A stretch of DNA of 64,000 bases, from contig CAMAQA010000003.1 of assembly GCA_945860415.1 (NCBI GenBank), forward strand, positions 8,982 to 72,981. The letters are read 5' to 3'. The notes under the pieces are model-generated. The model did not search any database, was not told the DNA's origin, and saw nothing but the letters and a program-made list of their open reading frames with translations. Positions within the stretch are counted from its first letter, which is position 1, and every line of letters begins with the position of its first letter. The position numbers and the translations under genes are program-made. Positions 1-64,000 of this stretch are shown piece by piece. The DNA is from Bacteriovorax stolpii (GTDB lineage Bacteria > Bdellovibrionota > UBA1018).

Positions 1-17
1 GGCTTACGGAAGGTTCA

Positions 18-590
18 GTGCCCGACTGGCTTCCTCACTGGAGCCCTTCGCTTATTGCGGTCCTCGCCTTGGTTACCGGGATAGGGCTAGTCGCCACGCT
101 CTTTTCTAATAAGCGTCGTTTTCTATCCGGACTCGTGACAGTTCCGTTCGTCATCTCGATTCAACTCCTCCTCTTCTGGGCCGGCGACCGAGAAATGACC
201 GGTCTTCGAGCCTACCTGAATGAAAACGTGTCTCACCGCTCACTCTGCTATCTGAACCTGGAAAAAAACATCTGGAATGAACTGGGCTACCTCTCCTTCA
301 CGCTCGGAGAGCGTGTCAAAAGCTGTCACACTCCTGCGTTGGCGGCTGAGCACCTGCGTACCGGAGGAACCCTGATCGTCATGCGTCCGGAGCAGCTCGA
401 AGAGCTGGCATCAACGCCGCAAGTCTCAGGAATGTCCCTCGGCTCGCAGACTTGGAAACGCTGGGGCCGTCACGCCCACATTCCCCGGAACGGCAGATCA
501 CCACTCCAGGAAGTCCGCACCACTGGAAACTGGAGCTCGCTCGAACGCGACTTCCTGCTCGTGATTCAGAAAACTCCGGGACATGGCTAA
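18..590 (+). CDS. Hypothetical protein with N-terminal TM helices; possibly the 3' part of a gene that starts upstream of the window
   Basis: The ORF is open to the window edge, has a hydrophobic N-terminus, and shows no recognisable catalytic motif. Confidence 0.35.
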   Translation: MPDWLPHWSPSLIAVLALVTGIGLVATLFSNKRRFLSGLVTVPFVISIQLLLFWAGDREMTGLRAYLNENVSHRSLCYLNLEKNIWNELGYLSFTLGERVKSCHTPALAAEHLRTGGTLIVMRPEQLEELASTPQVSGMSLGSQTWKRWGRHAHIPRNGRSPLQEVRTTGNWSSLERDFLLVIQKTPGHG

Positions 591-1749
591 GGCTCGATTA
601 GCTTCCACGATCCTGCTGGTTCTGGCGGGTTTTCTGGTGATCCAGGGAACCCTGATGCACGTCCTGTCTCCGGGCACACGCTGCGATCTCGACATCCTAT
701 TGCTCGCGGGTCAGCGATTTCTGGAACATTCGAGCATCTATCGGCTCGATGACTTGAACGAGCATACCAAACCCCCTCTCTTGTCGCCGCTGCTCGCTCT
801 CCTCTCCTCCATGCCGCGCGAAGTCATTCGTACGGCTTGGGATGCAATGAACGTGATTCTGCCGATCGCCGCACTTTCACTCTGGTGGAAAAACAACAGC
901 GTCGAACGGACCCTCCGTCATCGGCAGTTCTGGGTTGCGACTGCGGCAAGCCTCATCATGCTCCGGGGTTTTTGGCGCAATGAAATGGACCTGGCTCAGT
1001 ACAACCTTTTCGTACTTGTGCTCACGCTTTACGCCCACTGCCTGGCTTCACGCGGGGCTATCCTCTCCTCAGGAGCGTTCTTTGCGTTGGGTTTTCTCAT
1101 CAAGCCGACGCAGCTTTTCTTTCTGCCCTGGTTGCTCTCAGCCAGCCCGCGCCTCAATGCGCGGATCCTCCTGCGGTACTGCCTCGGAGCTGCGGCGCTC
1201 GCCGGGAGTCTGTCATTGCTCTATCTTTTTCAGTATTCGGCGGACGAAATGGTCAGGTCGCATCTGGACTGGCTTCACTTCCTTCCCGAGTCGACACACA
1301 AACACATCCTCAGGACAGATAACTGGGGATTACCTTCGATCCTGGCGAGAATGGGATGGTTCGGAGGGACGTCCCCATTATTCACTCTGTTCGGAGTTGC
1401 GGCACTAGCGATGACTTCACGGAAGTGGCGAACGAGCCCAGAGGGCCTTTTTCATCTGAGCGCCTGGACTTCGCTCGCGCTGTCCCCGATGGCCTGGACC
1501 CAGAATTTCGTTGTTCTCTTTCCTCTTGCCTTTTCACTGGCTTATCGAGTGATGAACAACGACGGAAGACTGGCTGCCGGATTCGGCTGTATTGCGCTCT
1601 TCCTACCGAACGCCATCCGGGCACAGTCACTCCCCGAGCCTCTTCATGCGGCTTGGCTCGCGTTTTCAGCTCCGCTGCTCCTGGCGCTCGTTGCCATGAT
1701 CGTGGCCGTGAAGCGCCTCAGGATTCGGAAGGAATCTTCGCCCGCGTAA
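583..1749 (+). CDS. Polytopic membrane protein, putative GT-C-type (DUF2029/GT87-like) glycosyltransferase
   Basis: 388 aa with roughly 9 or more predicted TM helices. It sits in a glycosylation locus beside polyprenyl-P-sugar synthase-like GT2s. Confidence 0.5.
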   Translation: MAKARLASTILLVLAGFLVIQGTLMHVLSPGTRCDLDILLLAGQRFLEHSSIYRLDDLNEHTKPPLLSPLLALLSSMPREVIRTAWDAMNVILPIAALSLWWKNNSVERTLRHRQFWVATAASLIMLRGFWRNEMDLAQYNLFVLVLTLYAHCLASRGAILSSGAFFALGFLIKPTQLFFLPWLLSASPRLNARILLRYCLGAAALAGSLSLLYLFQYSADEMVRSHLDWLHFLPESTHKHILRTDNWGLPSILARMGWFGGTSPLFTLFGVAALAMTSRKWRTSPEGLFHLSAWTSLALSPMAWTQNFVVLFPLAFSLAYRVMNNDGRLAAGFGCIALFLPNAIRAQSLPEPLHAAWLAFSAPLLLALVAMIVAVKRLRIRKESSPA

Positions 1750-2506
1750 GGCCGCGCAGGAATCCGGCCGTGTAAATACCGTTTCGCGCCACGAGCATCA
1801 GCAGCGAATTTGCCACGCAACCCAGGCCGTACTTCACGCTGCGGCGAAAATTAATCGAGGAAGCCTCCTCGAAGTACTTCGTCGGGCAGGACACCTCACC
1901 GAAGCGGTAGCCGGCCAGCGCAGCCTGGACGATCATCTGGTTATCAAAGATAAAATCGTCATCGTTGCTTTCGAGAGGAAGCTCCTGCAGCACCTGCTTC
2001 GAGAAAGCTCGATATCCCGTATGGTACTCGGAGAGCTTAAGTCCCATGCAAAGGTTCTGGAATCCAGTCAGTATCCGATTGGCGATGTACTTGTAGAGCG
2101 GCATCCCCCCCTGGAGCGCGGTGCCACCGAGAATGCGCGACGCCATCACGACGTCATAAAGGCCGCTGCCCACCATGTGAGCCATCACCGGGACGAGCTT
2201 CGGCGTGTACTGATAATCAGGATGCAGCATGATGACGATGTCCGCGCCGCGCGCAAGGGCCTCGCGGTAACACGTCTTCTGGTTGCCCCCATAACCCCGG
2301 TTTTTTTCATGACGAACGACATGCAGGCCGAGCTCGCGGGCTCGTTCGGAAGTTCCGTCACGGCTGCAGTCATCCACCAGGATGATGTCGTCGACGATGG
2401 TCCGGTCCACCTCCGCGAGGGTACGATCGAGGGTCTTCTCGGCGTTGTACGCCGGCATCACGACGATGACTTTCTTGCCGAAGATCATGAGGATTCGTGA
2501 TGACAT
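1718..2506 (-). CDS. Family-2 glycosyltransferase, Dpm1/ArnC-like polyprenyl-phosphate sugar synthase
   Basis: The N-terminus reads VVMPAYNAEKTL..VDDCSRDGT, the typical GT-A DxD/DDxS region of a 262 aa GT2. Confidence 0.85.
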   Translation of the reverse strand: MSSRILMIFGKKVIVVMPAYNAEKTLDRTLAEVDRTIVDDIILVDDCSRDGTSERARELGLHVVRHEKNRGYGGNQKTCYREALARGADIVIMLHPDYQYTPKLVPVMAHMVGSGLYDVVMASRILGGTALQGGMPLYKYIANRILTGFQNLCMGLKLSEYHTGYRAFSKQVLQELPLESNDDDFIFDNQMIVQAALAGYRFGEVSCPTKYFEEASSINFRRSVKYGLGCVANSLLMLVARNGIYTAGFLRGLTRAKIPSES

Positions 2507-2594
2507 GCGCCCTCCCGAATTTCAACCAGACAGGTGCTCCTCGCATGCAGGATTGTCTTTGCTCCGTAGATCTCTCGGACTAGTGTTCGGTCGC

Positions 2595-4148
2595 ATGGGT
2601 GTTCTTCGCGCATCGCGGCTGATTCCACTTGCTCTTTTCGCGGCCGCGCTCGTCGTCATCGCACCCTGGAGCAACTTTCCCCTCAACGATGACTGGGTCT
2701 ACGCGAGAAATGCAGTCGCTTCGGCCGAGGCCGGGCGGCTCGAGATCACTTTTCCCCAGTTCGCCTGGGCGATTCCTCAGACGATCATCGGAGCGCTGGT
2801 CGGGGCCTCTGCAAAAGAGCTCCATTCCGAACTCCGCTGGGTCGGAATCCTATCGCTGATCATCTCCTGGGCCCTGCTGTTTCGAATCGCTCCGATCGAG
2901 CGCGGAGACCGCATCCACGACACGTCGGTTGCCACGGCAACCCTCTTCCTGACGCCGCTATTTCTGGTCAGCCTGTCTTTTATGTCGGACACTCCCTTTC
3001 TCGCCTGCTGGATCGCCAGCATGAGTGCGTGGATGGCATGGTCCCGGCGGCCGACTCCCGTGCGCCTGCTGGTTGCAATCGCAGTCTCGAGCGCGTGCCT
3101 CGCCCAGCGACAGTTCGGTCTCCTCATTCCAGCAGCAATGGGTGTCGTTTTGACCCTCGAGTTCCTGCGCGGAAGGACCCGGCGAGCGGCCTTTCGCATG
3201 CTGGCTCCTGTTCCCACACTCGCCGTTTACGCCCTGCTCCACTCCTGGTGGAAAGATCATGCGCCTCTGGCCAGCGCCCCGTTGGATCTGACGCTTTCAC
3301 CGGTCTATGTTCTCGGCACCGCATTTGCGTCCCTCAGCCATCTCGGAATGCTGGGTCTTCCCTGGATAGCCGCGCCCCTTTCGCCGAAAAGTCGAAAAAT
3401 TCTGAGTGACCGAAGGTTCCAAGTCCTCTTTGGGGGGTTCGTTCTCTATTCTCTCGGCCACCAGCTTCGCTCCGGGAGCGCCTTTCCGTACCTCTCGAAC
3501 CAGATGTCCCGATTTGGTTTCTTCGGCGCAAACGAGATCCTCTACGGCGATCGCCTTCCGATTTTTGGCCTTCCGCTCGAGATGGTACTCACAGTGGTCT
3601 CGCTTGCGGGCGCGCTCAGGCTGGCGCTGGGATGCCTTGTATGGATTCGCGAACCCGGCAAGTCTCGGGCGGACCAGCTCGTGCTGGTTTCTGGGCTCGC
3701 CTATTTTGCCCTGAGCTGCTTTCGCGCCACCTTCTTCGATCGGTATGCTCTTCCTCTCCTTCCTTTCGCTCTCTACTGCTTGACGCGATCCGCGGATTCG
3801 TCGCAGATCCATCGCCCCGCGCGGATCGCCGGCGCTGCCGCCACTGCCGGACTTGTTCTGCTCTCAACAACGCTGGTCCACGATTACTTTCGGTGGAACG
3901 AGTCCCGATGGGAGGCAGCGCGTTTCGCTGTGGCGTCGGGGTGGCCCTCGAAGCAGATCGGGGCGGGATACGAATACTTTGGAGAGGTGGATGCCAGCGG
4001 AGCGGCCCCCAGTAAAGATCCCCGGTCTTACCCCGTGGTCGTTAGCTTCTCTCGACTTCCGGGATTCGAATCGATCCGTGAGTTTCCCTACCAATCGGCA
4101 TGGCACCCTCGCGGCGCAAGCATCCACCTGCTGAAACGCCTCGATTGA
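2595..4148 (+). CDS. GT-C fold membrane glycosyltransferase, ArnT/PMT-like (GT39/GT83 family)
   Basis: About 11 TM segments. The first periplasmic loop has an NDDWVY motif, matching the DE/DD loop-1 motif of ArnT and PMT enzymes. Start chosen at ATG 2595 to avoid overlap with the divergent GT2. Confidence 0.55.
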   Translation: MGVLRASRLIPLALFAAALVVIAPWSNFPLNDDWVYARNAVASAEAGRLEITFPQFAWAIPQTIIGALVGASAKELHSELRWVGILSLIISWALLFRIAPIERGDRIHDTSVATATLFLTPLFLVSLSFMSDTPFLACWIASMSAWMAWSRRPTPVRLLVAIAVSSACLAQRQFGLLIPAAMGVVLTLEFLRGRTRRAAFRMLAPVPTLAVYALLHSWWKDHAPLASAPLDLTLSPVYVLGTAFASLSHLGMLGLPWIAAPLSPKSRKILSDRRFQVLFGGFVLYSLGHQLRSGSAFPYLSNQMSRFGFFGANEILYGDRLPIFGLPLEMVLTVVSLAGALRLALGCLVWIREPGKSRADQLVLVSGLAYFALSCFRATFFDRYALPLLPFALYCLTRSADSSQIHRPARIAGAAATAGLVLLSTTLVHDYFRWNESRWEAARFAVASGWPSKQIGAGYEYFGEVDASGAAPSKDPRSYPVVVSFSRLPGFESIREFPYQSAWHPRGASIHLLKRLD

Positions 4149-4179
4149 CCCCATCTCATTCTGAAGGTAACCAGAACCC

Positions 4180-5148
4180 ATGCCTAGAAAGCTGATCTCG
4201 GTCGTCACTCCCTGCTACAATGAGGAGGAAAACGTCGCGGAACTCGTGAAACAGATCCGCGAGGTCTTTGCCCACGAACTATCCGGCTACGATTACGAGC
4301 ACATTCTCATCGATAACGCCTCAACGGACGGCACCGTCGCCATCCTCCGAAAAATCTGCGCCGAGGATCCACGAGTCAAGCTCATCATCAATACGCGCAA
4401 CTTCGGGCATATCCGGTCTCCCTACCACGGGCTGCTCCAAGGCAGTGGCGACGCGGTTATCGTGATGGCGTCGGACTTCCAGGACCCGATCGATCTCATC
4501 CCGCAGTTCATCCGCGAATGGGAGAACGGGTTCAAGGTCGTCAAGGCCGTGAAGGCGGAATCCAATGAGTCGCCGACGATGTTTGCCATTCGAAACTTCT
4601 ATTATCAGCTGATCGGTCGGCTTTCCGACATCCGGCTGACCAAGAACTACACCGGCACCGGACTTTATGATCGAGAAGTGATCCGCGTCCTCCGCGAAAT
4701 CCGGGATCCCTATCCTTACTTTCGCGGGCTAATCGCCGATCTCGGCTATGAAGCCGCGATCGTGAAATTCCACCAGCCTGCGCGCCGTCGCGGAATCACC
4801 AAGAACAATTTCTACACGCTCTATGATGTCGCCATGCTCGGCATCACCAATCATTCCAAGGTGCCCCTTCGCCTGGCAACGCTTTCAGGATTTGCTCTTG
4901 GAGCCATGAGCCTGCTGGTCGCCCTCGGGTACCTGGCCGCAAAGCTCATCTTCTGGGATACTTTCATGTTCGGTACGGCCCCGCTGCTGATCGGCATCTT
5001 TTTCTTCTCCTCCGTACAGCTGTTCTTCATTGGAATTCTGGGCGAGTACATTGGGTCGATCCACACCCAGGTCCTGAATCGACCGCTGGTCATCGAGAGA
5101 GAGCGCATCAACTTCAAACCGGCTTCGGCAGACAGGAGCACGCCATGA
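4180..5148 (+). CDS. GT2 polyprenyl-phosphate glycosyltransferase (ArnC/GtrB-like) with two C-terminal TM helices
   Basis: N-terminus VVTPCYNEEENV..IDNASTDGT. The C-terminus has two TM helices (SGFALGAMSLLVAL, LLIGIFFFSSVQLFFIGILGEY), the diagnostic ArnC/GtrB architecture. Confidence 0.85.
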   Translation: MPRKLISVVTPCYNEEENVAELVKQIREVFAHELSGYDYEHILIDNASTDGTVAILRKICAEDPRVKLIINTRNFGHIRSPYHGLLQGSGDAVIVMASDFQDPIDLIPQFIREWENGFKVVKAVKAESNESPTMFAIRNFYYQLIGRLSDIRLTKNYTGTGLYDREVIRVLREIRDPYPYFRGLIADLGYEAAIVKFHQPARRRGITKNNFYTLYDVAMLGITNHSKVPLRLATLSGFALGAMSLLVALGYLAAKLIFWDTFMFGTAPLLIGIFFFSSVQLFFIGILGEYIGSIHTQVLNRPLVIERERINFKPASADRSTP

Positions 5149-5969
5149 AATCGTTGATCGACCACCGCAATGTTCCGGTCTTCATCCTCGCCGGAGGCCT
5201 CGGCACTCGGCTTGCGGAAGAAACCCAGTCGAAACCCAAGCCCATGGTGGAAATCGGCGATCTTCCGATCCTGCTGCACATCATGCGCAACTACTACCGG
5301 CACGGCTTCAACGACTTCGTCATTTGCGCCGGCTATCGATCGTGGGAGATCAAGAACTACTTCATGAACTACGAGTTCCGCGATCGGCACCTCGAGATCG
5401 ATCATCGCACCGAACTCGACACACCGGCTCGCCCTCTGGGCAACTCCGTTCGCCAGGAAAAGTGGCGTGTCCGCGTGATCGACACGGGCCTGAACACGAT
5501 GACCGGGGGCCGTGTGGCTCGTGCTTTCGATGTCGCAGCAGCCGACACCTCCTTCGAGCAGTTTGCGGTCACCTACGGCGACGGCCTGACTGATGCGAAC
5601 CTGACGAAGGAACTCCAGTTCCATGCCGAGCACGGCAAGGTGGGCACCGTATTGGCTGTTCATCCGATGGCCCGCTTTGGTGAACTCGAAACCACAGCCG
5701 ATGGAACCGTCCGGCAATTCTCCGAAAAGCCTCAGGCCACCCAGGGGCGAATCAATGGCGGCTTTTTCTTCTTCAAGAAGTCCTTCCGCGACTACGTCTC
5801 GACCGATGAGTCCTGCATCCTCGAGCGAGAGCCGATGGTGAAACTCTCCGGCGAACAGCAGCTCAAGATCTTTCCGCACGACGGGTTCTGGCAGCCGATG
5901 GACACATTACGCGACAAGCACCAGCTCGAGGCACTATGGCAGAGCGGAAAAGCTCCCTGGCTGGCCTGA
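5145..5969 (+). CDS. rfbF: Glucose-1-phosphate cytidylyltransferase
   Basis: ILAGGLGTRLAEET.KPKPMVEIG..PIL.HIM. ... GINDF.IC.GY is an RfbF/DdhA signature. Length is 274 aa. Confidence 0.9.
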   Translation: MKSLIDHRNVPVFILAGGLGTRLAEETQSKPKPMVEIGDLPILLHIMRNYYRHGFNDFVICAGYRSWEIKNYFMNYEFRDRHLEIDHRTELDTPARPLGNSVRQEKWRVRVIDTGLNTMTGGRVARAFDVAAADTSFEQFAVTYGDGLTDANLTKELQFHAEHGKVGTVLAVHPMARFGELETTADGTVRQFSEKPQATQGRINGGFFFFKKSFRDYVSTDESCILEREPMVKLSGEQQLKIFPHDGFWQPMDTLRDKHQLEALWQSGKAPWLA

Positions 5970-7969
5970 TCCAGGCCCGCGAGTGCTGGAGTTCAGCCCC
6001 ATCGATCACCCGCTTTCATGTCGCATGGTGGGCCGCCTTCCGGGCAGTCCTGCTCTCGCTGCTGATCGCCGTGCCAGTGGGCCTTTTTGTGGCTCGGCCG
6101 CCCTCCCCGGAGATTCTTGAGGCCCTGATCCGTCCATTCCTGCTAAAGGACTGCAGGCCGGAACCGGGCGAGCAGCTGAGTTATGCGCTGTTCCTACTCC
6201 TTCTGACGCCTTCCTTCCTGTTTTTTCTGGGTCGAGCCCTACGTCGTCCCATCGATCCTTCGGCCGTCGAGCGTACCACGTTCAAGAGCCAGCTTTTCCT
6301 GCTGGGACTGTTCCTGTTTACCGGCCTTCGTTTACGGGAATGGTGGAGATTTTTTCCCGATTCGACCGTCCTGATCGTTGCCGCTGCTGCAGCCTACTGG
6401 CTTCGCGATCGTTTCCCAAAAGCTCGTCTGAAACGCCTTATCGACGGAATCCCTCAACGCGAGCTCCTGGCGTGGTCAGGGGCGGCGGCACTGACGGCCT
6501 TGTCACTCATTCACTCGATCTTCTCCGAATACGCGCTGGGCAGCGCGGGAGACGTTGTGAGATATCATTACAGTTACGCTTTGGATGAAGTAGCTGCAGT
6601 TGCTTCCGGAAATACCGTGCTCGTCGATTTCTTCCCCCAATATGTCCGTGTGCTTCCGTATCTGCTCGAACCCATTTTCCACCGCGTCGGTCTTTCCATT
6701 ACCAGCTTCAGCCTGAGCATGGCGCTCCTGAATGGCATCGCGCTGTTTTGTGGGTGGATCCTGATCCGTCGCTCCGTCCGGACACCACTGAAGGCCATGG
6801 CCTGCTTCGCGGCCATTACAGGCCTTTTCGCCCATCAGGATGCCGGCGCACGTTACGCCAGTGTCTTGACCTACCATGCGGTGGGCCCCTTCCGAATCTT
6901 CCTACCGATGCTCTCGCTCGTGTCGCTTTCCAGCGCGCTTCGCTCCGACTCTCGAACCTGGGCGTCTGTCGCAGCCCTCGTCTCCAGCACGGCGCTGCTC
7001 AACAACCCCGACTTCGGCCTGCCGACTTGGGTGGCCGTATCCGCTGCGCTGACGATCTTCGGATCGCGCCCGATGCGTTCGCTGCTAGTCTCGCTCTCGT
7101 CGCTTGGGGCAGTAATCGCTGCATTCATCGCCTTCACGTGGGCTCGATCCGGCCAGTGGCCGGACTTCTCAGTCGGCCTCGAATTCCAGCGGCTTTTTGC
7201 CTGGTCAGGTTTCTTCATGCTGAAGCTACCGGCCATCGGAATCTACCAATGGGTCTTCGCAACCTGCTTCTCCGGAATGATCGTGGCGTTAACCCGTAGA
7301 GTCCTGAACGCGCCTCAGGAGATCGATCGGCACCGCAATGGCTTGCTGCTGGCCACCGGCTTGATGGGCATGGGATGCCTCATTTATTATGTCGGGCGCT
7401 CCCAGTGGATCGTGACCACGGCAACTTTCTGGATTTTTTCGCTCTGCCTGGTGCTCCTTGTGGTGGAGGCTTTCCCGCTCCGGGCCACGCGCACTGCAAA
7501 GATTCCCCTGCTGATCTCATCGTTATTCCTGCTCGGCGGAATATCCATCCTGCCGTTGAGAGTGCTCGATCTTGGCCCGAAACTGACTGAACTGAGCGAG
7601 ACGGGGGGCGAGTTGAGCCGCCGCCTCGAAGCGACGACGAAAGAGGTCCGGACACGATCGACCTCGCATCCCGTGGCCCTGATCTTTCCTTATGGGCAGC
7701 TGGTGGCGACACGCGCGGGCGTGCGGAACGCTTCACCCTTTGCCGAGGAGGGCTCGATGATCTCGCGATCACAGCTCCAGCGGCTTGGAGCTGCGATTGA
7801 AAGAAATTGCGTGACGCTGGTGGCCTTCAAGGAACCCAAGAATGACCTGCTCGAGATACTCTCGCACTCCGGGTTTCGGCAGGCCTCGATCATCGATGAA
7901 ATCCGCTTCTGGGAACGTCCGCTCACTCGCCTGCCTGCGCCATGTACTGTCGCAGCTGCTGGCGCGTGA
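5936..7969 (+). CDS. Large polytopic membrane protein (677 aa), function unknown; possible GT-C glycosyltransferase or polymerase
   Basis: At least 12 hydrophobic segments and a soluble C-terminal domain. Embedded between rfbF and rfbG. Confidence 0.45.
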   Translation: MAERKSSLAGLIQARECWSSAPSITRFHVAWWAAFRAVLLSLLIAVPVGLFVARPPSPEILEALIRPFLLKDCRPEPGEQLSYALFLLLLTPSFLFFLGRALRRPIDPSAVERTTFKSQLFLLGLFLFTGLRLREWWRFFPDSTVLIVAAAAAYWLRDRFPKARLKRLIDGIPQRELLAWSGAAALTALSLIHSIFSEYALGSAGDVVRYHYSYALDEVAAVASGNTVLVDFFPQYVRVLPYLLEPIFHRVGLSITSFSLSMALLNGIALFCGWILIRRSVRTPLKAMACFAAITGLFAHQDAGARYASVLTYHAVGPFRIFLPMLSLVSLSSALRSDSRTWASVAALVSSTALLNNPDFGLPTWVAVSAALTIFGSRPMRSLLVSLSSLGAVIAAFIAFTWARSGQWPDFSVGLEFQRLFAWSGFFMLKLPAIGIYQWVFATCFSGMIVALTRRVLNAPQEIDRHRNGLLLATGLMGMGCLIYYVGRSQWIVTTATFWIFSLCLVLLVVEAFPLRATRTAKIPLLISSLFLLGGISILPLRVLDLGPKLTELSETGGELSRRLEATTKEVRTRSTSHPVALIFPYGQLVATRAGVRNASPFAEEGSMISRSQLQRLGAAIERNCVTLVAFKEPKNDLLEILSHSGFRQASIIDEIRFWERPLTRLPAPCTVAAAGA

Positions 7970-9005
7970 ACTCCGCCATCGATGACTTTGAGTCGTAAAA
8001 CTGGCGGTACCACTCGCTCGTGGCCTTCGCAGCTTCCGGCATCTCCCAAATCGGATGCCAGGAAAGTTCCTGGGCCGCCTTGTCGATACTGAGCCTCAGA
8101 AAGCGCGCTTCGTAAAGATCCTTCGAGCGGTCGCCGGCAACCTGCCACTTCGCCCCCGGCCAATTCTTCGTCAGCTCGGCCACGAGCTCCAGTACTGTTG
8201 CTCCGTGCCCGTGGGCCGGACCAAAGTTGAAGCCCTGGCCCGAGAATCGAGCCGGATCGCCCGCCGCACGCTCGGCCAGCCGCAAGTAGCCGGAGAGACA
8301 ATCCAGGACGTGCTGCCAGGGACGAGTTGCCGAAGGATTTCGAAGCTGAACGGCCCTGCCTTCGCCCCAGCTCTTTACGCAATCCACGACGATGCGATCC
8401 TTCGACCAGTCTCCGCCGCCGATGACATTGCCGGCTCGTGCGGTAACGACGACCGGAGCATCCGGGTCTCCGATGAAAAAGGAACGCGCGAACGACGAGA
8501 ATACCAACTCGGCGCAGCCCTTCGATGCACTGTAGGGGTCGCGCCCCCCCATCGGGTCATTCTCGCGGTAGGAATACACCCACTCGCGGTTTTCGTAGCA
8601 CTTGTCACTCGTGACGTTGACCAGCACGCGGACGCTTTTGCAATGTCGCAAGGCTTGCATCAGATTGGCCGTGCCGATGACATTCGTGGCGAGTGTTCCG
8701 ACCGGATCGTCGTAGGAAAGCCGAACCAACGGCTGGGCCGCCAGATGGAAAATGACCTCCGGCTGGAACTCGTCCAACGACTTCTGGAGTGCCGCCTGAT
8801 CGCGAATGTCGCCACGGAAGTCACGAATCTGGGACGAAAGCCCCAGGACCTCGAAAAGCGAAGGCTGGGTCGGAATCACATCGGAATATCCAGCCACCGT
8901 CGCTCCCATTTCGAGGAGCCACTGAGTCAGCCAGGAACCCTTGAACCCGGTGTGCCCGGTCACGAGCACCCGCTTGCCGCGATAGAATCCGCCCAGATCT
9001 GCCAT
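7923..9005 (-). CDS. rfbG: CDP-glucose 4,6-dehydratase
   Basis: GKRV.VTGHTGFKGSWL..WL.EMGA.V.GY ... YREN.PMGG.DPYS.SKGCAEL, very close to DdhB/RfbG. Confidence 0.9.
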   Translation of the reverse strand: MADLGGFYRGKRVLVTGHTGFKGSWLTQWLLEMGATVAGYSDVIPTQPSLFEVLGLSSQIRDFRGDIRDQAALQKSLDEFQPEVIFHLAAQPLVRLSYDDPVGTLATNVIGTANLMQALRHCKSVRVLVNVTSDKCYENREWVYSYRENDPMGGRDPYSASKGCAELVFSSFARSFFIGDPDAPVVVTARAGNVIGGGDWSKDRIVVDCVKSWGEGRAVQLRNPSATRPWQHVLDCLSGYLRLAERAAGDPARFSGQGFNFGPAHGHGATVLELVAELTKNWPGAKWQVAGDRSKDLYEARFLRLSIDKAAQELSWHPIWEMPEAAKATSEWYRQFYDSKSSMAEFTRQQLRQYMAQAGE

Positions 9006-9078
9006 GATTTCCGATTAAGCCGAGAAACCCTCAAGATTCAACGTGATTTCCCCAGTCCGATCGATTATCGAAATCCTC

Positions 9079-10410
9079 ATGAATCCAGCCCAGCTCCGCG
9101 AACAGATTGTCGGACAGTCGCGTGAATTTTTCGCCCTTCAGCACTCACCGAAGGCCTTCGTTCCGGGCCAGAGCTACATCCCGGTCACGACCAAGGTGAT
9201 GGACGCCGATGACATGGCATCACTGATCGATGCCTCGCTGGACCTCTGGCTCACCGCCGGCCGGTACTCGAAGGAGTTCGAAGCCGAGATTCCCAAGTTC
9301 TTCGGACGGACCAACAGCGGACTTCTCGTCAACAGCGGCTCGAGTGCCAACCTCGTTGCCGTTTCGAGCCTCGGGTCGCGTCTCATGAGGCAGTTCAAGA
9401 TGCGGCCGATCGAGAAGGGTGACGAGATCATCACCGCGGCAGCAGGATTTCCAACCACGGTGAACCCGATCCTCCAGAACGGCTGGAAGCCCGTCTTCGT
9501 GGATGTCGATCTGAAGACGCTTAATGCATTGCCCGAAGCCATCATGGCCGCCAAGACTTCGCGCACTCGTGCCGTGGTCCTCGCTCACACCCTCGGCAAT
9601 CCGTACCAGGCCAAGGTGCTGGCGGACTGGTGCGCCAGGGAAGACCTCTACCTCGTGGAAGACTGCTGCGACGCTCTCGGCGCAACGGTCGAAGGCCAGC
9701 CCGTCGGCTCGTTCGGTCATTACGCCACGCTCAGCTTCTACCCCGCCCACCACATCACGATGGGCGAAGGCGGAGCGGTCATCGCCCGTGACGGCAAGCT
9801 CCGCCGAGTTGCCGAAAGCATGCGCGACTGGGGACGCGACTGCTGGTGCGAGCCTGGACAGGACAACACCTGCGGCAAGCGTTTTTCGCAGACGCTCGGG
9901 CAGCTCCCCTGCGGCTATGACCACAAGTACACGTACTCGAGCATCGGCTATAACCTGAAGGTCACCGACATGCAGGCGGCCGTCGGAGTCTCGCAGCTCA
10001 AGAAGGTCGCCCGATTCGTCGAGGCTCGTCGCGCGAACTGGAAGGCACTCCATGCCGGAATCCAGTCTTCTCCGAAGCTCCGCGAAGCCTTCACTCCCGT
10101 GGAGCCGACGCCGGGAACGGAGCCCAGCTGGTTCGGCTTTCCGATCCACTGCTCGGAGTCGATCGATCGCGAAAAGGTGGTTCGTCAGCTCGAGGAGCGC
10201 AAGGTCGGTACGCGGCTGGTGTTCGCGGGAAATCTGACCAAGCAGCCGGCCTATGAGGGCGCGGATTACCGGGTGCATGGTTCGCTCCAGAACTCCGACT
10301 TCATCATGAAGCAGACGTTCTGGATCGGCGTCCATCCGGCGCTGACTGCCGCACACCTCCAGTACATGCTCGAGCAGCTGGAAGCGGTCATCCCCCTCAG
10401 CAAGAAATGA
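9079..10410 (+). CDS. rfbH: CDP-6-deoxy-D-xylo-4-hexulose 3-dehydrase (E1), PMP-dependent DegT/RfbH family
   Basis: Contains SFYPAHHITMGEGGAV, DWGRDCWCEPGQDNTCGKRF, YDHKYTYS.IGYNLK.TDMQAA, and LFAGNLT.QP, all hallmarks of DdhC/RfbH. An alternative start at 9043 is possible. Confidence 0.9.
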   Translation: MNPAQLREQIVGQSREFFALQHSPKAFVPGQSYIPVTTKVMDADDMASLIDASLDLWLTAGRYSKEFEAEIPKFFGRTNSGLLVNSGSSANLVAVSSLGSRLMRQFKMRPIEKGDEIITAAAGFPTTVNPILQNGWKPVFVDVDLKTLNALPEAIMAAKTSRTRAVVLAHTLGNPYQAKVLADWCAREDLYLVEDCCDALGATVEGQPVGSFGHYATLSFYPAHHITMGEGGAVIARDGKLRRVAESMRDWGRDCWCEPGQDNTCGKRFSQTLGQLPCGYDHKYTYSSIGYNLKVTDMQAAVGVSQLKKVARFVEARRANWKALHAGIQSSPKLREAFTPVEPTPGTEPSWFGFPIHCSESIDREKVVRQLEERKVGTRLVFAGNLTKQPAYEGADYRVHGSLQNSDFIMKQTFWIGVHPALTAAHLQYMLEQLEAVIPLSKK

Positions 10411-11453
10411 AGCCACTCTTCCACTCCGACCTCGACGAAATTCTCGATCTCTCGCGTGAAGATCTACTCGCGCTTCGCGGGGCGAGGATCTTCATCACCG
10501 GAGGAACGGGTTTCTTCGGAAAATGGATCGTCGAGAGCCTCATGCACGCCCGCGAACGTCTCCTCGGCGGCAAGCTCGAAATCACCGTCCTGACTCGCAG
10601 CCGGGCGAACGCCCGGACAGTCTTTGAGGGCGCGTTCGATCTCGACCAGGTCCACTGGCACGAGGGAGAGATCGCCTCGTTTTCATTTCCGTCTGGTTCC
10701 TTCAGCCACGTGATCCATGCGGCGACTCCGGCGCGCGCCAGCATCAATGACAACGATCCGCTCCGGATGCTCGAGATCACGATCTCGGGCACACGACACA
10801 TCCTCTACTTTGCACGGCAGGCCCAAAGCTCCCGCCTTCTCCTGACCAGCTCCGGGGCGGTCTACGGAGCCCAGTCGCCAGATCTTTACGGCGTGCCCGA
10901 ATCGCACCCCGGATTTGTCGATCCCCTCGAACCGAAGAACGCCTACGCCGTCGGAAAGCTCGTGTCGGAACACTTCTGCACGCAGTTCTCTTCTGACAAG
11001 CTGGCGTGCCTCATTGCCCGCTGCTTTGCCTTCGTCGGTCCGGGGCTTCCGCTCGACGAGCACTTTGCGATCGGAAATTTCATCGGCGACGCCCTCGCCG
11101 GGCGCAAGATCACCATCAAGGGAGACGGCACCCCGTATCGTTCGTATCTCTATCCCACGGACCTGATTGCCCAACTCCTGGCGATACTCGTTCGGGGCGT
11201 GAGCTGCAGGCCCTATAATGTCGGCCACCCGCAGGCATTCAACTTGAGGGAGATCGCCGAAGCCGTTTCTGCGCAGACAAACGTCGGAACGGAAATCCTG
11301 GGCAAGCCTCAACCGGGGGCCCGCTCGGTTCGGTACGTACCTGACCTGTCTCGCCTGCAATCTGAACTCGGCGCAGTGCCTCGCGTGAACCTCTCGGAAG
11401 CGATTCGGCGAACTCTCGCGTGGCACCGACATTCTGACCAAAAAAGGAAGTAA
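10407..11453 (+). CDS. Extended SDR NAD(P)-dependent epimerase/reductase, likely a CDP-deoxyhexose 4-reductase or epimerase (CDP-abequose/paratose-synthase-like or YerF-like)
   Basis: TGGTGFFGKWIVESL Rossmann motif and a YxxxK region (YAVGK). Located directly downstream of rfbFGH. Confidence 0.65.
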   Translation: MKPLFHSDLDEILDLSREDLLALRGARIFITGGTGFFGKWIVESLMHARERLLGGKLEITVLTRSRANARTVFEGAFDLDQVHWHEGEIASFSFPSGSFSHVIHAATPARASINDNDPLRMLEITISGTRHILYFARQAQSSRLLLTSSGAVYGAQSPDLYGVPESHPGFVDPLEPKNAYAVGKLVSEHFCTQFSSDKLACLIARCFAFVGPGLPLDEHFAIGNFIGDALAGRKITIKGDGTPYRSYLYPTDLIAQLLAILVRGVSCRPYNVGHPQAFNLREIAEAVSAQTNVGTEILGKPQPGARSVRYVPDLSRLQSELGAVPRVNLSEAIRRTLAWHRHSDQKRK

Positions 11454-11459
11454 CGTCAC

Positions 11460-13274
11460 ATGAGCACGATCCGCGTTGCCGACTACATCACCCAGTTCCT
11501 CGCCTCTCGCGGCGTTCGCCACGTTTTTCTGGTCACGGGCGGGGGCGCGATGCACCTCAACGACGCTTTCGGCCGTACCAAGGAAATCGAATACGTCGCC
11601 TGCCATCACGAGCAGGCCTGCGCGATGGCGGCGGAAAGCTACTATCGCCTCAGCGGCCGGGTCGCAGCCGTCAACGTCACCACGGGTCCTGGCGGCACGA
11701 ACGCACTCACCGGAATTTTCGGCGCCTACACCGATTCTTGTGGAGTCTTCGTCGTTTCCGGACAGGTGAAGACCGAAACCATCATCGCCTCGACCGGCCT
11801 GCCGCTTCGACAGATGGGCGATCAGGAAGTCGACATCATCTCGATGGCCCGCCCCATTACCAAATATGCGGAGATGGTCACCGACCCCACCACGATTCGG
11901 TATCATCTCGAGAAGGCCTGGCACCTCTGCACGACCGGACGCCCCGGACCCGTGTGGCTGGACATCCCCATCAACATTCAGTCGTCCATGATCGACCCGG
12001 CTTCACTGAAGGGGTTTGAACCCACAGAAGCAAAAATCGCCTGGGAGACCGCCGACCTCAAGGCCACGTGCGCCCGCATTCTCGACGACATCCGGCGAGC
12101 CAAACGGCCGGTGATCATGGCCGGAAGCGGCGTTCGGATATCCGGAACGACGAGCCAATTCCTCGCGCTCGTTGAACGCCTAGGTGTTCCGGTGGCGACT
12201 GCGTTCAATGCGCACGACCTCGTCTGGAATGATCATCCGCTCTACGCGGGCAGGCCGGGTACCGTGGGCGATCGTCCCGGAAATTTTGCGGTCCAGAACG
12301 CCGATTACGTTCTCGTGCTGGGCTGTCGCCTCAATATCCGCCAGGTCAGTTACAATTATCGCAGCTTCGCTCGCGCAGCGAAGGTCGCCATGGTGGATAT
12401 CGACGCCGCCGAGCTCAAGAAGCCCACACTGAAGATCGATGAGCCCGTCCACGCCGACCTGAACGACTTCTTTGCCACCTGCGCGACAATTAAAACGGAA
12501 GGCCCCACTCCGGAGCACTCGGCCTACGTGGCTCGGTGCAAGGAATGGCTCGCAAAGTATCCAGTGGTCCTGCCCGAGTACCGGGCCAATCGCTACAAGA
12601 TCAACCCTTACATCTTCATGGATCAGCTCTTCGAGCAGCTCGGGCCGGACGCGACGGTGGTCACCGCCAATGCCACGGCCTGCGTGACCGCATTCCAGAC
12701 TGCGACGATTCGCAAGGGCCAGCGCCTCTACTCGAACAGCGGCTGCGCCACGATGGGATTCGACCTGCCTTCGGCAATCGGTGCCACGTTCGCCGCTGGT
12801 CGCAAGCCGGTGATCTGCCTGGCCGGCGACGGCTCGATCCAGATGAACGTGCAGGAGCTGCAGACGATCGCTACCCACCGGCTGCCGATCAAGATCTTCC
12901 TGCTCAATAATCTGGGGTACCAGTCGATCAAGCTGACCCAGCAGAATTTCTTCTCGGACAACATTGTCGGCTGCGGCACGGACAGCGGCCTCGGATTTCC
13001 GAACTTCGCCCTGCTCGCCCAGGCCTACGGTCTGAAGTACTTCTCGGCGCAGACTCAGGACGCCTCTCCGGCAGCGATTCGCGAGGCACTCGCCGAACCA
13101 GGCCCAGTCCTTTGCGAAATCGAACTCGACGAACGTCAGCCGTTCGCGCCGAAGCTGAGCTCGCGCCGACTACCCGACGGACGAATGGTCTCCTCGCCAC
13201 TGGAAGACATGGCCCCATTCCTGCCGCGGGACGAATTTAAGGCCAACATGATCATTCCGATCATGGACGAGTGA
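11460..13274 (+). CDS. Thiamine-diphosphate-dependent enzyme, acetolactate-synthase large-subunit family (YerE-like two-carbon branch-attaching enzyme candidate)
   Basis: N-terminal ThDP PYR domain (VTGGGAMHLNDAF..TTGPGGTNAL), a central domain, and a C-terminal GDGS..N ThDP-binding motif (LAGDGSIQMNVQELQT). Length is 604 aa. Confidence 0.75.
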   Translation: MSTIRVADYITQFLASRGVRHVFLVTGGGAMHLNDAFGRTKEIEYVACHHEQACAMAAESYYRLSGRVAAVNVTTGPGGTNALTGIFGAYTDSCGVFVVSGQVKTETIIASTGLPLRQMGDQEVDIISMARPITKYAEMVTDPTTIRYHLEKAWHLCTTGRPGPVWLDIPINIQSSMIDPASLKGFEPTEAKIAWETADLKATCARILDDIRRAKRPVIMAGSGVRISGTTSQFLALVERLGVPVATAFNAHDLVWNDHPLYAGRPGTVGDRPGNFAVQNADYVLVLGCRLNIRQVSYNYRSFARAAKVAMVDIDAAELKKPTLKIDEPVHADLNDFFATCATIKTEGPTPEHSAYVARCKEWLAKYPVVLPEYRANRYKINPYIFMDQLFEQLGPDATVVTANATACVTAFQTATIRKGQRLYSNSGCATMGFDLPSAIGATFAAGRKPVICLAGDGSIQMNVQELQTIATHRLPIKIFLLNNLGYQSIKLTQQNFFSDNIVGCGTDSGLGFPNFALLAQAYGLKYFSAQTQDASPAAIREALAEPGPVLCEIELDERQPFAPKLSSRRLPDGRMVSSPLEDMAPFLPRDEFKANMIIPIMDE

Positions 13275-13285
13275 TCAGAGCCGGC

Positions 13286-14170
13286 TCAGCTTTTACGGCA
13301 GGCCAGCTGGAAGACGTGGGTGGCGCTTCCTCCTCCTACGATCGAGAGGGTTTCAAGCGATAGGACCGAGAGCCCACAGCCCTCCACGAGCCGCCGCAGT
13401 GAGGCTTCCGAATGGAAGTTGATGTGCTCGTGCCAGTGGCGCTTCTTCAGCCAGAAGTTCGGGTCGTCGCCCCGGTGCCGGATCAGGTCTTCCTGGGGCA
13501 CCTCGATGTAGAGGACCGTGTCCTTCTTCATCACACTGCCGATCTCCAGGATCTGCTCCCGGGGAAACGGAATATGCTCCAACACGTGGCTGCTCACGAT
13601 CAGGTCATAATGACCCTCGAGCGCGCGGAAGTAGTTCACCTTCGCGGCACCCGCGATGACCGGCCGATCGCTGATGTCAAAAATGTCCAGCGCGCTCGCA
13701 CGCGACCTGAAGGGAGTGTTGATTCCGGTGTCCCCGCCCCAGTCCAGCACCCGGGGAGCGGCGTTCACCAGCCATGGGCTCAGGAAGTCCTCGATCTTGT
13801 CCAAGTGGACGACGCCGGCCGCAATTCTGCTGTTCCGTTCACGGTAACCGGGCTCGTACCTATCCCGAAGGGCGACGTACTCCTCATCACGGTATCCCGA
13901 ATAAAGCGCCGCCATTTCACGGTCATCGAATCGAATGTCGAGGAAGACCAGATCACAGAACTCGCAATGCAGGGTGTTGCAGAGGGAATAAGCCATTCCC
14001 TGGCTGATGCTCCTCAGGCCCCAGGACTCATCGATCCTCACCGGCTCCCAGCCAAAAACCCGATGAGCAACGAACGGCATCAGAATGGCGGAGTTCCTAT
14101 GCAGGTTCCTCGAACCACAGGTCACGCACTCTGAGGCGATTCTGGGCTGTCCGGAAGTCGGTTTCATCAA
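13286..14170 (-). CDS. Class I SAM-dependent methyltransferase with an N-terminal Cys4 zinc ribbon (sugar C/O-methyltransferase-like)
   Basis: CVTCGS...CNTLHCEFCD zinc ribbon, MTase motif I VLDWGGDTG, and motif LIVSSHVLEHIPFP. Confidence 0.7.
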   Translation of the reverse strand: MMKPTSGQPRIASECVTCGSRNLHRNSAILMPFVAHRVFGWEPVRIDESWGLRSISQGMAYSLCNTLHCEFCDLVFLDIRFDDREMAALYSGYRDEEYVALRDRYEPGYRERNSRIAAGVVHLDKIEDFLSPWLVNAAPRVLDWGGDTGINTPFRSRASALDIFDISDRPVIAGAAKVNYFRALEGHYDLIVSSHVLEHIPFPREQILEIGSVMKKDTVLYIEVPQEDLIRHRGDDPNFWLKKRHWHEHINFHSEASLRRLVEGCGLSVLSLETLSIVGGGSATHVFQLACRKS

Positions 14171-14198
14171 TGCAAGCCTCCCTTGCGTCCCTTGAGGG

Positions 14199-15392
14199 TT
14201 GAAGCTATTTCATAGCGAACACCCCGAGGAATTTGCAATGTCTGTCTTCCACGACATCTGGCGAGAAATTCAGCCGACATCACGATGCCTGGAGATCGCC
14301 CGCGACACTCTTGCCCAGGGAGGCCGGATCGCTGTCTACGGGACGGGCACGGCAGCCTCAGATGTGATCCGGCTGCTCAGAAAGAAGGACCTGTCCCCAT
14401 CGCTGGTTCTCGATGCAAAGAGCAACAAGAGTTCACTCGAAGGTCTCGAGGTCAGTGACCCCGGCTCGCCCTCCTTCTCTCAGCCGGACAAGCAAAGAAC
14501 CGTCGTCTTCATGGGAATTTTCAATCCCGCCGTCGACCTCACGGGCCTCCGTCAGCATCTCATTTCACTCGGTTGGACGAACTCGATTGACTTCGTCGAG
14601 CTCCATGCAGCAGCACCTGAGGAACTCGGCGACCGCTACTGGCTTACCGACAGATCTTTCTATCAACGGCATCAGGCCGAAATTACTGCCGCAGCCAAAC
14701 TCTGGGCGGACGACCACAGTCGTAAGCTGTATGAAGATACCTTGCGTTTTCGATTGCTGGGAGATGATTCAGGCCTGCGGGCACCGGATCTCCACCATCA
14801 GTACTTTCCGCTCGATCTGGCCCCCCTTCAGACTCGACTGAAACGCAGCCCGCTTCGGCTAATAGACTGCGGCGCCTGTGTTGGCGACGTCTTGAAACAT
14901 ATCCGAAAGCAGGGATACCCGATCGAATCGGTAGCTTGTTTCGAACCCGACCCCAGAAATTATCAGGGGCTGATCGAGACCGTGAACTCTGGAGCGCAAA
15001 TACCGGAGGGAGCATTCCTGTTTCCATGCGGAGTTTCTTCGCGCTTCGAGGTTCTTCGTTTTTCCTCCTCACAAGGCGCGGCCAGCGCCGTTTCCGCTGA
15101 TGGAGACCTGGCCATCAATTGCCTTTCGATCGACGAATCTCTGCCCGGATATGCTCCGAATTTCATCAAAATGGATGTGGAAGGGGCCGAATCCGCCGCC
15201 CTGGACGGAGCGAGACGCACGATCAGCAGCAGTCGACCGGCCCTGGCCATCAGTGCGTATCATCGACCCGCGGATCTTTGGGAGCTTCCGCACCTCATCG
15301 AGGCATGGCAGCTCGACTATGAGTTCCACCTTCGTCAGCACATGTTTCGAGGGTTCGACTTGGTTTTATACGCAATTCCTCGTATGAACTAA
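14199..15392 (+). CDS. FkbM-family methyltransferase with an N-terminal Rossmann-like extension
   Basis: The C-terminal half reads LIDCGACVGD..FEPDPRNY..FIKMDVEGAE..L.GA, a Methyltransf_21/FkbM signature. Confidence 0.7.
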   Translation: MKLFHSEHPEEFAMSVFHDIWREIQPTSRCLEIARDTLAQGGRIAVYGTGTAASDVIRLLRKKDLSPSLVLDAKSNKSSLEGLEVSDPGSPSFSQPDKQRTVVFMGIFNPAVDLTGLRQHLISLGWTNSIDFVELHAAAPEELGDRYWLTDRSFYQRHQAEITAAAKLWADDHSRKLYEDTLRFRLLGDDSGLRAPDLHHQYFPLDLAPLQTRLKRSPLRLIDCGACVGDVLKHIRKQGYPIESVACFEPDPRNYQGLIETVNSGAQIPEGAFLFPCGVSSRFEVLRFSSSQGAASAVSADGDLAINCLSIDESLPGYAPNFIKMDVEGAESAALDGARRTISSSRPALAISAYHRPADLWELPHLIEAWQLDYEFHLRQHMFRGFDLVLYAIPRMN

Positions 15393-15421
15393 CTTCAAAA
15401 ATTTGAACTGAGGGGACCATC

Positions 15422-16510
15422 ATGTCTGTCATCCACGGAAACATCTTCGACGAGCTTTTTGTTCTCGAACTAGCCAGCAATCACTGGGGCCGACTCGAGC
15501 GCGGCATCAAGATCGTCCATGACTTCGGCCGAATCGTCCGCCACAACAACGTCAAGGCGGCGATCAAGCTCCAGTTCCGTGATGTCGACAACTTCATCCA
15601 CAAGGATTTCCGCGGCCGGACGGACATCCGCTACATCAAGAAGACCCTCGACACCCAGATGCCCTGGGAGAAATATCGGATCCTCTGCGAGGAGGTCCGC
15701 AAGAACAACTGCATGATCATGGCCACGCCGTTTGATGAAGTTGGCGTCGAGAAGTGCGTCGAGTTCAACTGCGCCATCATCAAGATCGCCAGCTCCGACC
15801 TGAATGACTGGGTACTGCTCGAAAAAATCGCCAAGACCAAGAAGCCGGTGATCGCCTCGACCGGCGGATCAAGCCTGAAGGACATCGACGATCTCGTGAC
15901 CTTCTTCACGAATCGGAACATTCCGATCGCGATCAATCACTGCGTCTCCATTTATCCTTCCGAGGACAAGGAGCTCGAACTCAACCAGATCGACTTCCTG
16001 AAGGCGCGATACCCGCACCTGACCATCGGATTTTCGACGCACGAGCAGCACAGCTGGGATGCCTCGATCATGATGGCCTACGCCAAGGGTGCGCGTACGT
16101 TCGAGCGTCACATCGACATCGACGCGGATGGAATTCCCGTTTCGCCCTACTGCACGACTCCCGAAAACTGCGACAAGTGGTTCCGGGCCTTCCACAAGGC
16201 CAAGGAAATGTGTGGAGCCCCTGGCACTGCCAAGCGCATTCCGCCGGAGAAGGAAATCAAGTACCTCGACGGCCTCGTTCGTGGAATTTACGCCAGCCAC
16301 GACCTGCCGGAAGGTCATGTCGTCACGGAGAAGGACATTTACCTCTCCATCCCGCTGCAAAAGGGCCAGATCTCCTGCCGCGAACTGTTTTTCGGTGAAA
16401 AGCTGATCCGCCCCGTGAAGGCGGATGGCGCGATCACGATCGACCACATGGACACTCCGTATTCGCAGAACCCGGAGCTCCGTCAGTTGATCATGAACCG
16501 CGGCATCTGA
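15422..16510 (+). CDS. NeuB-family ulosonic-acid synthase (N-acylneuraminate / KDN-9-phosphate synthase-like) with a C-terminal SAF domain
   Basis: ELASNHWG..., IKIASSDLND, STGGSSL.DIDD, and IAINHCVS.YP are conserved NeuB TIM-barrel motifs. The C-terminal region is antifreeze-like. Confidence 0.85.
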   Translation: MSVIHGNIFDELFVLELASNHWGRLERGIKIVHDFGRIVRHNNVKAAIKLQFRDVDNFIHKDFRGRTDIRYIKKTLDTQMPWEKYRILCEEVRKNNCMIMATPFDEVGVEKCVEFNCAIIKIASSDLNDWVLLEKIAKTKKPVIASTGGSSLKDIDDLVTFFTNRNIPIAINHCVSIYPSEDKELELNQIDFLKARYPHLTIGFSTHEQHSWDASIMMAYAKGARTFERHIDIDADGIPVSPYCTTPENCDKWFRAFHKAKEMCGAPGTAKRIPPEKEIKYLDGLVRGIYASHDLPEGHVVTEKDIYLSIPLQKGQISCRELFFGEKLIRPVKADGAITIDHMDTPYSQNPELRQLIMNRGI

Positions 16511-17172
16511 TGGCCCACCTCTTTTTTGACCTCGATGGAACCCTGCTGGACCCCAGCGAGGGTTTCGCGCTTTCGCTGGCGCACGCGTTTTCCCGGAGCG
16601 GGCTGAACGTTCCCCCGCGCGAGGTGCTCGTGACGGCCATTGGCCCTCCCGCAGACGAGTGGTCGATGCATTTTGGGGAAGATCGGCTTCCGGCCTCTCG
16701 CCTCTCCGAATTGATCGTCCACTATCGCGAACACTACGAGCGCGAAGGCCTCTACCTGCAATCTCATTATCCCGGACTGCGCGAGAGCATCGAGGCCCTG
16801 CGCCTGGCAGGCCACTCACTCTCCATTGCCACTTCAAAACCCCAGAAGCAGGCTGAAACCGTGCTGTCGCATTTCGGCTTCGAGCCGATGTTCACGGGCA
16901 GGATCTTCGGGCGAGATCTCTCGCAGTCGGGAGACAAGACCACGATCCTGGGCCGGGGCCTGCGAAGCACTGGCCATGAGCCCGCGCAATCCATCATGAT
17001 CGGCGACCGGCTTCATGACTGCCGCGCCGCCCGAAATCTCGGGCTCACCAGCATCGGCGTGCTTTATGGTTTTGGCTCACGACAGGAGCTCGAGGGCGCC
17101 GGCGCGACGCTGATCTGCGAAGCTCCGAGTCAGCTCGTTGCCTGCGTGACCCGAGTGATCTCCGGGGCCTGA
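16510..17172 (+). CDS. HAD-superfamily hydrolase, subfamily IA (phosphoglycolate-phosphatase-like); candidate sugar-phosphate phosphatase partnering the NeuB-like synthase
   Basis: DLDGTLLD motif I, S.ATSK motif II region, and GD..D motif IV (IGDRLHDCRAA). Confidence 0.75.
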   Translation: MAHLFFDLDGTLLDPSEGFALSLAHAFSRSGLNVPPREVLVTAIGPPADEWSMHFGEDRLPASRLSELIVHYREHYEREGLYLQSHYPGLRESIEALRLAGHSLSIATSKPQKQAETVLSHFGFEPMFTGRIFGRDLSQSGDKTTILGRGLRSTGHEPAQSIMIGDRLHDCRAARNLGLTSIGVLYGFGSRQELEGAGATLICEAPSQLVACVTRVISGA

Positions 17173-18452
17173 GCGTCCAGCTCCAGCACGGCAAGGTAGA
17201 CCAGCAGAGAATTCCAGAAATACAACCAGTAATGGCCGTTCAGGAGTAGAAAGAACGCCCACGCGGAGGCGCTCCAGGCCAGGACTCGCCGAGAGTTCGC
17301 GCGATCGCGAAACGCAAGCACGAGGAACACGAGCACGATGAGCCCCTGGACCCGCTGCTGCCATCCGGAGATGCCGAGGGCATAGAACACAGGAGAAAAA
17401 GTCAGCCCATAATCGCCAGGATATTCCGTGGACTGAACGGCTCCCTGGAACCAGAAGATCACCTTCCAGACTTCACCGAAGCTCGTCGAGGAATACAGCA
17501 GCGCAACGAGCCCTCCCACGAGCGCAAGTGAGGCTCCCCCGAGCAGCAGCACCCGGCGCAGATTCGTGCGCCACGAGTTGGAGACCAGGGTGAGCGCCCA
17601 GAACGGCGTCATCACCCACGCCCACTGCCGCGAGATCACCAGTGCCGGCAGGAGAAAAACCCAGGCTGCAGGATAAAGTACCAGCAGTACGAGCCCCAGG
17701 ATGAAGCCCTCGAAATACAGCTCGTGCCGAAAATTCATGTAAGGCGAAAGCGCCAGCCAGACGAGCGCCCCTGCTGCGGACGTTCCGAAAGACTGCGTCT
17801 TTCGAAGCCGTATCCACACGAGCAGCATCCATGCACTCCGGTACAGGACCGTATTCCAGCGCAAGTCGAGTCCGAGGGCCCAGGCAGGCCAGTTCATGAA
17901 CAGCGTTCCGGGCAGGTATCCCATCCGGTTCGTCCGCCCCGCCATTTCGAACAGAGAATAGGGACTCGATCCGGCCGACCACAAATCCAATCCCTTCTGG
18001 ATGACCGGCAGCATGTCCGAGCGAAGCGGATTCACCGGAAAATGCAGGATGGATCCGATCAGGACCACGAGATTCAGACCAAACGCTGCGCCAACGAGCA
18101 GCTCAGGCCTGCGCGCCGATCCGGGCAGGAAAAGTACGGCAAGGGCCAGCCCCGCCCCGATCAGTGCGAACCATGGAAACTCGTAGCCCATCGGCGCGAA
18201 CCGAACGGTGCTCATTCCGAGATAGGCAAAGTTCAGGACGGCCCAGGTTCCGAGCGCCCCACGATGATGAAGCCAGGCGCCCCACTGCTCGCGCCGAGGC
18301 AGCCGCCGGAGCACAGCAAGCACGACCAGCAAGGCAGTGGCCGCCAGCCAAAGGAGTCTTCCCAGTTGAAACGGAAGAGATCCCCACGGAATATTTCGCC
18401 CGACAGCGAGAGTCTGGGCCAGGAGCAGGGGTAGAAATATCAAAACATTCAT
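17130..18452 (-). CDS. Polytopic membrane protein (440 aa), possible GT-C family glycosyltransferase
   Basis: At least 12 TM segments. No soluble catalytic domain recognised. Confidence 0.45.
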   Translation of the reverse strand: MNVLIFLPLLLAQTLAVGRNIPWGSLPFQLGRLLWLAATALLVVLAVLRRLPRREQWGAWLHHRGALGTWAVLNFAYLGMSTVRFAPMGYEFPWFALIGAGLALAVLFLPGSARRPELLVGAAFGLNLVVLIGSILHFPVNPLRSDMLPVIQKGLDLWSAGSSPYSLFEMAGRTNRMGYLPGTLFMNWPAWALGLDLRWNTVLYRSAWMLLVWIRLRKTQSFGTSAAGALVWLALSPYMNFRHELYFEGFILGLVLLVLYPAAWVFLLPALVISRQWAWVMTPFWALTLVSNSWRTNLRRVLLLGGASLALVGGLVALLYSSTSFGEVWKVIFWFQGAVQSTEYPGDYGLTFSPVFYALGISGWQQRVQGLIVLVFLVLAFRDRANSRRVLAWSASAWAFFLLLNGHYWLYFWNSLLVYLAVLELDAQAPEITRVTQATS

Positions 18453-18480
18453 TCAACCACTCGTTTCAAAACCAACCCTG

Positions 18481-19428
18481 TCAGGAAAAGAGCACGTATA
18501 CGATTCTGCGTAGAGTTCCCAGCCCGGCAGGAATAAACCCATACCGGATCATTTTTAACTTCCTTCGAATTGGGCCATCAGAGGACAGCAAAGAAAACTC
18601 TTCAAGCATTCTCTTTTGCGGCTGGGGCAGCCGCTCTGAATATTGCGACAGGAACGCTCGCGCCTGAAGCTCTCTTGCAGACCAATTCCGAGCCTCCGGG
18701 CCTCGGGCCATGAAACGCTTCAATCGCACAAAAAACGATGTTCGGTGCGCACCGACGGCATTCAACCCATGTTGTCGATACAGAATCAGCGGAGAATCGA
18801 CTGACCCAATGATCCCGAAAGCACTGGCACAAAGTGCTACCCAATGATCATGTAAAATGGCGCTCCTGGGAATCGGCTTCGCCAAATCAGCGAGGGCTCG
18901 ATTCATCAGTACAGTACATCCGGTCACTGTATTGCTCACCAGCAGCTGATCCAGCCCATTCCTGGAGGGATCCACACCCGCGAATTTCCAGAAGGAGTCT
19001 GCAATGGGTTCCAGCTCGGCGCCGACAACCTTCATATCCGAATGGACGAGGATCGGCTTTTCCCGGCCATGTTGCCCCTCAATTCTCCTCATTCGGGTGA
19101 GCAGAACCGCCAATTTCTCTTTGCTCCAAACGTCGTCCTGATCAGAAAACGCAAGGTAAGCGCCAGAGCCTGCCACCAGCAACTCACCAAAGGAGCCAGA
19201 AGCGCCGAGGCGCCCCCCCCCTCTCAGCCTCTGAAACCTGCCCGGAAAGCGATCTTCGTATTCGGTCAGAATCTGATTCGAATCATCCGACGAACCATCG
19301 TCGCGGAAAACGACCCTGGTTCGAACCGACGCCTGACCAAGAATGCTATCCAGCTGCTCCCGGACGAACCGACCGCCGTTGAAAACCGAAAGCAGCACGA
19401 CCACTTCTTCACTTCCGTCTTCGACCAA
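18481..19428 (-). CDS. GT2 glycosyltransferase, rhamnosyltransferase (WbbL)-like
   Basis: VLLSVFNGGRFVREQLDSI..DDGSSDDS, SDQDDVW, and YRQHG.N.VGA motifs. Paralogous to the CDS at 24031..24975. Confidence 0.75.
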   Translation of the reverse strand: MVEDGSEEVVVLLSVFNGGRFVREQLDSILGQASVRTRVVFRDDGSSDDSNQILTEYEDRFPGRFQRLRGGGRLGASGSFGELLVAGSGAYLAFSDQDDVWSKEKLAVLLTRMRRIEGQHGREKPILVHSDMKVVGAELEPIADSFWKFAGVDPSRNGLDQLLVSNTVTGCTVLMNRALADLAKPIPRSAILHDHWVALCASAFGIIGSVDSPLILYRQHGLNAVGAHRTSFFVRLKRFMARGPEARNWSARELQARAFLSQYSERLPQPQKRMLEEFSLLSSDGPIRRKLKMIRYGFIPAGLGTLRRIVYVLFS

Positions 19429-19490
19429 CCAGCCCTCCTGACCGGGCTCCCGCCCATTGAAATGTCGCCCCTGGCGAGTTAATTGGAATC

Positions 19491-20273
19491 ATGGTCAATC
19501 TCTGGGAGTTCTTCTGCTTTCACAAGAAGTTCCTCGTCTACACGATGGTGACCAGAAATCTGAAGATCAAGTACCGGCGGTCGGTCCTGGGCTTCCTATG
19601 GACCTTGCTCATCCCCATCCTTCAGGCCGGTATCTATTACCTCGTATTCAACCGAATCCTTAAAGTGCAGGCGGACAACTACGTCCTATTCATCCTGACG
19701 AGTCTCCTGCTGTGGGGCTTCTTCTCCAACACCCTCACGGAAGCACAGGAATCGCTCCTGATGCACTCGAACCTCATCACGAAAATCAATATCCCGCTTC
19801 ATGCATTCCCGTGGATCGCATCAATCACTCATGCAATTATCCTCTTTCTGAGCCTACCCGTAGTGGTCGGAATCTCTCTACTTCATGGAATTCGTCCTAC
19901 GCCCTCCTACTTTTATCTTCCTGTTTTGATCCTCCAGCTGCTTCTGTTTGCATACTCAATGGGCCTGGTTCTCTCGATCATCGTCATATTCTTCAGAGAC
20001 CTGAGGCACCTTCTTGCGATCGGACTGCAGATTTGGATGTATTCAACCCCCGTACTGTACCAGGCCAAGATGCTTCCACCTGAATTCAGCTGGGTGCTGT
20101 GGGCGAACCCTCTCGGGTTCATATTTTCATCAGCGCACAGGATCGTCCTAGAAGGAAGCTGGCCGACTCTTACCCAGTTCACTGTCCCAACTCTTTGGGC
20201 AATCGGAGCTGCCTGGGTTGCTAGAGCCGCCCTGAACCGCGCGCGGACAATGGGAGTGACAGAATGGCTTTAA
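19491..20273 (+). CDS. wzm: ABC-2 type polysaccharide export permease
   Basis: The RNLKIKYRRSVLGFLW...L.P signature of Wzm/KpsM with 6 TM segments. Confidence 0.85.
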   Translation: MVNLWEFFCFHKKFLVYTMVTRNLKIKYRRSVLGFLWTLLIPILQAGIYYLVFNRILKVQADNYVLFILTSLLLWGFFSNTLTEAQESLLMHSNLITKINIPLHAFPWIASITHAIILFLSLPVVVGISLLHGIRPTPSYFYLPVLILQLLLFAYSMGLVLSIIVIFFRDLRHLLAIGLQIWMYSTPVLYQAKMLPPEFSWVLWANPLGFIFSSAHRIVLEGSWPTLTQFTVPTLWAIGAAWVARAALNRARTMGVTEWL

Positions 20274-21058
20274 GCTCCAGATCCGTGACGATTGAACTAC
20301 GCAGGGTCTGCAAGTCCTTCCGGAACTGGGATGCCCGCCCGTTCTCCATCAAGGAATTCCTGGTCAACCTTTCTCGCTTCAGGTCGGGCTTCAAGCGTGG
20401 CGAAACCGTACAGGTCCTCAGGGACGTCTCATTTTCCATTCACTCAGGTGAGTTTGTCGGAATCATGGGTCCGAATGGCGCGGGCAAAAGCACGATACTG
20501 AAGGTAATTTCCGGAATTTATCTACCCACCTCCGGAACGGCAATCTCGCATGGCCAGATAGCGCCTCTGATCGAATTGGGCGCAGGCCTCCATCAAGACC
20601 TGAGCGGCCTGGAGAATATTTATCTCAATGGGGCAATTCTGGGATTCGGCAGGGCGGCCGTTAGCTCCAAGATCTCGGAGATTCTGGAATTCGCGGACCT
20701 CGGTGAAAAGATTCATATGCCGGTCCGATATTACTCCAATGGCATGCTGGCCCGGCTCGGGTTTTCAATTGCCACACACCTGCCTGCGCCCATTCTCCTC
20801 ATTGATGAAATTCTTGCCGTAGGCGACCTAACTTTTCAGGAAAAGTGCATTCGGAAAATCAACGAACTGCACGATCAAGGCCGCACGATCGTTTTGGTTT
20901 CTCATGACCCGAAGGCGATCGCTTCATACTGTGATCGATGCGTCGTGATATCCGCCGGCGGTGTATTTTATGACGGTCCCGCCGAACACGCGGAAGCCCA
21001 GTACCGTGCCGGACTCGATCTAAACTTGATGCGCTCTCCGGTCGAAAACCAGGATTGA
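20264..21058 (+). CDS. wzt: ABC polysaccharide export ATP-binding protein (short form without C-terminal carbohydrate-binding domain)
   Basis: Walker A GPNGAGKST, signature YSNGMLARLGFS, Walker B LLIDEIL. Overlaps wzm by 10 nt. Confidence 0.9.
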   Translation: MALSSRSVTIELRRVCKSFRNWDARPFSIKEFLVNLSRFRSGFKRGETVQVLRDVSFSIHSGEFVGIMGPNGAGKSTILKVISGIYLPTSGTAISHGQIAPLIELGAGLHQDLSGLENIYLNGAILGFGRAAVSSKISEILEFADLGEKIHMPVRYYSNGMLARLGFSIATHLPAPILLIDEILAVGDLTFQEKCIRKINELHDQGRTIVLVSHDPKAIASYCDRCVVISAGGVFYDGPAEHAEAQYRAGLDLNLMRSPVENQD

Positions 21059-21089
21059 CAAAGAAGCATGGTCTGAGACACCTCTTCGC

Positions 21090-21965
21090 ATGACGCTACC
21101 TTTTAGCAGCCTCTTCAGGCCGTCGAAAAACATCCCGACCCGCGGTACCCGCGAGAGAGGGTTGAGCCCCCAGTTTCTTCGTTCGCTTTCCGCGGCCCAA
21201 AAAGAATATGAATCAAAGGGGTTTGCAGTAATACCGGAGGTCTTTACTCCCGAGGAAATCAACCGACTCAGGGCTGCCAGCTTGATCGCTCTCACCCAGC
21301 TCGGCGAGATCAAGAAACATTACACTCATGAACCACTTGAGACGACCAGCAAGAGCGGTTTTGAAAGTCCGGCGCTCCTCTTCTGGCCCCGCCTGGCCAA
21401 TCGCGAATTTGCGGAATTCTCAGATGACCCGCGCCTTCGCGCAGTCGTCCAGGCGTTTCTGGGTGACTCCGTCAAGCAACTGAATAATCAGTTTTATTAC
21501 CGGCTCCCAGGGGATGGAGACCAGTTCTCATGGCATCAGGACATCATGTTTCGAACCCCCCTGGAACAATACCCTGGGGTCGTCGAAGAGGATGGGTACC
21601 TGCAGACTGCGATTCTGGTGGATGATTTTTTGGAATCCAATGCTCCTGTGACCTTCATTGCAGGCTCGCACAAGCTTGGAAATCTGGAGTTGCAGAAGGA
21701 CATCAAACAGTCCGTTCTTAGGGATCTTAACGGCACAAAGCTGCCGAAAGCCCTGGAATCACTTTCTCTCGAGAATCTTCTCGGTAAATCCGGGTCGATT
21801 GCCGTCTGGTCGTCATTGACGGCACACAGGTCCAGTCCCAATCTCGGGCTATCCAGCCGCTTCTACCTGATGAATGGGTTCGCTCGCGCACGAAACTCGA
21901 GACCATGGCCGTGGTACATGAAAGATGGGGCACTTTGTGATCTCGATCCACGGATGATTCCATGA
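21090..21965 (+). CDS. Phytanoyl-CoA dioxygenase (PhyH)-family Fe(II)/2-oxoglutarate-dependent oxygenase
   Basis: FSWHQDIMF (HxD) and a distal H in FIAGSHKLGN, matching the PhyH-family double-stranded beta-helix. Confidence 0.75.
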   Translation: MTLPFSSLFRPSKNIPTRGTRERGLSPQFLRSLSAAQKEYESKGFAVIPEVFTPEEINRLRAASLIALTQLGEIKKHYTHEPLETTSKSGFESPALLFWPRLANREFAEFSDDPRLRAVVQAFLGDSVKQLNNQFYYRLPGDGDQFSWHQDIMFRTPLEQYPGVVEEDGYLQTAILVDDFLESNAPVTFIAGSHKLGNLELQKDIKQSVLRDLNGTKLPKALESLSLENLLGKSGSIAVWSSLTAHRSSPNLGLSSRFYLMNGFARARNSRPWPWYMKDGALCDLDPRMIP

Positions 21966-22516
21966 GCTCTTCGAGCCAGAACAAAATTCAAAGCGCAGAC
22001 GAATTGAACCAGCACTACTCCGCGGAGGACCCCTGGGAGTACGAATCGAACCCGCACGATGCAGTTCGCATCCAAAGATTTAAAAGGCTGATCGCTGGTC
22101 GGCGTTTTCGTCGTGCTCTCGACATCGGATGTGGAAACGGTTTTCTAACACGAGAGATCCCAGCTGCAGAAGTGATGGGAATCGACCTTTCCACCGCTGC
22201 GATCGAGATAGCCAGATCCAAGCTTCCAGATCCAAGATTCCAGTTCGATTCATTATCGGTCTTCGACGCCCACTCGAGGACCCTTGGTCAATTCGACCTC
22301 GTGGTCATTACCGGAGTCCTCTACCCTCAATACATCGGAGGTGCGTACCGATTGATTGACGCCAACCTTCGCTCGCTGCTTTGTCCTGGCGGCCGGCTCA
22401 TTCATTGTCATATCTTTGAGTGGCTCAGATACACTCCCACCCTGAATTTGCTATCGAGAGAGACTTACCAATACAGGGATTACACTCACGTCTTGGAAGA
22501 GCGGGTTGCCGAATGA
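21962..22516 (+). CDS. Small class I SAM-dependent methyltransferase
   Basis: ALDIGCGNGFLT motif I. 184 aa. Its stop overlaps the next start as ATGA. Confidence 0.7.
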   Translation: MSSSSQNKIQSADELNQHYSAEDPWEYESNPHDAVRIQRFKRLIAGRRFRRALDIGCGNGFLTREIPAAEVMGIDLSTAAIEIARSKLPDPRFQFDSLSVFDAHSRTLGQFDLVVITGVLYPQYIGGAYRLIDANLRSLLCPGGRLIHCHIFEWLRYTPTLNLLSRETYQYRDYTHVLEERVAE

Positions 22517-24018
22517 TCCTCTGCTACCACAAGGTATCACCCGAGCGGAAAACGCCATGGTGGGTGAGTGTCGACAAATTTTACTCAGATATGATCGCGC
22601 TTCGTAGTCGGAAGGTGGTTAGCCTGGACGATTACGATCCACTGAATCCCGATCATGTCGTCATCACTTTTGATGGCGTCTACAAGAACATTGCCCAATA
22701 CGCTGCCCCAATTCTGCAAGAGTTCAGATATCCTTTCGAGCTCTTCGTCATTGGTGACTACATAGGGCGGGACAACGAATTCGACGTTTCCGAGCCGCTG
22801 ACCCCATTCGCTTCAATCGAATATCTCAAGCGCATGGAGGCAATGGGAGGAAAGGTGCAATGGCATACTCGTACCCACGCACTCCTCACTCAGCAGGACC
22901 CGGCATTGTCAGCTGGCGAGCTTGAAATCCCTGAGCCGATCAGACGGTGCTTTCCACTGCCTCATTTCAATTGGTTCGCCTATCCACACGCCCTGTCGAG
23001 CAAGGGCTCCAGGGCACTGGTTCGCACGAAATTCAAAGGTGCGATTGCGTGTGAGAACGGAGATCCGAGCGATCAGTGGAACCTGCCTCGCAAACTGGTA
23101 TTTGAGGGCACATCCGTGCGAAACAAGAAGATCTCGATTATTATTCCGAACTTCAACTATGGCCACCTCGTCCATGAGGCAATTGATTCAGCCCTGGGAC
23201 AAACCTATCCTGCGGATGAGATTCTCGTCATTGACGACTGCAGCACGGACAATTCTCGCGAACGCATCTCCACATTTCGAAACAGGGTCCGCGTCGAATT
23301 CAATGAGCGAAATCTTGGAATCATCGATAATTTCAACAAGGCCGTGTCGCTTGCAACGGGCGACTTCATTGTATTTCTGGGCGCGGACAACAGGATGCGC
23401 GCCGACTACCTTGAAAAGACTGTGCCCATCCTTCTTGCACAAGAAGAGGTAGGGGTTGTCTATACGGACATGATGTTGTTTGGTGACAGATCTCATCTTC
23501 TCGCCGAGAAAGTCGGGGCACAGCAGGTCACGCACGAGAACTGGATTTGGCAGTTTCCAGAGTACAACGCTGAAGCGTTATCCAAGCTGGAAAATGTCAA
23601 CTTTATCCACGGTTCCTCGATCTTTCGACGAAAAGCATATGACGCGGTCGGAGGATACAGAAAGTCCGGCCGCCCGGAAGATCATGATTTTTTTCACCGG
23701 ATCCTGATGCACGGATGGAAGGCAGCCCGCAGCCCACATGCTTTGATCGAGTATCGGCAGCATTCCGAAAACCAGGCCAACACCAAGCTCTCCAATGAAA
23801 TGGAAATTGCCTTACTGAAACGCGAGCTGGCCTTCGCCTTGGAGGGCACGAAGTCGAGCAACATTGTCCAGCTGGGCACGAAAATCGAGCGATTCAGCCA
23901 AAAAATTCCGTACTTGAATCGTTCTCTCAACTTTTTGTCTGGCACGATCCTGAAGTCACTTGGAGTACTGAAGACCATCGTAAGGACTATGAAGTTGATG
24001 AGACCCCGACGATCCTGA
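22513..24018 (+). CDS. Bifunctional polysaccharide deacetylase (NodB/CE4-like) - GT2 glycosyltransferase fusion
   Basis: N-terminal LCYHKV...ITFDGVY...H.H... is deacetylase-like. Central ISIIIPNFNYGHLV..DDCSTDNS with DxD is GT2. Confidence 0.75.
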   Translation: MILCYHKVSPERKTPWWVSVDKFYSDMIALRSRKVVSLDDYDPLNPDHVVITFDGVYKNIAQYAAPILQEFRYPFELFVIGDYIGRDNEFDVSEPLTPFASIEYLKRMEAMGGKVQWHTRTHALLTQQDPALSAGELEIPEPIRRCFPLPHFNWFAYPHALSSKGSRALVRTKFKGAIACENGDPSDQWNLPRKLVFEGTSVRNKKISIIIPNFNYGHLVHEAIDSALGQTYPADEILVIDDCSTDNSRERISTFRNRVRVEFNERNLGIIDNFNKAVSLATGDFIVFLGADNRMRADYLEKTVPILLAQEEVGVVYTDMMLFGDRSHLLAEKVGAQQVTHENWIWQFPEYNAEALSKLENVNFIHGSSIFRRKAYDAVGGYRKSGRPEDHDFFHRILMHGWKAARSPHALIEYRQHSENQANTKLSNEMEIALLKRELAFALEGTKSSNIVQLGTKIERFSQKIPYLNRSLNFLSGTILKSLGVLKTIVRTMKLMRPRRS

Positions 24019-24030
24019 GCGGAAGGATGT

Positions 24031-24975
24031 TCAGAGTATCATTCCGATGAGCCTGCCCGCAGCAGCCCGGGCCAGCACCGGATCACTCCACCAGTAACGA
24101 ACCACGAAGGTCAGCAGCTTGAGGATTCCGGGAGCACGGGCGTCCACTCCGCGTTCGGAGAGAGCCTGGGCCACGGTAGCAGTTTCGTGCCACCGCGAAC
24201 GAAAATGTCGAATGAGGTGACTGATGCCCCGAACGCGACCTCCCGAGGGCAGCGCCCACCTGCCATTGAAGGTGCTGGCACCCACGACGTTGTTTCCATG
24301 CTGACGATAGCAGACGAGCGGCTGCGGCACGGCGTAGACACCACCCAATCCGGCCGCCAGAGCCGAATACCACTGATCGTGGTAGCCCACGGACTCCGGG
24401 ATCGGGCCGAAGCGGCGCGCCAGTTCAGCATCAAACATCATGGCCGCACCATTGACGATCGTGCGCAGGAGCATGTGATCCAATCCCGAGTTCCGGGTGT
24501 TGCGTCGCTCGGCACCCCAGAGCGTCTGACGGCTGGAATCGGCGGCCTCGCCGGGAGGGGATCCGGAGAACAGGATCATGTCGGAATGGACCAGCGACAG
24601 CCGGGGAGACTGCTCCAGCTCACGAGCCAGAACGGAAAGCTTGGACGGCCGCCAGATATCGTCCTGATCGCTGCAGGCGATGGCATCCACATCGGGTTGC
24701 CGTGCGAGCAGCTGGATAGCTCGATCAAAGTTAGCCTTGTGGCCTAGGCGGGTCGTATTTTCCAGGAATTCGAATTGGGGATCCGAAAAGAATCGCGCGA
24801 GTCGCGGATGGGCCCGAAGCTCGGCAAGTTCGGAATCGCTGGTGGCCACGCAGCACCAGTCGGGAAAGTCCTGCGCTTCGATGCTCTCCAGCTGTTCCGC
24901 AAAAACCAATGGATCAGGCCGGTAGATGGTCAGTGCAATGCCGATTTTTTTTATGGATCCTCGGGGCTCAGCCAT
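24031..24975 (-). CDS. GT2 glycosyltransferase, rhamnosyltransferase-like paralog
   Basis: IGIALTIYRPD, SDQDDIW, LVHSDM, and YRQHGNNVVGA. Clear paralog of 18481..19428. Start set at ATG 24975 rather than 25158. Confidence 0.75.
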   Translation of the reverse strand: MAEPRGSIKKIGIALTIYRPDPLVFAEQLESIEAQDFPDWCCVATSDSELAELRAHPRLARFFSDPQFEFLENTTRLGHKANFDRAIQLLARQPDVDAIACSDQDDIWRPSKLSVLARELEQSPRLSLVHSDMILFSGSPPGEAADSSRQTLWGAERRNTRNSGLDHMLLRTIVNGAAMMFDAELARRFGPIPESVGYHDQWYSALAAGLGGVYAVPQPLVCYRQHGNNVVGASTFNGRWALPSGGRVRGISHLIRHFRSRWHETATVAQALSERGVDARAPGILKLLTFVVRYWWSDPVLARAAAGRLIGMIL

Positions 24976-25051
24976 TCCCCTTCGTGATGCCTGAAAGCGT
25001 GAGGGAAGTGAAGCATCCCGATGAAATCCCCCTCTTGGCCTTTTCAGTCGT

Positions 25052-26038
25052 TTGGGCATACGATTCATCACGGAAAACCCTGTGAAAAATCTCCTGTTCA
25101 TCAAACTGGGCGCAGTCGGGGACGTGGTGATGGCCATGACCGCGGCCCGGCGTGCCATCCAGAAGGGTCAAAGCTGCATCACTTGGCTCGCCGGAACGCA
25201 GGTCCTGCCGCTGATCCGTCGAGTTCTTCCGGAGATCGAGCCCATCGCCGTTGACGAGGTCCGACTCCTCAAGTCCGGAAGTCTCGCTTCCGTGCTCGAA
25301 CTCGCGCGAGTCAACCGGCTGCTGGCATTTCGCCGGTTCGATCATCTTGCTTCGGGATATCGCGACCCACGATATCGCCTGATGGCACTGAGCTGCCGCT
25401 CGCGATCGACCACCCCGGAGTTCGCTCCGGAGCCCGGGCGCTACCATGCGGAAGCCTATTACGAACTCCTATCCGGCAGGAGGCTGGAACCTGCGGAAGC
25501 TCCGCTCCATCCGTCGTCACTGATTCCCTCGGCCTCATCACGCGGCGGGGGCATCGTCCTTGCGCCCGGTGGAGCGAAGAACCTCCTGCGAGACGATGCC
25601 CTGCGTCGATATCCGATCTCCTCCTACGTTCGCCTCGCCCGGCTCGCCCTAGACTCCGGAAAGTCCGTCACGGTCATGGGCGCAAATTCCGATGACTGGG
25701 TCCGGCCCTATTTTGAAGGCCTGCCGATTCGGTTCGAGCTCGGGACCCTGCTCCTCGAGGAAGTGCCCTTCTGGCTCCAGCAGTTTGAGCGCCTGATCAC
25801 CCACGATAGCGGTCCGATGCACCTCGGCTTCCTGGCGGGCATTCCCGTTACCGCCCTCTTCGGACCGACCCGGGCTGACGAAAAGGTACCACGCGACTAT
25901 GCCCGAAACGGCTCGGTAGTCATCCAGGCGGGCCGGCACCTTTCCTGTGCTCCCTGTTACAATGGCCGAGACTATCCCGACTGCCCACATCAGCGATGCC
26001 TCAACGAGCTCATTCCCGAGCCCGAATTTATCGGGTAA
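25052..26038 (+). CDS. Family-9 glycosyltransferase (LPS heptosyltransferase-like)
   Basis: N-terminal LLFIKLGAVGDVVMAM and C-terminal THDSGPMHLG..G.P..ALFGPT are GT9 signatures. The true start may be GTG 25082. Confidence 0.8.
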   Translation: MGIRFITENPVKNLLFIKLGAVGDVVMAMTAARRAIQKGQSCITWLAGTQVLPLIRRVLPEIEPIAVDEVRLLKSGSLASVLELARVNRLLAFRRFDHLASGYRDPRYRLMALSCRSRSTTPEFAPEPGRYHAEAYYELLSGRRLEPAEAPLHPSSLIPSASSRGGGIVLAPGGAKNLLRDDALRRYPISSYVRLARLALDSGKSVTVMGANSDDWVRPYFEGLPIRFELGTLLLEEVPFWLQQFERLITHDSGPMHLGFLAGIPVTALFGPTRADEKVPRDYARNGSVVIQAGRHLSCAPCYNGRDYPDCPHQRCLNELIPEPEFIG

Positions 26039-26047
26039 GTCCCCATC

Positions 26048-27040
26048 ATGAAACGCGCCCTGATCACTGGAATCACCGGACAGGATGGCTCCTATCTGGC
26101 TGAACTGCTCCTGGAAAAGGGCTACGCCGTCCACGGGCTTGTACGCCAGGGCGGCTCGACCGATCGGATCGAGCCGATCCTGCGAGATCACGGCCCTCGC
26201 GGAGCCTTGGTTCTCCACGCTGTGGACCTGTCAGACTCCGCTCTGCTCACGAAGACCTTGGGGAAGGTCCAGCCGGATGAGGTCTATCATCTGGCTGCGC
26301 AAACCCATGTCGGACTGAGCTTCGAAGTGCCTGAATATACGGCCGATATCACGGGAACGGGCACGGTTCGGGTCCTCGAAGCAATCAGGGCCACAGGAAG
26401 CCAGGCGCGATTCTATCAAGCATCGAGCTCCGAGATGTTCGGAAGGGCACTGGAAAGCCCACAACGCGAAACAACACCCTTCTACCCTCGCAGCCCTTAT
26501 GGAGCAGCAAAGGTTTATGGGTACTGGATCACCGTCAATTATCGCGAGGCCCATCGAATCCACGCGTCAAATGGCATTCTGTTCAACCATGAGTCGCCTC
26601 GTCGGGGAGAGAGCTTTGTCACGAGAAAGATCACCCGGGCATTGGCGCGGATCCTGTCGGGACGACAGCAGGAACTACTACTTGGGAACCTCGATGCAAA
26701 ACGGGACTGGGGATATGCCCGGGATTACGTGGGGGCCATGTGGCTGATGCTGCAGCAGCCGGAGGGTGACGACTACGTCATTGCGACGGGAGAGACCCAT
26801 TCTGTCAGAGAGTTTCTCGATATCGCCTTCGGGTCCGTGGGACGCGACTGGCACCCCGTGGTCCGGATTGATCCCCGATATTATCGCCCCACGGAAGTGG
26901 ATCGGCTGATCGGGGATTCGACCAAGGCAAGACGGGTTCTCGGATGGACCCCCCGCTGCTCCTTTTCCGAGCTCGTCAGGTTGATGGTTGCCGAGGACCT
27001 CAGGCTGGAAGGGCTGGATCCCGAGAAATGGATGCGTTGA
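26048..27040 (+). CDS. gmd: GDP-mannose 4,6-dehydratase
   Basis: [37 protein letters not shown](F)G, and SPYG.AK.Y, near-canonical Gmd. Confidence 0.95.
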
Positions 27041-27134
27041 CCGATCCCGCCGTCACGCTTGCCCGCTGTCCGGGAACGGCTACTGACTGACGGACGAGGT
27101 TCCCAGCAGCCGATTTTTCGGCTAATCCACTCTT

Positions 27135-28193
27135 ATGGGCAACCTGCACACCATTCTCCTCACCGGCGGCGCCGGATTCATAGGCAGCAACTTCGTCGAA
27201 CTCGCGGTCAGGCGCGGACACCGGGTGATCATCTTGGACGCCCTGACCTACGCCGGGCACCGAGAGAACCTCGACACGATCCCGCAGCGAACGGCCTCGC
27301 ATCCCGGCTCCTGGGAATTGGCCATCGGTGACATTCGCGATGCTCGCCTCGTCCCCGAGCTCCTGGCAAAAAACCAGTGCACGGCGCTCCTGAACTTCGC
27401 GGCCGAAAGCCACGTCGATCGCTCGATCACCGGGCCATCGGCCTTCATCGACACCAATATCCTGGGCACCTACAACCTGCTCCAGGCAGCCCGTGGCTAC
27501 GTGGACGCTCTTCCTGCTGACTCCGCGCTCAAGAAGTCCTTCCGCTACCTCCAGGTCTCGACGGATGAGGTCTATGGGGCACTGGGCGACACCGGAAAGT
27601 TCTCCGAAACGACCCCGTACGCGCCGAACTCTCCGTATTCGGCGTCCAAGGCCGCAAGCGATCACCTCGTCCGCGCCTGGCACCACACCTACGGACTGAA
27701 CGTCGTCACCACGAACTGCTCGAACAATTATGGTCCGAAGCAGTTTCCGGAAAAGCTCATCCCGCACATGATCCAGTGCGCACTGGCTGGCAAGCCGCTG
27801 CCGGTTTATGGAAAAGGCGCGAACGTGCGCGACTGGATCTTTGTTCTCGACCACTGTGAGGGCATCCTGCTGGCGCTCGAACGCGGCAAGGCGGGCGAAA
27901 CCTACTGCTTCGGCGGAAATTCGGAACGCAAGAACCTGGATGTCGTCCATGCCCTGTGCGCCGTGCTGGACGAGGTCAAGCCGCGCACGGATGAAAAATC
28001 CTATCGCGAGCAGATCAGCTTCGTTCAGGACCGCGCCGGCCACGACTGGCGTTATGCCATCGACGACACCAAGGCCCAGCAGGAGTTGGGCTTCACGCGC
28101 TCGATGAAGAACTTCGAGCAGGGCCTGCGCTCGACGGTCGAGTGGTATCTGTCGAACGACGTTTGGGTCAGGGCGGTTCTCGCGAAGGACTGA
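27135..28193 (+). CDS. rfbB: dTDP-glucose 4,6-dehydratase
   Basis: TGGAGFIGSNFV and YSASKAASDHLVRAWHHTYGL, canonical RmlB. Confidence 0.95.
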   Translation: MGNLHTILLTGGAGFIGSNFVELAVRRGHRVIILDALTYAGHRENLDTIPQRTASHPGSWELAIGDIRDARLVPELLAKNQCTALLNFAAESHVDRSITGPSAFIDTNILGTYNLLQAARGYVDALPADSALKKSFRYLQVSTDEVYGALGDTGKFSETTPYAPNSPYSASKAASDHLVRAWHHTYGLNVVTTNCSNNYGPKQFPEKLIPHMIQCALAGKPLPVYGKGANVRDWIFVLDHCEGILLALERGKAGETYCFGGNSERKNLDVVHALCAVLDEVKPRTDEKSYREQISFVQDRAGHDWRYAIDDTKAQQELGFTRSMKNFEQGLRSTVEWYLSNDVWVRAVLAKD

Positions 28194-28222
28194 GTGGCGT
28201 GCGGCCTGCTTTACTCGGCATC

Positions 28223-28738
28223 ATGACGATGCCAACAGAGCCGTTCACTTCGATCGAAACCAAGATTCATGTCATCCGCGCTCAGCGGGTGATGCTCGAC
28301 TCCGACCTGGCCGAGCTTTACGGGATTCAGACGATGCACCTAAACCAGGCGGTGCGTCGCAACGCCGATCGCTTTCCTTCTGATTTTATGTTTACCCTGA
28401 CAATTCAGGAGCTTAGGAACTTGATATCACAGAATGTGATATCAAGTTCGGCATGGGGCGGCCGCCGTAAACCCGCTCTCGCCTTCACCGAACAGGGCGT
28501 GGCCATGCTGTCTTCGGTGCTCAATAGCCCTACCGCCATTCAGGTCAATATCGCCATCATGCGGGCCTTCGTTCAAATGCGCCGAGTCCTACTTTCGAAC
28601 GCGGAGTTCGAAACTCGACTGAACGAGCTCGAGTCCAAATACGACCGCAATTTTGGAATCGTCTTCAAGGCCATCCGCGACCTCATGGATGTCGCCTCCA
28701 CTCCTCGGAAGAGAATCCAGGGCCTCGGGTCGGAGTAG
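28223..28738 (+). CDS. ORF6N-domain protein (phage KilA/antirepressor N-terminal-like)
   Basis: VMLDSDLAELYG..T..LNQAVRRN..RFP.DFMF.LT matches the ORF6N consensus. A 31-bp palindrome lies inside the CDS. Confidence 0.65.
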   Translation: MTMPTEPFTSIETKIHVIRAQRVMLDSDLAELYGIQTMHLNQAVRRNADRFPSDFMFTLTIQELRNLISQNVISSSAWGGRRKPALAFTEQGVAMLSSVLNSPTAIQVNIAIMRAFVQMRRVLLSNAEFETRLNELESKYDRNFGIVFKAIRDLMDVASTPRKRIQGLGSE

Positions 28739-28796
28739 ACTGTCTGGCTCAACCCGGGCTGCTCGGCGCAGGCGGCCAAGAATGTTTGCTCCTCAT

Positions 28797-28825
28797 ACCT
28801 CCATTTTTATGATAAAAATGGAGGT
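28797..28825. promoter_or_regulatory. 12-bp perfect inverted repeat (ACCTCCATTTTT-ATGAT-AAAAATGGAGGT) that abuts the AAA-ATPase start codon and includes its GGAGG Shine-Dalgarno sequence
   Basis: Read directly from the sequence. It would form a hairpin in the mRNA that sequesters the RBS, or could be an operator. Confidence 0.5.
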
Positions 28826-29989
28826 ATGATCTCCAGATCCATTAAACATCCGGAACAAACGAGTTTTTTTCTATTTGGACCGCGCGGTACGGGCAAGTCC
28901 ACATGGCTGAAACAGGAGTTTCCCGCTGATGTTCTGGTCGACTGCCTCGACGACAGCGTCTTCCGCCGGCTGCTCGCCCACCCCGAGCGCCTCAGTGATT
29001 GGATTCCACCGGCTCATACCGGGTGGGTGATCATCGACGAGGTTCAACGCATCCCCGCGGTTCTCAACGAGGTCCACCGGCTGATCGAGGGTCGGGGGCT
29101 GAAGTTCATCCTGACAGGGTCGAGCGCCCGAAAGCTACGGCGAGAGACCGCCAATCTGCTCGCCGGACGGGCCATCCGAAAAGAGATGCATCCCCTGTCA
29201 GCGATCGAGCTCAAAAGCGATTTTCACCTCGATCGTGCCCTGAACCGCGGGCTGCTTCCTCAGGCTTACCTTGCCGACAGCGACGCCCTGGCACGCTCGT
29301 ATCTCGAAAGCTATCTGGCAACCTACCTGAAAGAGGAAGTGCAGGAGGAGAGACTCGTGCGCCGGCTGGACGACTTCGCGAGATTTCTCGAAGCGGCGTC
29401 CTACTCGCAAGGCGCCGTACTGAACGTTTCGAGAGTGGCCGAAGACTGCTCGATCGGAAGAAAGGCAGCCGAGGGGTACTTTGAAATCCTGATCGATCTC
29501 TTGATTGCGCATCGTCTGCCGATTTTTTCGCGACGAGCGAAAAGAAAACTCATTCGTCATGAAAAGTTCTATTTCTTCGACGCCGGAGTCTTCCGCGCAC
29601 TGCGCCCCAGGGGCCCGCTCGACAGCGAGGCAGAGATCAACGGGCTTGCGCTCGAAACCCTCGTTTTTCAAGAGCTTCGAGCGGTCAACGATGCGCTCGA
29701 ACTCGGGTACCAGCTGTATTTTTGGCGAACGCACCAGCAGCAGGAGGTCGATTTTGTTCTGTATGGACGGCAGGGGTTTCACGCCATCGAGATCAAGGCA
29801 TCGGCCAGACTTCGCGAAACCGAAGACCTCAGGGACCTGAAAGCCTTTCTACAAGATTATCCCGAGGCCTCAGCCACGCTGTTTTACCTCGGCCAGCAGA
29901 CGATGCACCTCGGCGCCATGACCGTCCGGCCCGTTCAGGACCTCTTCGACGGCACCTGGTGGTCGTCGATTGCACCGGCCGGGAATTGA
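28826..29989 (+). CDS. AAA+ ATPase, AAA_14 + DUF4143 architecture
   Basis: Walker A GPRGTGKST, Walker B IIDEVQ, and a C-terminal DUF4143-like region. Preceded by a 12-bp inverted repeat that includes the RBS. Confidence 0.8.
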   Translation: MISRSIKHPEQTSFFLFGPRGTGKSTWLKQEFPADVLVDCLDDSVFRRLLAHPERLSDWIPPAHTGWVIIDEVQRIPAVLNEVHRLIEGRGLKFILTGSSARKLRRETANLLAGRAIRKEMHPLSAIELKSDFHLDRALNRGLLPQAYLADSDALARSYLESYLATYLKEEVQEERLVRRLDDFARFLEAASYSQGAVLNVSRVAEDCSIGRKAAEGYFEILIDLLIAHRLPIFSRRAKRKLIRHEKFYFFDAGVFRALRPRGPLDSEAEINGLALETLVFQELRAVNDALELGYQLYFWRTHQQQEVDFVLYGRQGFHAIEIKASARLRETEDLRDLKAFLQDYPEASATLFYLGQQTMHLGAMTVRPVQDLFDGTWWSSIAPAGN

Positions 29990-29994
29990 GGGCG

Positions 29995-30381
29995 CTACTT
30001 TTTCGGACGCATGCGACGCTCGAGCCAGCTCGCGATGACTGCGAGATCACACTTCTCTTGAATCACCTTCTGGATGATGAATGCCTCACCGTCGGACGCA
30101 GAGACTTCGATGCGAAACCCGTTGACGCTCAAAAAAACGGCCGCCGCCGCAAAGGCCACTCTCTTATTGCCATCGATGAAAGCGTGATTCAGGGCGAAAC
30201 TCTGTAAAAGAGCCGCCGCCTGAATGGAAAGGGTCTCGTAATAGCCACTTTTTGGCCGATGAATGGCGCTCTCGACGAGACCTAAATCTCGAACCCCAGG
30301 GCTTCCGCCGAATTGCTCGATGAGCATTTGGTGAAGTTCTAAAGCTTCTTCGACCGAAAGGTAACCCGTCGTCTTGGTCAT
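29995..30381 (-). CDS. doc: Type II toxin, death-on-curing (Doc)/Fic family
   Basis: HAFIDGNKRVAFAAA, the Doc variant of the Fic motif HxFxDGNKR. 128 aa. Confidence 0.85.
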   Translation of the reverse strand: MTKTTGYLSVEEALELHQMLIEQFGGSPGVRDLGLVESAIHRPKSGYYETLSIQAAALLQSFALNHAFIDGNKRVAFAAAAVFLSVNGFRIEVSASDGEAFIIQKVIQEKCDLAVIASWLERRMRPKK

Positions 30382-30611
30382 TTCGCCAGCCGATCCAACA
30401 ACTCAGCGTGTTCCGCCAGAACCTCTTGAGCGGCCTCACGAAAGGCGGGGCGAAGTCGCGCACGAGTGAGGTACTCTTGAACGGCGTCCGTCAGCACTGA
30501 AGAGATGCTTCGGTCATTCTCTTTCACGAAGGCCTTGAGCTCGTTCAGAGTTTCTTCATCGATTTGAGAGGCGAATTTGACTGCTTTGGCCATAGTGGTG
30601 CTAGTATTCAT
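30378..30611 (-). CDS. Antitoxin, ribbon-helix-helix (CopG/Phd-like), partner of Doc
   Basis: 77 aa with a 4-nt overlap to doc. Contains an RHH-like segment (SISSVLTDAVQEYL). Confidence 0.65.
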   Translation of the reverse strand: MNTSTTMAKAVKFASQIDEETLNELKAFVKENDRSISSVLTDAVQEYLTRARLRPAFREAAQEVLAEHAELLDRLAK

Positions 30612-30624
30612 GAAATTTCATGAA
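30607..30624. promoter_or_regulatory. 18-bp perfect palindrome TTCATGAAATTTCATGAA overlapping the Phd-antitoxin start codon, within an AT-rich divergent intergenic region
   Basis: Read directly from the sequence. The 30612..30767 region is far more AT-rich than the flanks and also carries direct repeats CGTTTCACGTTTCGTTTCAC. Confidence 0.5.
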
Positions 30625-30767
30625 CCGTCAAGATGATAAACCTGCGGCACCAGCGCCATTTGTTTCGTGGGACAACGCAAATAATTAATTTTTATCCATT
30701 ATTTCAATGACTTATTTGTATTATTTCGTTTCACGTTTCGTTTCACATCCTGTGCTATCCTGCCTCT

Positions 30768-32129
30768 GTGCCCCTACCGAAGCGCCCACCCTCTGACCGC
30801 TCCGCCGCCCTCGTTGCGGCGCTACGCACCGGGCCCAAGAGTACCCGCGATCTGATCGATCAGCTTCAGATCAGCCGAGCCACCCTGTCGCGCCTGGTAG
30901 GCACCCTCTCTGACCGAGTACTTCGGATCGGCGCTACACGCTCGACCCGCTACGCCCTGATCGAGCCAATTCCCGACCTGGGGCATCCGCTTCCGTACTT
31001 CAGGGTCACAGAAGAGGGGCAGTTGCTGCCCGCCGGAAAGCTGAGCTTGCTTGGCGGAACCCCCCGGCACTCGCAGTTTCACGTCGATCCGCTCGATGAA
31101 ATCCTGCAGGGTCTGCCCCCCGAAATGGCGGACATGACTCCGCAAGGATTTCTCGGTCGCCACTTCGCTCGCGAGCATGCCGAGAGCCTGAACATTCCCT
31201 CACGTCCTCAGGACTGGTCGAATGCCCACATCCTTCGGTTCGAAGCGCTCCGAGGAGAGAATCTTCCTGGAAACCTGATTCTGGGCGAGTCCAGCGCCGA
31301 ACGATTTCTGAACAGCGCCGTCGCACCGATCGCGGGCGAGCATGACTATCCTGCGGTCGCCCTGCAGGCACTCCGGGGACAGTCGGCGGGCTCGTCGGCA
31401 GGCGGAGAGCAGCCGAAGTTTTCGGTGCTGACGGCCCGCGGTCACGCCTTGGTCAAGTTTGCCGGACGAACCGCCCCCAATCAACCGCCCACACCCGCGC
31501 AAGCTCGATGGCGCGACCTGCTTCACGCCGAATTCGTTGCACTGAAGGTGATTCGAGAAGCGGGCCTGCCGGCAGCCGAGGCGCGCCTCATCGACACTCC
31601 GGAACTGACCTTTCTAGAAGTGCTGCGCTTTGATCGGTGCGGACCGAGAGGCCGCCGCCCCGTCCTCACCCTTGCAGCGGTCGACCTTCATCTCTTTGGC
31701 CAGATGGATACCTGGAGTCGGTCGGCTGCGCGTCTCGCACACTTGAAAATCCTCAGTGAGGCCGACCGACGCGCGATTCAGCTCATCGAGGCTTTCAGCA
31801 TCCTGATCGAGGATACCGACCGGCACTTTCACAATCTGGCTTTCTTTCGAGTCGGTCTTCCGGATGCTGAATTAGGAATTCCTGCTGGCACTCCGTCGCT
31901 GCAGCTTGCTCCGATCTTTGACAAGCTACCGATGATGCACGCACCCGTTGCTGAGCGCGTTTTTACTCCTGAAGAACGACGAACCCAGCTGACGAAAAAT
32001 GTACCGCCTCCACCCGAGCTCTGGGACGCCTGGGCGGCCGCAGAAAAGCTAGCCCAGCGCTACCGTGACGAAATCGCCGAAACTCAGGCGCTATCGCCCG
32101 CATTCCGCCGGGCGCTGAGCCAGCGCTAG
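30768..32129 (+). CDS. hipA: HipA-family serine/threonine kinase toxin with a fused N-terminal HTH region (GTG start)
   Basis: GEQPKFSV (HipA GxQxKF motif) and DTDRHFHNLAF (HipA catalytic D.H.N motif). The N-terminal 60 aa are HTH-like. Confidence 0.7.
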   Translation: MPLPKRPPSDRSAALVAALRTGPKSTRDLIDQLQISRATLSRLVGTLSDRVLRIGATRSTRYALIEPIPDLGHPLPYFRVTEEGQLLPAGKLSLLGGTPRHSQFHVDPLDEILQGLPPEMADMTPQGFLGRHFAREHAESLNIPSRPQDWSNAHILRFEALRGENLPGNLILGESSAERFLNSAVAPIAGEHDYPAVALQALRGQSAGSSAGGEQPKFSVLTARGHALVKFAGRTAPNQPPTPAQARWRDLLHAEFVALKVIREAGLPAAEARLIDTPELTFLEVLRFDRCGPRGRRPVLTLAAVDLHLFGQMDTWSRSAARLAHLKILSEADRRAIQLIEAFSILIEDTDRHFHNLAFFRVGLPDAELGIPAGTPSLQLAPIFDKLPMMHAPVAERVFTPEERRTQLTKNVPPPPELWDAWAAAEKLAQRYRDEIAETQALSPAFRRALSQR

Positions 32130-32237
32130 CCAGATTTAAAGTGACAGTTTAAATTCGGCTATTGCAACTGGGATGGCATGTCGGCCGGATGATGACCTTG
32201 CCTTTTCTCTCCCCCTGCGGCTAACTCGACAACCATC

Positions 32238-33113
32238 ATGAAAGGCATTCTCCTCGCAGGCGGCAGCGGAACGCGGCTCTATCCATTGACCCTGGCAGTC
32301 AGCAAGCAGCTGCTGCCGGTGTATGACAAGCCGACCATCTACTATCCCCTCTCGACTCTGATGCTGGCGGGCATCCGCGAAATTCTGGTCATCAGCACGC
32401 CTCGAGATCTGCCGATGATTCGCGCACTCCTGGGCGACGGATCAGATTACGGAATTCACCTCGAGTACGCCGAACAGGCCAAGCCCGAAGGCATTGCGCA
32501 GGCGTTTCATCTGGGCGCAGACTTTCTGGGCAACAGCCCCGCCTGCCTGATCCTGGGCGATAACCTCTTTTACGGCCACGACATGGTTCCGCTTCTTGGG
32601 CAGGCCGCGCGGCTCCAAACGGGGGCCTGTGTTTTTGGCTACCATGTCCACGACCCCGAACGTTACGGCGTGGTCGAGTTCGACTCGCACGGCAAAGCCC
32701 TTTCACTCGAAGAAAAGCCGAAAAAACCCAAGAGCAATTGGGCCGTCACGGGCCTGTACTTTTACGACGGCTCGGTGGTCGACCGTGCGCGGGCACTGAA
32801 GCCCTCCGCGCGCGGAGAGTACGAGATTACCGACCTGAACAAATCCTACCTCGCTGATGGTTCGCTCGATGTGAAGCTTCTGGGTCGCGGCGTGGCCTGG
32901 CTGGATACCGGCACTCCCGAATCGCTCATTTCGTCGTCACAGTTCGTTCAGACGATCGAACTGCGCCAGGGGCTCAAGATTGCCTGCCTCGAAGAAATTG
33001 CCTACGGCCAGGGATTCATCTCCCGCGACAAGCTTGCTGAACGCGCCGAGTTCCTCGGCAAGAGCGCCTACGGCCAGTACCTGAAATGGCTGCTGAATCC
33101 GCGAGCCTTGTAA
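32238..33113 (+). CDS. rfbA: Glucose-1-phosphate thymidylyltransferase
   Basis: [17 protein letters not shown]...[27 protein letters not shown], canonical RmlA. Confidence 0.95.
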
Positions 33114-33134
33114 AAATCGTCATGATGACGAAAA

Positions 33135-33155
33135 TTGCAAGGGCCTTGCATTTTT
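33135..33155 (+). terminator. Rho-independent terminator after rfbA
   Basis: The GC stem TTGCAAGG / CCTTGCA is followed by TTTTT. Confidence 0.6.
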
Positions 33156-33181
33156 CGTCATCATGCTAAAAAATACAAGGC

Positions 33182-34402
33182 ATGTTCCACTTTCGTCCGC
33201 GCCACGGACTGGAACTCTTTAGAAACCTTTCGAGCTTCAGCCCGATCGTCGGCATCTTCGGCCACCGTCAGGTGGGAAAAACCACCTTTGCCGAGCGTTT
33301 GGCGTCTTCGTATTGCACGTTCGACTCGAAGTCGACGCGCGATGCGGCGACGGCTGATCCCGCCCAATTCCTCGCTGCCCTCGGACGAAAACCTGCGGTG
33401 ATTGACGAGTGCCAGATGGTTCCTGACCTGTTTCCGGAGCTCAAAGACTACGTTCGAACCCATAAAAAACCGGGACAGATCATCCTCACCGGCTCGGTCC
33501 GCTTTTCGAGCCGTCGTGCCATTCGTGAATCCCTGACCGGGCGGATCGTGACACTCGAACTACTTCCGTTCTGCCTGACCGAGATTCTCGGGCACCCACG
33601 CTCCACCCTGGCACTAAAGCTGATCGGACTGCCTCGGCTCTCGGCCGCATGGGAGAATTCGCTCGGGCGAGGCGAACTTTCGGCCCGACAGCGCGCACTT
33701 CAAGACTACCTGGTGAGTGGCGGCCTCCCTGGTCTTTTCGCCATGCGAAACCCTCGGCTAAGAACCGAACGACTACGAGACCAGGTCGAGCTGATCCTGA
33801 GCCGTGACCTTCAACTCGTGCATCCGACCAGCCTGCCGTTCACCCAAATGATGGACCTGATGCGCGCCCTCAGCCGAGGCGAAAGCCACCCCGTCCATCC
33901 GACGCTCATTCGCAAGGAAACCCGGATTTCAGAAACCACCCAGAAAAAGCTACTGGGGGCGCTGGAGTCGGTTTTTCTGATCCGGCAGATTCCAGTGGAA
34001 GGCCAGCGAAAAGGAGTCAGCGTCTTCTTTGAAGACCAGCTCGAGCATCGCCACCTTCACGGTGAGGGCGTTTCGCCCGATCATGCCTTTGAAATGGCGG
34101 TCTGGCGAAACCTTCGTGCCACCTTCAACTATGAAACCGGCCTCGACTGGAGCTGTTTTCAGTTCATCGAAAAAGCGGGCCGAAGGCGCGTGCCATTCGC
34201 GTTCAGAACTCCTGGTGGCACGATCGCCATTCTACCTACTCTGGACAAAACGCCGAGCCGGCAGACTCTTGATTCAGCGCGGGAGTTTCTCCAGCGCTAC
34301 AATCAATCCCTGGCGCTCATCGTGACCCAGGGCCAACCGTCGACCGAGGTCCTTGACCCGAGAATTTTGCAAATTCCCGCCGAAAGGCTACTTTTCGAAT
34401 GA
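33182..34402 (+). CDS. AAA+ ATPase, AAA_14 + DUF4143 architecture (second copy, divergent paralog)
   Basis: Walker A GHRQVGKTT and Walker B VIDECQ. Inserted between rfbA and rfbD. Confidence 0.8.
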   Translation: MFHFRPRHGLELFRNLSSFSPIVGIFGHRQVGKTTFAERLASSYCTFDSKSTRDAATADPAQFLAALGRKPAVIDECQMVPDLFPELKDYVRTHKKPGQIILTGSVRFSSRRAIRESLTGRIVTLELLPFCLTEILGHPRSTLALKLIGLPRLSAAWENSLGRGELSARQRALQDYLVSGGLPGLFAMRNPRLRTERLRDQVELILSRDLQLVHPTSLPFTQMMDLMRALSRGESHPVHPTLIRKETRISETTQKKLLGALESVFLIRQIPVEGQRKGVSVFFEDQLEHRHLHGEGVSPDHAFEMAVWRNLRATFNYETGLDWSCFQFIEKAGRRRVPFAFRTPGGTIAILPTLDKTPSRQTLDSAREFLQRYNQSLALIVTQGQPSTEVLDPRILQIPAERLLFE

Positions 34403-34457
34403 CGACCCGCAAACTGCCCTTGCCCGCCGGCTGCGCGGAAACTACGGTGGATTCGAA

Positions 34458-35393
34458 ATGAATTCCGCCTTTGATCGCGTTCTCGTCACGGGAGTCACCG
34501 GCCAGGTGGGCCGAGCCCTCATCGAACAGCTCGGCGTTCACCGCTGCGTGGCTGCATCACGAGCCGTGCTTCCGCTCGACTTTCCGGAAACCATCCCGCA
34601 TCGGCTGGATTACTTTCGCCCTCGCGCCATCATCAACGCCGGGGCCTACACGGCCGTGGACCAGGCAGAATCGCCCGATGAGGCCATTTTCGTGAAAGCC
34701 ATCAACGAGGAGTCGCCCGCGAAGATGGGCCAGTGGTGCGCGAGGAACAGAGTACCTCTCATTCACTTCTCGACCGATTACGTCTTCGACGGCTCCGGAG
34801 ATGCCCCCCGGACCGAAGAGTCGCCCACGGGTCCGCTGAATGCTTACGGTTTGAGCAAACGTGCGGGTGAAGAGGCCATTCTGGCAAGCGGCTGCCGCGC
34901 GCTGATCTTTCGGACCTCGTGGGTCTATGATCATCAGGGAAAAAACTTCTTCCGGACGATGTTGAAGCTCGGAGCCGAGCGCGAGCAGCTGCGAGTGGTC
35001 GGAGACCAGATCGGCGCCCCGACCTTTGCCCCCCAGCTTGCCCACGCGGCGATCCTCGCACTCGAGAATGCTCTCGAGATCGAGGAGAAAACAGGTCAGT
35101 TTCCGACGGGCGTCTACCACCTCTGCCACTCTGGAGACACCTCGTGGCATGGCTTTGCCGAGGAGATCTTCGAAGGCGCTCGCGAACGCGGAATTCCGCT
35201 CCAGGTTGAGGAAGTGAAGCAGATCGCCACCGCGGAATACCCTACGCCAGCTCGACGCCCGCTCAACTCGCGGCTCGATTGCTCGAAAGCGGACCGGGTA
35301 CTCGGAGTGCGCCTCCCGGACTGGCATCTGGGCCTGGAGGAGTGCCTGGATTTGTGGCTCGAACACCACTCTCGAGGAGACTCGACCTCATGA
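34458..35393 (+). CDS. rfbD: dTDP-4-dehydrorhamnose reductase
   Basis: VLVTGVTGQVGRAL, STDYVFDG, and YG.SK..GE, canonical RmlD. Confidence 0.9.
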   Translation: MNSAFDRVLVTGVTGQVGRALIEQLGVHRCVAASRAVLPLDFPETIPHRLDYFRPRAIINAGAYTAVDQAESPDEAIFVKAINEESPAKMGQWCARNRVPLIHFSTDYVFDGSGDAPRTEESPTGPLNAYGLSKRAGEEAILASGCRALIFRTSWVYDHQGKNFFRTMLKLGAEREQLRVVGDQIGAPTFAPQLAHAAILALENALEIEEKTGQFPTGVYHLCHSGDTSWHGFAEEIFEGARERGIPLQVEEVKQIATAEYPTPARRPLNSRLDCSKADRVLGVRLPDWHLGLEECLDLWLEHHSRGDSTS

Positions 35394-35953
35394 GCACGAC
35401 ACCTTTTTCGGTCACCTCACTCGAGCTGGAAGGCCTCAAGCTGGTACAGCTGGCAGTCCATGGCGATTCACGCGGATTTTTCGTCGAGCGCTTCCAGCTG
35501 GAGCGCTTCAGGCAGAATGGGCTTCCGACGGAGTTCGCGCAGGACAATCATTCGCGCTCCGCTCCAGGCGTGCTCCGCGGGCTTCACTACCAAATGAATC
35601 CAGCCCAGGGAAAACTCGTGGGTGTGGTGCGCGGCGCGATACTCGATGTCGTCGTCGACATCCGCAAGGCGTCGGCCACCTTTGGCCGCCATATCGCGGT
35701 CGAGCTCTCCGACCTGAACGGCCGGATGCTCTGGGTTCCGGCCGGATTTGCTCATGGCTTTTGCGTGCTCGGCAGTGAACCCGCTGATGTCGTGTACAAG
35801 GTCGACGCGCTCTACAACCCCCAGTCCGAAGCCGGCATTCATCCGCTCGACCCGGATCTGGGAATCCAGTGGCCCGTGGCTTCGGCTCAGCTTTCAAAGC
35901 GCGACTCGACACTGCCCCGCTGGAGACAGTACTTCCAAGAGCCGTCCTTCTAA
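35390..35953 (+). CDS. rfbC: dTDP-4-dehydrorhamnose 3,5-epimerase
   Basis: D.RGFF.E.F...F..Q.N.S.S..GVLRGLHYQ ... P.G.AHGF, canonical RmlC. Its ATG overlaps the rfbD stop as ATGA. Confidence 0.92.
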   Translation: MSTTPFSVTSLELEGLKLVQLAVHGDSRGFFVERFQLERFRQNGLPTEFAQDNHSRSAPGVLRGLHYQMNPAQGKLVGVVRGAILDVVVDIRKASATFGRHIAVELSDLNGRMLWVPAGFAHGFCVLGSEPADVVYKVDALYNPQSEAGIHPLDPDLGIQWPVASAQLSKRDSTLPRWRQYFQEPSF

Positions 35954-37389
35954 CCCTCGTCCCTAAAAGACAGAGTCCACACCCCGGACATCGAAAGCAC
36001 ACTCACCGTCCAGCACTGCGTGGCAAACAAGGTGACACGATTTGCACTCGTGCCGAGATGCCACAAAAGGTCATTGGGGGTGCCGAGGTACACGACAACC
36101 AGAAACACCATATAACCCATGCCAGTGAGAAGGAGGACGCCACTCATCCGGGCATCTTCACGACTAGCTTTCCGACGCCAACCGAGCATCACCGCGAAGA
36201 AAGAGAACAAGAAGAGCACACCTGCATGGCTTGCAGACAAAAATAGCGACCGAAAAATCTCCACCACCGACTGTCCGTCGGTAGCCCTCGCGAGAACCCT
36301 GCTCAGGAATGACCAGTTCACGCCACCGAGATCATTTTCAACGCCAAGCCTCGAGCGAATCTCATACCAGACGATGACGCTCAGCAGACACACCCACCCG
36401 CCTCGATTCACCAAGGATCGGATCCCGATTCCGGCCACCTGACGAACCGGCAAGATCAGGAACGAAGCGCAAATGATGCAGGCCGCCGCTACTGCGCCTT
36501 CCAGTTTGCAATGCAGTGCAAGCGCCAGGAACACCAGCGACTGAACACCATGAGACGAGAACCGAGGCCCGGCCAGGGCACACAGCGCATGCAGCAGGCC
36601 CAGTAGGCCGAAATTCGCGGTCCACAAATCCATGTACCCATTCCAGGCCTTTTGACCCGGAATCATGAAAAGAATGCAAAATATTGCCAGCGAACCGATT
36701 GACGTGCGTCGGGGCAGCGCAACCCAGCCTGCCATCTGTGCAAGAAAAAAGATCACCAGGGAGCCCTTGGCCAGGCCGTCCGACCATGAAACGAATGCAG
36801 AGCCCCATGGAGAAAAGAATAAAGCTGAGCTCAGAATCGAATTCAGCCGGGGATAATCGGGATGAGAAAACGAAAACTCGGGCAGGCTCCAGCCTGCCGC
36901 AGATCCGGTGGTTCCTGAGAAAACGATCAGCTTGGAGTGCAAGAACCAGATCGAGCGGGAGTCCCAGCCCTCCAGGGGCGAGCGGAAGATCACCAGAATC
37001 AGCACAATCGATAACGAGATAATGGCAGCCCATTCTCGTCCAGGGCGATCCGTGCCGCGCTTGAATCTCAGTAACCCAAAACCTTTCGCCCAACCGAGGA
37101 CAGCAAACAAGCTCGCCAGTGGACGATGAACTGAAACTTCCGGGGCGATGAGAGCAAGCACGAGATACGCCAAAATACCCAGGCTCAGGTCGAGCGATTG
37201 CCTGAGAGCCCAGGCTTCATCACCGTGATCGGACATTCGATTCCTAAACAGGCGCCCGAAACCCACCAGAGTGAGCACCAGCAGAACAAAGGAGCTACCG
37301 GCAACGAGCAAGAACCACTCCCCCTTCACGATCGACTGGAACACACGGAGAAACCTCTTCACCAGCCAAATAGAATCGCAACGCCGCAT
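35950..37389 (-). CDS. Polytopic membrane protein (479 aa), possible O-antigen ligase/polymerase or GT-C glycosyltransferase
   Basis: At least 10 TM segments. The start codon is uncertain. Confidence 0.45.
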   Translation of the reverse strand: MRRCDSIWLVKRFLRVFQSIVKGEWFLLVAGSSFVLLVLTLVGFGRLFRNRMSDHGDEAWALRQSLDLSLGILAYLVLALIAPEVSVHRPLASLFAVLGWAKGFGLLRFKRGTDRPGREWAAIISLSIVLILVIFRSPLEGWDSRSIWFLHSKLIVFSGTTGSAAGWSLPEFSFSHPDYPRLNSILSSALFFSPWGSAFVSWSDGLAKGSLVIFFLAQMAGWVALPRRTSIGSLAIFCILFMIPGQKAWNGYMDLWTANFGLLGLLHALCALAGPRFSSHGVQSLVFLALALHCKLEGAVAAACIICASFLILPVRQVAGIGIRSLVNRGGWVCLLSVIVWYEIRSRLGVENDLGGVNWSFLSRVLARATDGQSVVEIFRSLFLSASHAGVLFLFSFFAVMLGWRRKASREDARMSGVLLLTGMGYMVFLVVVYLGTPNDLLWHLGTSANRVTLFATQCWTVSVLSMSGVWTLSFRDEG

Positions 37390-37690
37390 CTGCGGAAGGC
37401 CGCCGCGGCAGCAGGGCGAAGATCACATGTTGATGGCTGGCTGCACGCCTCCATCCCTCAGAAAACCAGTACGTGCCACACTCGGTTCTTCCACAAATCA
37501 ACATCGCTGAATTCAGGTGGGCCTGAATCACCGGTAATACTGTCGAGGCAAGAACGGGGACCTGGAGCGTGAATAAATTTCGCAATGAGATGAAAAAAAT
37601 CATCGCACCCAACAAACCACGCAGAACTGTCGTCAACTTCATCCTGTTCGAATCAGCCTCTAGCGACATTTTCATTCCCAGTGTTATAGC

Positions 37691-38446
37691 TTGGACATGC
37701 CCAAGCTAACCCTGGTCATCCCCGTTTACAATGAGTCGCGCCAGCTCGAGGAAGTCGTCCGTCTGCTGATGAACTCTCCGTGTCCGATCGAGCGCGAATG
37801 GATCTTCGTGGATGACGAATCCAAGGACGGAAGTCGAGACATCCTGCGGAGGCTCCGCGATGAGTTCGGCTTCACCCTACTCGAGCAGACCCCCAACCAG
37901 GGCAAGGGCGCTGCCGTCATCCGCGGCATTCGCGAATCCACCGGCGATTTCGTCGTGATCCAGGACGCCGACTTCGAGTACGACCCCAACGATATTCCAA
38001 GCCTGCTCCAGCCCCTGCTCGAGGGACGCGCGGACGTGGTCTACGGAAGCCGCTTCAAATCCAGTCATCAAGTCCGGCGCACGTACCACTATTTCGTGAA
38101 CCGCTTCCTGACTATCCTGAGCAACCTGATGTCGGGCATCTACCTGACCGACATGGAGACCTGCTACAAGCTCTTCCGCGCAGAAATCCTGAAGCCGATG
38201 AAGCTCCAATCGAAGCGCTTCGGAATCGAAGTCGAGTTCACGGCGTACGTTGCGAAGACCCGAGCCCGCGTCTATGAGCTTCCGATTTCGTACTTCCCGC
38301 GTACTCGGCTTCAGGGAAAAAAGATCAACTGGAAGGACGGCGTGGCGGCGCTCGTGCACCTGGTTCGCTTCAACTGGATGACAGGAATTGACGATGCGTT
38401 TGATCTCCGGAAGCTGCCAACGAAGTACTTTCCCAGCGACCGCTAA
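37691..38446 (+). CDS. GT2 glycosyltransferase, Dpm1-like polyprenyl-phosphate sugar synthase (soluble form)
   Basis: [18 protein letters not shown], and [10 protein letters not shown] (the DAD motif). Confidence 0.8.
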
Positions 38447-40317
38447 ACCTGCTGCTCGACGTAGAGCGACACTTCGACCAAACGATCCATGAGCTCACTC
38501 GGGCTCGCGCCCGGAAAGTTCTTCTGCACCAGCTCTTTTGAAAACAGCCGCAGGATGTATCGCAGTCGGAGGGCCTTCGTTTGAGATGCGAAGATGAAAT
38601 CTCGATGACCGCTGTTGATCACGATCAGCTCACGCGCCTCATCATAGCGCGATCTCCAGAGCTGTCCGGGTGAGCGTTCGAACGTGTATCCGGGCAGTCC
38701 TCTCGACGAACCAGAACGACTGGCTTCTCCGCGGGGGGCGACCTGCTCCACCACCGTTACCATGGCCTCGGCACCGACCTGGACCTCGCCCTGGCGAATC
38801 ACCACGCTGAGACGGCACATTCCCGGTTCTCCGGGCGCGCGAAAGCGAACCACCGCCGGAGAAAGCACCTCGAACTCGCCGCCTCCTTCAACGAGGCTCC
38901 ACTCATACTCGAGCTGATCGGCATGCTTTCGTTTTCGATCATATCCCACGGCTCGAAACTCTCGGCCCTGGCCGACCCCGAGGATACTGGACCCTGGAAG
39001 AACTCGGGCCGAGTGGAGCGGACCTGGAAACTCAAAGAAGGCTCTCTGCGACTCTTCGCCCACTTCGGACCCCGCGCCCGATGTCGCCGATGGGGCATGG
39101 GCGTCGGATAGGATCGTCGTCTCCTGCGCTCCTTCCTGAGGCGACGGACCTTCTGCAGTCGACCTTCCGGGCAGCTCGCCCTTCGATGAAACGACGGCGA
39201 ACCAGTCGTAATCCTCGGCAGGAAGCATCTGCACCGCATCTCGGAAAGCCTTCTGAATTGCCTCAAGGGTGGCCTTCGAGGACTCTTCTTCTTCAGCGAT
39301 CTTCATCTGCTCCAGAGACTGGATCAAAGTCGGCTCGAGACTGGAAATCGCCGATATCGCATCCTCAAAGGCCTGGTCGTGAATCACGCCAAGACGGCTT
39401 GCGGGCGAGAGCTGTAGGTCGGGGCAATCCACCCACCCTTGGAAATAGCCCGAACTCCATGGGACTCGCTGAAAGGCCTCAAGCTGAGAAATCTGCTCGA
39501 GCACCCGCGTTCCTCGCCGATACAACGCGATACCAGCACTCTTCTGAGGATCGACCAGATAAAGCTCGACAGAAATTTTCTGGCGAGAAAGCTCGGGATT
39601 CGTGGGCAGCACCAGCGGAGCCCCCTCGAAGCGTCGCGCCTCGACGACCCGGTCCATTCGCGACAGTCGATCGAGGATCCGAATCTTCACGCCCGTCGAA
39701 AGGATGCGATTGCGAAGCTCAGCCGCAAGATACGCCTCCAGGCGCTCTCCACTCAGCTGGCGAAGTCCGGGAAGCAGCGGTCCAATCATCAGCTCGGTTC
39801 CCTGGCGACCGACCAGCTGGCGGGTGGGCTGCACCTCGAACTTGTTCTTCGATCGATGCATGGTCATCTGATAGGTCTTTCCATCAGAGCCTGCGCACTT
39901 CATCGTCAGGGTTTCGCCCACAGTCCAGAAGCTCAGCAACCCGATGCCAAACTCGCCCTGAAGCGCCGAGGTATTCTGTTCGAGCTTGATTCGTCGCTTG
40001 AGCGAGTCGCAGATATGGGTACCCACGTAGTGGAAGTCGGGCTTTCCCTCGGAGTCGAGCGGTACCCCTCTACCGTTGTCGACGATGCGCAGGTACGATT
40101 CTCCGGCCTCGCGACCCCGAATGACCTGAATCTCCGTGGCTCCGGCATCAATGCTGTTTTCAACGAACTCGGCCACCGCCTTCAGCGGATTCGACTGAGA
40201 GAGCGCGATGATCGTGATGGCATTCCACTGGTCACCGATTTTCATCGACCGGCGACGGCCATCACCTCTGGAGCGCGCTGAAAGCTTCTTGGTGGAACCC
40301 GCTCGCTGTCGCTTCAT
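38443..40317 (-). CDS. GHKL-superfamily ATPase of the MutL/MORC type (HATPase_c_3-like) with a ~400 aa uncharacterised C-terminal region
   Basis: [19 protein letters not shown]...[11 protein letters not shown] is the N-box/G1 of MutL/MORC-type Bergerat folds. [10 protein letters not shown] is a G2-like motif. No MutL DNA_mis_repair or MutL_C motifs were recognised. The start overlaps the purB stop as ATGA. An alternative start lies at 40245. Confidence 0.55.
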
Positions 40318-41633
40318 TTCCTCGCCCCCGCCCGACGAAAAATACGCCCTGCGTTTCGAGTTGCGTAGGAGACACTCAGGAATCGCCGCAGCTCTCGCGC
40401 CTTCAGGTACCTGACGATATGCGAATCTGCTTCGAGTGCCGCCAGAAAGGCATTCGAGTCCGTTCCGGCCCCCAGAGCTGCTGACTGAACCCACCGATAA
40501 GCCTCGTCTCTGGCCGCCCCCCGCTTCACCAGTTCAAGCAGGATCGTGCCGGAATACACCTTCAGTCCTGCCGACTCCAGATTCGCGCGAATACGATCAC
40601 GGTCAATTTCGAGGGATGCAACGACGCCGGCGAGTCGTGACACGGCATAATGCGCAAGCATCAGCGCATCGGCGAGGGCCACGCGCTCGACGGCGGAGTG
40701 ACTGATATCGCGCTCATGCCAGAGCGCCACGCTCTCGAGTCCTGCAACGGCGTAGCCTCGGAGCATGCGGGCACATCCGGTGATATTCTCGCTCGAGATC
40801 GGATTGCGCTTGTGAGGCATCGCACTCGAACCCTTCTGGGTCTTCGAGAAGCCTTCCTTGAGCTCTCCGACTTCGGATCGCTGGAGATGCCGAATTTCCG
40901 TACCGATTCGCTCCATTCCACCACCCAGAACGGCAAGCGCCGAATAAAGTTCAGCGTGGCGATCACGCGGAATGACCTGGGTCGACACCGGCTCGACTCC
41001 GAGCCCAAGGCGCTTCATCACGGATTTTTCGAAGGCCGGATCCAGATGGGCATAGACCCCGACCGCTCCCGAGAGCTTGCCAAAGGCCAGCCCCTCAAAG
41101 GCCCGGGCGAGGCGCTCGCGGTTGCGGCGCATTTCTTCGAGAAAGCCGAGAAACTTCAGTCCAAAGATGGTCGGCTCCGCGTGCATTCCGTGGGTGCGGC
41201 CGATGCAGGGAAGATTGGCGGTTTCACGAGCGGACTTTTCCAGGGCGACCATCAGTCGATCGAGCTCCGACAACACGAGCGCCCCAGCGTCGCGGAGCTG
41301 AAGAGCAAGCCCAGTATCGAGCACATCCGAAGAGGTCAGCCCGAAATGAACCCAACGCCCTTCCTTGCCGAGCCCGGCGACCACTGCAGTCACGAACGCG
41401 ATGACATCGTGATGGACCTTCGCCTCTTCCTCACGAACACGGGCGGGATCCACGCCTCCGGCGGACTCGATTCGTCGGAGTCCTGCAATAAGCTTCTTGC
41501 CCTCGGTCGTGGAGATCCAGCCACGAGCCGTCATCTCCTCGCACGCCGCGCGCTCGACCTTCAAGCAATAGAGCCAGCGCGAACGCTCGGTGAACAGCGC
41601 TGCCATCTCAGGTCTGCTGTAACGATCGATCAT
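40314..41633 (-). CDS. purB: Adenylosuccinate lyase
   Basis: RYSRPEM...[11 protein letters not shown], and the [11 protein letters not shown] signature of the fumarate-lyase family, PurB subtype. Confidence 0.92.
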
Positions 41634-42103
41634 CGGTGTCCTCCGGAGGATGCGGATGATTTACGTCCTCCGAGGAGCCGAGAAAAGAGCCAAAGAGGTC
41701 CGATGAGCAGGTGCTCGAGATTTTTCAGGAATGCCGGCCTGTTGCGCTCGTAACGGGCATGGCCGACGCCCTGGATGATCCAACCGACGACGAAAGCAGC
41801 CACCAGCGTTGAAAGCGGGAGTTCTCGGGCCCCGAGGTAGATCAGGAATGAGAGACCCGAAAACATGACCCCGAGCTGGCGCCCCCACACCACGTAATAG
41901 GCCGCTGCCGCTAACCAGAGGAGGAATCCTCCATCCATGGGGTCGCTGATGGAAAGGAACGAAAAGAACCCCAGGATGGCCAGCATGATCATGGGCACGC
42001 CCACGTAGTGCAGGCGCTCGTTCATCGGATGGCGATGGTACGAGTCATATTCGGTGAACTGCGCCTCGAGTCGTGAGCCTGGAGCCGGTTGGAGCTTCAT
42101 CAT
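41630..42103 (-). CDS. DUF962 (Mpo1-like) family membrane protein
   Basis: F.EY..YHRHP.N...H..GVP region followed by 3-4 TM helices. Confidence 0.55.
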   Translation of the reverse strand: MMKLQPAPGSRLEAQFTEYDSYHRHPMNERLHYVGVPMIMLAILGFFSFLSISDPMDGGFLLWLAAAAYYVVWGRQLGVMFSGLSFLIYLGARELPLSTLVAAFVVGWIIQGVGHARYERNRPAFLKNLEHLLIGPLWLFSRLLGGRKSSASSGGHR

Positions 42104-43092
42104 CTGTCCTCAAACACGATCGCGCGCCACTCGTTTCGCGCAAGAACCCTGGAGATCCTACTTGGAAGCAATGCCGAGTACGCCGCTCGCACCGGCTCCA
42201 CGTCGGCCTCGATCAGGCCGGAGAGGATCATCACGCCCCCACTCCTCACGCGACCGCAAAGAGACTGCGAGAACTCGAGGAGCACGGGCTTGAGAATGTT
42301 GGCGAAGACGACGGAATAGCCGCCGACGGGCGCCTCGCCCTCCAATATCGAGAGATCGGTTTCGTACCGGATTCGCTCATAAACCTCGTTCAGCCGCGCA
42401 TTCTCGCGCGCATTGTCGATCGCGAGGCGATCGATCTCGACAGCGTGCACCTGCCTGGCTCCGCGAAGTGCAGCACCAATCGCCAGAATTCCCGAGCCGC
42501 TGCCGAAGTCGAGCACCGACTCTGGTTCCAGCCCCCCGGCGAGGGATTCCGAAAACGCCTGAAGGCAGAGCTGGGTCGTTTCGTGTGTTCCGGTGCCGAA
42601 TCCGGCACCCGGATTCACGACCAGAAGATGCCTGCCTGGAGCTCCCTTTTGGGCTTCCCAAGGCGGGACGATCTTCCAATCCGGAGGAACCTCGACCCCG
42701 CGGAAGTTGCGCTTCCATTCGGCGTCCCAGTCCTGGTTCGGCTGCTCAAAAATGCGAACCACGGTGCAGCCTGAGATTCCCTCGAGCCGCTCCTGCGCCT
42801 GGCGCGCGTCGGCTTCGCTTGGAAAGTACAGCTGCGGATTTTCCTGCGACTGCGCTCCGACCCAATCTCGGTTGCTCGGGGCTTCGCCCGAATCCACGAG
42901 CCATGACTCCGTCTCGAGACCGGCTTCCGCAGCCTCGTCACAGAGCATGGTTCCTTCATGGACTCCCTGGAGACTGCAGTCTGCCAGTTCCTGCCAGAGC
43001 CAGGCGAAGAAATCCTCGCGTCCGAGCCGCTCGCCCGATGGAAGCCGAACCTCAGCGTTCAGCGCCAGTTCCGCGATCCAGAAGGACGACAT
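42100..43092 (-). CDS. prmA: Ribosomal protein L11 methyltransferase
   Basis: GAGFGTGTHETTQLCL and LDFGSGSGILAIGA, canonical PrmA. Confidence 0.85.
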   Translation of the reverse strand: MSSFWIAELALNAEVRLPSGERLGREDFFAWLWQELADCSLQGVHEGTMLCDEAAEAGLETESWLVDSGEAPSNRDWVGAQSQENPQLYFPSEADARQAQERLEGISGCTVVRIFEQPNQDWDAEWKRNFRGVEVPPDWKIVPPWEAQKGAPGRHLLVVNPGAGFGTGTHETTQLCLQAFSESLAGGLEPESVLDFGSGSGILAIGAALRGARQVHAVEIDRLAIDNARENARLNEVYERIRYETDLSILEGEAPVGGYSVVFANILKPVLLEFSQSLCGRVRSGGVMILSGLIEADVEPVRAAYSALLPSRISRVLARNEWRAIVFEDR

Positions 43093-43097
43093 GGATC

Positions 43098-46000
43098 TTA
43101 TTCAACTGGGGGCTGAGAATGGCCGCCTTCTCCGCCGCCGCCGCCACCGTTGCCACCACCACCGCCGCCATTACCGCCATTGCTCGGTCCGTCGTCGCGC
43201 TGGGGGCGAGGTCCGCCACCGCCACCACCGCCCTGGGCATGGCGTCCGCCGCCACCGCCGCCGCCACCGCCGCCGCCGCCGCGGTTGCGATCTCGTCCGC
43301 GATCTCGGTCGCGTCCGCCGCGACGTCCCCCACGGCGATCGCGATCGCGTCCACCGCGACCACCACCGCCGCCGCCTCCACCATTCTGGTGGCGCGGGCC
43401 GGGTCCGCGGTTGCCATTCGCTTCATTACGGCTCATGCCGGCAATCGCCGCATCCTGCGCAGCCTGGGCGCGCAGGTAAGCGAGGCGGTCCTCTTCATCC
43501 ATCTCCTCGTCCCAGCCTGGCTGCTGGCGAGGCCCACCCTGCGGCTGCTGGAATCCGGTCGTCGCACTCTGAAGGTGCGTCGGCACATCCGCCCGGTTGC
43601 CGATCATATCGGGATCCATTGGAGTCTGAATCTGCTGACTCTGAATCTGAGTCTGAGTCTGAATCTGGGGCTGGGGCTGACGATCCTGATCTCGGCCGTG
43701 CTGGCGATCGTCGTCACGATTCTGATGACGTTCACCACGGTCGCCACGATCACCGCGATTGCGATTCCGGTCGCGATTGCGATCGCGGCCATCGCGGTCG
43801 CGCTGATTCCGCTGACCGCCGCCTTCAGCCTGCTGGATCGTCGGCTCGTTGGCCATTTCTTCGACCATGGCTGGCATGTCGGCAGCCTGGATCGCGCGCG
43901 ACTGACGCTGGGCTTCGAGACGGGCGCGAACGGCTTCACGTTCCTTCTCGCGCTCCTTCTCCATGCGTTCGCGTTCCTTCTGACGCTCGTTGCGGCGATC
44001 GCGTTCGCGATCACGCTCACGGTCGCGACCCACGCGCTCACGCGCGGAACGTCCCGGAGTGCTTTCCGCGATGACTTCGAACTGCTCCATGTGGAAGTCG
44101 CCCATCGCCTGCAGGTAGATCGGCTTGCGGAAACGGCGCTCGAGCTGGTCGAGAGTTTCACGCTCGTCGATGGCGAGTAGGTCGATCACTTCCGAGTGCG
44201 CCTGAACGAGGATCTTCGTGACATCGCGGTCGATGCCGTCACGTTCGACATCACGGAGCACTTCATAGGCCACCGTCTGGCGGCTCTTGACGAAGCCCTT
44301 GCCTTCGCAATGCGAACACGCTTCGCAGAGCGCGCGAACCATGGTGTCGCGCGTGCGCTTGCGGGTCATTTCAATGAGGCCGAGTTCGGAGATCTTCTGG
44401 ATCGTCGGACGAGCGCGGTCCTTGCGGAGCGCCTCTTCCAGCGCGCGATACACGCGCTGCTTGTTCTCTTCCTTCTCCATGTCGATCAGGTCGAGGACGA
44501 TGATGCCGCCACAGTTGCGAAGGCGCAGCTGGTAGGCAATCTCCTGGACGGCTTCGAGGTTCGTCTTGAGGATCGTGTCCTCGAGGTTCTTCTTTCCGAC
44601 GAATCGGCCGGTGTTGACGTCGATCGCGACGAGGGCTTCCGCCTGGTCGATCACGAGATAGCCGCCCGACTTGAGCCACACCTTGCGCTCCAGAGCCCGC
44701 GAGAGCTCGGAGGAAATGTTGTAGGCGTCAAAGATCGGCACATCGCCCTGGTAGAGCTCGGCCTTCTGGCGCAGCGACGGCATGAAGTGGCTGACGAAGC
44801 GCTGGATGTCGTTGAAGTGGTAGCGCGAGTCGACCACGATCTTGTCGATCTCCTCGTTGACCCAGTCACGGATCGAACGCAGGACAGCGTTCAGGTCTTC
44901 GTACACCAGAGCCGGTGCGGAAACCGTGCGAGCCTTCTCCTGGATTTCTCCCCAGAGACGGGTCAGGTACTCGATGTCCTGCTTGACGCGTTTTTCGGAC
45001 TGCTTGCCGCTGGCCGTACGGACGATGAAGCCCAGGGCCTTCGGACGATTGCGCTCGACGAAGTCGCGAAGACGGCGGCGCTCGTCGTCGCGCTCAATGC
45101 GGCGCGAGACACCGACGTGATCGATCGTCGGCATGCAGACCAGGTGACGACCCGGCAGGCTGATATGGCAGGTCAGACGCGCGCCCTTGGTCGCGATCGG
45201 GTCCTTGGCGACCTGAACGAGCACTTCTTGGCCTTCCTTCAGAAGGTCCTGAATGTTGACCTGAGCACGAGACTGCGAGCGCGGGGCGGCAGCCTTCGGC
45301 TTGATCCGGCGGTTCTTGTCGCGATTCTCTCGGAATTCCGGACGTGAGCCCTGAGCATTCGTACCGGCGGAAACCGGAATCGGGCCGGAACGGCCAGAAC
45401 CGGTGGACTGAGGACGGCTGGACTCTTCGTCCCCAGCATCCTGGACGCCCAGCTCTGAGCGATCGGAATCCACATGCCCCTCATCGGCGAGGTGCTCGGA
45501 GAATGCCTCATGGTCTTCCGAGTCGTGTCCCTGAGCCGAAACTCCAGATCCAGCCTGCTGCTCTTCACCTTCACGACCACGACGACGATTACGTCCGCCA
45601 CGACGACCACGACGACGTTTGCGACGACTCTCTTCCGACTCGCCTGCCGGTCCGGCCTGCTTCTCGCCACCTTGTTCGCCGCCCTGCTCGCCACCTTCGG
45701 CGGGAGCAGCAGCAGCCGGGGCAACGGTGCCTTCCGGAGCATCTCCTCCGGATTCGCCGTTGCCACCCTCGGCGCCCATTCCGACCGGACCCTCGTCATC
45801 AGAGTCCTCGTCGAGCTCCTCATCTTCCTCGATGGTAAAATCGTCTTCTTCGTCCTGTGCCTCGGCACCCTCCGAGCCTTCTTCTCCAGACTCAGATGGT
45901 TCTGCTTTGGGCTGGGCAGCCTGACCGGCCTGCACCGGCACGATCACGGCTTCACTCTGTTCGCCCCCTGAGGATTCCTGAGATCCGCGCGAGTTGGGTC

Positions 46001-46274
46001 GACGACCTTCTTCGGTAGCGGCCTCTTCTTCTTCCCAGACTTCGGAGTGAACGAAAACGTCATCCACGTAGAGGAACGCGGCCTTCTCAAGACCGATATC
46101 CACGAACGCAGCCTGCATTCCTGGAAGGACACGCGTCACGCGTCCCTTGTAGATGTTTCCGACAATTCCTTTTCCCGAGGCCCTTTCGATCAGGAGCTCC
46201 TGGATTTCTCCATTCTCCAACAGGGCAATGCGCGTTTCAGGAAGGGATGCATTGATAATCAGCTCAGTCGACAT
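43098..46274 (-). CDS. rne: Ribonuclease E/G family endoribonuclease with a long low-complexity C-terminal scaffold region
   Basis: The N-terminal S1 and DNase-I-like catalytic domain (GNIYKGRVTRVLPGMQAAFVDIG, GGIIVLDLIDM) are conserved. The C-terminal ~550 aa are RD/RE/RGG/poly-Gly/QPQ repeats. Confidence 0.9.
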   Translation of the reverse strand: MSTELIINASLPETRIALLENGEIQELLIERASGKGIVGNIYKGRVTRVLPGMQAAFVDIGLEKAAFLYVDDVFVHSEVWEEEEAATEEGRRPNSRGSQESSGGEQSEAVIVPVQAGQAAQPKAEPSESGEEGSEGAEAQDEEDDFTIEEDEELDEDSDDEGPVGMGAEGGNGESGGDAPEGTVAPAAAAPAEGGEQGGEQGGEKQAGPAGESEESRRKRRRGRRGGRNRRRGREGEEQQAGSGVSAQGHDSEDHEAFSEHLADEGHVDSDRSELGVQDAGDEESSRPQSTGSGRSGPIPVSAGTNAQGSRPEFRENRDKNRRIKPKAAAPRSQSRAQVNIQDLLKEGQEVLVQVAKDPIATKGARLTCHISLPGRHLVCMPTIDHVGVSRRIERDDERRRLRDFVERNRPKALGFIVRTASGKQSEKRVKQDIEYLTRLWGEIQEKARTVSAPALVYEDLNAVLRSIRDWVNEEIDKIVVDSRYHFNDIQRFVSHFMPSLRQKAELYQGDVPIFDAYNISSELSRALERKVWLKSGGYLVIDQAEALVAIDVNTGRFVGKKNLEDTILKTNLEAVQEIAYQLRLRNCGGIIVLDLIDMEKEENKQRVYRALEEALRKDRARPTIQKISELGLIEMTRKRTRDTMVRALCEACSHCEGKGFVKSRQTVAYEVLRDVERDGIDRDVTKILVQAHSEVIDLLAIDERETLDQLERRFRKPIYLQAMGDFHMEQFEVIAESTPGRSARERVGRDRERDRERDRRNERQKERERMEKEREKEREAVRARLEAQRQSRAIQAADMPAMVEEMANEPTIQQAEGGGQRNQRDRDGRDRNRDRNRNRGDRGDRGERHQNRDDDRQHGRDQDRQPQPQIQTQTQIQSQQIQTPMDPDMIGNRADVPTHLQSATTGFQQPQGGPRQQPGWDEEMDEEDRLAYLRAQAAQDAAIAGMSRNEANGNRGPGPRHQNGGGGGGGGRGGRDRDRRGGRRGGRDRDRGRDRNRGGGGGGGGGGGGRHAQGGGGGGGPRPQRDDGPSNGGNGGGGGGNGGGGGGEGGHSQPPVE
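43130..43830. repeat. Coding low-complexity DNA repeats inside rne (GCC/GGC runs, CTGAATCTGAGTCTG repeats, GCGATCGCG repeats)
   Basis: Visible short tandem repeats in the DNA, encoding the Gly-rich, QPQ/QTQ, and RDR tracts of the RNase E tail. Confidence 0.8.
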
Positions 46275-46948
46275 TTCAAACCTCTCAAACTGCTATGGAG
46301 AGGCACCAGGCTCCCGAGGACGGGATCAGCAGACTGAAGCGGGAAGCAGCTCCGCAAGCCACAAACCGCGATCGAACGCGGATCGCGGAGCCCTTTCGGG
46401 CCGGCTCCTCACGCTTCGGTGGTGATTGTGGAATGACAAGTAGATTGCTCCCAAACTTTAGTCCCATCGTACCTGAGTACCGATGGCTCTCCGTTGTTGT
46501 ACGGCGAAAGCTCCACACCAACTGCCGGGCGCCATGTGCATCCCGTGGTGTGAGCGAAAACTTTCCCAAATTTCTGACTGGAAGGGCTCCTTGGACTCTT
46601 CTTCCAGCTTCGGACAGGGCTGGTGCACTTCGCACTTCTCATGGCGCGTACTGCCCACGCCGGCCCTGCTGATCTATCACCGGCTCAAATTCCGCCGGAG
46701 TACGACATCTTTTCAGATTTCGGGAGGGACCTTCCCTTCCCGGGGTCAGCCGAGACTCACCAGCTCACGATCAATTCCGGGTGCTGACTTGCTCTTTCGG
46801 CTTCGGCCTTTCCTGATTATCTCGGGGGTCACCCACAGGAACAATCGGAAGTTTTTGCCGCAGTCTCGTCCAACCATTGACGGACTTCTTTCCTTTTTCC
46901 AAGGTCAGGGGTAGCTAATTCCTCGATCGACTTCAAGAAAATAAACCC

Positions 46949-47761
46949 ATGAAACGACGACCAAAGCCTTCCGCCAAGAGTCTTGAATCCCAGCTCCATG
47001 AGCTGGTGCGCCAGCTCATGGACCACACGGGGCCCGCCGCAGCAAAGCTGCCCGCTCGCCGATCACCGACGCGTTCCAGCGCCAGCGCAACCGCCCTCGC
47101 CCGGCGAATCGATCACACCATTTTGAAGCCCGAATCCACCCTGTCTCAGGTGCTGGCCGCCTGCAGCGAGGCCCGAGAACACGAATTCGCTTCCGTATGC
47201 GTGCACAGCCACTGGCTGCCTGAGGTGGTTCGAGCCCTCAAAGGAAGCCGCACCCTTCCGATCGCCGTGGTGGGATTCCCGCACGGCTCGATGCTCCCTC
47301 AGGCCAAGGCTTTCGAAACGCGCCTCGCCGCAAAAGCTGGAGCGCGCGAAATTGACATGGTCGTGAATCTCGGCCGGCTCAAGTCTCGTGACTGGAAGGC
47401 AGTGTTCGAAGACATCCGTGGAGTGGTGAAGGCCGCAGGAAAAATTCCTGTGAAAGTGATCCTCGAAACCGGACTCCTCACGAATGAGGAAAAGGTCGCG
47501 ACGGCGGTGCTCTGCGAGCTCGCAGGAGCGGCGTTCGTGAAAACCTCGACTGGTTTTGCAACCGGAGGAGCTACGGTGGAGGACATCCACCTCCTTCGCA
47601 AAGTCTTGAATCCGAGGGTTCGACTAAAGGCTTCGGGAGGAATACGCACACGCGAGATCGCCGAGGCCCTGATTTCTGCCGGAGCAGACCGCCTCGGAGC
47701 CTCCAGCAGCATCGCCATCGTCGAAGGAAGCAGCCCGGCACAAGCCCCGGGATCGTACTGA
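46949..47761 (+). CDS. deoC: Deoxyribose-phosphate aldolase (with an N-terminal extension of about 40 aa)
   Basis: [14 protein letters not shown], Schiff-base lysine region FVKTSTGF, and ASGGIRT. Confidence 0.85.
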
Positions 47762-47771
47762 AGGAGCATCC

Positions 47772-49043
47772 ATGCAGGCGCAAATGAATCGAGTGATCTG
47801 GATCGTGCTGGACGGCGTGGGTGCCGGTGAATTGCCGGATGCCGCAAAGTACGGCGACACCGGATCCAACAGTCTCGGAAATCTCGGCTCGCATTTTCCG
47901 AGGAAGACCGGAAGACCGCTGAATTTGCCGAACCTGCGCAAGCTCGGGCTCGGAAACCTCACGTCGATTGATGGGGTCCCCCCTTGCAGACCGGGCGAGG
48001 GCGCAGGAGCCTTCGCGCGCGCCAGCGAAAAATCGCTCGGAAAGGACACCACCTCCGGACATTGGGAAATGGCCGGCCTCGTCGTGTCGAAGGCGTTTGC
48101 CACCTTTCCGAACGGATTCTCGCAGGAAGTCATCGACCGCTGGTGTCGTGAGAACAACCTGCCTGGAGTGCTCGGCAACAAGACCGCCAGCGGCACCGAG
48201 ATCATCGACGAACTGGGCGCCGAGCACCTTGCCACTGGAAAGCCCATTCTCTACACCAGTGCCGACAGCGTATGGCAGGTTGCCGCCCATGAGGAAGTCT
48301 TCGGCCTCGAACGGCTTTACGCAATCTGCAAGTCCGCACGGAAGATCTGCGACGAGCTCCAGATCAGCCGAGTGATTGCGCGTCCGTTCATTGGCAACCC
48401 CCAGGAGGGAACGCCGTTCAAGCGCACCTACAACCGCAAAGACTACGCCCAGCTTCCGGATCGCCCGACGCTGCTCGATCTGCTGCAGAACCAGGAGGTC
48501 CGAACGATCGGCATCGGAAAGATTTCGAACATTTTTGCAGGCCAGGGAATTCCGGAGAATATTGACACGGCTGGAAACACCGATGGCATTCGCGTGCTGC
48601 TCGAGCAGATCGAAAAGCGACGCGAGCCTGGAACCCTCCTCTTCTGCAACCTCATCGACTTCGACATGCTCTACGGACACCGGCGAGATGTGCAGGGTTA
48701 TGGCGGCGCACTCGAAGAGTTTGACGCTGCACTTCCGAAAATTCTCGAATCCATGGACGAGCGCGATCTCCTGATTCTCGCCTCGGATCACGGCAATGAT
48801 CCGACCTATCCAGGAACGGACCATACGCGCGAGTACATTCCGATCCTTGCCTACTCGCCTCTTTTTCACGGTGAAAAATCCGAAAGAAAAGGCCTGGTCG
48901 ATCTTGGCATTCGCTCCTGCTTCGGAGATGTCGGAGCCACGATCTATGAGGCGCTGACCGGACAGTCGATTCCGGCAGACTCCAGACTCGAGGGCATGTC
49001 CTTCCTGGGCCAACTCTCCGGCAATTCCGCGGGTGGCGCGTGA
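47772..49043 (+). CDS. deoB: Phosphopentomutase
   Basis: [23 protein letters not shown] and HGNDPT, canonical DeoB. Confidence 0.9.
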
Positions 49044-50371
49044 ACATCAACCCGGTTCTGCTCATTGAAAAGAAGCGGGATGGCCACGAACTCGAGGCTG
49101 CCGAGCTGGAGTCCTTCATCAAGGGGATCACCAGCGGCAGCGTCGAGGATTATCAGGCCGCAGCGTTCCTGATGGCGACGTACTTCAAAGGCATGACGCC
49201 GGCCGAAACCGTCGCACTCACGAAAGCCATGCTCGAGAGCGGCGAGCGCATTGACCTGTCTTCGATTCCGGGCGCAAAGGTGGACAAGCACTCGACCGGC
49301 GGCGTGGGCGACAAGGTCTCGCTGATTCTGGCCCCGCTGGCGGCCGCCTGCGGACTCGTCGTCCCGATGATGGCCGGACGCGGACTCGGACACAGCGGCG
49401 GCACGCTCGACAAGCTCGAGTCGATCGATGGATTCCGCGTGAACCTGCAGCGACAGGAGTACCTGCGCGCGCTCAAGCGACTCGGCTGCGCGATCATCGG
49501 CCAGACGGCAACCATCGCCCCAGCGGACAAAAAGTTGTACGCGCTTCGGGACGTGACCGGAACGGTTCCCTGCATTCCGCTGATCTGCGGATCCATCCTC
49601 TCGAAGAAACTCGCCGAAGGCACTGAGGCCCTGCTCCTCGACGTCAAGGTCGGAAGCGGCGCCTTCATGAAGACCCTCGGCGAAGCCAAGGCACTGGCGA
49701 AAGCCCTCATCGCCGTGGCGAAAAAGATGGGGCTGCCGGCGCGCGCTCTGATCACCGACATGAACCAGCCACTCGGATACTCCGCGGGCAACTCGCTGGA
49801 AGTGATCGAGTGCATCGAGGTGCTGCGAGGCCGCAAGCTGGCGCAGGCGGACCTTTCTTCGCTGGACCTTCGCGAGCTGACCATCACGCAATGCGCCCAC
49901 ATGCTGGTTCTCGGGAGGAAGGCCAAGGGAATGAAGGAAGGCCGCATGTTGGCGCTGGCTCGCCTGCAGGATGGCTCGGCGTGGGAGAAGTTCCGCAGCA
50001 TGGTCGTGGAACAGGGCGGGAATCCGGCATGGATCGATGATCCTTCGAAATTTCCAGCCGCCCCGATTCGTGTCGAATGGAAGGCGCGGAAGCGTGGCTT
50101 CCTGAAAACCATGGATACGGAAGCAATGGGCAAGATCCTCGTCGAACTCGGCGGAGGCCGAAAAAAGGCCTCCGACTCCGTCGATCCTGCAGTCGGGTTC
50201 TGGTTCCACGCCAAGCCTGGAACGAAGGTTACTGCAGGCCAGACCCTGGCGACCGTATTTGCCGCGAACGAAAAACCACTGAAGGATCTCGAGCAGTGGT
50301 TCCAGGATTCGATCGAGATCACCGGCACTCGACCCAAGGTTCCACCTCTCATTCACGCCGAGATGACCTGA
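49040..50371 (+). CDS. deoA: Thymidine/pyrimidine-nucleoside phosphorylase
   Basis: KKRDG.EL and [11 protein letters not shown], canonical. Confidence 0.9.
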
Positions 50372-50417
50372 AAGTTCTTTTGACGGAGCCGTTTAGCACC
50401 GGTTAGTCTAAGGCCCC

Positions 50418-51275
50418 ATGGCTTCCGCTCCGTCGAGGCTCTTCGAACGCATCCAGGACTCCGTGCGTGCCATCCAGGCGCACACCTCGCTTATTCCTGA
50501 AATCGGCGTGGTCCTCGGTTCCGGACTGGGAGCCCTCGCCGACCAGGCGACGGACGTCGTGACCATTCCCTACACGGATATCCCCCACTTTCACGGCACC
50601 TCAATCGAAGGGCATTCCGGGCAGATGATCCTCGGAAGACTGGCGGACGTTCCAGTCGTCATCCTGCAGGGTCGCTTCCATCGATACGAAGGCTATCCGA
50701 TGGAAGACGTGGTCTTTCCGACTCGCGTGATCAGCGCACTGGGCATTCACACTCTCCTGCTGACGAACTCGGCAGGCGGAGTGAATACCCGCTTCCGTCC
50801 CGGCGACCTGATGCTGATCGAGGATCACCTGAACCTCATGGGTGATAATCCGCTCATGGGACCAAACATCGCCGAGCTCGGTCCTCGATTTCCGGATATG
50901 ACGGAGACCTACAGTGGCTTCTGCCTGGAGCTGCTCGAGACAACAGCCAAGGAGCTTCAGATCACCACTTCGCGCGGCGTGTATGCAGGCGTTCTCGGTC
51001 CGACATATGAAACGCCGGCAGAAGTTCGGATGCTCCGGACTCTGGGCGCAGATGCGGTGGGAATGTCGACGGTACCTGAAGCGATCGCCGCCAAGCACCT
51101 CGGTGTCCGAGTCGCCGGCATCAGCTGCATTGCCAATCTTGCCGCCGGTCTTTCCGGACGGAACCTCACTCACCAGGAAGTGGTCGCAAACGCCCGCCTG
51201 GCCACTTCCAAACTCTGCAGCCTGGTGGAGAAGTCGCTGCCCCGGCTGGCCCGAATCAAGGGAGCAACCGCATGA
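50418..51275 (+). CDS. punA: Purine nucleoside phosphorylase (PNP/MTAP family I, PunA-like)
   Basis: IGVVLGSGLG, EGHSGQ, and STVPEAIAA motifs. Confidence 0.85.
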   Translation: MASAPSRLFERIQDSVRAIQAHTSLIPEIGVVLGSGLGALADQATDVVTIPYTDIPHFHGTSIEGHSGQMILGRLADVPVVILQGRFHRYEGYPMEDVVFPTRVISALGIHTLLLTNSAGGVNTRFRPGDLMLIEDHLNLMGDNPLMGPNIAELGPRFPDMTETYSGFCLELLETTAKELQITTSRGVYAGVLGPTYETPAEVRMLRTLGADAVGMSTVPEAIAAKHLGVRVAGISCIANLAAGLSGRNLTHQEVVANARLATSKLCSLVEKSLPRLARIKGATA

Positions 51276-51700
51276 AGAAAGCTACTCCAACGAAGGTTCC
51301 GGCGCGCCTCAAGCGCCTTTATGATCTGGCGAGAAGATCGCGCGAGATTTCCTACAGCCCCTACAGCGGCCACAAGGTCGGTGCTGCCATCCGCACCTCG
51401 GACGGCAAGCTCTACGGAGGCTGCAACGTCGAGAACTCGTCCTACGGAGCAACAGTCTGCGCCGAACGTGTCGCGATCCAAAAGGCCGTCAGCGAAGGCC
51501 GGACTCGAGTGATCGAAGTCATGGTCGTCACGGATTCCACTCCCCCGTGGCCTCCTTGCGGAATGTGCCGGCAGGTCATTGCGGAATTCGGACCGGATGC
51601 AAAGCTCCACACGGCAAACCTCAAGGGCGAGATGGAGAGCTTTGAGTTCCAGAAGATTTTTCCGCACGCCTTCACGCCAGGACACCTGAAGAAAAAATGA
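51272..51700 (+). CDS. cdd: Cytidine deaminase
   Basis: CAER.AI ... PCGMCRQ zinc motifs. 142 aa. Confidence 0.9.
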   Translation: MKKATPTKVPARLKRLYDLARRSREISYSPYSGHKVGAAIRTSDGKLYGGCNVENSSYGATVCAERVAIQKAVSEGRTRVIEVMVVTDSTPPWPPCGMCRQVIAEFGPDAKLHTANLKGEMESFEFQKIFPHAFTPGHLKKK

Positions 51701-53100
51701 GCCGCAAGACCTCGATCGCCCGCGAAACCTGGATCACCGGTGCGTGGATCGTCACGCAAGACTCGAAGCGCTCCGTTTTCGAGGGCTCCGTCCGGATCGT
51801 CGGCGACACCATTGCCGAGGTCCGGAAAGGACGGCCGTCGCGCATCTCCAAAGGCGCCACGGTCATCGAGGCGCGCGGAAGGGCCCTGATTCCGGGATTC
51901 GTCCAGGCACATATCCACCTTTGCCAGACCCTGTTTCGCAATCTCGCGGATGACCTCGAACTCCTCGACTGGCTCTCGCAGCGCATCTGGGTTTATGAGG
52001 CGGCCCACACTCCATCGACCCTCAGGACCAGCGCACTTCTCGGCATCCATGAGCTTCTGGCCGGAGGCACGACGTGCATCCTGGACATGGGCACGGTCAA
52101 GCACACCGGCAGTATCATCGAGGTCGTTCGCGAAACCGGAATCCGGGCGAGCGTTGGCAAGTGCCTGATGGATCATCCGAAGACCACGCCTCCGGGACTT
52201 CGCGAAAAGACGCGCGAGGCGCTGCACGAAGCCAAATCGCTTTTTGAGCAGTGGAATGGAGCTGAAAACGACCGTATTCGCATTTCGTATGCCCCGCGCT
52301 TTGTCGTGAGCTGCACCGAAGAGCTCATGCTCGAAGTCGCGCGACTGTCACGAGAGCAGAATGCGATCATCCACACGCACGCAAGCGAGAACCTCAAGGA
52401 GATCCAGCTCGTCAAAAAGCTCGTCGGCTGCGAGAACATCGAGTACCTGCACCAGCTCGGCCTCGCTACCGATCGACTCGTGCTCGCCCACTGCATCTGG
52501 CTCAAACCCAACGAGATGGGAATCCTCAAGCGCACGGGCACGAATGTCGTCCATTGCCCGAGCTCGAATCTGAAGCTTGCATCAGGAATCGCGCGCGTGC
52601 CGGAGATGCGTGAAAAGGGAATTCGCGTGGCGCTCGGCGCCGACGGCGCACCGTGCAACAACAACCTGAACGCCTTCCAGGAAATGCGCCTTGCAGCGCT
52701 GATTCAGAAGCCCGGAAACGGGCCACGCTCGATGCGGGCACAGGAAGCGCTCGACATGGCCACTCGCGAAGGCGCCAAGGCGCTGCATTGGTTCGACAAG
52801 ATCGGCTCGATCGAATCTGGAAAACGCGCCGATCTGGCGCTCGTGGACCTCAGTCGTCCTGAGAATCTGGCACCCTTTCCGCGAACGAAAGGAACCCTGG
52901 CCGAAGGGATCATCTCTTCACTCGTTTATTCCGCACAACCGCAGCATGTCGAGGCAACGTGGGTGGACGGCAGGCTTCTTTACGCGAACGGAAAAGTAAA
53001 GACCATCGACTCCAGGACCCTCATTACCGATGCACGAAAGGCCCAGGAGCAGATCCTCCGGGGGCGTCGGCCAGGCGGCGCACGAAAGTCCGGACGATGA
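51697..53100 (+). CDS. Amidohydrolase of the MtaD/SsnA/TRZ-ATZ type (nucleoside or nucleobase deaminase)
   Basis: PGFVQAHIHLCQT (HxH metal site), and the HTHASE and HCIWL regions typical of MtaD-like deaminases. Confidence 0.75.
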   Translation: MSRKTSIARETWITGAWIVTQDSKRSVFEGSVRIVGDTIAEVRKGRPSRISKGATVIEARGRALIPGFVQAHIHLCQTLFRNLADDLELLDWLSQRIWVYEAAHTPSTLRTSALLGIHELLAGGTTCILDMGTVKHTGSIIEVVRETGIRASVGKCLMDHPKTTPPGLREKTREALHEAKSLFEQWNGAENDRIRISYAPRFVVSCTEELMLEVARLSREQNAIIHTHASENLKEIQLVKKLVGCENIEYLHQLGLATDRLVLAHCIWLKPNEMGILKRTGTNVVHCPSSNLKLASGIARVPEMREKGIRVALGADGAPCNNNLNAFQEMRLAALIQKPGNGPRSMRAQEALDMATREGAKALHWFDKIGSIESGKRADLALVDLSRPENLAPFPRTKGTLAEGIISSLVYSAQPQHVEATWVDGRLLYANGKVKTIDSRTLITDARKAQEQILRGRRPGGARKSGR

Positions 53101-54098
53101 GCACTCCGCCACTGAGCCATGCAGCGCAGGCGAGCTACTCGGACTTGTTCTTCCGACTGCTCGAACCGGCATTCCTGCTCGATGCCGGCTCATTGAAAAT
53201 TCTCGAACTGAATAATGCGGCGGAAAAGATGCTGGGCGGATCCGCCGCAGACCTTCAGGGCGAATCGATCCTGCGCTGGATTCCGGAAGATCTTCGAGCG
53301 GAGTTCCAGAAGCAGTCCCGCGTGACGCTCCGACGTTACCACCCTCGAGGCCACGAGACTCGATTCGTTTCAGGAGATGGCCATGAACGGCTCTTTCGCT
53401 GCGACCTTTGCCAGCTTCAGGCCGCCGAAGGCGCCACTCCTCTCCTTCAGCTGATCGCCCATGACATTACGGCCCAGCGCGAAGCGGAAGAGCGAGCCGA
53501 AAACTACCTTTCCGAGCTGAAATCAGCGCTTGTCGAGCTCAAGTCGGCCAATGACCGTCTGCGGGAGATGACCATCACGGACGAGATGACCCGCGTGAAC
53601 AATTTCCGCTATTTCAAGCAGCGCCAGGAGATTGAGCACCAGCGGTCGGTTCGCTTTAAACGACCGTACGCCATCCTGTTTTTCGATCTCGACAGCTTCA
53701 AGCATTACAACGACCGCAACGGACACCCCGCCGGAGACCGGCTCCTGACGGAACTCGCCCAGCTGCTCAAGCGCTCCTCGCGCGAGACCGACTGCGTAGC
53801 CCGTTATGGCGGCGAAGAGTTTGTGATCCTCGCGCCTGAAACGTCGGAGTCGCAGGGTGCGGAGTTTGCGGAACGACTTCGAAAGGCGATCGTTGCCGCT
53901 GGATTTCCTCACGCGACAGAGCAGCCCCTGGGAATCATCTCCGCCAGCATTGGCGTTGCCTCTTATCCTGCTGCCGGCGGCACTCCCGACCAGATCCTGA
54001 AAGCCGCCGATGAAGCCATGTACCGCTCGAAAAAATCCGGAAAAAATCGGGTTACGACTTTCGGGGTCATGGATCCAGACGCAACTGAAAAACCCTGA
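53097..54098 (+). CDS. PAS-domain diguanylate cyclase (GGDEF)
   Basis: The C-terminus has RYGGEEF and the DxF..ND..GH.AGD inhibitory/active-site context. The N-terminus is a PAS fold. The start overlaps the amidohydrolase stop as ATGA. Confidence 0.85.
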   Translation: MSTPPLSHAAQASYSDLFFRLLEPAFLLDAGSLKILELNNAAEKMLGGSAADLQGESILRWIPEDLRAEFQKQSRVTLRRYHPRGHETRFVSGDGHERLFRCDLCQLQAAEGATPLLQLIAHDITAQREAEERAENYLSELKSALVELKSANDRLREMTITDEMTRVNNFRYFKQRQEIEHQRSVRFKRPYAILFFDLDSFKHYNDRNGHPAGDRLLTELAQLLKRSSRETDCVARYGGEEFVILAPETSESQGAEFAERLRKAIVAAGFPHATEQPLGIISASIGVASYPAAGGTPDQILKAADEAMYRSKKSGKNRVTTFGVMDPDATEKP

Positions 54099-54438
54099 AA
54101 TTCTTCGCAATTTCAGGAACTTCGGCGGCAGTACGGCAAACAGAGTCCACACGAACAGGAAAACTCAACCCGCCTGCGAGGAGCGCTTCTACCCGGTCGA
54201 TGGCCTCACGAGATGCCTGAACGACCACCTCGACTTCGCCTCCAGGCAGGTTTCGCACCCACCCGGCGATCGGCTCCTGCAGCTCCTTCGCGAGTGCGCT
54301 CACGCGCTTCTGGACTTGGGCCCGGCAGCCCACTCCCTGCACCCTGCCCCGGAGTTCCCACCGGACCGTGATTCTCTCAGCATTTTTCACAGCTTGATTG
54401 TTGACAGGCCTCAGGCGTTCGGGCAAGTTGCAACGCCT

Positions 54439-54957
54439 ATGTACGCAGTCATTGAAACCGGTGGAAAACAGTATCGTGTCGCGCCCGGAGACCTGATTCA
54501 GGTCGAAAAGCTGGAAGGCGACAAGGGCTCCAAGATCAAGTTCGATAAGATTCTTTTCGCGAGCAAGGGCGCCGCTGATAGCGCGCAGATCTGGCTCGGC
54601 AAGCCTTACCTGAATGGCGCAGCGGTGGAAGCCGAAGTGCTCGCTCAGGGACGTGGCGAAAAGGTCCTCATCGTCAAGATGAAGCGCCGCAAGCAGTATC
54701 GCCGCACCCAGGGGCACCGTCAGGAACTCACGCAGCTCCTGATCACCCAGGTGTCGAACGGTGCTGGCGAATCCGCGACCTTGTCTGATGCAGACAAGTC
54801 TGCGAAGCTGGCCAAGTTCGTCAATCCGCTCAAGGCCAAGGGCCTCGCCCACACGCCGAAGACGGTCGGTTCGCGCAAGCGCCTGTCCGCAGCGGTCAAG
54901 GCCAAGAAGGCTGCAGCTCCGAAGGCTGCTGCCAAGACGACCAAGAAGTCCAAGTAA
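54439..54957 (+). CDS. rplU: 50S ribosomal protein L21 with a ~70 aa Lys/Ala-rich C-terminal extension
   Basis: MYAVIETGGKQYRV..GD.I.VEKL matches the canonical L21 start. The tail reads KAKKAAAPKAAAKTTKKSK. Confidence 0.9.
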   Translation: MYAVIETGGKQYRVAPGDLIQVEKLEGDKGSKIKFDKILFASKGAADSAQIWLGKPYLNGAAVEAEVLAQGRGEKVLIVKMKRRKQYRRTQGHRQELTQLLITQVSNGAGESATLSDADKSAKLAKFVNPLKAKGLAHTPKTVGSRKRLSAAVKAKKAAAPKAAAKTTKKSK

Positions 54958-55020
54958 TATTTGACCTCGTGTTCCCGCCCAGCAATGGGGTCCTGAGGAA
55001 GCGAGCTGAGGTAAAGAGTC

Positions 55021-55278
55021 ATGGCACACAAAAAAGCAGGCGGTAGTTCCAAGAACGGTCGCGATTCCAACCCGAAGATGCGTGGAGTGAAGCGCTATGG
55101 TGGCCAGGTCGTCCGCACCGGCGAAATCCTCTGCCGTCAGGTGGGAACCCAGTTTCACCCTGGCCGCAACGTCGGCCTCGGCCGCGATTTCACGATCTAT
55201 TCGTTGATCGATGGCGTCGTGAAGTTCGAGCGCCACGACAAGACCCGCAAGAAGATCTCCGTTTATCCGGCTGCCTAA
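55021..55278 (+). CDS. rpmA: 50S ribosomal protein L27
   Basis: [23 protein letters not shown], canonical. Confidence 0.95.
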
Positions 55279-55341
55279 GACAGCGGACGCCTCAGGGCGA
55301 ATGGATTCAACTGAACACGGTTGAGTCAGCGTGCATTTCTC

Positions 55342-55382
55342 GAGAGCCGGCCCGATCCCATGGGCTGGCTCTCTTGTTTTTT
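55342..55382 (+). terminator. Rho-independent terminator after rpmA
   Basis: GAGAGCCGGCCC..GGGCTGGCTCTC stem followed by TTGTTTTTT. Confidence 0.65.
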
Positions 55383-55481
55383 GGACTCCCGCTCACCCCT
55401 CGCCGCGCGCACCCCTGTTTTGTCGCTCCGCAAAAGAACTGTGCTTCGCTGCGTCAAACATGCTAGATCAGGCTCCAAATC

Positions 55482-56636
55482 ATGCGTTTTATCGACGAAG
55501 CCAAAATCAAAATCTCCGCCGGTCGCGGCGGCCCCGGATGCGTCAGCTTCCGTCGTGAGACTTTCGCTCCCCGCGGAGGACCGGACGGTGGAGAAGGCGG
55601 CAACGGGGGTGACCTCATTCTGGTGGCATCCACCAATCTGACCACGCTCCAGGACTTCCGCTTCAGGCGCGAGTACCGGGCCGGTAACGGCGAGCATGGC
55701 AGCAGCACCAACAAGTCCGGACGCGCGGGCGAAGACATCGAACTCAAGGTTCCGGTCGGCACCATTGTTCGGAATGCGGAGTCGGGCGAAGTTCTTTTTG
55801 AGTTCATGGAAAATGGACAGAGCTGGATCGCCTGCAAGGGCGGCCGCGGAGGAAAAGGCAACTCTCACTTCGTCACCTCCACTTTTCAGGCGCCTCGCTT
55901 TGCCCAGCCGGGCGAGGAAGGCGAATTCCGCGAGATCACGCTGGAGCTCAAGCTCCTGGCTGATGCAGCGATCATCGGTTTTCCGAATGCAGGAAAATCG
56001 ACGCTGATTTCACGAATCAGCGCAGCTCGCCCGAAGATCGCCGATTACGCGTTCACCACCCTCACTCCCAACCTCGGCGTCGTCTCGATGCCGAACTACC
56101 AGAGCTTTGTCGTCGCCGACATTCCTGGACTGATCGAAGGAGCCCATCGCGGCATGGGGCTCGGTCACCGCTTCCTGAAACACATTGAGCGCACGCGCGT
56201 ATTCATCCACCTGATGGACGGCACGAAGCTGCTCGAGGACGTCACGAAGCCGGGCGACCTGCAGACCAATATCGACAACGCGGTCGAGCAGGTGGTCGAG
56301 CGCTACAAGACCATTCGCAACGAGCTTGGCCTTTTCAACGAGGCCCTGCTCCACAAGCCGGAAATCGTCGCCCTCAACAAGGTCGACCTTTTTGAAAGCG
56401 ATCCGGAGATCGTCGAGCGCGCGCGGCTGACGCTGCGTCGCCGGCTCGCTTCGCTTCGCGGAACTCACCCGATCGGCGATGAGCCGTACATCCTGTCCGG
56501 AGTTTCCGGACGCGGCATCCCTGAACTTCTTCAGGCTGTTTTCGGCCAGATCCAGGAAGGCTGGGAGGCCGACGAGCGTTCGCGCAAGGGCTCGCATGTC
56601 GAGATCAAGATGCCGGACGACGAAGGACTGTATTGA
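55482..56636 (+). CDS. obg: GTPase Obg/CgtA
   Basis: MRFIDEAKI...AGRGG.G.VSFRRE and G-motifs GFPNAGKST and DIPGLIEGA. Confidence 0.95.
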   Translation: MRFIDEAKIKISAGRGGPGCVSFRRETFAPRGGPDGGEGGNGGDLILVASTNLTTLQDFRFRREYRAGNGEHGSSTNKSGRAGEDIELKVPVGTIVRNAESGEVLFEFMENGQSWIACKGGRGGKGNSHFVTSTFQAPRFAQPGEEGEFREITLELKLLADAAIIGFPNAGKSTLISRISAARPKIADYAFTTLTPNLGVVSMPNYQSFVVADIPGLIEGAHRGMGLGHRFLKHIERTRVFIHLMDGTKLLEDVTKPGDLQTNIDNAVEQVVERYKTIRNELGLFNEALLHKPEIVALNKVDLFESDPEIVERARLTLRRRLASLRGTHPIGDEPYILSGVSGRGIPELLQAVFGQIQEGWEADERSRKGSHVEIKMPDDEGLY

Positions 56637-57367
56637 ACGTGTTTTCGTGGAACCGCGTGATCGGAATCTTTGGCGGAAGCTTTGATCCGCCTCACGCAGG
56701 ACACCGCGCTGCAGTGGTAGGACTCTTTCAGCTTCCGGGACTCAAGGGCGTCTGGATCATGCCTTCCGGAAACCCGCCGTGGAAGGCGGCGTCCACGCCG
56801 GCTCAGAGCCGACTGGAGATGTCCGAACTGGCGTTTTCAGGAGTCAGTGATGTCCAGGTCGTGCCGTGGGAGATCGAGCTCGCCTCGCGCGCCCCTGGCG
56901 AAGCCACGACGACCTGGAAGCTTCTCGACTTCATCCAGCCACGGCTCCACGGAGCTGAGATCGCCTGGGTGATCGGAGCAGACCAGCTCCTCGGACTGGA
57001 CCGTTGGGACCGGTTTCCTGCGGTCCTGGGTCGCTGCCACTGGGTCGTGCTGCTGCGCAAGGGCGCAGAGCACGCCGAGGAAGCTGTCCATCGCAAGATG
57101 AGAGACTTTGAGACCGCGGGGCACGTGCGCCGCGACACACGCTCGGAAAATGCCTGGACGATTTCCGAGGCACTGACTGGCGGAAGACTCGTTCGTATGG
57201 AACTCGTGGCCACGGAGGCCCCTGAAGTGTCATCTACCCGGATCCGCGAAGAAGCGGCCCGGACGGGAGACGTGAAGGATGAGATCGCGAAAGGCTCGAT
57301 CAACCCGGCAGTCGCCCAGTATTTGAAGGAGAAAAAGCTGTATGGTACCCGAAATCATGACCTCTGA
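56633..57367 (+). CDS. nadD: Nicotinate-nucleotide adenylyltransferase
   Basis: GIFGGSFDPPH.GH and the ISST.IR region. Confidence 0.85.
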   Translation: MNVFSWNRVIGIFGGSFDPPHAGHRAAVVGLFQLPGLKGVWIMPSGNPPWKAASTPAQSRLEMSELAFSGVSDVQVVPWEIELASRAPGEATTTWKLLDFIQPRLHGAEIAWVIGADQLLGLDRWDRFPAVLGRCHWVVLLRKGAEHAEEAVHRKMRDFETAGHVRRDTRSENAWTISEALTGGRLVRMELVATEAPEVSSTRIREEAARTGDVKDEIAKGSINPAVAQYLKEKKLYGTRNHDL

Positions 57368-57776
57368 AACGAAGACCTCGGCCCGCACCCGCAATGATTC
57401 CGCCTCGCGCGAGCGCGCGCTGGAGTGCGCCCGTGCGGCACTCGACAAGAAGGCCGAAAACGTCCGCATCCTCGACCTGACGAAGCTCTCGGGCTTCACC
57501 GACTTCTTCGTCATCTGCAGTGGAGTGTCGGATCGACAGGTTCAGGCCATTGCCAGCTCTGTCGAGCAGCACCTGGAATCCCAGGGTGCCGAACTCGTGA
57601 ACTTCGAAGGCTTTTCGGATGGTCGCTGGGTGCTCATGGATTTCGGCGATGTCGTCGTCCACATCTTCCAGGATGCCCTTCGCGACTACTACGACCTCGA
57701 GAACCTCTGGGCCGATGCGCCTCGAGTTTCGATTCCTGCCGAATTTTACGGCGCCGGCGCAAGCACCCTAAACTGA
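57342..57776 (+). CDS. rsfS: Ribosomal silencing factor RsfS (Iojap)
   Basis: DFF.I.SG.S.RQ..AIA..V ... W.L.D.GDV.VHIF....R.YY.LE.LW. Confidence 0.85.
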   Translation: MVPEIMTSETKTSARTRNDSASRERALECARAALDKKAENVRILDLTKLSGFTDFFVICSGVSDRQVQAIASSVEQHLESQGAELVNFEGFSDGRWVLMDFGDVVVHIFQDALRDYYDLENLWADAPRVSIPAEFYGAGASTLN

Positions 57777-57793
57777 TCCGCGGCGGACCATTC

Positions 57794-58282
57794 GTGCGTC
57801 TGGAAGTCGCTGCCTTCGGAAAACTACGTGGCCCCGGACTGCGGGAAGCGGCGGACCATTACCTGAAACTGGCCTCGAAGTTCGTCGACGTTCAGGAGCG
57901 CGAGCTGAAGCCCGTTTCCGTTCCGGACAAGAGCGTCGCAACGCGGGCGCTCGTCCAGGAAAAGGAGGCAACCCTGCTGCTTTCCACCCAGAAGCCCGGA
58001 GAGCGTTCGGCGCTCTACCTCCTCGATGAAGGTGGAAAGACGTTGCGCACCGAGCAGTGGGCGCAGCTCCTCGACTCCTGGCGCAAGGATGGGCTGACGC
58101 AGGTGACCCTCGCCCTGGGCAGTTCGCTTGGATTTTCTCCCGCACTCAAAAGTCAGGCGCGCGGCGTGTTGTCGCTCGGACCGCAGACCCTGCCCCACGA
58201 GCTGGCTCGCGTCGTCCTCTACGAGCAGCTTTTTCGCTGCTCCAGCCTGCTTGCTGGCCACCCGTATCACGTCGAGGGGTGA
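57794..58282 (+). CDS. rlmH: 23S rRNA (pseudouridine1915-N3)-methyltransferase RlmH (GTG start)
   Basis: Follows rsfS directly, with the conserved order nadD-rsfS-rlmH. 163 aa with a SPOUT-like C-terminus (LSLG.QTLPHELAR..L.EQL.R). Confidence 0.8.
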   Translation: MRLEVAAFGKLRGPGLREAADHYLKLASKFVDVQERELKPVSVPDKSVATRALVQEKEATLLLSTQKPGERSALYLLDEGGKTLRTEQWAQLLDSWRKDGLTQVTLALGSSLGFSPALKSQARGVLSLGPQTLPHELARVVLYEQLFRCSSLLAGHPYHVEG

Positions 58283-58328
58283 GCTTCCGCTCTTGCGAAT
58301 TCAGGCGGAGTTGTCCGATGCTGGCGCC

Positions 58329-59078
58329 ATGAACAATTTCTTTTCGATGTCGATGCTGGCCCTGATCATCGGATGGAGCATTCCTGGCGGTGCGTTCGCC
58401 GAATCCAAAACAGCGCCCAAGTATGGGCCTGAGGCCTCGCGGCTGTATTCGCACCACACCTACGTCCAAAAAAATCCGGCGCCTGACTTCTGGGCCCTCA
58501 TTCCCCATTACGTGCAACAGCAGACCGGAAGTGCCTGCTCGATCGCCAGCGCAACGATGATCCTGAACGGCATTCGCGCTCCGGAAAACCTGACCTCATC
58601 AATTGAGCTCTTTACCCAGAATTCCGTCCTCGATCGCACCGGAAATTCCAAATGGAAGAAAGCAGTTGGAAAGATGGGCGGAGGCACCACGCTCGAAGAG
58701 CTGCGAGGATACCTTGCAGAGGCGCTCGAGAAGTTGAGCCTGAAAGACTGGCAGGTCGAGGCCATTCACGCTGATGGCGGTCCGGAGTTCGCCCGGCGAG
58801 TCCGCGAGCTTCTCACGGAAAATGAGAGATCGGATCGCAGCTTCATCATCACCAATTACCTGCAGAACGTGCTGACCGGAGACCCGGAGGGAGCCGTCGG
58901 ACATGTTGCTCCGATTGCAGCGTATGACGCGAAGTCCGAAAAGGTGCTCGTGATGGATCCTGACCGAGAGTACTACGAGCCCTACTGGGTCAGCGAAGCT
59001 GCGTTCATCCGGTCCATGAACACCGTTGACAAGGTCAGCGGAAAGACCCGTGGACTGCTCTGGATTCGGCAGAAATGA
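58329..59078 (+). CDS. Secreted phytochelatin-synthase-like papain-fold protein (bacterial PCS/glutathione-hydrolase-like)
   Basis: Signal peptide MNNFFSMSMLALIIGWSIPGGAFA. QQTGSACSIASATMILN has the Cys nucleophile context. GHVAPIAAYD...VLVMDP carries the His/Asp, paralleling GHFSPIGGY...VLILD of PCS. Confidence 0.65.
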   Translation: MNNFFSMSMLALIIGWSIPGGAFAESKTAPKYGPEASRLYSHHTYVQKNPAPDFWALIPHYVQQQTGSACSIASATMILNGIRAPENLTSSIELFTQNSVLDRTGNSKWKKAVGKMGGGTTLEELRGYLAEALEKLSLKDWQVEAIHADGGPEFARRVRELLTENERSDRSFIITNYLQNVLTGDPEGAVGHVAPIAAYDAKSEKVLVMDPDREYYEPYWVSEAAFIRSMNTVDKVSGKTRGLLWIRQK

Positions 59079-59678
59079 ACTCGCTCCGAGTACAAGCCGT
59101 TTCAACGCCGATCTTTCAGCCAGGCCATGACCTCCTGCAATTCGTGGTCTCCGCTCTCGAGTCGTCCCGGCGAAATCTGGAGGGATGCTGCCTCGTGATC
59201 AGCTCGAAGATCGTGAGCCTGGCGGAGTCCCGGCTCGTGCCGAAAGTCGAGACCAGCAAGGCTGCACTCATTCAGCGCGAGGCCGACCAGGTCCTCATGG
59301 ACCTGCCGTATGGCTCAATCCTGACGATCAAGCATGGCCTGCTGATCGCTTCGGCCGGAATCGACGAGTCCCTTGCGCCGAGGAGTCACCGGCGTCTCTC
59401 TCGCGCATCACGGATTTCACGGAGTACGAAACCAGATCGGACAGAAGGACCTCTTCGGAGCACAGCTGAAGATGACCCAGGTCAATGTGGCTGATGCCGT
59501 CGCCGCAGCGGCCGTCTTCTGCATGGGAGAATCCGACGAGCAGACTCCGCTGGCCATCGTCGAGGCACCACTCCAGTATGAAACCCGGCCCACGGTTGCA
59601 CACCGAAACGACTGCATCGTTCCGCTGAGCGAAGACCTTTACTCTCCGCTCCTCCTTCAGAAATCCGAGCCGAACTGA
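59075..59678 (+). pseudogene. CofE/F420-0:gamma-glutamyl-ligase-family gene split by a frameshift near 59375-59395
   Basis: The N-terminal half is in frame 1 (PIFQPGHDL...VISSKIVSLAE...ASAGIDES). The C-terminal half is in another frame (KDLFGAQLKMTQVNVADAVAAAAVFCMGESDEQTPLAIV). Both halves match the CofE-like fold consensus. Confidence 0.5.
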
Positions 59679-61780
59679 GCGGAGAACAGACCCAGCTTTT
59701 CCGAAAAATACGTCAACTGCAGCGCCTGCATCCGGATTCGCTGCTCCAGGTTGGCAGCTCCGGAATGCCCACCCTCGGTGTTCTCATAAAAAAGCACCGG
59801 GTATCCGAGAGACTTGAGCCTGGCTGCCATCTTTCGCGCATGGCCGGGATGAACTCGGTCATCGGCCGTGGAGCCCGTGAAGAAAATTTCAGGATACGCC
59901 TTTCCGGGCGCAACATTCTGGTACGGCGAATACTTTTCCAGGAACGTACGGTCTCGCGGATCGTCCGGGTTTCCGTACTCTCCCATCCAGCTCGCTCCTG
60001 CCAGAAGCCGGTGGTACCGAAGCATGTCGAGCAGCGGAACCGAGCACACCACCGCACCAAAGAGCTCCGGACGCTGGGTGAAGGCAACGCCCACGAGGAG
60101 CCCGCCGTTGCTCCCGCCCTCGATGCCGAGATGGTCAGGGCTGGTGATTCCTCGGCGGATCAGGTCCTCGGCAACGGCATAGAAATCATTGAACGCCACC
60201 TGCCGCCTCTCGCGTCGTGCTGCCTCGTGCCAGGCAGGACCGTACTCTCCGCCTCCCCGAATGTTCGCGACCACGTACACTCCATGGCGCTCGAGCCAGA
60301 TCTTTCCCAAAACCCCTGGATAGAACGGAGTCATCGGGACCATGAAGCCGCCATAGGCTGTCAGGATCGTCGGGTGGGATCCATCGAGCGTCATGTTCCT
60401 GGGCCGTACGATGGAATACGGAATCTGTACGCCGTCGAAAGACGTGGCGAAGTACTGCTCGGTGACCAGCCCGGAGGCATCAAACCGCTCGGGCGCGGAT
60501 TTCAGCGTTCGTGTCGCTCCGGTGGCGAAATTCACGAGCAGTGTCGAGGGAGGTGTCAGGAAATCCTGAAACGAAAGCACTCCCTCGTCGGAACTCTCCC
60601 AGACGGAGGAAAAAGAAATCAGGCCGGACTGCGGCACCGACAATGGATCGAGAGCCCAACCCGAGACACTCCGGGGATCTTCGCGAAGCCGAAAGACTCT
60701 CGATCGAACATGTTCGCGAAGATTGACGATGGCATGATCGCGAGTGACTGCGAGCCCCTGAAGCGATGAGACTGCCGTCGGCTGCCAGGCAATGCGCGCT
60801 CGTGCCAAATCCAGCTGATGCCTGGGGCCAATCGGAATGGAAACCAGCGCACCTGCCCGTGCGAGGCCGGCGGGAAGCGTCCAGTCGATTCTCCGGGAAA
60901 CGAATACCGTGCTTCGAGTGACGCCGAGGAGCTGCACGTCGACAGGCATGATCCAAGGATGCAGGACGCCCGAGGCATCCAGGACCGCCATCTCTCGCGT
61001 GAAAAAATCAATGGCTCGCGTGATCAGGATCGCTGACTGCGAAAAGATCGATGCTACCGATACGGTCACGTCCTTCGACTGGCCTTCAAAGACCAGTTTT
61101 GCAGAGCTCAGGGGCTCGCCCCTCTTCCAGATTCTCACCTGCCGGGGGTAGCCAGAGTCGGTCAGCGATCCGGGCCCGAAGTCGGTTCCGATCGCAAGGT
61201 GATCGGCGTCCATCCAGGCCGTTCCCGTCTTGGCTTCAGGCACGACAAAGCCAGCGCTCACGAAGTCTCTCGCGTTGATGTCGAACTCGCGGATGACCAC
61301 GGCATCGCGGCCACCATCGGAAAGCGACACCAAGCAACGCTCGTATGCAGGAGCCAGGCAATCGAGCCCCTTGTACACCCAGCGTTTCGACTCATTCGCC
61401 GACAAAACATCGAGATCGAGTACCGTCTCCCATACGGGGGATGGCGACTCGTAATTTGCAAGCGTGGTGCGTCGGAGGATTCCCTGAGGATGATCGACGT
61501 CCTGCCAAAAATTATAGACGAAGGATCCGAGCTTCCGAATTCCGGGAATGCGGTCTTTCGCGGTCAGGATGCTACGCGCCTCAGCCTCGAAGGTGCGGTA
61601 GGCAGGATGGGCTTCGAGCCGAGCGCTCGTCGACAGGTTCTGCGACTCGACCCACTGGATTGCGGAATTCCCTCGAATCTCCTCGAGCCAGAGAAAGGGG
61701 TCCTCCAGGCCAAAGGTGGATCCCGAAAGAAGCAGAACGGCGAAAAACCACCCCCACCATCTTCGAAGCAAGCTGCCCAT
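59657..61780 (-). CDS. Prolyl oligopeptidase (S9A) family serine peptidase, secreted
   Basis: N-terminal signal peptide, beta-propeller region, and C-terminal GGSNGGLLVG (GxSxGG nucleophile) and D..V..HG catalytic region. Confidence 0.85.
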   Translation of the reverse strand: MGSLLRRWWGWFFAVLLLSGSTFGLEDPFLWLEEIRGNSAIQWVESQNLSTSARLEAHPAYRTFEAEARSILTAKDRIPGIRKLGSFVYNFWQDVDHPQGILRRTTLANYESPSPVWETVLDLDVLSANESKRWVYKGLDCLAPAYERCLVSLSDGGRDAVVIREFDINARDFVSAGFVVPEAKTGTAWMDADHLAIGTDFGPGSLTDSGYPRQVRIWKRGEPLSSAKLVFEGQSKDVTVSVASIFSQSAILITRAIDFFTREMAVLDASGVLHPWIMPVDVQLLGVTRSTVFVSRRIDWTLPAGLARAGALVSIPIGPRHQLDLARARIAWQPTAVSSLQGLAVTRDHAIVNLREHVRSRVFRLREDPRSVSGWALDPLSVPQSGLISFSSVWESSDEGVLSFQDFLTPPSTLLVNFATGATRTLKSAPERFDASGLVTEQYFATSFDGVQIPYSIVRPRNMTLDGSHPTILTAYGGFMVPMTPFYPGVLGKIWLERHGVYVVANIRGGGEYGPAWHEAARRERRQVAFNDFYAVAEDLIRRGITSPDHLGIEGGSNGGLLVGVAFTQRPELFGAVVCSVPLLDMLRYHRLLAGASWMGEYGNPDDPRDRTFLEKYSPYQNVAPGKAYPEIFFTGSTADDRVHPGHARKMAARLKSLGYPVLFYENTEGGHSGAANLEQRIRMQALQLTYFSEKLGLFSAQFGSDF

Positions 61781-61802
61781 GGAAACAGAGGTATCGCAGC
61801 GA

Positions 61803-62576
61803 TCAGAGCCGCGCCAGAGCTTCCTGAAGGAGAGTCACTGCCGCAACAAGAAGCAGAAAAAAGGCAAATCCGCGACGAAGATTTTCCGGCTGTAACCCTC
61901 GTGCCAGCTTTCGACTCACCACCAGTCCGATCGAAGCGACGCCGACGAAGGCCAGGAGAACCGGAAGCCGAGACGCCGCATCGGCGCTCCAGCCGCTGGC
62001 AAATCCGAGGGCGCTGTTCAGGAAGATCACTGCAAGCGATGTTGCCGCAGCGGCCCTGAAGTTCAGACCCGCCCAGAGGCTCAGGATCGGTACGATCAAA
62101 AATCCGCCTCCTGCTCCGAGCAGCCCGGTCACTCCTCCGACCGCAAACGACCGTACGCCGAACTGTGCCATGGAGACAGGCCTGTCGGACGAATTTGCCG
62201 GGGTCTTTCGCAGCATCGCACGCGCGGCCAGGATCATGAGTGCCGCAAAAGCCAGCATCAGCATGAAGTCGAGACTCGGGGGAATCGAAGGCACGAGCCA
62301 CTTTCTCGCGAGGAGCACGCCCAGACTCGAGGGGATGAAAAATCGCACGGTCCACCGGAGGTCCACCTCACGAGACCGCCACGACTGCACGATTCCAAGA
62401 AGTGCCACAAGCCCGACGATTCCCAGCGAAAGATGCGTGGCCTCGCGAGCGGGAATCTCAAAAAGATAGACGAGCGCCGGGACGGCGAGAATGGCGCCTC
62501 CTGCACCCAGTACCCCGAGGATGCCCCCCACCAGGAGGGCGACCGCGAGGCCGAGAATGACATGAAGCGTGATCAC
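61803..62576 (-). CDS. TauE/SafE (DUF81) family sulfite/sulfur-compound exporter
   Basis: Two internal repeats of 4 TM each, with GxGGG motifs (GVLGAGGAIL, LLGAGGGFL). Confidence 0.85.
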   Translation of the reverse strand: MITLHVILGLAVALLVGGILGVLGAGGAILAVPALVYLFEIPAREATHLSLGIVGLVALLGIVQSWRSREVDLRWTVRFFIPSSLGVLLARKWLVPSIPPSLDFMLMLAFAALMILAARAMLRKTPANSSDRPVSMAQFGVRSFAVGGVTGLLGAGGGFLIVPILSLWAGLNFRAAAATSLAVIFLNSALGFASGWSADAASRLPVLLAFVGVASIGLVVSRKLARGLQPENLRRGFAFFLLLVAAVTLLQEALARL

Positions 62577-63322
62577 TTGAAGTTCTCGAAGAGAGATTCC
62601 TTGAGGATCTTCGGTGAAGGACCGGAATAGGCACCGGCTTCACGAACGAAGGTCTCGCGATCCTGGCTCAGGCTGGCATTTTCCTTGAGCTGCGTGGCCC
62701 ACGAGCTTGCACGCCCACCGGCACCATCATGTCCGGGCAGCATCACCATGTCCGGCGTAGCGTTTGCCTTGATAGTCTGCATCGATTCATAGTGCGCGGC
62801 AGAATCGCCTCCGGGAAGATCATCGCGTCCCGTGTCGGCATAGAGGAGCGTATCAGCACCGAGGATGAAAGGTCCCCAGATCAGCGTGATACAGTCGCCC
62901 GTGTGCCCCGGAGTGCAGAGCAGCTTGAATGGTCCTGCAGCGGTCGAAAGTGCCGTATCGCGCGAGACTCGAATATCCACGCGCCGACTCGGGGCCTTCT
63001 CGTGCTGTATCAGCGGAGACTGGGTGAGCTTGGCCAGATCTGCCGCGTTGGAAATGTGATCGGCATGCGTGTGCGAGTCGACCACGCCAATGAAGCGGTA
63101 GCCCTGCTCCATCAATTTGCGGGACTCAGCGGCAAGCGTCTCCCAGTCCTCGCGCATCGGGTCGATCCACGCGGCCTCTTTCGTCCTCTTGTTCCACATC
63201 AGGTAGGTGCAGTTGTCATCATTCAGCACCAGCCGCATATCCCAGTCCGGCCACTTCGCCGCGAGGTCGAATCGATCAGTGGCGATCTCTGCAAAAGTCT
63301 TGATGCGCGTAGGATGATTCAT
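62573..63322 (-). CDS. MBL-fold metallo-hydrolase, ETHE1/Blh-like persulfide dioxygenase candidate
   Basis: VVDSHTHADHIS (HxHxDH motif) and a distal LPGHD. Confidence 0.75.
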   Translation of the reverse strand: MNHPTRIKTFAEIATDRFDLAAKWPDWDMRLVLNDDNCTYLMWNKRTKEAAWIDPMREDWETLAAESRKLMEQGYRFIGVVDSHTHADHISNAADLAKLTQSPLIQHEKAPSRRVDIRVSRDTALSTAAGPFKLLCTPGHTGDCITLIWGPFILGADTLLYADTGRDDLPGGDSAAHYESMQTIKANATPDMVMLPGHDGAGGRASSWATQLKENASLSQDRETFVREAGAYSGPSPKILKESLFENFK

Positions 63323-63353
63323 AACAAGCCCTCTTTATTCCGGAGTCAGGTCT

Positions 63354-63881
63354 TCAGTTTTGGACAGCGCATGAAGGCAGTGGGACCTCTTTGACGCGAT
63401 TCCAGGGCATCTTCTGAAGAAGGATGGCCATGCCGCAAAATCCGGTCGAACCGGCAACGGTAAGACCAGCACCAACGAACAGAGGCAGGTAAATCCAGTT
63501 CGGATGGACCAGGATGGCCAGGAGCGAGCCTGCCAGGGTGATGAGTCCGGCTCCCAGCTGAACCTGACGCATGAGCGGAAGAACCCGAGTGGCCCTACCC
63601 TCGGTGGGCTTGCCCTGCTTCTTCCACTCGAGGATTCCGCCCGTATAAACCTCAGTCTTCGCAGGATCGATCAGCTGCATGAGCCTGAGCTTTTCATAGG
63701 CGATCTTGGCGCGACCACCGCTCCGGCACATGATCGTGATCGAACAGCTCTTGAGTGGCGTCAGGATGCCGGACGCCACCAGATCCAGCTGCGACAAGGG
63801 CAGATGCAGAGATCCGGGCACTCTCTCCTGCTTGAACTCATCGGCTTCACGAACATCAACCACCAGCTTCTGATTTTCCAT
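63354..63881 (-). CDS. Rhodanese-domain sulfurtransferase fused to a DUF2892-like membrane domain (YgaP-like)
   Basis: Rhodanese active-site loop MCRSGGRA, and 2 C-terminal TM helices. Confidence 0.8.
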   Translation of the reverse strand: MENQKLVVDVREADEFKQERVPGSLHLPLSQLDLVASGILTPLKSCSITIMCRSGGRAKIAYEKLRLMQLIDPAKTEVYTGGILEWKKQGKPTEGRATRVLPLMRQVQLGAGLITLAGSLLAILVHPNWIYLPLFVGAGLTVAGSTGFCGMAILLQKMPWNRVKEVPLPSCAVQN

Positions 63882-63896
63882 GTCTCTTTCCTTTCC

Positions 63897-64000
63897 TTAG
63901 TTCGCCGGATGGCAAAACGTTTCCTTCAGTGTCTTCACTAACTTTCCAATCCGAGGATCCTCGATCCGATAAAAGATCTGCTGTCCGTCCCGGCGGCAGG
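63897..64000 (-). CDS. ArsR/SmtB (BigR-like) family transcriptional regulator, 3' end only (gene continues beyond the window)
   Basis: The C-terminal peptide ...RDGQQIFYRIEDPRIGKLVKTLKETFCHPAN* resembles the ArsR wing and C-terminus. Confidence 0.5.
   Translation of the reverse strand, partial: CRRDGQQIFYRIEDPRIGKLVKTLKETFCHPAN

Follow-up and report, generated by a model that had tools for sequence, protein, structure and literature searches.

A candidate gene cluster for a CDP-activated, long-branched 3,6-dideoxyhexose with a NeuB-like synthase as putative donor supplier

The gene cluster described here lies in a 64-kb stretch of DNA (the window) and is predicted to produce a CDP-activated 4-C-branched 3,6-dideoxyhexose of the long-branch (acyl-branched) type, for which a NeuB-like synthase would supply the branch donor (probability roughly 0.6). 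The product is likely to resemble caryophyllose or gastriose in type, with a long branch and probably O-methylation, and not to be yersiniose. An earlier note on this DNA had proposed yersiniose, with a C2 branch derived from pyruvate; the conserved putative donor module of NeuB-like synthase and HAD phosphatase fits instead the published long-branch scheme (PMC9306805). The acceptor enzymes DdhA, DdhB and DdhC are assigned from their sequences, and we infer the later steps.

The cluster spans more than the region 5145-14170 to which it had been confined, as conserved parts continue to 17172 and a family 2 glycosyltransferase (GT2) gene starts at 4180 (Table 1). The narrower limits cut off the FkbM methyltransferase, the NeuB-like synthase and the HAD phosphatase at one end and omitted the GtrB/ArnC-like GT2 at the other. 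An extended SDR followed by a 604-aa ThDP enzyme was indeed found on the ddhC strand, and the Zn-ribbon SAM methyltransferase is present, a Methyltransf_23 member whose N-terminal part bears two pairs of Cys. The three ddh genes, described as contiguous on one strand, are not so arranged: ddhB lies on the minus strand, and a gene for a 677-aa membrane protein, absent from the earlier note, separates it from ddhA. The Zn-ribbon methyltransferase gene likewise occupies the minus strand and runs towards the ThDP gene. ddhB and ddhC point away from each other across a 73-bp spacer. The ddhC, SDR and ThDP genes are tightly packed, and the SDR gene, whose start overlaps the ddhC stop, is translationally coupled between the other two. 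The whole arrangement in the window is kept in close relatives.

Table 1. Genes of the proposed branched-sugar cluster and its context, with positions in the window
Feature	Position	Strand	Assignment based on
ddhA/rfbF, glucose-1-phosphate cytidylyltransferase	5145..5969	+	TIGR02623, Pfam NTP_transferase
677-aa polytopic orphan membrane protein	5936..7969	+	hydrophobic segments, no family
ddhB/rfbG, CDP-glucose 4,6-dehydratase	7923..9005	-	TIGR02622, Pfam GDP_Man_Dehyd + Epimerase
ddhC/rfbH (E1), PMP- and [2Fe-2S]-dependent CDP-4-keto-6-deoxyglucose 3-dehydrase	9079..10410	+	NF011936, motif
Extended SDR, proposed YerF-like reductase	10407..11453	+	Pfam Epimerase
YerE-like (JanthE-clade) ThDP carboligase, 604 aa, branching enzyme	11460..13274	+	Pfam TPP_enzyme_N/M/C
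SAM methyltransferase, N-terminal Cys4 (Zn-ribbon-like)	13286..14170	-	Pfam Methyltransf_23
FkbM-family methyltransferase	14199..15392	+	Pfam Methyltransf_21, TIGR01444
NeuB-family PEP-dependent synthase (3g8r-like)	15422..16510	+	Pfam NeuB
HAD-IA phosphatase	16510..17172	+	Pfam HAD_2
GT2, polyprenyl-phosphate sugar synthase type (PgfS/ArnC/GtrB-like)	4180..5148	+	Pfam Glycos_transf_2
Wzm/Wzt ABC exporter (context)	19491..21058	+	NCBIfam galactan_ABC_perm, galactan_ABC_ATP, TagH

Of the identities given earlier, those of rfbG and rfbH stand, and that of rfbF is probable. ddhA matches TIGR02623 with 283 bits (E 2e-84), just under the cut-off of 300.25 and by far its best match, the next-best family scoring 73 bits. 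ddhB matches TIGR02622 over its full length (478 bits, cut-off 278.45), and ddhC matches NF011936 (620 bits, cut-off 423). The Fe-S motif of ddhC is exact for E1 (C197-X57-C255-X-C257-X7-C265), the PLP lysine is replaced by His (SFYPAHHITMGEGG), and the ATG start at 9079 agrees with the 443-aa gene call in the related locus L001. The plus-strand ORF that overlaps ddhB (8055-9125) has no family match. ddhA, ddhB and ddhC are found beside homologues of the ThDP enzyme in 40-50 of 82 related loci.

No ferredoxin/FNR-type E3 (ddhD) was detected in the 64-kb window by motif scan and by Pfam on all large ORFs, as had been noted before. The suggestion that this absence implies different chemistry is not supported, for E1 retains both its Fe-S motif and its catalytic His, and the related loci are equally without E3. 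An E3-like ORF within 10 kb occurs in none of the 82 related loci (motif), E3 is missing from four further loci (Pfam), and about 40 related loci with ddhC have none next to them. Absence of E3 from the cluster is the rule among related loci and not a clue. SpnQ, the E1 homologue that acts in forosamine formation for spinosyn, is likewise a 3-dehydrase with Fe-S cluster and His but without an E3 partner gene, and it works with ferredoxin/flavodoxin reductases of the general kind (PMC8987622). It differs in its substrate, a dTDP-2,6-dideoxy sugar, whereas ddhC here is a close RfbH equivalog for a CDP sugar.

The NeuB-like synthase belongs to Pfam NeuB (PF03102, 133 bits) and falls far below the equivalog cut-offs for PseI (123 against 340 bits) and NeuB (110 against 400 bits). 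Its best solved match is 3g8r (215 bits; next PDB match 82), a structural-genomics entry for Chromobacterium violaceum 'SpsE', which is a NeuB-SAF-cupin fusion and shares 35% identity with the protein in the window. Alignment to 1xuu/4ipi shows that the NeuB positions E, K, K, H and E-x-H, which we take to be the metal and PEP-site residues, are kept. The protein resembles the NeuB, PseI and LegI synthases in its NeuB TIM-barrel and in these conserved residues; it differs from them in having no nonulosonic-acid or CMP-activation partners and in lying beside a YerE-like ThDP gene instead. Pfam and NCBIfam searches detected no nonulosonic-acid pathway or CMP-activation genes in the window, and no CMP-transferase or nonulosonic-acid pathway family is enriched beside the NeuB-like gene in 35 loci.

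These observations bear on a rival, yersiniose-type reading, whereby the ThDP enzyme forms a C2 branch from pyruvate, the SDR reduces it, the methyltransferase decorates the product, and the NeuB-like synthase and HAD phosphatase serve another sugar of the same glycan. This reading is unlikely, though it has points in its favour. ddhA/B/C, SDR and YerE-like ThDP enzyme are all present, pyruvate is accepted by some YerE-like enzymes (MyGE, PMC9306805 Table 1; JanthE), and in the window the NeuB-like gene does not adjoin the ThDP gene but lies 2.1 kb 3' of it, with two methyltransferase genes between. Against it, the NeuB-like gene is accompanied by neither a CMP-sugar synthetase nor any other nonulosonic-acid gene, and the distribution of that gene among related loci points the same way. 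The 82 loci collected with the ThDP enzyme as seed contain a NeuB-like gene (35 loci), an HpcH aldolase (34) or neither (13), and never both; the Fisher p of 1.5e-12 for this exclusion overstates its significance, the loci being phylogenetically non-independent. The NeuB-like gene and the donor-making aldolase are thus strictly mutually exclusive, and in sphingomonads they occupy one slot: the order is ddhA-ddhB-ddhC-NeuBl-ThDP-HAD-SDR in Sphingobium chungbukense and ddhA-ddhB-ddhC-HpcH-ThDP-HAD-SDR in S. rhizovicinum. On the ThDP tree, loci with NeuB-like gene and loci with aldolase are intermingled, which indicates several switches between the two types. The aldolase of the related loci is a PF03328 protein, of the same family as MMAR_2331, which has been described as belonging to the aldolase/citrate-lyase family (PMC9306805). 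No HpcH aldolase was found in the window by tblastn with 12 HpcH-cluster proteins or by Pfam. A DeoC/LacD-family protein is encoded 30 kb off at 46949-47761, among housekeeping genes.

The linkage between the NeuB-like and ThDP genes also argues against the yersiniose-type reading. In all 35 loci that possess it, the NeuB-like gene shares the strand of the ThDP gene; the two are adjacent in 20 and one gene apart in 8. In the reverse test, metagenome loci seeded with the NeuB-like protein contain a ThDP gene in 28 of 28 cases with a flank of at least 2.5 kb and in 15 of 15 whose flank reaches 4.5 kb or more, and no aldolase was found in this flank-filtered set. The pairing holds even at 35% identity, since all 4 genomes sampled from the branch of 3g8r have the order ddhA-ddhB-ddhC-NeuB-ThDP, the 3g8r gene itself being located between ddhC and the ThDP gene. 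Judged by this genomic behaviour, the NeuB-like synthase and HAD phosphatase probably supply a longer 2-oxo-acid donor, and the presence of such a donor-supply module makes a C2 branch from pyruvate unlikely.

It is also conceivable, at rather long odds, that the NeuB-like enzyme acts after branching, for example by condensing PEP with an aldehyde of the branched CDP-sugar or of a free sugar to give a carboxylated higher sugar, and has no part in making the ThDP donor. The tight linkage to the ThDP gene shows a shared pathway only and not the order of steps, and the fused cupin of the 3g8r branch is a hint of further sugar chemistry. That the NeuB-like gene alternates exactly with a pyruvate aldolase, however, argues for the same role, and a role of the aldolase before the ThDP step is experimentally supported for ErwE, which rejects pyruvate (PMC9306805). 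Moreover, ThDP-dependent addition of pyruvate gives a methyl ketone, which offers no aldehyde for NeuB chemistry.

The ThDP enzyme itself, judged by sequence and context, is a YerE-type, ketone-accepting, sugar-branching carboligase and not an anabolic AHAS/IlvB, in agreement with the earlier note. It has three domains (Pfam TPP_enzyme_N/M/C), the canonical GDG...NN motif (GDGS...NN) and the HHEQ glutamate. In a comparison that took in JanthE, 5ahk and IlvB, its best solved relative is JanthE (8rph; 433 bits, 37% identity over 598 residues), followed by 5ahk, presumably the YerE homologue of Pseudomonas protegens (250 bits, about 30% identity), and E. coli IlvB (227 bits). With JanthE it shares a C-terminal tail, PKL...DG..VS.PLED..P..PRD, including a Lys that matches the engineered JanthE hotspot K567. 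That it is an ordinary acetolactate synthase large subunit (IlvB/IlvI) present in a glycan locus by chance, as the best NCBIfam names and the source annotations would have it, is scarcely credible given that all AHAS equivalog models of NCBIfam stay below cut-off (best 339.7, cut-off 538), that JanthE far outscores IlvB, that the gene is packed behind ddhC and SDR and flanked by SDR and methyltransferase genes with neither ilvN nor ilvC next to it in the window (Pfam), and that homologues of 51-78% identity adjoin ddhA/B/C in dozens of genomes across phyla.

The SDR (Pfam Epimerase, 107 bits) possesses GxxGxxG and YxxxK motifs, has nucleotide-sugar SDRs as its best PDB matches (UXS1, 108 bits) and shares 40% identity with the SDR encoded in the C. 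violaceum cluster; homologues, counting SDRext and the distantly related SDR24, are encountered in about 50 of the 82 loci. The HAD phosphatase matches HAD_2 with 95 bits, and its best NCBIfam model, phosphoglycolate phosphatase, scores 90 bits, below cut-off. Members of its family are found in 31 of the 82 ThDP loci, where the ThDP gene mostly stands immediately before them, and in 35 of 80 NeuB-seeded loci. As 10 aldolase-type loci have the phosphatase too, its role is not bound up with the NeuB product. The Zn-ribbon methyltransferase (Methyltransf_23, 72 bits) carries its Cys residues as C15-x2-C18 and C64-x4-C69-x2-C72 and is syntenic in the related loci L002 and L003, while the FkbM family is present in 11 NeuB-type and no aldolase-type loci. 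The GT2 shows two C-terminal hydrophobic segments (residues 230 and 256), and its best NCBIfam matches, PgfS (180 bits) and ArnC (107 bits), are both below cut-offs. Homologues occur in 55 of the 82 ThDP loci and, in most metagenome loci, directly 3' of the NeuB-like gene. Its probable task is to attach the completed sugar to undecaprenyl phosphate. The adjacent Wzm/Wzt exporter, all of whose matches are below NCBIfam cut-offs, presumably exports the glycan to which the sugar would be added. The orphan 677-aa protein has at least 8 hydrophobic segments and a C-terminal alpha/beta region, no Pfam or NCBIfam match even at E<=10, and, in a set of 5.8 billion proteins, just 2 distant homologues. 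It is 33% identical to the syntenic gene of L002, and its AF2 model (pLDDT 38) is of no use; that it might be a GT-C-like transferase or polymerase is no more than a guess.

In the proposed pathway, DdhA forms CDP-glucose, DdhB converts this to CDP-4-keto-6-deoxyglucose, and DdhC, an E1-type PMP/[2Fe-2S] 3-dehydrase, yields CDP-4-keto-3,6-dideoxyglucose. Because a dedicated E3 is absent, electrons for E1 may come from a general ferredoxin/flavodoxin reductase encoded elsewhere. The NeuB-like synthase would join PEP to an aldehyde or aldose, possibly phosphorylated, giving a 4-hydroxy-2-oxo acid (3-deoxy-2-ulosonic acid), and the HAD phosphatase would take off phosphate, whether from the aldehyde precursor, from the keto acid or from the branch. 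The ThDP enzyme could then decarboxylate the keto acid and join the acyl-anion equivalent to the C4 ketone, forming a tertiary alcohol with an acyl branch, the C1' ketone of which would be reduced by the SDR, as YerF does. The Zn-ribbon and FkbM methyltransferases may methylate hydroxyls of the branch or ring. Finally, the GtrB/ArnC-like GT2 would transfer the sugar to undecaprenyl phosphate for outer-face addition to the Wzm/Wzt-exported glycan. We favour this as the published sequence of aldolase, ThDP enzyme and reductase, with a NeuB-family PEP-dependent synthase putatively replacing the class II pyruvate aldolase.

In that published scheme, aldolase-made gamma-hydroxy-2-oxo acids are the donors for ErwE, MMAR_2332 and MyGE, with a reductase acting afterwards (Steitz et al. 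2022, PMC9306805). The clusters united by this 'unifying scheme' are those for erwiniose (ErwE/F/I/J), caryophyllose (MMAR_2331/2332), gastriose (MyGE/MygF/MygI) and a sugar of R. palustris CGA009 (PMC9306805). The window shares with them the genes leading to CDP-4-keto-3,6-dideoxyglucose, a ThDP carboligase of YerE-like type, an NAD(P)H reductase and a dedicated enzyme able to make a gamma-hydroxy-2-oxo acid, here a candidate; it also contains SAM methyltransferases, which have been proposed for the R. palustris sugar (PMC9306805). It differs from them in possessing a PEP-dependent NeuB-family synthase, with a HAD phosphatase attached, and no class II pyruvate aldolase of the HpcH/HpaI or BphI type. 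PEP-dependent or sialic-acid-synthase-type partners go unmentioned in PMC9306805 and in a 2025 review (PMC12247030), and a NeuB-supplied donor would probably be an undescribed version of a known branched-sugar pathway. The yersiniose A pathway of Yersinia pseudotuberculosis O:VI (DdhA-D, YerE, YerF) has DdhA/B/C, a ThDP branching enzyme and a reductase in common with the window, which unlike it is without DdhD/E3 and has a dedicated donor-supply module. The closest solved and characterised relative of the ThDP enzyme, JanthE from Janthinobacterium sp. HH01 (PDB 8rph/8rpi/8rpj), is a ketone-accepting YerE-like enzyme whose physiological substrates are not known (PMC12188165); its ThDP motif is CDG, whereas the window enzyme has the canonical GDG. 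There is an even chance that, in place of sialic-acid-like sugars, a large, phylum-spanning subfamily of NeuB-type PEP-dependent synthases, including the orphan structure 3g8r, makes 3-deoxy-2-ulosonic acids, which YerE/JanthE-like ThDP enzymes decarboxylate and graft onto CDP-4-keto-(3,)6-deoxyhexoses. If true, this would imply higher-carbon C-branched sugars, chemically undescribed in most of these lineages, and would point to physiological donors for the JanthE clade.

The window carries a genuine YerE-type branched-sugar cassette, as the earlier note had recognised, and the gene content given there stood when the region of 4.1-17.2 kb was mapped from an ORF listing, codon-position GC and Pfam and NCBIfam scans (see table). 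The layout differs from the same-strand run described in that note: ddhB and the Zn-ribbon methyltransferase gene are found on the minus strand, and the gene of a 677-aa membrane protein, which had been passed over, separates ddhA from ddhB. The ddhB and ddhC genes are divergent, with 73 bp between their starts. A plus-strand ORF at 8055-9125, considered as rfbG, has no family match, the true gene lying on the opposite strand. Past 17.2 kb follow another membrane protein, a GT2, Wzm/Wzt, a PhyH-like dioxygenase, a methyltransferase and more GT2s. A search for promoters and terminators in 4000-19600 was uninformative, its counts being the same as in shuffled controls.

Features of the window, with coordinates and strands
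Feature	Coordinates	Strand	Remark
Polytopic membrane protein	2382-4148	+	no Pfam/NCBIfam family
GT2, PgfS/ArnC type	4180-5148	+	
ddhA	5145-5969	+	
677-aa polytopic membrane protein	5936-7969	+	no Pfam/NCBIfam family
ddhB	7923-9005	−	ATG complement at 9005
ddhC	9079-10410	+	ATG at 9079
Extended SDR	10407-11453	+	
ThDP enzyme	11460-13274	+	
Methyltransf_23 protein	13286-14170	−	N-terminal Cys4 region
FkbM methyltransferase	14199-15392	+	
NeuB-family protein	15422-16510	+	
HAD phosphatase	16510-17172	+	
Polytopic membrane protein	17130-18452	−	no Pfam/NCBIfam family
PhyH-family Fe(II)/2-oxoglutarate dioxygenase	21090-21965	+	between Wzt and small methyltransferase gene
GDP-mannose 4,6-dehydratase	26048-27040		
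rmlB	27135-28193		dTDP-rhamnose
ORF6N/Rha-like, two AAA_14 ATPase, HipA-like kinase genes	28142-34402		one AAA_14 ATPase with DUF4143
rmlA	32238-33113		dTDP-rhamnose
rmlD	34353-35393		dTDP-rhamnose
Ribosomal protein L21, longest ORF	54010-54957	+	315 aa; L21 domain at residues 144-248 only
Phytochelatin-synthase-like protein	58128-59078	+	

The products of ddhB and ddhC score above their NCBIfam equivalog thresholds (478 bits against a cut-off of 278, and 620 against 423), and that of ddhA falls slightly under (283 against 300) with every other NCBIfam family far behind. Because DdhC contains the exact E1 cluster motif (C197-X57-C255-X-C257-X7-C265) and a histidine at the position of the aminotransferase PLP lysine, it is an E1/SpnQ-type dehydrase requiring an external electron source, and not a ColD-type enzyme. 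Judged by sequence, DdhA, DdhB and E1 produce CDP-4-keto-3,6-dideoxyglucose. The mechanisms of both dehydrase types are summarised in PMC8987622, where SpnQ is described as a homologue of E1 that relies on general ferredoxin/flavodoxin reductases. The absence of a visible E3 (ddhD) reductase was confirmed: a motif scan of the 64-kb window revealed no ORF with plant-type ferredoxin and FNR motifs, and Pfam searches of all its large ORFs no Fer2/FAD_binding_6/NAD_binding_1 protein. The same motif test, applied to 82 related loci (ddhC being present in 40), revealed no E3-like ORF inside 10 kb, and by Pfam annotation E3 is absent from 4/4 further ddhABC loci. This absence had been read as a possible hint of different chemistry; given the related loci and the SpnQ precedent, it is the rule in these clusters and no special chemistry is needed. 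Electrons for E1 would be supplied by a housekeeping reductase. Many ThDP loci of other genomes (L013, L016, L021, L022, L024, L026-L028, L033, L043, L044) possess ddhA and ddhB without ddhC; their acceptor may be CDP-4-keto-6-deoxyglucose with the 3-OH kept, which would lead to a further set of branched 6-deoxyhexoses.

The ThDP enzyme contains three ThDP domains, the canonical GDG...NN motif and the activating Glu, as identified by Pfam and in the sequence. All NCBIfam AHAS equivalogs remain below cut-off (best 339.7 against 538), and the top PDB match by a wide margin (433 bits) is 8rph/8rpi/8rpj, which the literature names as JanthE of Janthinobacterium sp. HH01, a YerE-like carboligase that accepts ketones. 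JanthE is likewise the nearest for 80 of 81 homologues from other genomes. Identity is 37% to JanthE over 598 residues, 30% to 5ahk, which we take to be the YerE homologue of Pseudomonas protegens and for which a literature search found no paper, and 28% to E. coli IlvB; a C-terminal tail common to the ThDP enzyme and JanthE is missing from the latter two. Homologues with 59-78% identity are distributed amongst Oligoflexia/Bdellovibrionota, Elusimicrobiota, Planctomycetota, Verrucomicrobiota, Acidobacteriota, Myxococcota and others, and the nearest, from Oligoflexia MAGs, retain the whole window arrangement. The comparison of YerE with IlvB that the earlier note had called for therefore favours the YerE type, as judged against JanthE, 5ahk and E. 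coli IlvB.

Long-branched sugars, namely erwiniose, caryophyllose, gastriose and an R. palustris sugar, were studied by Steitz et al. 2022 (PMC9306805). In their clusters an encoded pyruvate aldolase forms a gamma-hydroxy-2-oxo acid, which the YerE-like enzyme joins to CDP-4-keto-3,6-dideoxyglucose before a reductase acts (PMC9306805). No HpcH-type aldolase homologue was found in the window, and a NeuB-family protein and a HAD phosphatase lie just past 14170, where the earlier note had ended its cassette. NeuB enzymes convert PEP and an aldehyde into a 3-deoxy-2-oxo acid and phosphate, the same product class as that of a pyruvate aldolase.

A search with the ThDP alignment against one genome per species yielded 80 loci (51-65% identity), whose ORFs were clustered and cleared of shadow ORFs. 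Of the 82 related loci, 35 have the NeuB-like family and 34 an aldolase of HpcH/HpaI type (PF03328, to which MMAR_2331 is assigned; PMC9306805), with both in 0 and neither in 13; the Fisher p of 1.5e-12 for this exclusion overstates the significance, as the loci are not phylogenetically independent. The NeuB-like gene shares the strand of the ThDP gene in 35/35 loci, being adjacent in 20 and one gene off in 8. Since the two types of loci are intermixed on the ThDP tree (built by a lighter method, with a long branch for L042 that probably comes from an over-extended ORF), the donor type has switched several times. Among sphingomonads, ddhC and the ThDP gene enclose a NeuB-like gene in Sphingobium chungbukense (L058, 8818-9930), and in the otherwise syntenic cluster of S. 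rhizovicinum an aldolase gene takes this place (L037, 9194-9994). The HAD phosphatase is found with aldolase-type clusters too.

In the reverse direction, the NeuB-like alignment served as the seed for a search of metagenomes, which yielded 80 loci. A ThDP homologue is present in 28/28 of those whose flanks each reach 2.5 kb or more, none of which has an aldolase, and in 15/15 of those with flanks of at least 4.5 kb; the usual order is ThDP-HAD-NeuB-like-GT2. Pyruvate is a possible alternative donor for the ThDP enzyme, and both MyGE and JanthE take it in vitro. In what is a widespread variant of the known scheme, the place of the aldolase appears to be taken by a NeuB-family synthase. FkbM-type methyltransferases occur in 11 NeuB-type and 0 aldolase-type loci and one Methyltransf_23 subfamily in 12 aldolase-type and 0 NeuB-type loci, which points to a match between tailoring enzymes and type of donor.

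Two further observations agree with a donor-supplying role. The window NeuB-like protein falls far under the PseI and NeuB equivalog cut-offs and retains the NeuB catalytic and metal positions. No enrichment of CMP-sugar synthetase or other nonulosonic-acid gene families was seen beside the NeuB-like gene in the related loci. The best solved relative of the window protein (215 bits) is the uncharacterised 3g8r of Chromobacterium violaceum, a product of structural genomics, which at full length combines NeuB, SAF and cupin domains and shares just 35% identity with the window protein. The 3g8r gene lies in the context ddhA-ddhB-ddhC-NeuB-ThDP-methyltransferase...SDR, and the same core order in Azoarcus sp. 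KH32C, Rhodocyclus tenuis and an ENA contig makes 4/4 sampled. The fusion to SAF and cupin domains is common to all four (L164-L167). Additional members of the cluster in this branch are radical-SAM enzymes, one of which has a B12-binding domain, together with a NUDIX hydrolase and a C-methyltransferase-like protein of the Methyltransf_14 type. The Azoarcus cluster adjoins flagellin, a hint that a branched sugar with heavy tailoring may glycosylate this protein.

Krug et al. 2024 reportedly mined more than 200 YerE-like clusters and may already have noted NeuB-type partners. Such partners go unmentioned in the 2022 paper (PMC9306805) and a 2025 review (PMC12247030), and no literature was found uniting CDP-glucose, acetolactate synthase, neuraminate synthase and O-antigen. 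The NeuB-type variant is apparently undescribed.

The related loci also carry a tight pair of a classical SDR and a 3-dehydroquinate-synthase-like gene (L004-L083, e.g. L005, L006, L008, L013, L049), both being present in 26 loci (Fisher p 3e-14). The pair, which the window lacks, accompanies either donor type, mostly directly after the ThDP gene and sometimes alongside an FGGY kinase; it might form or alter the aldehyde or the branch. A GtrB/ArnC-like GT2 is found in 55/82 loci, directly 3' of the NeuB-like gene in most metagenome loci, and GtrA flippases and PMT_2/GT-C enzymes also occur. No GtrA, PMT_2/GT-C or 3-dehydroquinate-synthase-like homologue is identified in the window, which instead has three polytopic membrane proteins of no recognised class. 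The 677-aa protein has no Pfam match even at E<=10 and an AF2 model with pLDDT 38 from a 3-sequence alignment; 5.8 billion proteins were searched for its homologues, and just 2 remote ones emerged. As it is 33% identical to its syntenic MAG counterpart against 67-89% for neighbouring genes, it is a very fast-evolving part of the glycan locus.

Elsewhere in the window, the PhyH-family dioxygenase could hydroxylate the glycan or the sugar. The sugar genes of 26048-35393 are broken up by what look like mobile or toxin-antitoxin-type insertions. The L21 ORF is extended at its N terminus unless its start is over-called, and a phytochelatin-synthase-like protein is also encoded.

The functional links in the following scheme are drawn from genomic context. 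The NeuB-like enzyme and the HAD phosphatase would form a hydroxylated 2-oxo acid out of PEP and an aldehyde, perhaps phosphorylated; the ThDP enzyme would decarboxylate it and attack the C4 ketone, the SDR would reduce the branch ketone, both methyltransferases would O-methylate the product, and the GtrB/ArnC-like GT2 would load the sugar onto undecaprenyl phosphate. The branch of gastriose has two O-methyl groups and corresponds to a decarboxylated 3-deoxy-octulosonate, which would be the pattern expected from a KDO-like donor and two methyltransferases.

If NeuB-type synthases supply the donor as commonly as aldolases do, many annotations as 'N-acetylneuraminate synthase' or 'acetolactate synthase' would be wrong in Bdellovibrionota/Oligoflexia, Planctomycetota, Verrucomicrobiota, Acidobacteriota, sphingomonads, Rhodocyclales and Chromobacterium, and the gene cluster could predict the branch length and substitution of surface sugars not yet characterised. 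Cultivable carriers and the 3g8r crystal structure make the NeuB-donor hypothesis directly testable. C-branched higher sugars, caryophyllose, gastriose and erwiniose among them, are rare constituents of the cell surface with immunological relevance, and not until 2022 was their biosynthesis rationalised as an aldolase followed by a ThDP enzyme. The NeuB route would offer enzymologists an irreversible, PEP-driven way to functionalised 2-oxo acids, paired with ketone-accepting ThDP carboligases such as JanthE.

Follow-up and report, generated by a model that had tools for sequence, protein, structure and literature searches.

A NeuB-like synthase at the end of a Bacteriovorax stolpii sugar cassette, proposed to supply the keto-acid donor for an acyl-branched 3,6-dideoxyhexose

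We analysed a 64,000-nucleotide stretch of Bacteriovorax stolpii DNA (the window) in which a NeuB-like synthase gene, flanked by genes for an FkbM-family methyltransferase and a HAD phosphatase, had been described in a preliminary description as an isolated set. The three genes in fact belong to a conserved cassette (positions 4180-17172), of which they form the 3' end and which probably directs the synthesis of a CDP-activated, acyl-branched 3,6-dideoxyhexose, with the product of the NeuB-like enzyme as the keto-acid donor for a ThDP-dependent coupling. In 79 of 80 related loci the NeuB-like gene has a neighbour that encodes a YerE-like ThDP enzyme, a linkage missed in the preliminary description and one that points to an ulosonic acid acting as side-chain donor and not as glycosyl residue. 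The genes of the cassette are the following:

4180-5148, + strand: GT2, GtrB/ArnC/PgfS-like polyprenyl-phosphate glycosyltransferase (PF00535; best NCBIfam models PgfS and ArnC, both under cut-off)
5145-5969, + strand: glucose-1-phosphate cytidylyltransferase, RfbF/DdhA type (TIGR02623, 283 bits, just below the cut-off of 300)
5936-7969, + strand: polytopic membrane protein of 677 aa with eight hydrophobic segments and without Pfam or NCBIfam match
7923-9005, - strand: CDP-glucose 4,6-dehydratase, RfbG (TIGR02622, 478 bits, cut-off 278)
9043-10410, + strand: RfbH/DdhC (E1), CDP-6-deoxy-D-xylo-4-hexulose 3-dehydrase (NF011936, 620 bits, cut-off 423)
10407-11453, + strand: SDR, candidate YerF-like branch-carbonyl reductase (PF01370; no equivalog at cut-off; 4-nt overlap with rfbH)
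11460-13274, + strand: YerE/JanthE-type ThDP-dependent carboligase (three TPP domains; all acetolactate synthase equivalogs under cut-off)
13286-14170, - strand: Methyltransf_23 SAM methyltransferase (PF13489, 72 bits), a proposed tailoring enzyme
14199-15392, + strand: two-domain FkbM-family methyltransferase (PF05050, TIGR01444), a proposed tailoring enzyme
15422-16510, + strand: NeuB-family PEP-dependent synthase of the 3g8r clade (PF03102, 133 bits), the proposed 3-deoxy-2-ulosonic acid donor synthase
16510-17172, + strand: HAD-IA (COG0546/Gph-like) phosphatase (PF13419, 95 bits), translationally coupled to the synthase

The last three are real open reading frames on the same strand, and the stop codon of the NeuB-like gene shares one base with the start codon of the HAD gene (TGATG at 16508-16512), in agreement with the preliminary description. 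The NeuB-like protein carries the NeuB TIM-barrel domain at residues 47-236 (133.4 bits, cut-off 22.1) and does not reach the cut-offs of the NeuB equivalog TIGR03569 (110.3 bits, cut-off 399.65) or of the PseI equivalog TIGR03586 (122.9 bits, cut-off 340.25). The SAF domain that had been assigned to it is detected by PF08666 only below threshold (16.4 bits, cut-off 21; E 0.013). A C-terminal SAF/AFP-like domain is nonetheless plausible by homology to the C-terminal domain of SpsE (PDB 1vli), to which this region aligns through residue 342, and roughly one in three of the homologues with 66% identity or more has a precomputed PF08666 annotation.

All the PEP and metal residues of Neisseria meningitidis NeuB (NmNeuB; E25, K53, Q55, T110, K129, S132, S154, Y186, S213, H215, E234 and H236) are kept in the protein, as E16, K49, Q51, T102, K121, S124, S146, Y178, S205, H207, E228 and H230. 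The equivalents of NmNeuB Arg314 and Asp247, which position ManNAc, are by contrast replaced (by I310 and V240), as is that of Asn74 (by R66), and the protein has basic residues specific to the clade instead. The replacements recur in 81 sequences of the subfamily and in 105 of 107 clade representatives; the eight canonical homologues all retain the Arg and the Asp. At the position of Arg314, which lies in the AFP-like domain of NmNeuB, positions the 2-acetamido group and is essential (PMC6795526), the subfamily has I or M, 105 of the 107 clade representatives have a hydrophobic residue and canonical homologues have R (8/8). The best match in the PDB, and the closest solved relative, is 3g8r (215 bits, residues 11-323), a structural genomics entry titled "probable spore coat polysaccharide biosynthesis protein E". 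In the alignment both proteins have the basic loop FKGRDDVKY and have lost the arginine of the canonical RPG motif of NeuB; many other positions are substituted, and 3g8r is more distant than the orthologues that are 64-93% identical.

The phosphatase has an intact FDLDGT motif, and all NCBIfam equivalogs remain under cut-off, the top models being phosphoglycolate phosphatase, PpaX and COG0546; its relatives in the PDB are predicted phosphatases and AlnB. No model of KdsC/YrbI type (HAD-IIIA) appears among the best 25 of 30 NCBIfam families or among the PDB matches, which argues against the membership in the Bacteroides KDN route that had been suggested for the pair. The logic of a synthase followed by a phosphatase, with a phosphorylated aldose as substrate, is still the most likely local chemistry.

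As described earlier, an FkbM gene lies directly upstream; its FkbM domain spans residues 221-376, and the roughly 200 residues N-terminal to it have no Pfam match. This N-terminal part, called uncharacterised in the preliminary description, is no novelty: the whole AF2 model (pLDDT 88) superposes over its full length on PDB 2py6 (TM 0.74-0.78), an FkbM-family protein that matches both domains. The FkbM gene is present in 17 of the 80 related loci, and a methyltransferase (c24) akin to the Methyltransf_23 enzyme precedes the ThDP gene in many of them. With two methyltransferases encoded inside the cassette, the product may plausibly be methylated.

The YerE-like assignment of the ThDP enzyme is based on its best solved relatives, JanthE of Janthinobacterium sp. 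HH01 (PDB 8rph, 433 bits over the full length; also 8rpi and 8rpj) and PpYerE (5ahk, 250 bits), both ketone-accepting YerE-like enzymes (PMC12188165, PMC12247030). The alignment with JanthE runs from end to end and includes a C-terminal extension that is missing in PpYerE; in the ThDP motif, JanthE has CDG where the window enzyme has GDG. The physiological substrates of JanthE are stated to be unknown (PMC12188165).

Upstream, the identities of RfbF, the CDP-glucose 4,6-dehydratase and RfbH follow from their family scores. An E3 (AscD-type) reductase to serve RfbH was found neither in the cassette nor in the genome, where the only NAD_binding_1 match is a 248-aa ORF. The GT2 enzyme has two C-terminal hydrophobic segments (230-275), and homologues with 59-79% identity occur in 57 of the 80 loci, mostly directly after the NeuB-like gene. 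The 677-aa membrane protein is a candidate for the GT-C-type transferase of a lipid-linked sugar; in the Atlas it gives a weak lead to PMT_2-like clusters only, and related loci encode PMT_2 proteins and a GtrA within the same cassette. A pyruvate aldolase of the BphI/HpaI/HpcH type is absent from the window and from the conserved neighbours in the 80 loci.

The record titles of these loci name Acidobacteriota, Oligoflexia/Bacteriovorax, Pseudomonadota, Desulfosporosinus, Bacteroidota, Verrucomicrobiales and FCPU426, covering at least seven phyla. Gene order and orientation vary among them and the adjacency of the NeuB-like and ThDP genes is retained; an SDR accompanies the pair in 68 loci, RfbF in 56, RfbH in 53 and a HAD orthologue in 47, the latter mostly between the ThDP and NeuB-like genes. 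A 4,6-dehydratase gene is also among the usual companions. The NeuB-like clade comprises about 250 clusters at 50% identity, with orthologues 64-70% identical across phyla. In a sample of 201 genomes of the phylum, RfbH is found in eight of the nine genomes that carry the 3g8r-type clade, against 51 of 201 overall, and three of the five relatives at 35-41% also abut a ThDP gene. No relative of the NeuB-like protein was found in the plasmid collection. As evidence, adjacency carries less weight within a glycan island than it does elsewhere.

From these data we infer the enzyme-level scheme, including the aldehyde substrate, the order of the steps and the product. RfbF, the CDP-glucose 4,6-dehydratase and RfbH would generate CDP-4-keto-3,6-dideoxy-D-glucose, as expected from the established roles of their families. 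The NeuB-like enzyme would condense PEP with an aldose, probably a common phosphorylated one, yielding a 3-deoxy-2-ulosonic acid, which is a 4-hydroxy-2-oxo acid, and the coupled HAD would strip the phosphate before or after the coupling. Since the HAD is missing from 33 of the 80 cassettes, dephosphorylation is not an obligatory function of the cassette. The ThDP enzyme would then decarboxylate the ulosonic acid, and the acyl anion so formed would be added to the CDP-keto sugar at C4. The NeuB-like enzyme would thus take over the supply of the donor, which in the synthesis of erwiniose, caryophyllose and gastriose falls to a pyruvate aldolase. With seven or more carbons, 3-deoxy-ulosonic acids are mainly cyclic hemiketals, so the ThDP enzyme would have to act on the small open-chain fraction. 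The carbonyl created by the coupling may be reduced by the SDR, and the Methyltransf_23 and FkbM enzymes may methylate the product. The GtrB-like GT2 may load the sugar onto undecaprenyl phosphate for a periplasmic GT-C enzyme, the likely target being the ABC-transporter-dependent polysaccharide encoded next door.

The same cassette and the same class of sugar could also result from a reversed order of steps, in which the ThDP enzyme adds a short unit first and the NeuB-like enzyme extends the branch aldehyde with PEP, or in which the latter attacks the C4 ketone and the ThDP enzyme decarboxylates the keto acid. The co-occurrence data do not fix the order, but we regard this alternative as unlikely: to our knowledge, the substrates of NeuB-family enzymes are free aldoses and not nucleotide-linked ketones, and the basic residues particular to the clade, like the phosphatase as partner, would be better suited to a substrate that is small and phosphorylated than to a CDP-sugar. 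In favour of the reversed order, JanthE accepts pyruvate and other short donors in vitro (PMC12188165); against it, pyruvate was rejected by ErwE, and in erwiniose synthesis the aldolase step comes first (PMC9306805). Alternatively, the ThDP, HAD and NeuB-like enzymes might form a self-contained module for a free small molecule, such as a decarboxylated 2-deoxy sugar or an acyloin, and lie near CDP-sugar genes through the clustering of glycan genes. Four long loci (L063, L070, L071 and L076) do have the trio alone, with no CDP-sugar genes within 10 kb; RfbH is nevertheless encoded, above cut-off, elsewhere in all four genomes. Most loci moreover place the trio between the CDP-sugar genes and the GtrB-like GT2, on the same strand and with short gaps or overlaps, and the closest solved relatives of the ThDP enzyme accept ketones. 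We consider this module the least probable of the alternatives weighed here.

The preliminary description had arrived at a different model, in which a free ulosonic acid (KDN, Kdo or another) would be O-methylated by the FkbM enzyme, nucleotide-activated and used as a residue or chain terminator of the polysaccharide. The NeuB fold with its intact PEP and metal residues and the coupled phosphatase are in accord with it, as is the ABC-transporter-dependent polysaccharide locus that adjoins the cassette, and the KdsB present in the genome might in principle be promiscuous. We find the model improbable on several grounds. Neither NeuA nor NeuC, both of which it had noted as missing, was found in the whole assembly (93.9% complete), which has one KdsB-sized CTP_transf_3 gene and no Epimerase_2 match; a weak second cytidylyltransferase match, on contig C85, is GlmU and was rejected. 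Five other carrier genomes likewise have a single KdsB-sized gene each, and no CMP-ulosonate synthetase besides KdsB was found in any of the six, which leaves the use of an ulosonic acid as a polysaccharide component unsupported. As a chain terminator it fares no better, since no KpsC/KpsS-type Kdo transferase was found (no Capsule_synth match) and Wzt, at 264 aa, consists of the ABC domain alone, without a terminator-binding module; a β-Kdo terminator was rejected as unsupported. The phosphatase matches listed include no KdsC/YrbI-type model, and the near-constant adjacency to the ThDP gene is left unexplained. Replacement of KdsA by the NeuB-like enzyme, which the preliminary description had named as a condition that would refute it, is itself rejected, because a canonical KdsA is encoded on contig C70 (PF00793, 243.9 bits); DAHP synthase and KdsB are present too.

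We therefore keep to the reading of the cassette as a source of an acyl-branched 3,6-dideoxyhexose. Extending it to the whole clade is more tentative, at somewhat less than even odds in our judgement: the 3g8r-type enzymes may be dedicated donor ulosonate synthases which, together with JanthE-type ThDP enzymes, would build undescribed polyhydroxyalkyl-branched 3,6-dideoxyhexoses of about C12-C15, often O-methylated and, in bacteria of at least seven phyla, passed via undecaprenyl phosphate to GT-C enzymes of the periplasm. A sialic-acid-type keto acid would then for the first time be seen to serve as a carbon building block instead of a glycosyl residue. The literature searched contains no report of a sugar of this kind from these taxa and no paper that places a NeuB-type enzyme in the aldolase slot of the acyl-branched scheme. 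If our reading is true, JanthE-type enzymes, already engineered as biocatalysts (PMC12188165), would gain a candidate physiological donor, and a PEP-driven, presumably irreversible enzymatic route to long chiral α-keto acid donors would be available for tertiary-alcohol synthesis. A large clade now annotated as "N-acetylneuraminate synthase" or "SpsE" would have to be re-assigned, and genome surveys that score 3g8r-type genes as sialic-acid capacity would over-count. Soil Acidobacteriota, Bdellovibrio-like predators and other bacteria would also be expected to carry a new class of higher-carbon branched sugars on their surfaces.

Compared with known systems, the synthase shares with NeuB, PseI and LegI (for example N. 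meningitidis NeuB, PDB 1xuz) the TIM barrel, the PEP and Mn ligands and probably the C-terminal AFP/SAF-like domain. It differs in its low identity to them (25-31%), in the loss of the Arg314 and Asp247 equivalents and in equivalog scores that come to about one third of what the cut-offs require. None of the partner genes NeuA, NeuC, Pse or Leg was found, and the preliminary description was right to set the locus apart from the sialic, legionaminic and pseudaminic acid pathways. In Bacteroides thetaiotaomicron, BT1714 and BT1713 are a KDN-9-phosphate synthase and its phosphatase, the latter a HAD of KdsC/YrbI type, in a route that ends in CMP-KDN. The window resembles that system in its pair of NeuB-family synthase and phosphatase, implying a phosphorylated aldose substrate, and is set apart from it, on the description of that route, by a HAD-IA/COG0546 phosphatase and by the lack of a detectable CMP-transferase.

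The closest parallel is with the acyl-branched sugars, for which a unifying scheme covers erwiniose (ErwE/F/I/J, Pectobacterium atrosepticum), caryophyllose (MMAR_2331-2333, Mycobacterium marinum), gastriose (MyGE/MygF/MygI) and yersiniose (YerE/YerF), and in which the long-branch ThDP enzymes use γ-hydroxy α-keto acids made by a neighbouring aldolase (PMC9306805). The products of NeuB-type enzymes belong to this same class of compounds. Those pathways and the cassette share the genes that lead to CDP-4-keto-3,6-dideoxyglucose, together with a YerE-like ThDP enzyme, a glycosyltransferase, an NAD(P)H reductase (here the candidate SDR) and an enzyme to make the 4-hydroxy-2-oxo acid donor (here the proposed role of the NeuB-like synthase); a SAM methyltransferase has also been reported in the acyl-branched cluster of Rhodopseudomonas palustris (PMC9306805). 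The published donor enzyme is a pyruvate aldolase of the BphI/HpaI/HpcH type, whereas here it would be a PEP-dependent NeuB-family synthase with its HAD, and the expected side chain is accordingly longer, a polyhydroxylated 2-deoxyalkyl group. Delivery, unlike in the published pathways, apparently proceeds through a GtrB-like lipid carrier step.

All three genes that the preliminary description had recognised at 14199-17172 are present on the plus strand, and the NeuB stop and HAD start have one base in common (TGATG), with a Shine-Dalgarno-like box (GAGGGG) upstream of the NeuB start. The same description had called the NeuB-like gene isolated, but conserved partner genes lie immediately upstream of the three:

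4180-5148, GT2, conserved cassette partner
5145-5969, RfbF, conserved cassette partner
7923-9005, CDP-glucose 4,6-dehydratase (478 bits, above cut-off)
9043-10410, RfbH (E1; 620 bits, above cut-off)
10407-11453, SDR, conserved cassette partner
11460-13274, ThDP enzyme, conserved cassette partner
14199-15392, plus strand, FkbM-family methyltransferase, 397 aa
15422-16510, plus strand, NeuB-family protein, 362 aa
16510-17172, plus strand, HAD-IA phosphatase, 220 aa, FDLDGT motif intact

GC content is 0.556 across the FkbM and NeuB-like genes (14001-16000) and about 0.60 in the surroundings.

We compared 80 related loci (NeuB-like identity 63-93%), assigned by their record titles to Acidobacteriota, Oligoflexia, Pseudomonadota, Desulfosporosinus, Bacteroidota, Verrucomicrobiales and FCPU426; the nearest relatives of the NeuB-like protein (90-93%) are from Oligoflexia and Bacteriovorax MAGs. 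The gene for the acetolactate-synthase-like ThDP enzyme adjoins the NeuB-like gene in 79 of the 80, so that "isolated" does not describe it. SDR companions occur in 68 of these loci, the conserved GT2 in 57, glucose-1-P cytidylyltransferase in 56, RfbH in 53, HAD in 47 and FkbM in 17. Adjacency is conserved although order and orientation differ, the commonest order being RfbF, dehydratase, RfbH, SDR, ThDP enzyme, HAD, NeuB-like, GT2. Each of four genomes in which linkage is limited to the ThDP-HAD-NeuB trio encodes a true RfbH elsewhere. Cultured bacteria are among the carriers, for example Acidobacteriaceae bacterium KBS 83 (locus L071) and Geothrix sp. 21YS21S-4 (protein P0071). A 480-aa methyltransferase ahead of the ThDP gene and a downstream HAD-UbiA fusion are frequent in the 33 loci that lack HAD, and GtrA flippase and PMT_2/GT-C proteins are added in related loci. 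The HAD-less Acidobacteriaceae loci (L040, L055, L056, L080 and others) carry conserved EPSP-synthase-family and SIS/GKRP-like genes upstream, and two PMT_2/TPR membrane proteins and the HAD::UbiA fusion downstream.

Only 4 of 201 genomes sampled from the phylum have an orthologue with 58% identity or more, and the same-genus genome in this sample has none at that threshold. RfbH is present in 8 of the 9 genomes having the NeuB-like clade versus 51 of 201 overall, and a ThDP gene abuts 3 of 5 NeuB-like relatives at 35-41% identity; these counts are descriptive only, because related genomes are not independent.

The ThDP enzyme scores below the cut-off of every acetolactate synthase equivalog. 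Its top solved relative is JanthE (8rph, 433 bits, aligned over 3-598), followed by PpYerE (5ahk, 250 bits), both YerE-like, ketone-accepting enzymes; the physiological substrates of JanthE are stated as unknown (PMC12188165, PMC12247030). The AlphaFold model of the FkbM protein (pLDDT 88) matches PDB 2py6, which is an FkbM-family protein from Methylobacillus, from end to end (TM 0.74-0.78). The N-terminal half of the window's protein, described before as uncharacterised, is thus part of a known two-domain architecture.

The NeuB-like protein reaches only about one third of the PseI and NeuB equivalog cut-offs, and its best structural match, 3g8r, has no assigned function. The SAF domain previously ascribed to it gave a sub-threshold match (E 0.013), but its C-terminus does align to the equivalent domain of SpsE (1vli). 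In an alignment of 81 subfamily sequences, eight canonical homologues and five relatives at greater distance, every PEP- and metal-binding residue of N. meningitidis NeuB is invariant, while Arg314, which is essential and positions the N-acetyl group (PMC6795526), is replaced by I310, Asp247 by V240 and Asn74 by R66. Clade-wide, R or K stands at positions 70 and 74, where canonical enzymes have S, T, N, L or I; among 107 full-length extended-clade representatives, position 310 is hydrophobic in 105 and position 74 is R or K in 104. Since the PEP and metal residues are kept and three substrate-side positions changed, the enzyme should, judging by sequence, still condense PEP with an aldehyde, and 2-acetamido sugars should not be that aldehyde. 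An anionic, probably phosphorylated, aldose would fit both the additional basic residues and the phosphatase coupled to the synthase; the genome could probably supply arabinose-5-P and, via a GmhA-like gene, a heptose-7-P. Relatives at 30-40% identity (proteins P0137-P0266; loci L098-L102) are mostly about 500 aa long, and in them the NeuB-like domain is followed by a further C-terminal domain of some 150 aa.

The surroundings contain further polysaccharide genes:

19491-21058, Wzm/Wzt ABC transporter pair, Wzt without extra carbohydrate-binding domain
27135-28193, rmlB
32238-33113, rmlA
34353-35393, rmlD

Straight after wzt (21090-24018) lie genes for a PhyH-family dioxygenase, a small SAM methyltransferase and a polysaccharide-deacetylase::GT2 fusion, which look like further polysaccharide tailoring. 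ORF6N/Rha, a HipA-like gene and two genes for AAA_14 ATPases, of which the first has DUF4143 as well, break up the gmd and dTDP-rhamnose genes (26048-35393). The cassette flanks (583-4148 and 17130-18452) encode a GT87 protein and two family-less polytopic membrane proteins (588 aa and, on the minus strand, 440 aa); these three may be GT-C transferases, polymerase or ligase.

The preliminary description had proposed a methylated nonulosonic or octulosonic acid as component or chain terminator of the polysaccharide, and had likened the gene pair to the KDN route of Bacteroides; a KDN-like residue or terminator would require CMP activation and a ketosyl transferase. The absence of NeuA and NeuC was borne out in the assembly to which the window belongs as contig C3 (2.63 Mb, 93.9% complete): no Epimerase_2 (NeuC/WecB) was found, and next to one KdsB the only other cytidylyltransferase candidate is a weak match, which is GlmU. 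There is therefore no dedicated CMP-activating enzyme for the NeuB-like product, and five further carrier genomes likewise have one KdsB-sized gene each. No KpsC/KpsS-type Kdo transferase was found in the assembly, so that neither activation nor ketosyl transfer is accounted for. Canonical KdsA is present together with DAHP synthase, which rules out the NeuB-like enzyme as a KdsA substitute. The likeness to the Bacteroides KDN route is not upheld by the phosphatase, which has no KdsC-type model among its listed matches (NCBIfam, best 25 of 30; PDB). Nor does the transporter favour a terminator: O9a- and O12-type systems, in which export depends on one, use a Wzt that carries an additional carbohydrate-binding domain, whereas Wzt here (20264-21058, 264 aa) is the ABC domain alone.

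We consider instead that 4180-17172 is most likely a single cassette with the NeuB-like enzyme as donor former. The NeuB-like enzyme and HAD would make the donor, the ThDP enzyme would graft it, the SDR would reduce the branch carbonyl, and methylation of the product would fall to the FkbM enzyme and to a Methyltransf_23 enzyme encoded on the minus strand (13286-14170). GT2, which is PgfS/ArnC-like with two C-terminal hydrophobic segments, could then hand the sugar to undecaprenyl phosphate. The 677-aa membrane protein (5936-7969) is a weak lead only as candidate transferase, and the GtrA homologue of this genome lies on another contig, outside the window. An AscD/DdhD-type E3 partner for RfbH is neither recognisable in the genome nor conserved across the 80 cassettes; a search of the 94%-complete genome for NAD_binding_1 hit a single ORF, of 248 aa, on contig C72.

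The NeuB-type reaction converts PEP and an aldose into a 3-deoxy-2-ulosonic acid, the same compound class as gamma-hydroxy alpha-keto acids. In the case of erwiniose, caryophyllose and gastriose, a YerE-like enzyme couples such an acid, made by a neighbouring pyruvate aldolase, with CDP-4-keto-3,6-dideoxyglucose, and a reductase afterwards acts on the branch (Steitz et al., PMC9306805). The literature searched contains no paper in which acyl-branched sugars are linked to NeuB or sialic acid synthase. Our one-cassette reading is based on this shared compound class, on the lack of a pyruvate aldolase among the conserved neighbours, and on the NeuB-like gene, which here occupies the slot held by the pyruvate aldolase in the erwiniose, caryophyllose and gastriose pathways.

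Follow-up and report, generated by a model that had tools for sequence, protein, structure and literature searches.

The rml operon of the analysed window

How did four rml genes of Bacteriovorax stolpii come to be separated by six other genes, and what kind of genes are these? The window studied here (the whole stretch of 64,000 nt that was analysed) carries rfbB, coding for dTDP-glucose 4,6-dehydratase (27135..28193; TIGR01181, 430 bits, cut-off 365), rfbA (32238..33113, 291 aa; TIGR01207, 471 bits), rfbD (34458..35393, 311 aa; TIGR01214, 297 bits) and rfbC (35390..35953; TIGR01221, 204 bits), all on the plus strand. An initial annotation had described them as split by genes for an ORF6N protein, two ATPases, Doc and HTH-HipA, with no rml reading frame disrupted. 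Both statements hold: all products match their profiles significantly and the four rml genes are intact. The start of rfbD has to be moved from a TTG at 34353 to the ATG at 34458, which is supported by homology and kept in relatives. Another assembly of the same run, ERR5863100, gives the identical gene arrangement on a Logan contig (L001).

We consider it probable that in this lineage the rml operon acts as a site of accretion and decay for autonomous, individually expressed "selfish" genes and is not the target of one mobile island. Six stand-alone genes, for toxins or candidates for phage defence, have been acquired at rml junctions in several separate events. Overall, the region is an ordinary accretion hotspot, ordinary genome clutter.

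Occupancy of the junctions in related genomes

The initial annotation had proposed to look for an uninterrupted rfbBADC in close relatives. Such operons were found, therefore the additional genes of the window are insertions. In L162-164, whose RfbB, RfbA and RfbD are 96%, 95% and 91% identical to those of the window, the operon is uninterrupted, and in genomes with 93–95% identical RfbA the genes are joined by 4-nt overlaps. It is also uninterrupted at the P0004 locus and in the Bdellovibrionales MAG L002 (84–88% identical). The ancestral state would be rfbB-rfbA-rfbD-rfbC with start/stop overlaps of 4 nt, which imply translational coupling; the overlap between rfbD and rfbC is still present in the window.

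Other relatives are partially occupied. ORF6N is the sole insertion at the P0010 locus, remnants of it occur together with the second ATPase gene (ATP2) in L167-169 and L165-166, which do not have the rest of the first block, and in L170 ATP2 lies in another slot, after rfbC. The first ATPase gene (ATP1), doc with its putative antitoxin and the hipH-like gene are present in the window only among the relatives compared. As the initial annotation had it, the insertions at the two junctions are independent, but its account of a 4-kb block forming one island, and of two insertions in all, does not stand: ORF6N is older, and the empty, ORF6N-only, remnant-plus-ATP2 and ATP2-after-rfbC states point to at least three or four events.

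One of these events would be an old entry of ORF6N, a gene for a DNA-binding protein, into the junction of rfbB with rfbA. In a separate event, a 1.3-kb ATP2 cassette (77-nt dyad plus ORF) would have entered between rfbA and rfbD, replacing the last rfbA codons. In the window only, ATP1, the antitoxin-doc pair and the hipH-like kinase gene would have been placed between the ORF6N stop and the rfbA leader; since ATP1, doc and hipH are heterogeneous in composition, this step probably comprised more than one event. The conserved leader (CTTGCCTTTTC..CGGCTAACTC, 32197..32237, plus strand) was recognised by comparison with relatives, in which it follows immediately after the ORF6N stop or remnant, and it marks the right edge of the window-specific insertion.

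The ends of the rml proteins carry further traces. The window RfbB is extended at its C-terminus by 2 aa relative to uninterrupted relatives. The last few codons of rfbA and its stop sit within the dyad of the ATP2 cassette, and the ancestral RfbA tail, 13–17 aa longer and overlapping rfbD, is missing from the window. This NDP.HF... tail of the 300–304-aa RfbA is found in L162, which is uninterrupted, as well as in the outgroup, L002, and every ATP2-carrying allele has it replaced; RfbA length thus tracks ATP2 (291 aa vs 300 aa).

Ordered by rfb identity to the window, occupancy is patchy (95% empty, 94% occupied, 93% empty, 91% occupied), all relatives being metagenome contigs or MAGs, ordered here by gene identity. 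A simple history of gains alone is therefore at odds with it, and one has to assume recombination, or else gain and loss more than once. The same pattern, with occupied slots in near (94%) and in distant (83–91%) relatives, could also be read as an interrupted operon that is old, the contiguous ones having arisen via deletion or replacement by foreign rml genes, and the ORF6N remnants demonstrate that deletion does occur in the slot between rfbB and rfbA. However, alleles without insertions have retained both the long tail of RfbA and overlaps of 4 nt, as has L002 and as is typical of compact rml operons, and deletion could not have recreated these. Furthermore, over 150 rfbA loci at greater distance are without insertions, and the ATP1-doc-hipH segment is confined to the window. 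An ancestral interruption is thus very unlikely.

For ATP2, horizontal exchange of the cassette is indicated by incongruence with the flanks. The window gene shares 83% identity with its counterpart in L170 and 77% with the one in L165, whereas in flanking genes L165 is the closer one (PrmA 67% for L170 vs 88% for L165; RNase E 86% vs 97%). The synonymous differences match this pattern, with sites near saturation, which makes the argument semi-quantitative only.

The junction between rfbB and rfbA

The 171-aa ORF6N-domain protein (28223..28738, plus strand) matches PF10543 (111 bits, E = 4e-32) and PDC-S05 (E = 1e-54). ORF6N is a KilA-N-like DNA-binding domain of phage antirepressor-type proteins. 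The gene starts 29 nt past the rfbB stop, which leaves no space for a promoter of its own. It is the older resident of this slot, because an intact copy is present in the same place at P0010 (RfbA 83% identical) and decayed pseudogene remnants are found in L167 and L165. A perfect 15+15 palindrome within its coding sequence (28417..28449), detected by inverted-repeat search, is retained with compensatory changes in the alignment of the L167 pseudogene. The window gene resembles PDC-S05 in its strong match to this family and to the Pfam ORF6N model and in consisting of one small ORF. In E. coli, protection from T7, T5 and T4 has been obtained with one PDC-S05 representative; this protein is described with a Virulence_RhuM domain, and what it shares with the window ORF6N is the match to the family. 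Unlike PDC-S05, the window gene is a promoter-less passenger right behind rfbB that persists or decays across the clade.

The Doc/Fic toxin gene (29995..30381, minus strand; Fic 57.5 bits; TIGR01550 51.5 bits, cut-off 38.65) is convergent with ATP1, 5 nt separating the two stop codons, and overlaps by 4 nt a 77-aa ORF for a putative antitoxin (30378..30611, minus strand). Of the Phd-Doc pair proposed by the initial annotation, Doc is confirmed, with HAFIDGNKR corresponding to the Fic motif HxFx(D/N)GNKR, and the small overlapping upstream ORF is likewise as in Phd-Doc. The antitoxin, however, is not recognisably Phd/YefM: the ORF has no Pfam match at E = 1e-3 and none to any Phd/YefM model, and shows weak ribbon-helix-helix similarity only (RHH_1, E = 0.029).

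Between this pair and the gene for a HipH/YjjJ-like Ser/Thr kinase toxin (30768..32129, plus strand; HipA_C 68 bits) lies a divergent control region of 156 nt (30612..30767). It holds a tandem GTTTCGTTTCAC repeat ahead of hipH, and a minus-strand promoter-like site is located at 30631-30603; the doc pair and hipH would share this AT-rich divergent promoter region. Members of the HipH family consist of an N-terminal HTH and a HipA-like kinase and are monocistronic (PMC8262856). The window kinase has the same N-terminal HTH together with a HipA_C domain and is monocistronic, without an adjacent hipB, but its score against NF007297 (YjjJ), 364 bits, is under the NCBI equivalog cut-off of 401.

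Two remotely related ATPases

ATP1 (28826..29989, plus strand) encodes a canonical AAA_14 (74 bits) plus DUF4143 (106 bits) ATPase. It has GPRGTGKS as Walker A and a complete set of PD-(D/E)XK residues (EVD...E-x-K), with D309, E322 and K324 at the invariant columns of the family alignment. ATP2 (33182..34402, plus strand, 406 aa) had also been called a DUF4143 ATPase. Its AAA_14 domain is confirmed (80 bits), but the DUF4143 match, at 16.7 bits (E = 0.0065), falls short of the threshold. The protein has both Walker motifs intact (A, GHRQVGKT; B, DE) and behind them a winged HTH, and in the C-terminal nuclease-like fold the catalytic D, E and K have become P, L and T. The two proteins, formerly taken for paralogues, are 28% identical over 96 aa (BLASTP) and 22% over 335 profile columns; they are remote homologues and not recent paralogues.

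PDC-S01 is equivalent to COG1373, in which an ATPase (AAA_14) and a PD-(D/E)XK-like domain (DUF4143) are fused. Both window proteins match its HMM (ATP1 3e-57, ATP2 2e-52), ATP2 as a divergent subfamily. ATP1 has the full Pfam architecture with the D...ExK residues, and both genes are solitary and dispersed amid housekeeping genes, a distribution that is reported for PDCs generally. In contrast, ATP2 stays under the DUF4143 gathering score and has lost these residues, and it is unusual for such genes to be located within an rml operon. The resemblance of ATP2 to STAND/NB-ARC NTPases and to the archaeal Walker ATPases PABY2304 and SSO1545 is at the fold level only; sensor repeats as in STAND NTPases are missing from ATP2, and no PDB chain matched it at the sequence level. 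Elsewhere, ATP1 homologues (58–77% identical) stand alone beside opp or nrdD genes, and ATP2 homologues (54–67% identical) adjoin an AbiE-like pair or IS elements and transposases.

Could ORF6N and/or the nuclease-dead ATP2 have been co-opted by the host as regulators of the rml/glycan cluster, and be retained for this reason? ORF6N occupies the slot between rfbB and rfbA in four lineages (83–100% RfbA identity) and, lacking room for a promoter, must be co-transcribed with rfbB. ATP2 resides within the rml cluster in four lineages, is under strong purifying selection (dN/dS about 0.07) and has kept the Walker motifs and winged HTH despite the loss of the nuclease residues. It is also co-directional with rfbDC, and in the 55 nt between its stop and the rfbD start no terminator was predicted. 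However, ORF6N is fragmented in two lineages with intact rml genes, close relatives do without either gene, and the slot of ATP2 varies within the cluster. Moreover, genes of the ATP2 type with the same dyad adjoin AbiE-like genes or transposases elsewhere, and the ATPase family is multi-copy in Bdellovibrionota genomes. Co-option is thus rather unlikely, and we prefer accretion of autonomous genes for both.

Composition, mobility and defence

The dip in GC noted before at 30400-30800 is real (48.5%) and mostly due to the divergent intergenic region (37.8% GC). As a test of insertion, however, composition is weak evidence, since the GC3 of the inserted genes (0.58–0.69) overlaps that of nearby housekeeping genes (0.67–0.72). 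Neighbouring glycan genes look foreign (51–53% GC vs 59% for the window).

Defence islands and variable hotspots lie between conserved core genes, and O-antigen/glycan clusters are hotspots of horizontal gene transfer. The locus is similar in that accessory, defence-like and toxin-antitoxin genes are polymorphic between conserved flanks in close relatives. It differs in that the slots are located within a housekeeping operon, at the junctions of four tightly coupled genes, and not in inter-operon space, and that each took up one to a few genes without an integrase or tRNA anchor. The initial annotation had gone further and proposed one or two mobile or defence islands which target the rml operon and form an integrated abortive-infection or defence unit. 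All six genes do match toxin-antitoxin or PADLOC candidate-defence families, two lineages have their ATP2-type cassettes at different junctions of this cluster, and a further window-only gene, for a 683-aa GHKL ATPase, is located nearby between GT2 and a purB-like ASL gene. However, a domain scan of the genes from 19.5 to 40.5 kb gave no integrase, recombinase or transposase (the four that follow, up to 46.3 kb, are called housekeeping by homology and synteny only), no tRNA or att site was found at the region, and a repeat search gave no flanking direct repeats or target duplication. The components are separate in relatives and elsewhere, and they differ in composition. Targeting of the operon finds no support at other loci either: none of the six genes occurs at 80 genome loci centred on rfbA, and tblastn of 160 other rfbA loci yielded one remote ATPase-family member within 10 kb.

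The suggestion of phage defence is not new, as PDC-S01, PDC-S05 and PDC-M59B already are PADLOC candidates, and a defence role of the inserted genes has the rank of such a candidate annotation. PDC-S01 is still unvalidated; the one representative put to the test did not protect E. coli B. The single-island version is largely refuted, and island targeting as a whole is the least probable of the readings considered here.

Inverted repeats at the start codon

Each ATPase gene of the window is preceded by an inverted repeat. The perfect 18+18 dyad of ATP1 (28793..28829, plus strand) covers a Shine-Dalgarno-like GGAGG and the ATG; its RNA fold has -24.8 kcal/mol (z = -6.2), and dyads of this type, with compensatory changes, precede the homologues in L174 (two genes) and L176. 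The 77-nt dyad of the ATP2 cassette (33105..33181, plus strand) is a long hairpin ending at the ATG (-42 kcal/mol, z = -8). It is composed of two 37-nt units, CCTTGYA-(A/T run)-N13-15-(A/T run)-TRCAAGG, contains TTGCAT-17-AAAAAT 7 nt ahead of the ATG, and has at its apex a terminator-like stem followed by a T-run. What had been taken for an rfbA terminator belongs to this cassette: the dyad travels with ATP2-type genes into unrelated contexts, being conserved upstream of six such genes in four different contexts with compensatory changes in 12/29 pairs, and a covariance model found it at ATP2-type genes only in the 2.3 Mb scanned.

The arrangement extends to the family. An inverted repeat abutting the start codon was seen in 13 of 16 sampled ATPase-family genes vs 1.5% of control ORFs, and a promoter-like motif with its -10 element 6–9 nt from the ATG in 13 of 16 vs 10% of controls. 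The repeat overlaps this motif, which is positioned for leaderless transcription. Going by motif position, the dyad would abut the start codon and overlap a sigma-70-like promoter for a leaderless or nearly leaderless mRNA, and may thus serve as promoter and operator; in read-through transcripts it would fold and bury the start codon of the ATPase gene. In the DUF4143/COG1373/PDC-S01 literature searched in full text, a start-abutting dyad with an embedded promoter-like motif was not found, and it is possibly a new cis-element.

Consequences for the host and for the ATPase family

For the host, the rml ORFs are unharmed and the coupling of rfbB to rfbA and of rfbA to rfbD would be lost. Three separate transcription units, as predicted by the initial annotation, are plausible: expression of rfbA probably accompanies or follows that of hipH, and that of rfbDC probably stands in the same relation to ATP2. 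We infer these units, and any function in defence or addiction, from the arrangement described. The newcomers could live anywhere, as each would bring its own control signals. What reaches beyond this operon is that a very common, uncharacterised ATPase family appears to bring its own built-in control element.

Insertion into an ancestrally contiguous rml operon

All genes that the initial annotation had named between 27.1 and 36.0 kb are present, judged by the ORF list and by Pfam and NCBIfam matches. RfbB, RfbA, RfbD and RfbC are full length and exceed the curated equivalog HMM cut-offs: rfbB at 27135–28193 (TIGR01181, 430 against a cut-off of 365), rfbA at 32238–33113 (TIGR01207, 471 against 361), rfbD (TIGR01214, 297 against 224) and rfbC at 35390–35953 (TIGR01221, 204 against 156). 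The start first given for rfbD has to be moved to the ATG at 34458, which is supported by homology and conserved in relatives. None of the four ORFs is disrupted, as had been stated, and the gene order is identical in the independent Logan assembly of run ERR5863100.

A scan centred on rfbA, with one genome per species, found none of the six extra genes at any of 80 loci. The closest of these loci, from a Bdellovibrionales MAG used as outgroup (L002; RfbB 88% and RfbA 84% identical), has rfbB-A-D-C contiguous and in the same order. A metagenome scan with RfbA reached relatives of at most 77% identity and no occupied sites, and a large protein database contained nearer RfbA relatives at 95, 94, 93, 91, 86 and 83% identity. 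These loci form an occupancy series. In the window, the rfbB/rfbA slot holds an ORF6N gene, the first ATPase (ATP1), an antitoxin-doc pair and a hipH-like kinase gene, and the rfbA/rfbD slot holds the second ATPase (ATP2). Both slots are empty, with 4-nt gene overlaps and no ATP2 after rfbC, in L162–164 (RfbA 95% identical) and in the P0004 locus (93%). In the P0010 locus (83%), which ends at rfbD, an intact ORF6N stands alone in the rfbB/rfbA slot, and rfbA and rfbD overlap with nothing between them. In L167–169 (91%) two ORF6N fragments make up a 243-bp spacer in the first slot, and ATP2 fills the second; in L165–166 (94%) a 3' ORF6N remnant is fused to the rfbA leader, ATP2 again lies between rfbA and rfbD, and gmd-fcl take the place of rfbB. 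Neither group has ATP2 after rfbC. This is its position in L170 (RfbA 85%), before a GT2 gene, with rfbA and rfbD contiguous and rfbB not adjacent.

The length of RfbA follows the occupancy: 291 aa when ATP2 comes next and 300–304 aa in the empty alleles, whose tail NDP.HF... is common to the outgroup. Since neither this tail nor the 4-nt overlaps could be restored by deletion, the ancestral operon was empty at these slots, and the additional genes came in by insertion. The uninterrupted rfbBADC of close relatives thus bears out the insertion hypothesis of the initial annotation.

The insertions probably changed the coupling of the rml genes. The start/stop overlaps from rfbB to rfbA and from rfbA to rfbD that are seen in relatives are gone in the window, and the rfbD-rfbC junction is the only one still coupled. 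As ORF6N follows rfbB by 29 nt, without room for a promoter, it should ride on the rfbB transcript. ATP1 and doc are convergent and their stop codons are 5 nt apart. The stretches from the hipH-like gene to rfbA and from ATP2 to rfbD have no predicted terminator, and the only predicted plus-strand intergenic terminator-like site is the apex of an inverted repeat (dyad) in front of ATP2. A layout of three transcripts is therefore plausible: rfbB-ORF6N(-ATP1), hipH-rfbA and ATP2-rfbD-rfbC.

The genes between rfbB and rfbA

ORF6N (28223–28738) carries its domain with 110.7 bits against a gathering score of 27.8 and matches the HMM of the candidate phage-defence family PDC-S05 with E = 1e-54. Its coding sequence contains a perfect 15+15 palindrome at 28417–28449, GAACTTGATATCACA-GAA-TGTGATATCAAGTTC. 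The palindrome is kept, with compensatory changes, in the ORF6N remnant of L167 at ~9838–9858 (GAGGTCACA-AAT-TGTGACCTC), where an endpoint of the deletion lies at its right arm.

The Phd-Doc pair proposed initially stands for the toxin only. The doc gene (29995–30381, minus strand) encodes a canonical Fic-fold protein (Fic 57.5 against 24; TIGR01550 51.5 against 38.65), whose HAFIDGNKR matches the motif HxFx(D/N)(A/G)NKR, but no profile match to Phd/YefM was obtained even at E <= 5. Its partner is a 77-aa ORF (30378–30611, minus strand) with DUF6364 and RHH_1 as best weak matches (E ~0.02–0.03); its position, its size and its 4-nt overlap with doc are compatible with a putative antitoxin.

The hipH-like gene (30768–32129) is monocistronic, with no adjoining co-directional small ORF and no hipB. 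HipA_C is matched with 68 bits and a winged helix at residues 9–52 with 26 bits, below the cut-off. HipH (YjjJ) is described as an N-terminal HTH joined to a HipA-like kinase, monocistronic and without hipB (Gerdes and co-workers, PMC8262856). The kinase of the window has this architecture and aligns over its full length to NF007297 (YjjJ; residues 14–451), but reaches 364 bits against an equivalog cut-off of 401, and is therefore named HipH-like. It diverges from the doc operon at the AT-rich region 30612–30767, which contains a promoter-like site for the latter. Immediately upstream of the hipH-like gene, at 30700–30767, there is a tandem direct repeat, GTTTCGTTTCAC x2, which could be an operator for the N-terminal HTH of the kinase.

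Piecemeal accretion instead of a targeted island

Two independent insertions had been assumed. That the two slots were filled separately holds true, because ORF6N alone (P0010) and ATP2 without the other genes occur in relatives, but the 4-kb block before rfbA is itself composite. A conserved leader of ~45 nt (CTTGCCTTTTC..CGGCTAACTC), found at 32197–32237 in the window, precedes rfbA, and in relatives the ORF6N stop codon or remnant meets it directly or via a ~50-nt spacer. ATP1, antitoxin-doc and hipH lie between these two points in the window only. The nearest ATP1 homologue (77% identical) is located behind an opp operon in tandem with another family member, and a 58% identical one from Desulfonatronum between an MFS transporter gene and nrdD; no ORF6N, doc or hipA is near either. 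Furthermore, ATP1, the doc-antitoxin pair and hipH differ in composition. From the ORF6N/leader join in relatives, the solitary ATP1 homologues and this uneven composition we conclude that no fewer than two events, and probably more, built up the block as a mosaic.

Signs of a mobile element were not found. No integrase or transposase Pfam domain occurs in the ORFs scanned from 19.5 to 40.5 kb, and the four genes that follow, up to 46.3 kb, are housekeeping genes, identified by homology and synteny only. There is no tRNA in the window, and in a repeat search over 27.9–34.7 kb neither insertion proved to be flanked by terminal inverted repeats or target-site duplications, and flanking direct repeats did not exceed chance. 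At the ATP2 junctions there are GAAT/GAG matches, but they are so short and diverged that they cannot be taken for duplications. With no recombinase, att, attC, target duplication or tRNA anchor in these scans, we rejected an integrative island, a transposon and an integron cassette. The mobile island targeting the operon that had been suggested initially is replaced by a site of piecemeal accretion and decay, at which occupancy varies.

The low GC content reported for 30400–30800 is real, but is essentially the dip of the 156-nt divergent intergenic region (37.8% GC). The inserted genes and the housekeeping genes nearby overlap in GC3 (0.58–0.69 for the former), which makes composition weak evidence. 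As the main argument for foreign origin it was discarded, as only doc, the antitoxin and the intergenic regions deviate.

The upstream glycan genes at 19491–24018 (an ABC-2 permease and ATPase, a PhyH-like dioxygenase, a methyltransferase and a deacetylase-GT2 fusion) have 51–53% GC against 59% for the window and seem to be a module of the polysaccharide cluster that was acquired separately. The rfbC/GT2 junction is variable, too: in the window it holds a 479-aa ORF without Pfam match (35950–37389, minus strand), in L162 (12392–14057) an ORF 42% identical to it together with a 114-aa ORF, in L170 the ATP2 cassette, and in L165 (5664–5715) and the P0004 locus only ~50 nt. The GT2 gene is separated from an adenylosuccinate-lyase-like gene by an ORF of 683 aa with a HATPase_c_3 domain of the GHKL type (38443–40494, minus strand); as these two genes are 0–25 nt apart or overlap in L162, L165 and L170, the ORF is a further insertion seen in the window only. 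Its sole PADLOC match is marginal (TmtA, E = 6e-4).

The ATP2 cassette

What had been read as an rfbA terminator is a dyad belonging to ATP2, and in the window the first of its two units contains the rfbA stop codon. Every readable ATP2-type gene is preceded by such an element of ~77 nt that ends at the start codon. The six copies are at 33105–33181 in the window, L165:2813–2900, L167:10879–10966, L170:9806–9893, and 7919–8006 in both L171 and L172. The gene of L171, a 67% identical ATP2 homologue, adjoins an AbiE-like pair, and that of L172 (54%) is found among IS91 and rve transposases. The dyad consists of two 37-nt units, CCTTGYA-(A/T run)-N13-15-(A/T run)-TRCAAGG, the second being the reverse complement of the first. 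A long hairpin is predicted for five of the six copies (z -4.8 to -11.6), and in the six-sequence alignment compensatory changes affect 12 of 29 pairs.

A covariance model of the dyad, run against 2.3 Mb of sequence, found it only before ATP2-type genes. A weak match (29.8 bits, E = 6e-4) on a metagenome contig at L119:35–123, with no detectable ATPase homologue, is probably due to chance. An Rfam scan of 27.0–36.2 kb gave no matches at E <= 1, and a scan of viral contigs for the dyad pattern yielded two chance matches, neither of them beside an ATPase.

As nothing is conserved 3' of the ATP2 stop codon, the transferable unit is the dyad plus the ORF, ~1.3 kb. Identity of the window's ATP2 is 83% to L170 against 77% to L165 and 75% to L167. 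In flanking and housekeeping genes, on the contrary, the window is closer to L165 than to L170 (L170/L165: PrmA 67/88%, RNase E 86/97%, RfbD 73/88%), and the proportions of synonymous differences agree with this incongruence, at sites that are near saturation. Judged from these comparisons, the ATP2 cassette is exchanged horizontally and relocated among junctions, and no recombinase was found. An integron cassette was considered here, too, and rejected: the dyad is located upstream of the ORF only and an integrase is absent.

Two remotely related members of one ATPase family

Both genes had been called DUF4143 ATPases and paralogues. For ATP1 (28826–29989) the domain assignment is clear, with 74 bits for AAA_14 (gathering score 27), 106.5 for DUF4143 (28.1), Walker A GPRGTGKS and Walker B IIDE. 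ATP2 (33182–34402) has AAA_14 with 80 bits against 27, Walker A GHRQVGKT and Walker B IDE, but its DUF4143 match of 16.7 bits is below the gathering score of 28.1. Nevertheless, its homology to the candidate defence family PDC-S01 is secure (hhalign probability 99.4%, PDC-S01 HMM E = 2e-52), and profile-profile alignment finds the two proteins homologous over their full length (335 columns, 99.4%). With 28% identity over 96 residues they are therefore not recent paralogues, and a recent duplication is not the origin of the pair.

According to the family and profile alignments, the invariant D309, E322 and K324 are kept in ATP1-type proteins and replaced by P, L and T in the ATP2 type. On the basis of these alignments, the ATP2 type is therefore predicted to be a nuclease-dead subfamily of PDC-S01 which has kept Walker A and B. 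Its dN/dS of ~0.07 indicates purifying selection. Searched against PDB sequences, the ATP2 family profile gave no matches. The loss of the catalytic residues means that PDC-S01 matches are not all potential nucleases.

A dyad at the start codon of PDC-S01 genes

ATP1 also has a dyad at its start, a perfect 18+18 palindrome at 28793–28829 spanning GGAGG and the ATG. The same layout occurs at both tandem genes of L174 (~7960–8003 and ~9265–9308) and in L176 (~4960–5003), with compensatory arms ACCTCCA/TGGAGGT versus ATCCTGA/TCAGGAT. The nearest ATP1 homologue (77%) forms a tandem pair with a second AAA_14-DUF4143 gene (L174:8001–10469 and L175:645–3119). That each tandem gene has arms of its own (ACCTCCA versus ATCCTGA) suggests paralogue-specific operators.

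The comparison was extended by six distant, plasmid-borne family members of 25–39% identity, and a dyad was scored when an inverted repeat with a score of at least 8 ended between -4 and +3 of the start codon. Four of the six reach this threshold (Acidithiobacillus, Thiothrix, Granulicella and Runella), the first two with CCTTGCAAAT-N17-ATTgCAAGG-ATG. Emticicia has a similar, weaker repeat just under it (score 7), and the Simkania member has no repeat abutting its start codon. The dyads of L182–L186 are directly upstream of the annotated starts. Altogether a start-abutting dyad is present at 13 of 16 family genes and, among 600 starts of control ORFs, at 1.5%; the family sample is small and includes six related ATP2-type copies. 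Sigma-70-like hexamers with at least 7 of 12 matches and the -10 element ending 4–9 nt before the ATG were likewise found at 13 of the 16 genes (-10 at 6–9 nt), compared with 10% in 1,500 controls. An example is TTGACA-16-TAAAAT-6-ATG at the Desulfonatronum gene.

The dyad may be an operator, probably bound by the winged HTH of the protein itself, that overlaps a promoter whose mRNA would have no leader or almost none. In read-through transcripts the dyad would fold and hide the start codon. Expression independent of context, if provided in this way, fits the scattered, solitary distribution of the family genes. One might go further and regard PDC-S01 genes as self-contained single-gene cassettes defined by this dyad, which would act as promoter, autoregulatory operator and read-through insulator; this is a tentative idea, and we consider it rather doubtful. 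It would include autoregulation by the winged HTH, with dyad arms co-varying between paralogues, and an ATP2 type that is a derived, non-cleaving variant maintained by purifying selection. Cassettes might, moreover, recombine at the dyad, which would explain the presence of ATP2 at different rml junctions without a recombinase. The full-text searches and term look-ups carried out gave no report of a start-abutting PDC-S01 dyad.

Defence labels and implications

PADLOC assigns ATP1 and ATP2 to PDC-S01, ORF6N to PDC-S05 and Doc to PDC-M59B. The PDCs come from a prediction by "guilt-by-embedding" and are candidates (bioRxiv 10.1101/2024.01.29.577857). [quoted passage not shown] DUF4143/COG1373 has been placed in the PD-(D/E)XK superfamily (PMC3424549). 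A heterologous screen in E. coli found protection with a PDC-S05 clone and none with the PDC-S01 clone. The phage-defence function suggested initially is in line with the candidate labels of these families, but the labels existed before and are largely unvalidated.

Beyond the ordinary are the occupancy series, the relocation of a 1.3-kb cassette without a recombinase, the predicted nuclease-dead subfamily and the start-abutting dyad. The rml region is a stepwise natural example of a tightly coupled housekeeping operon that tolerates repeated insertions at its junctions, where toxin and candidate-defence genes persist, decay, as the ORF6N remnants did, or change slot. For the operon itself this result is modest, and the by-product on PDC-S01 is more useful: an abundant, uncharacterised candidate family has a conserved dyad and a promoter-like element at the start codon, and there is reason against treating each of its matches as a nuclease-based defence gene.
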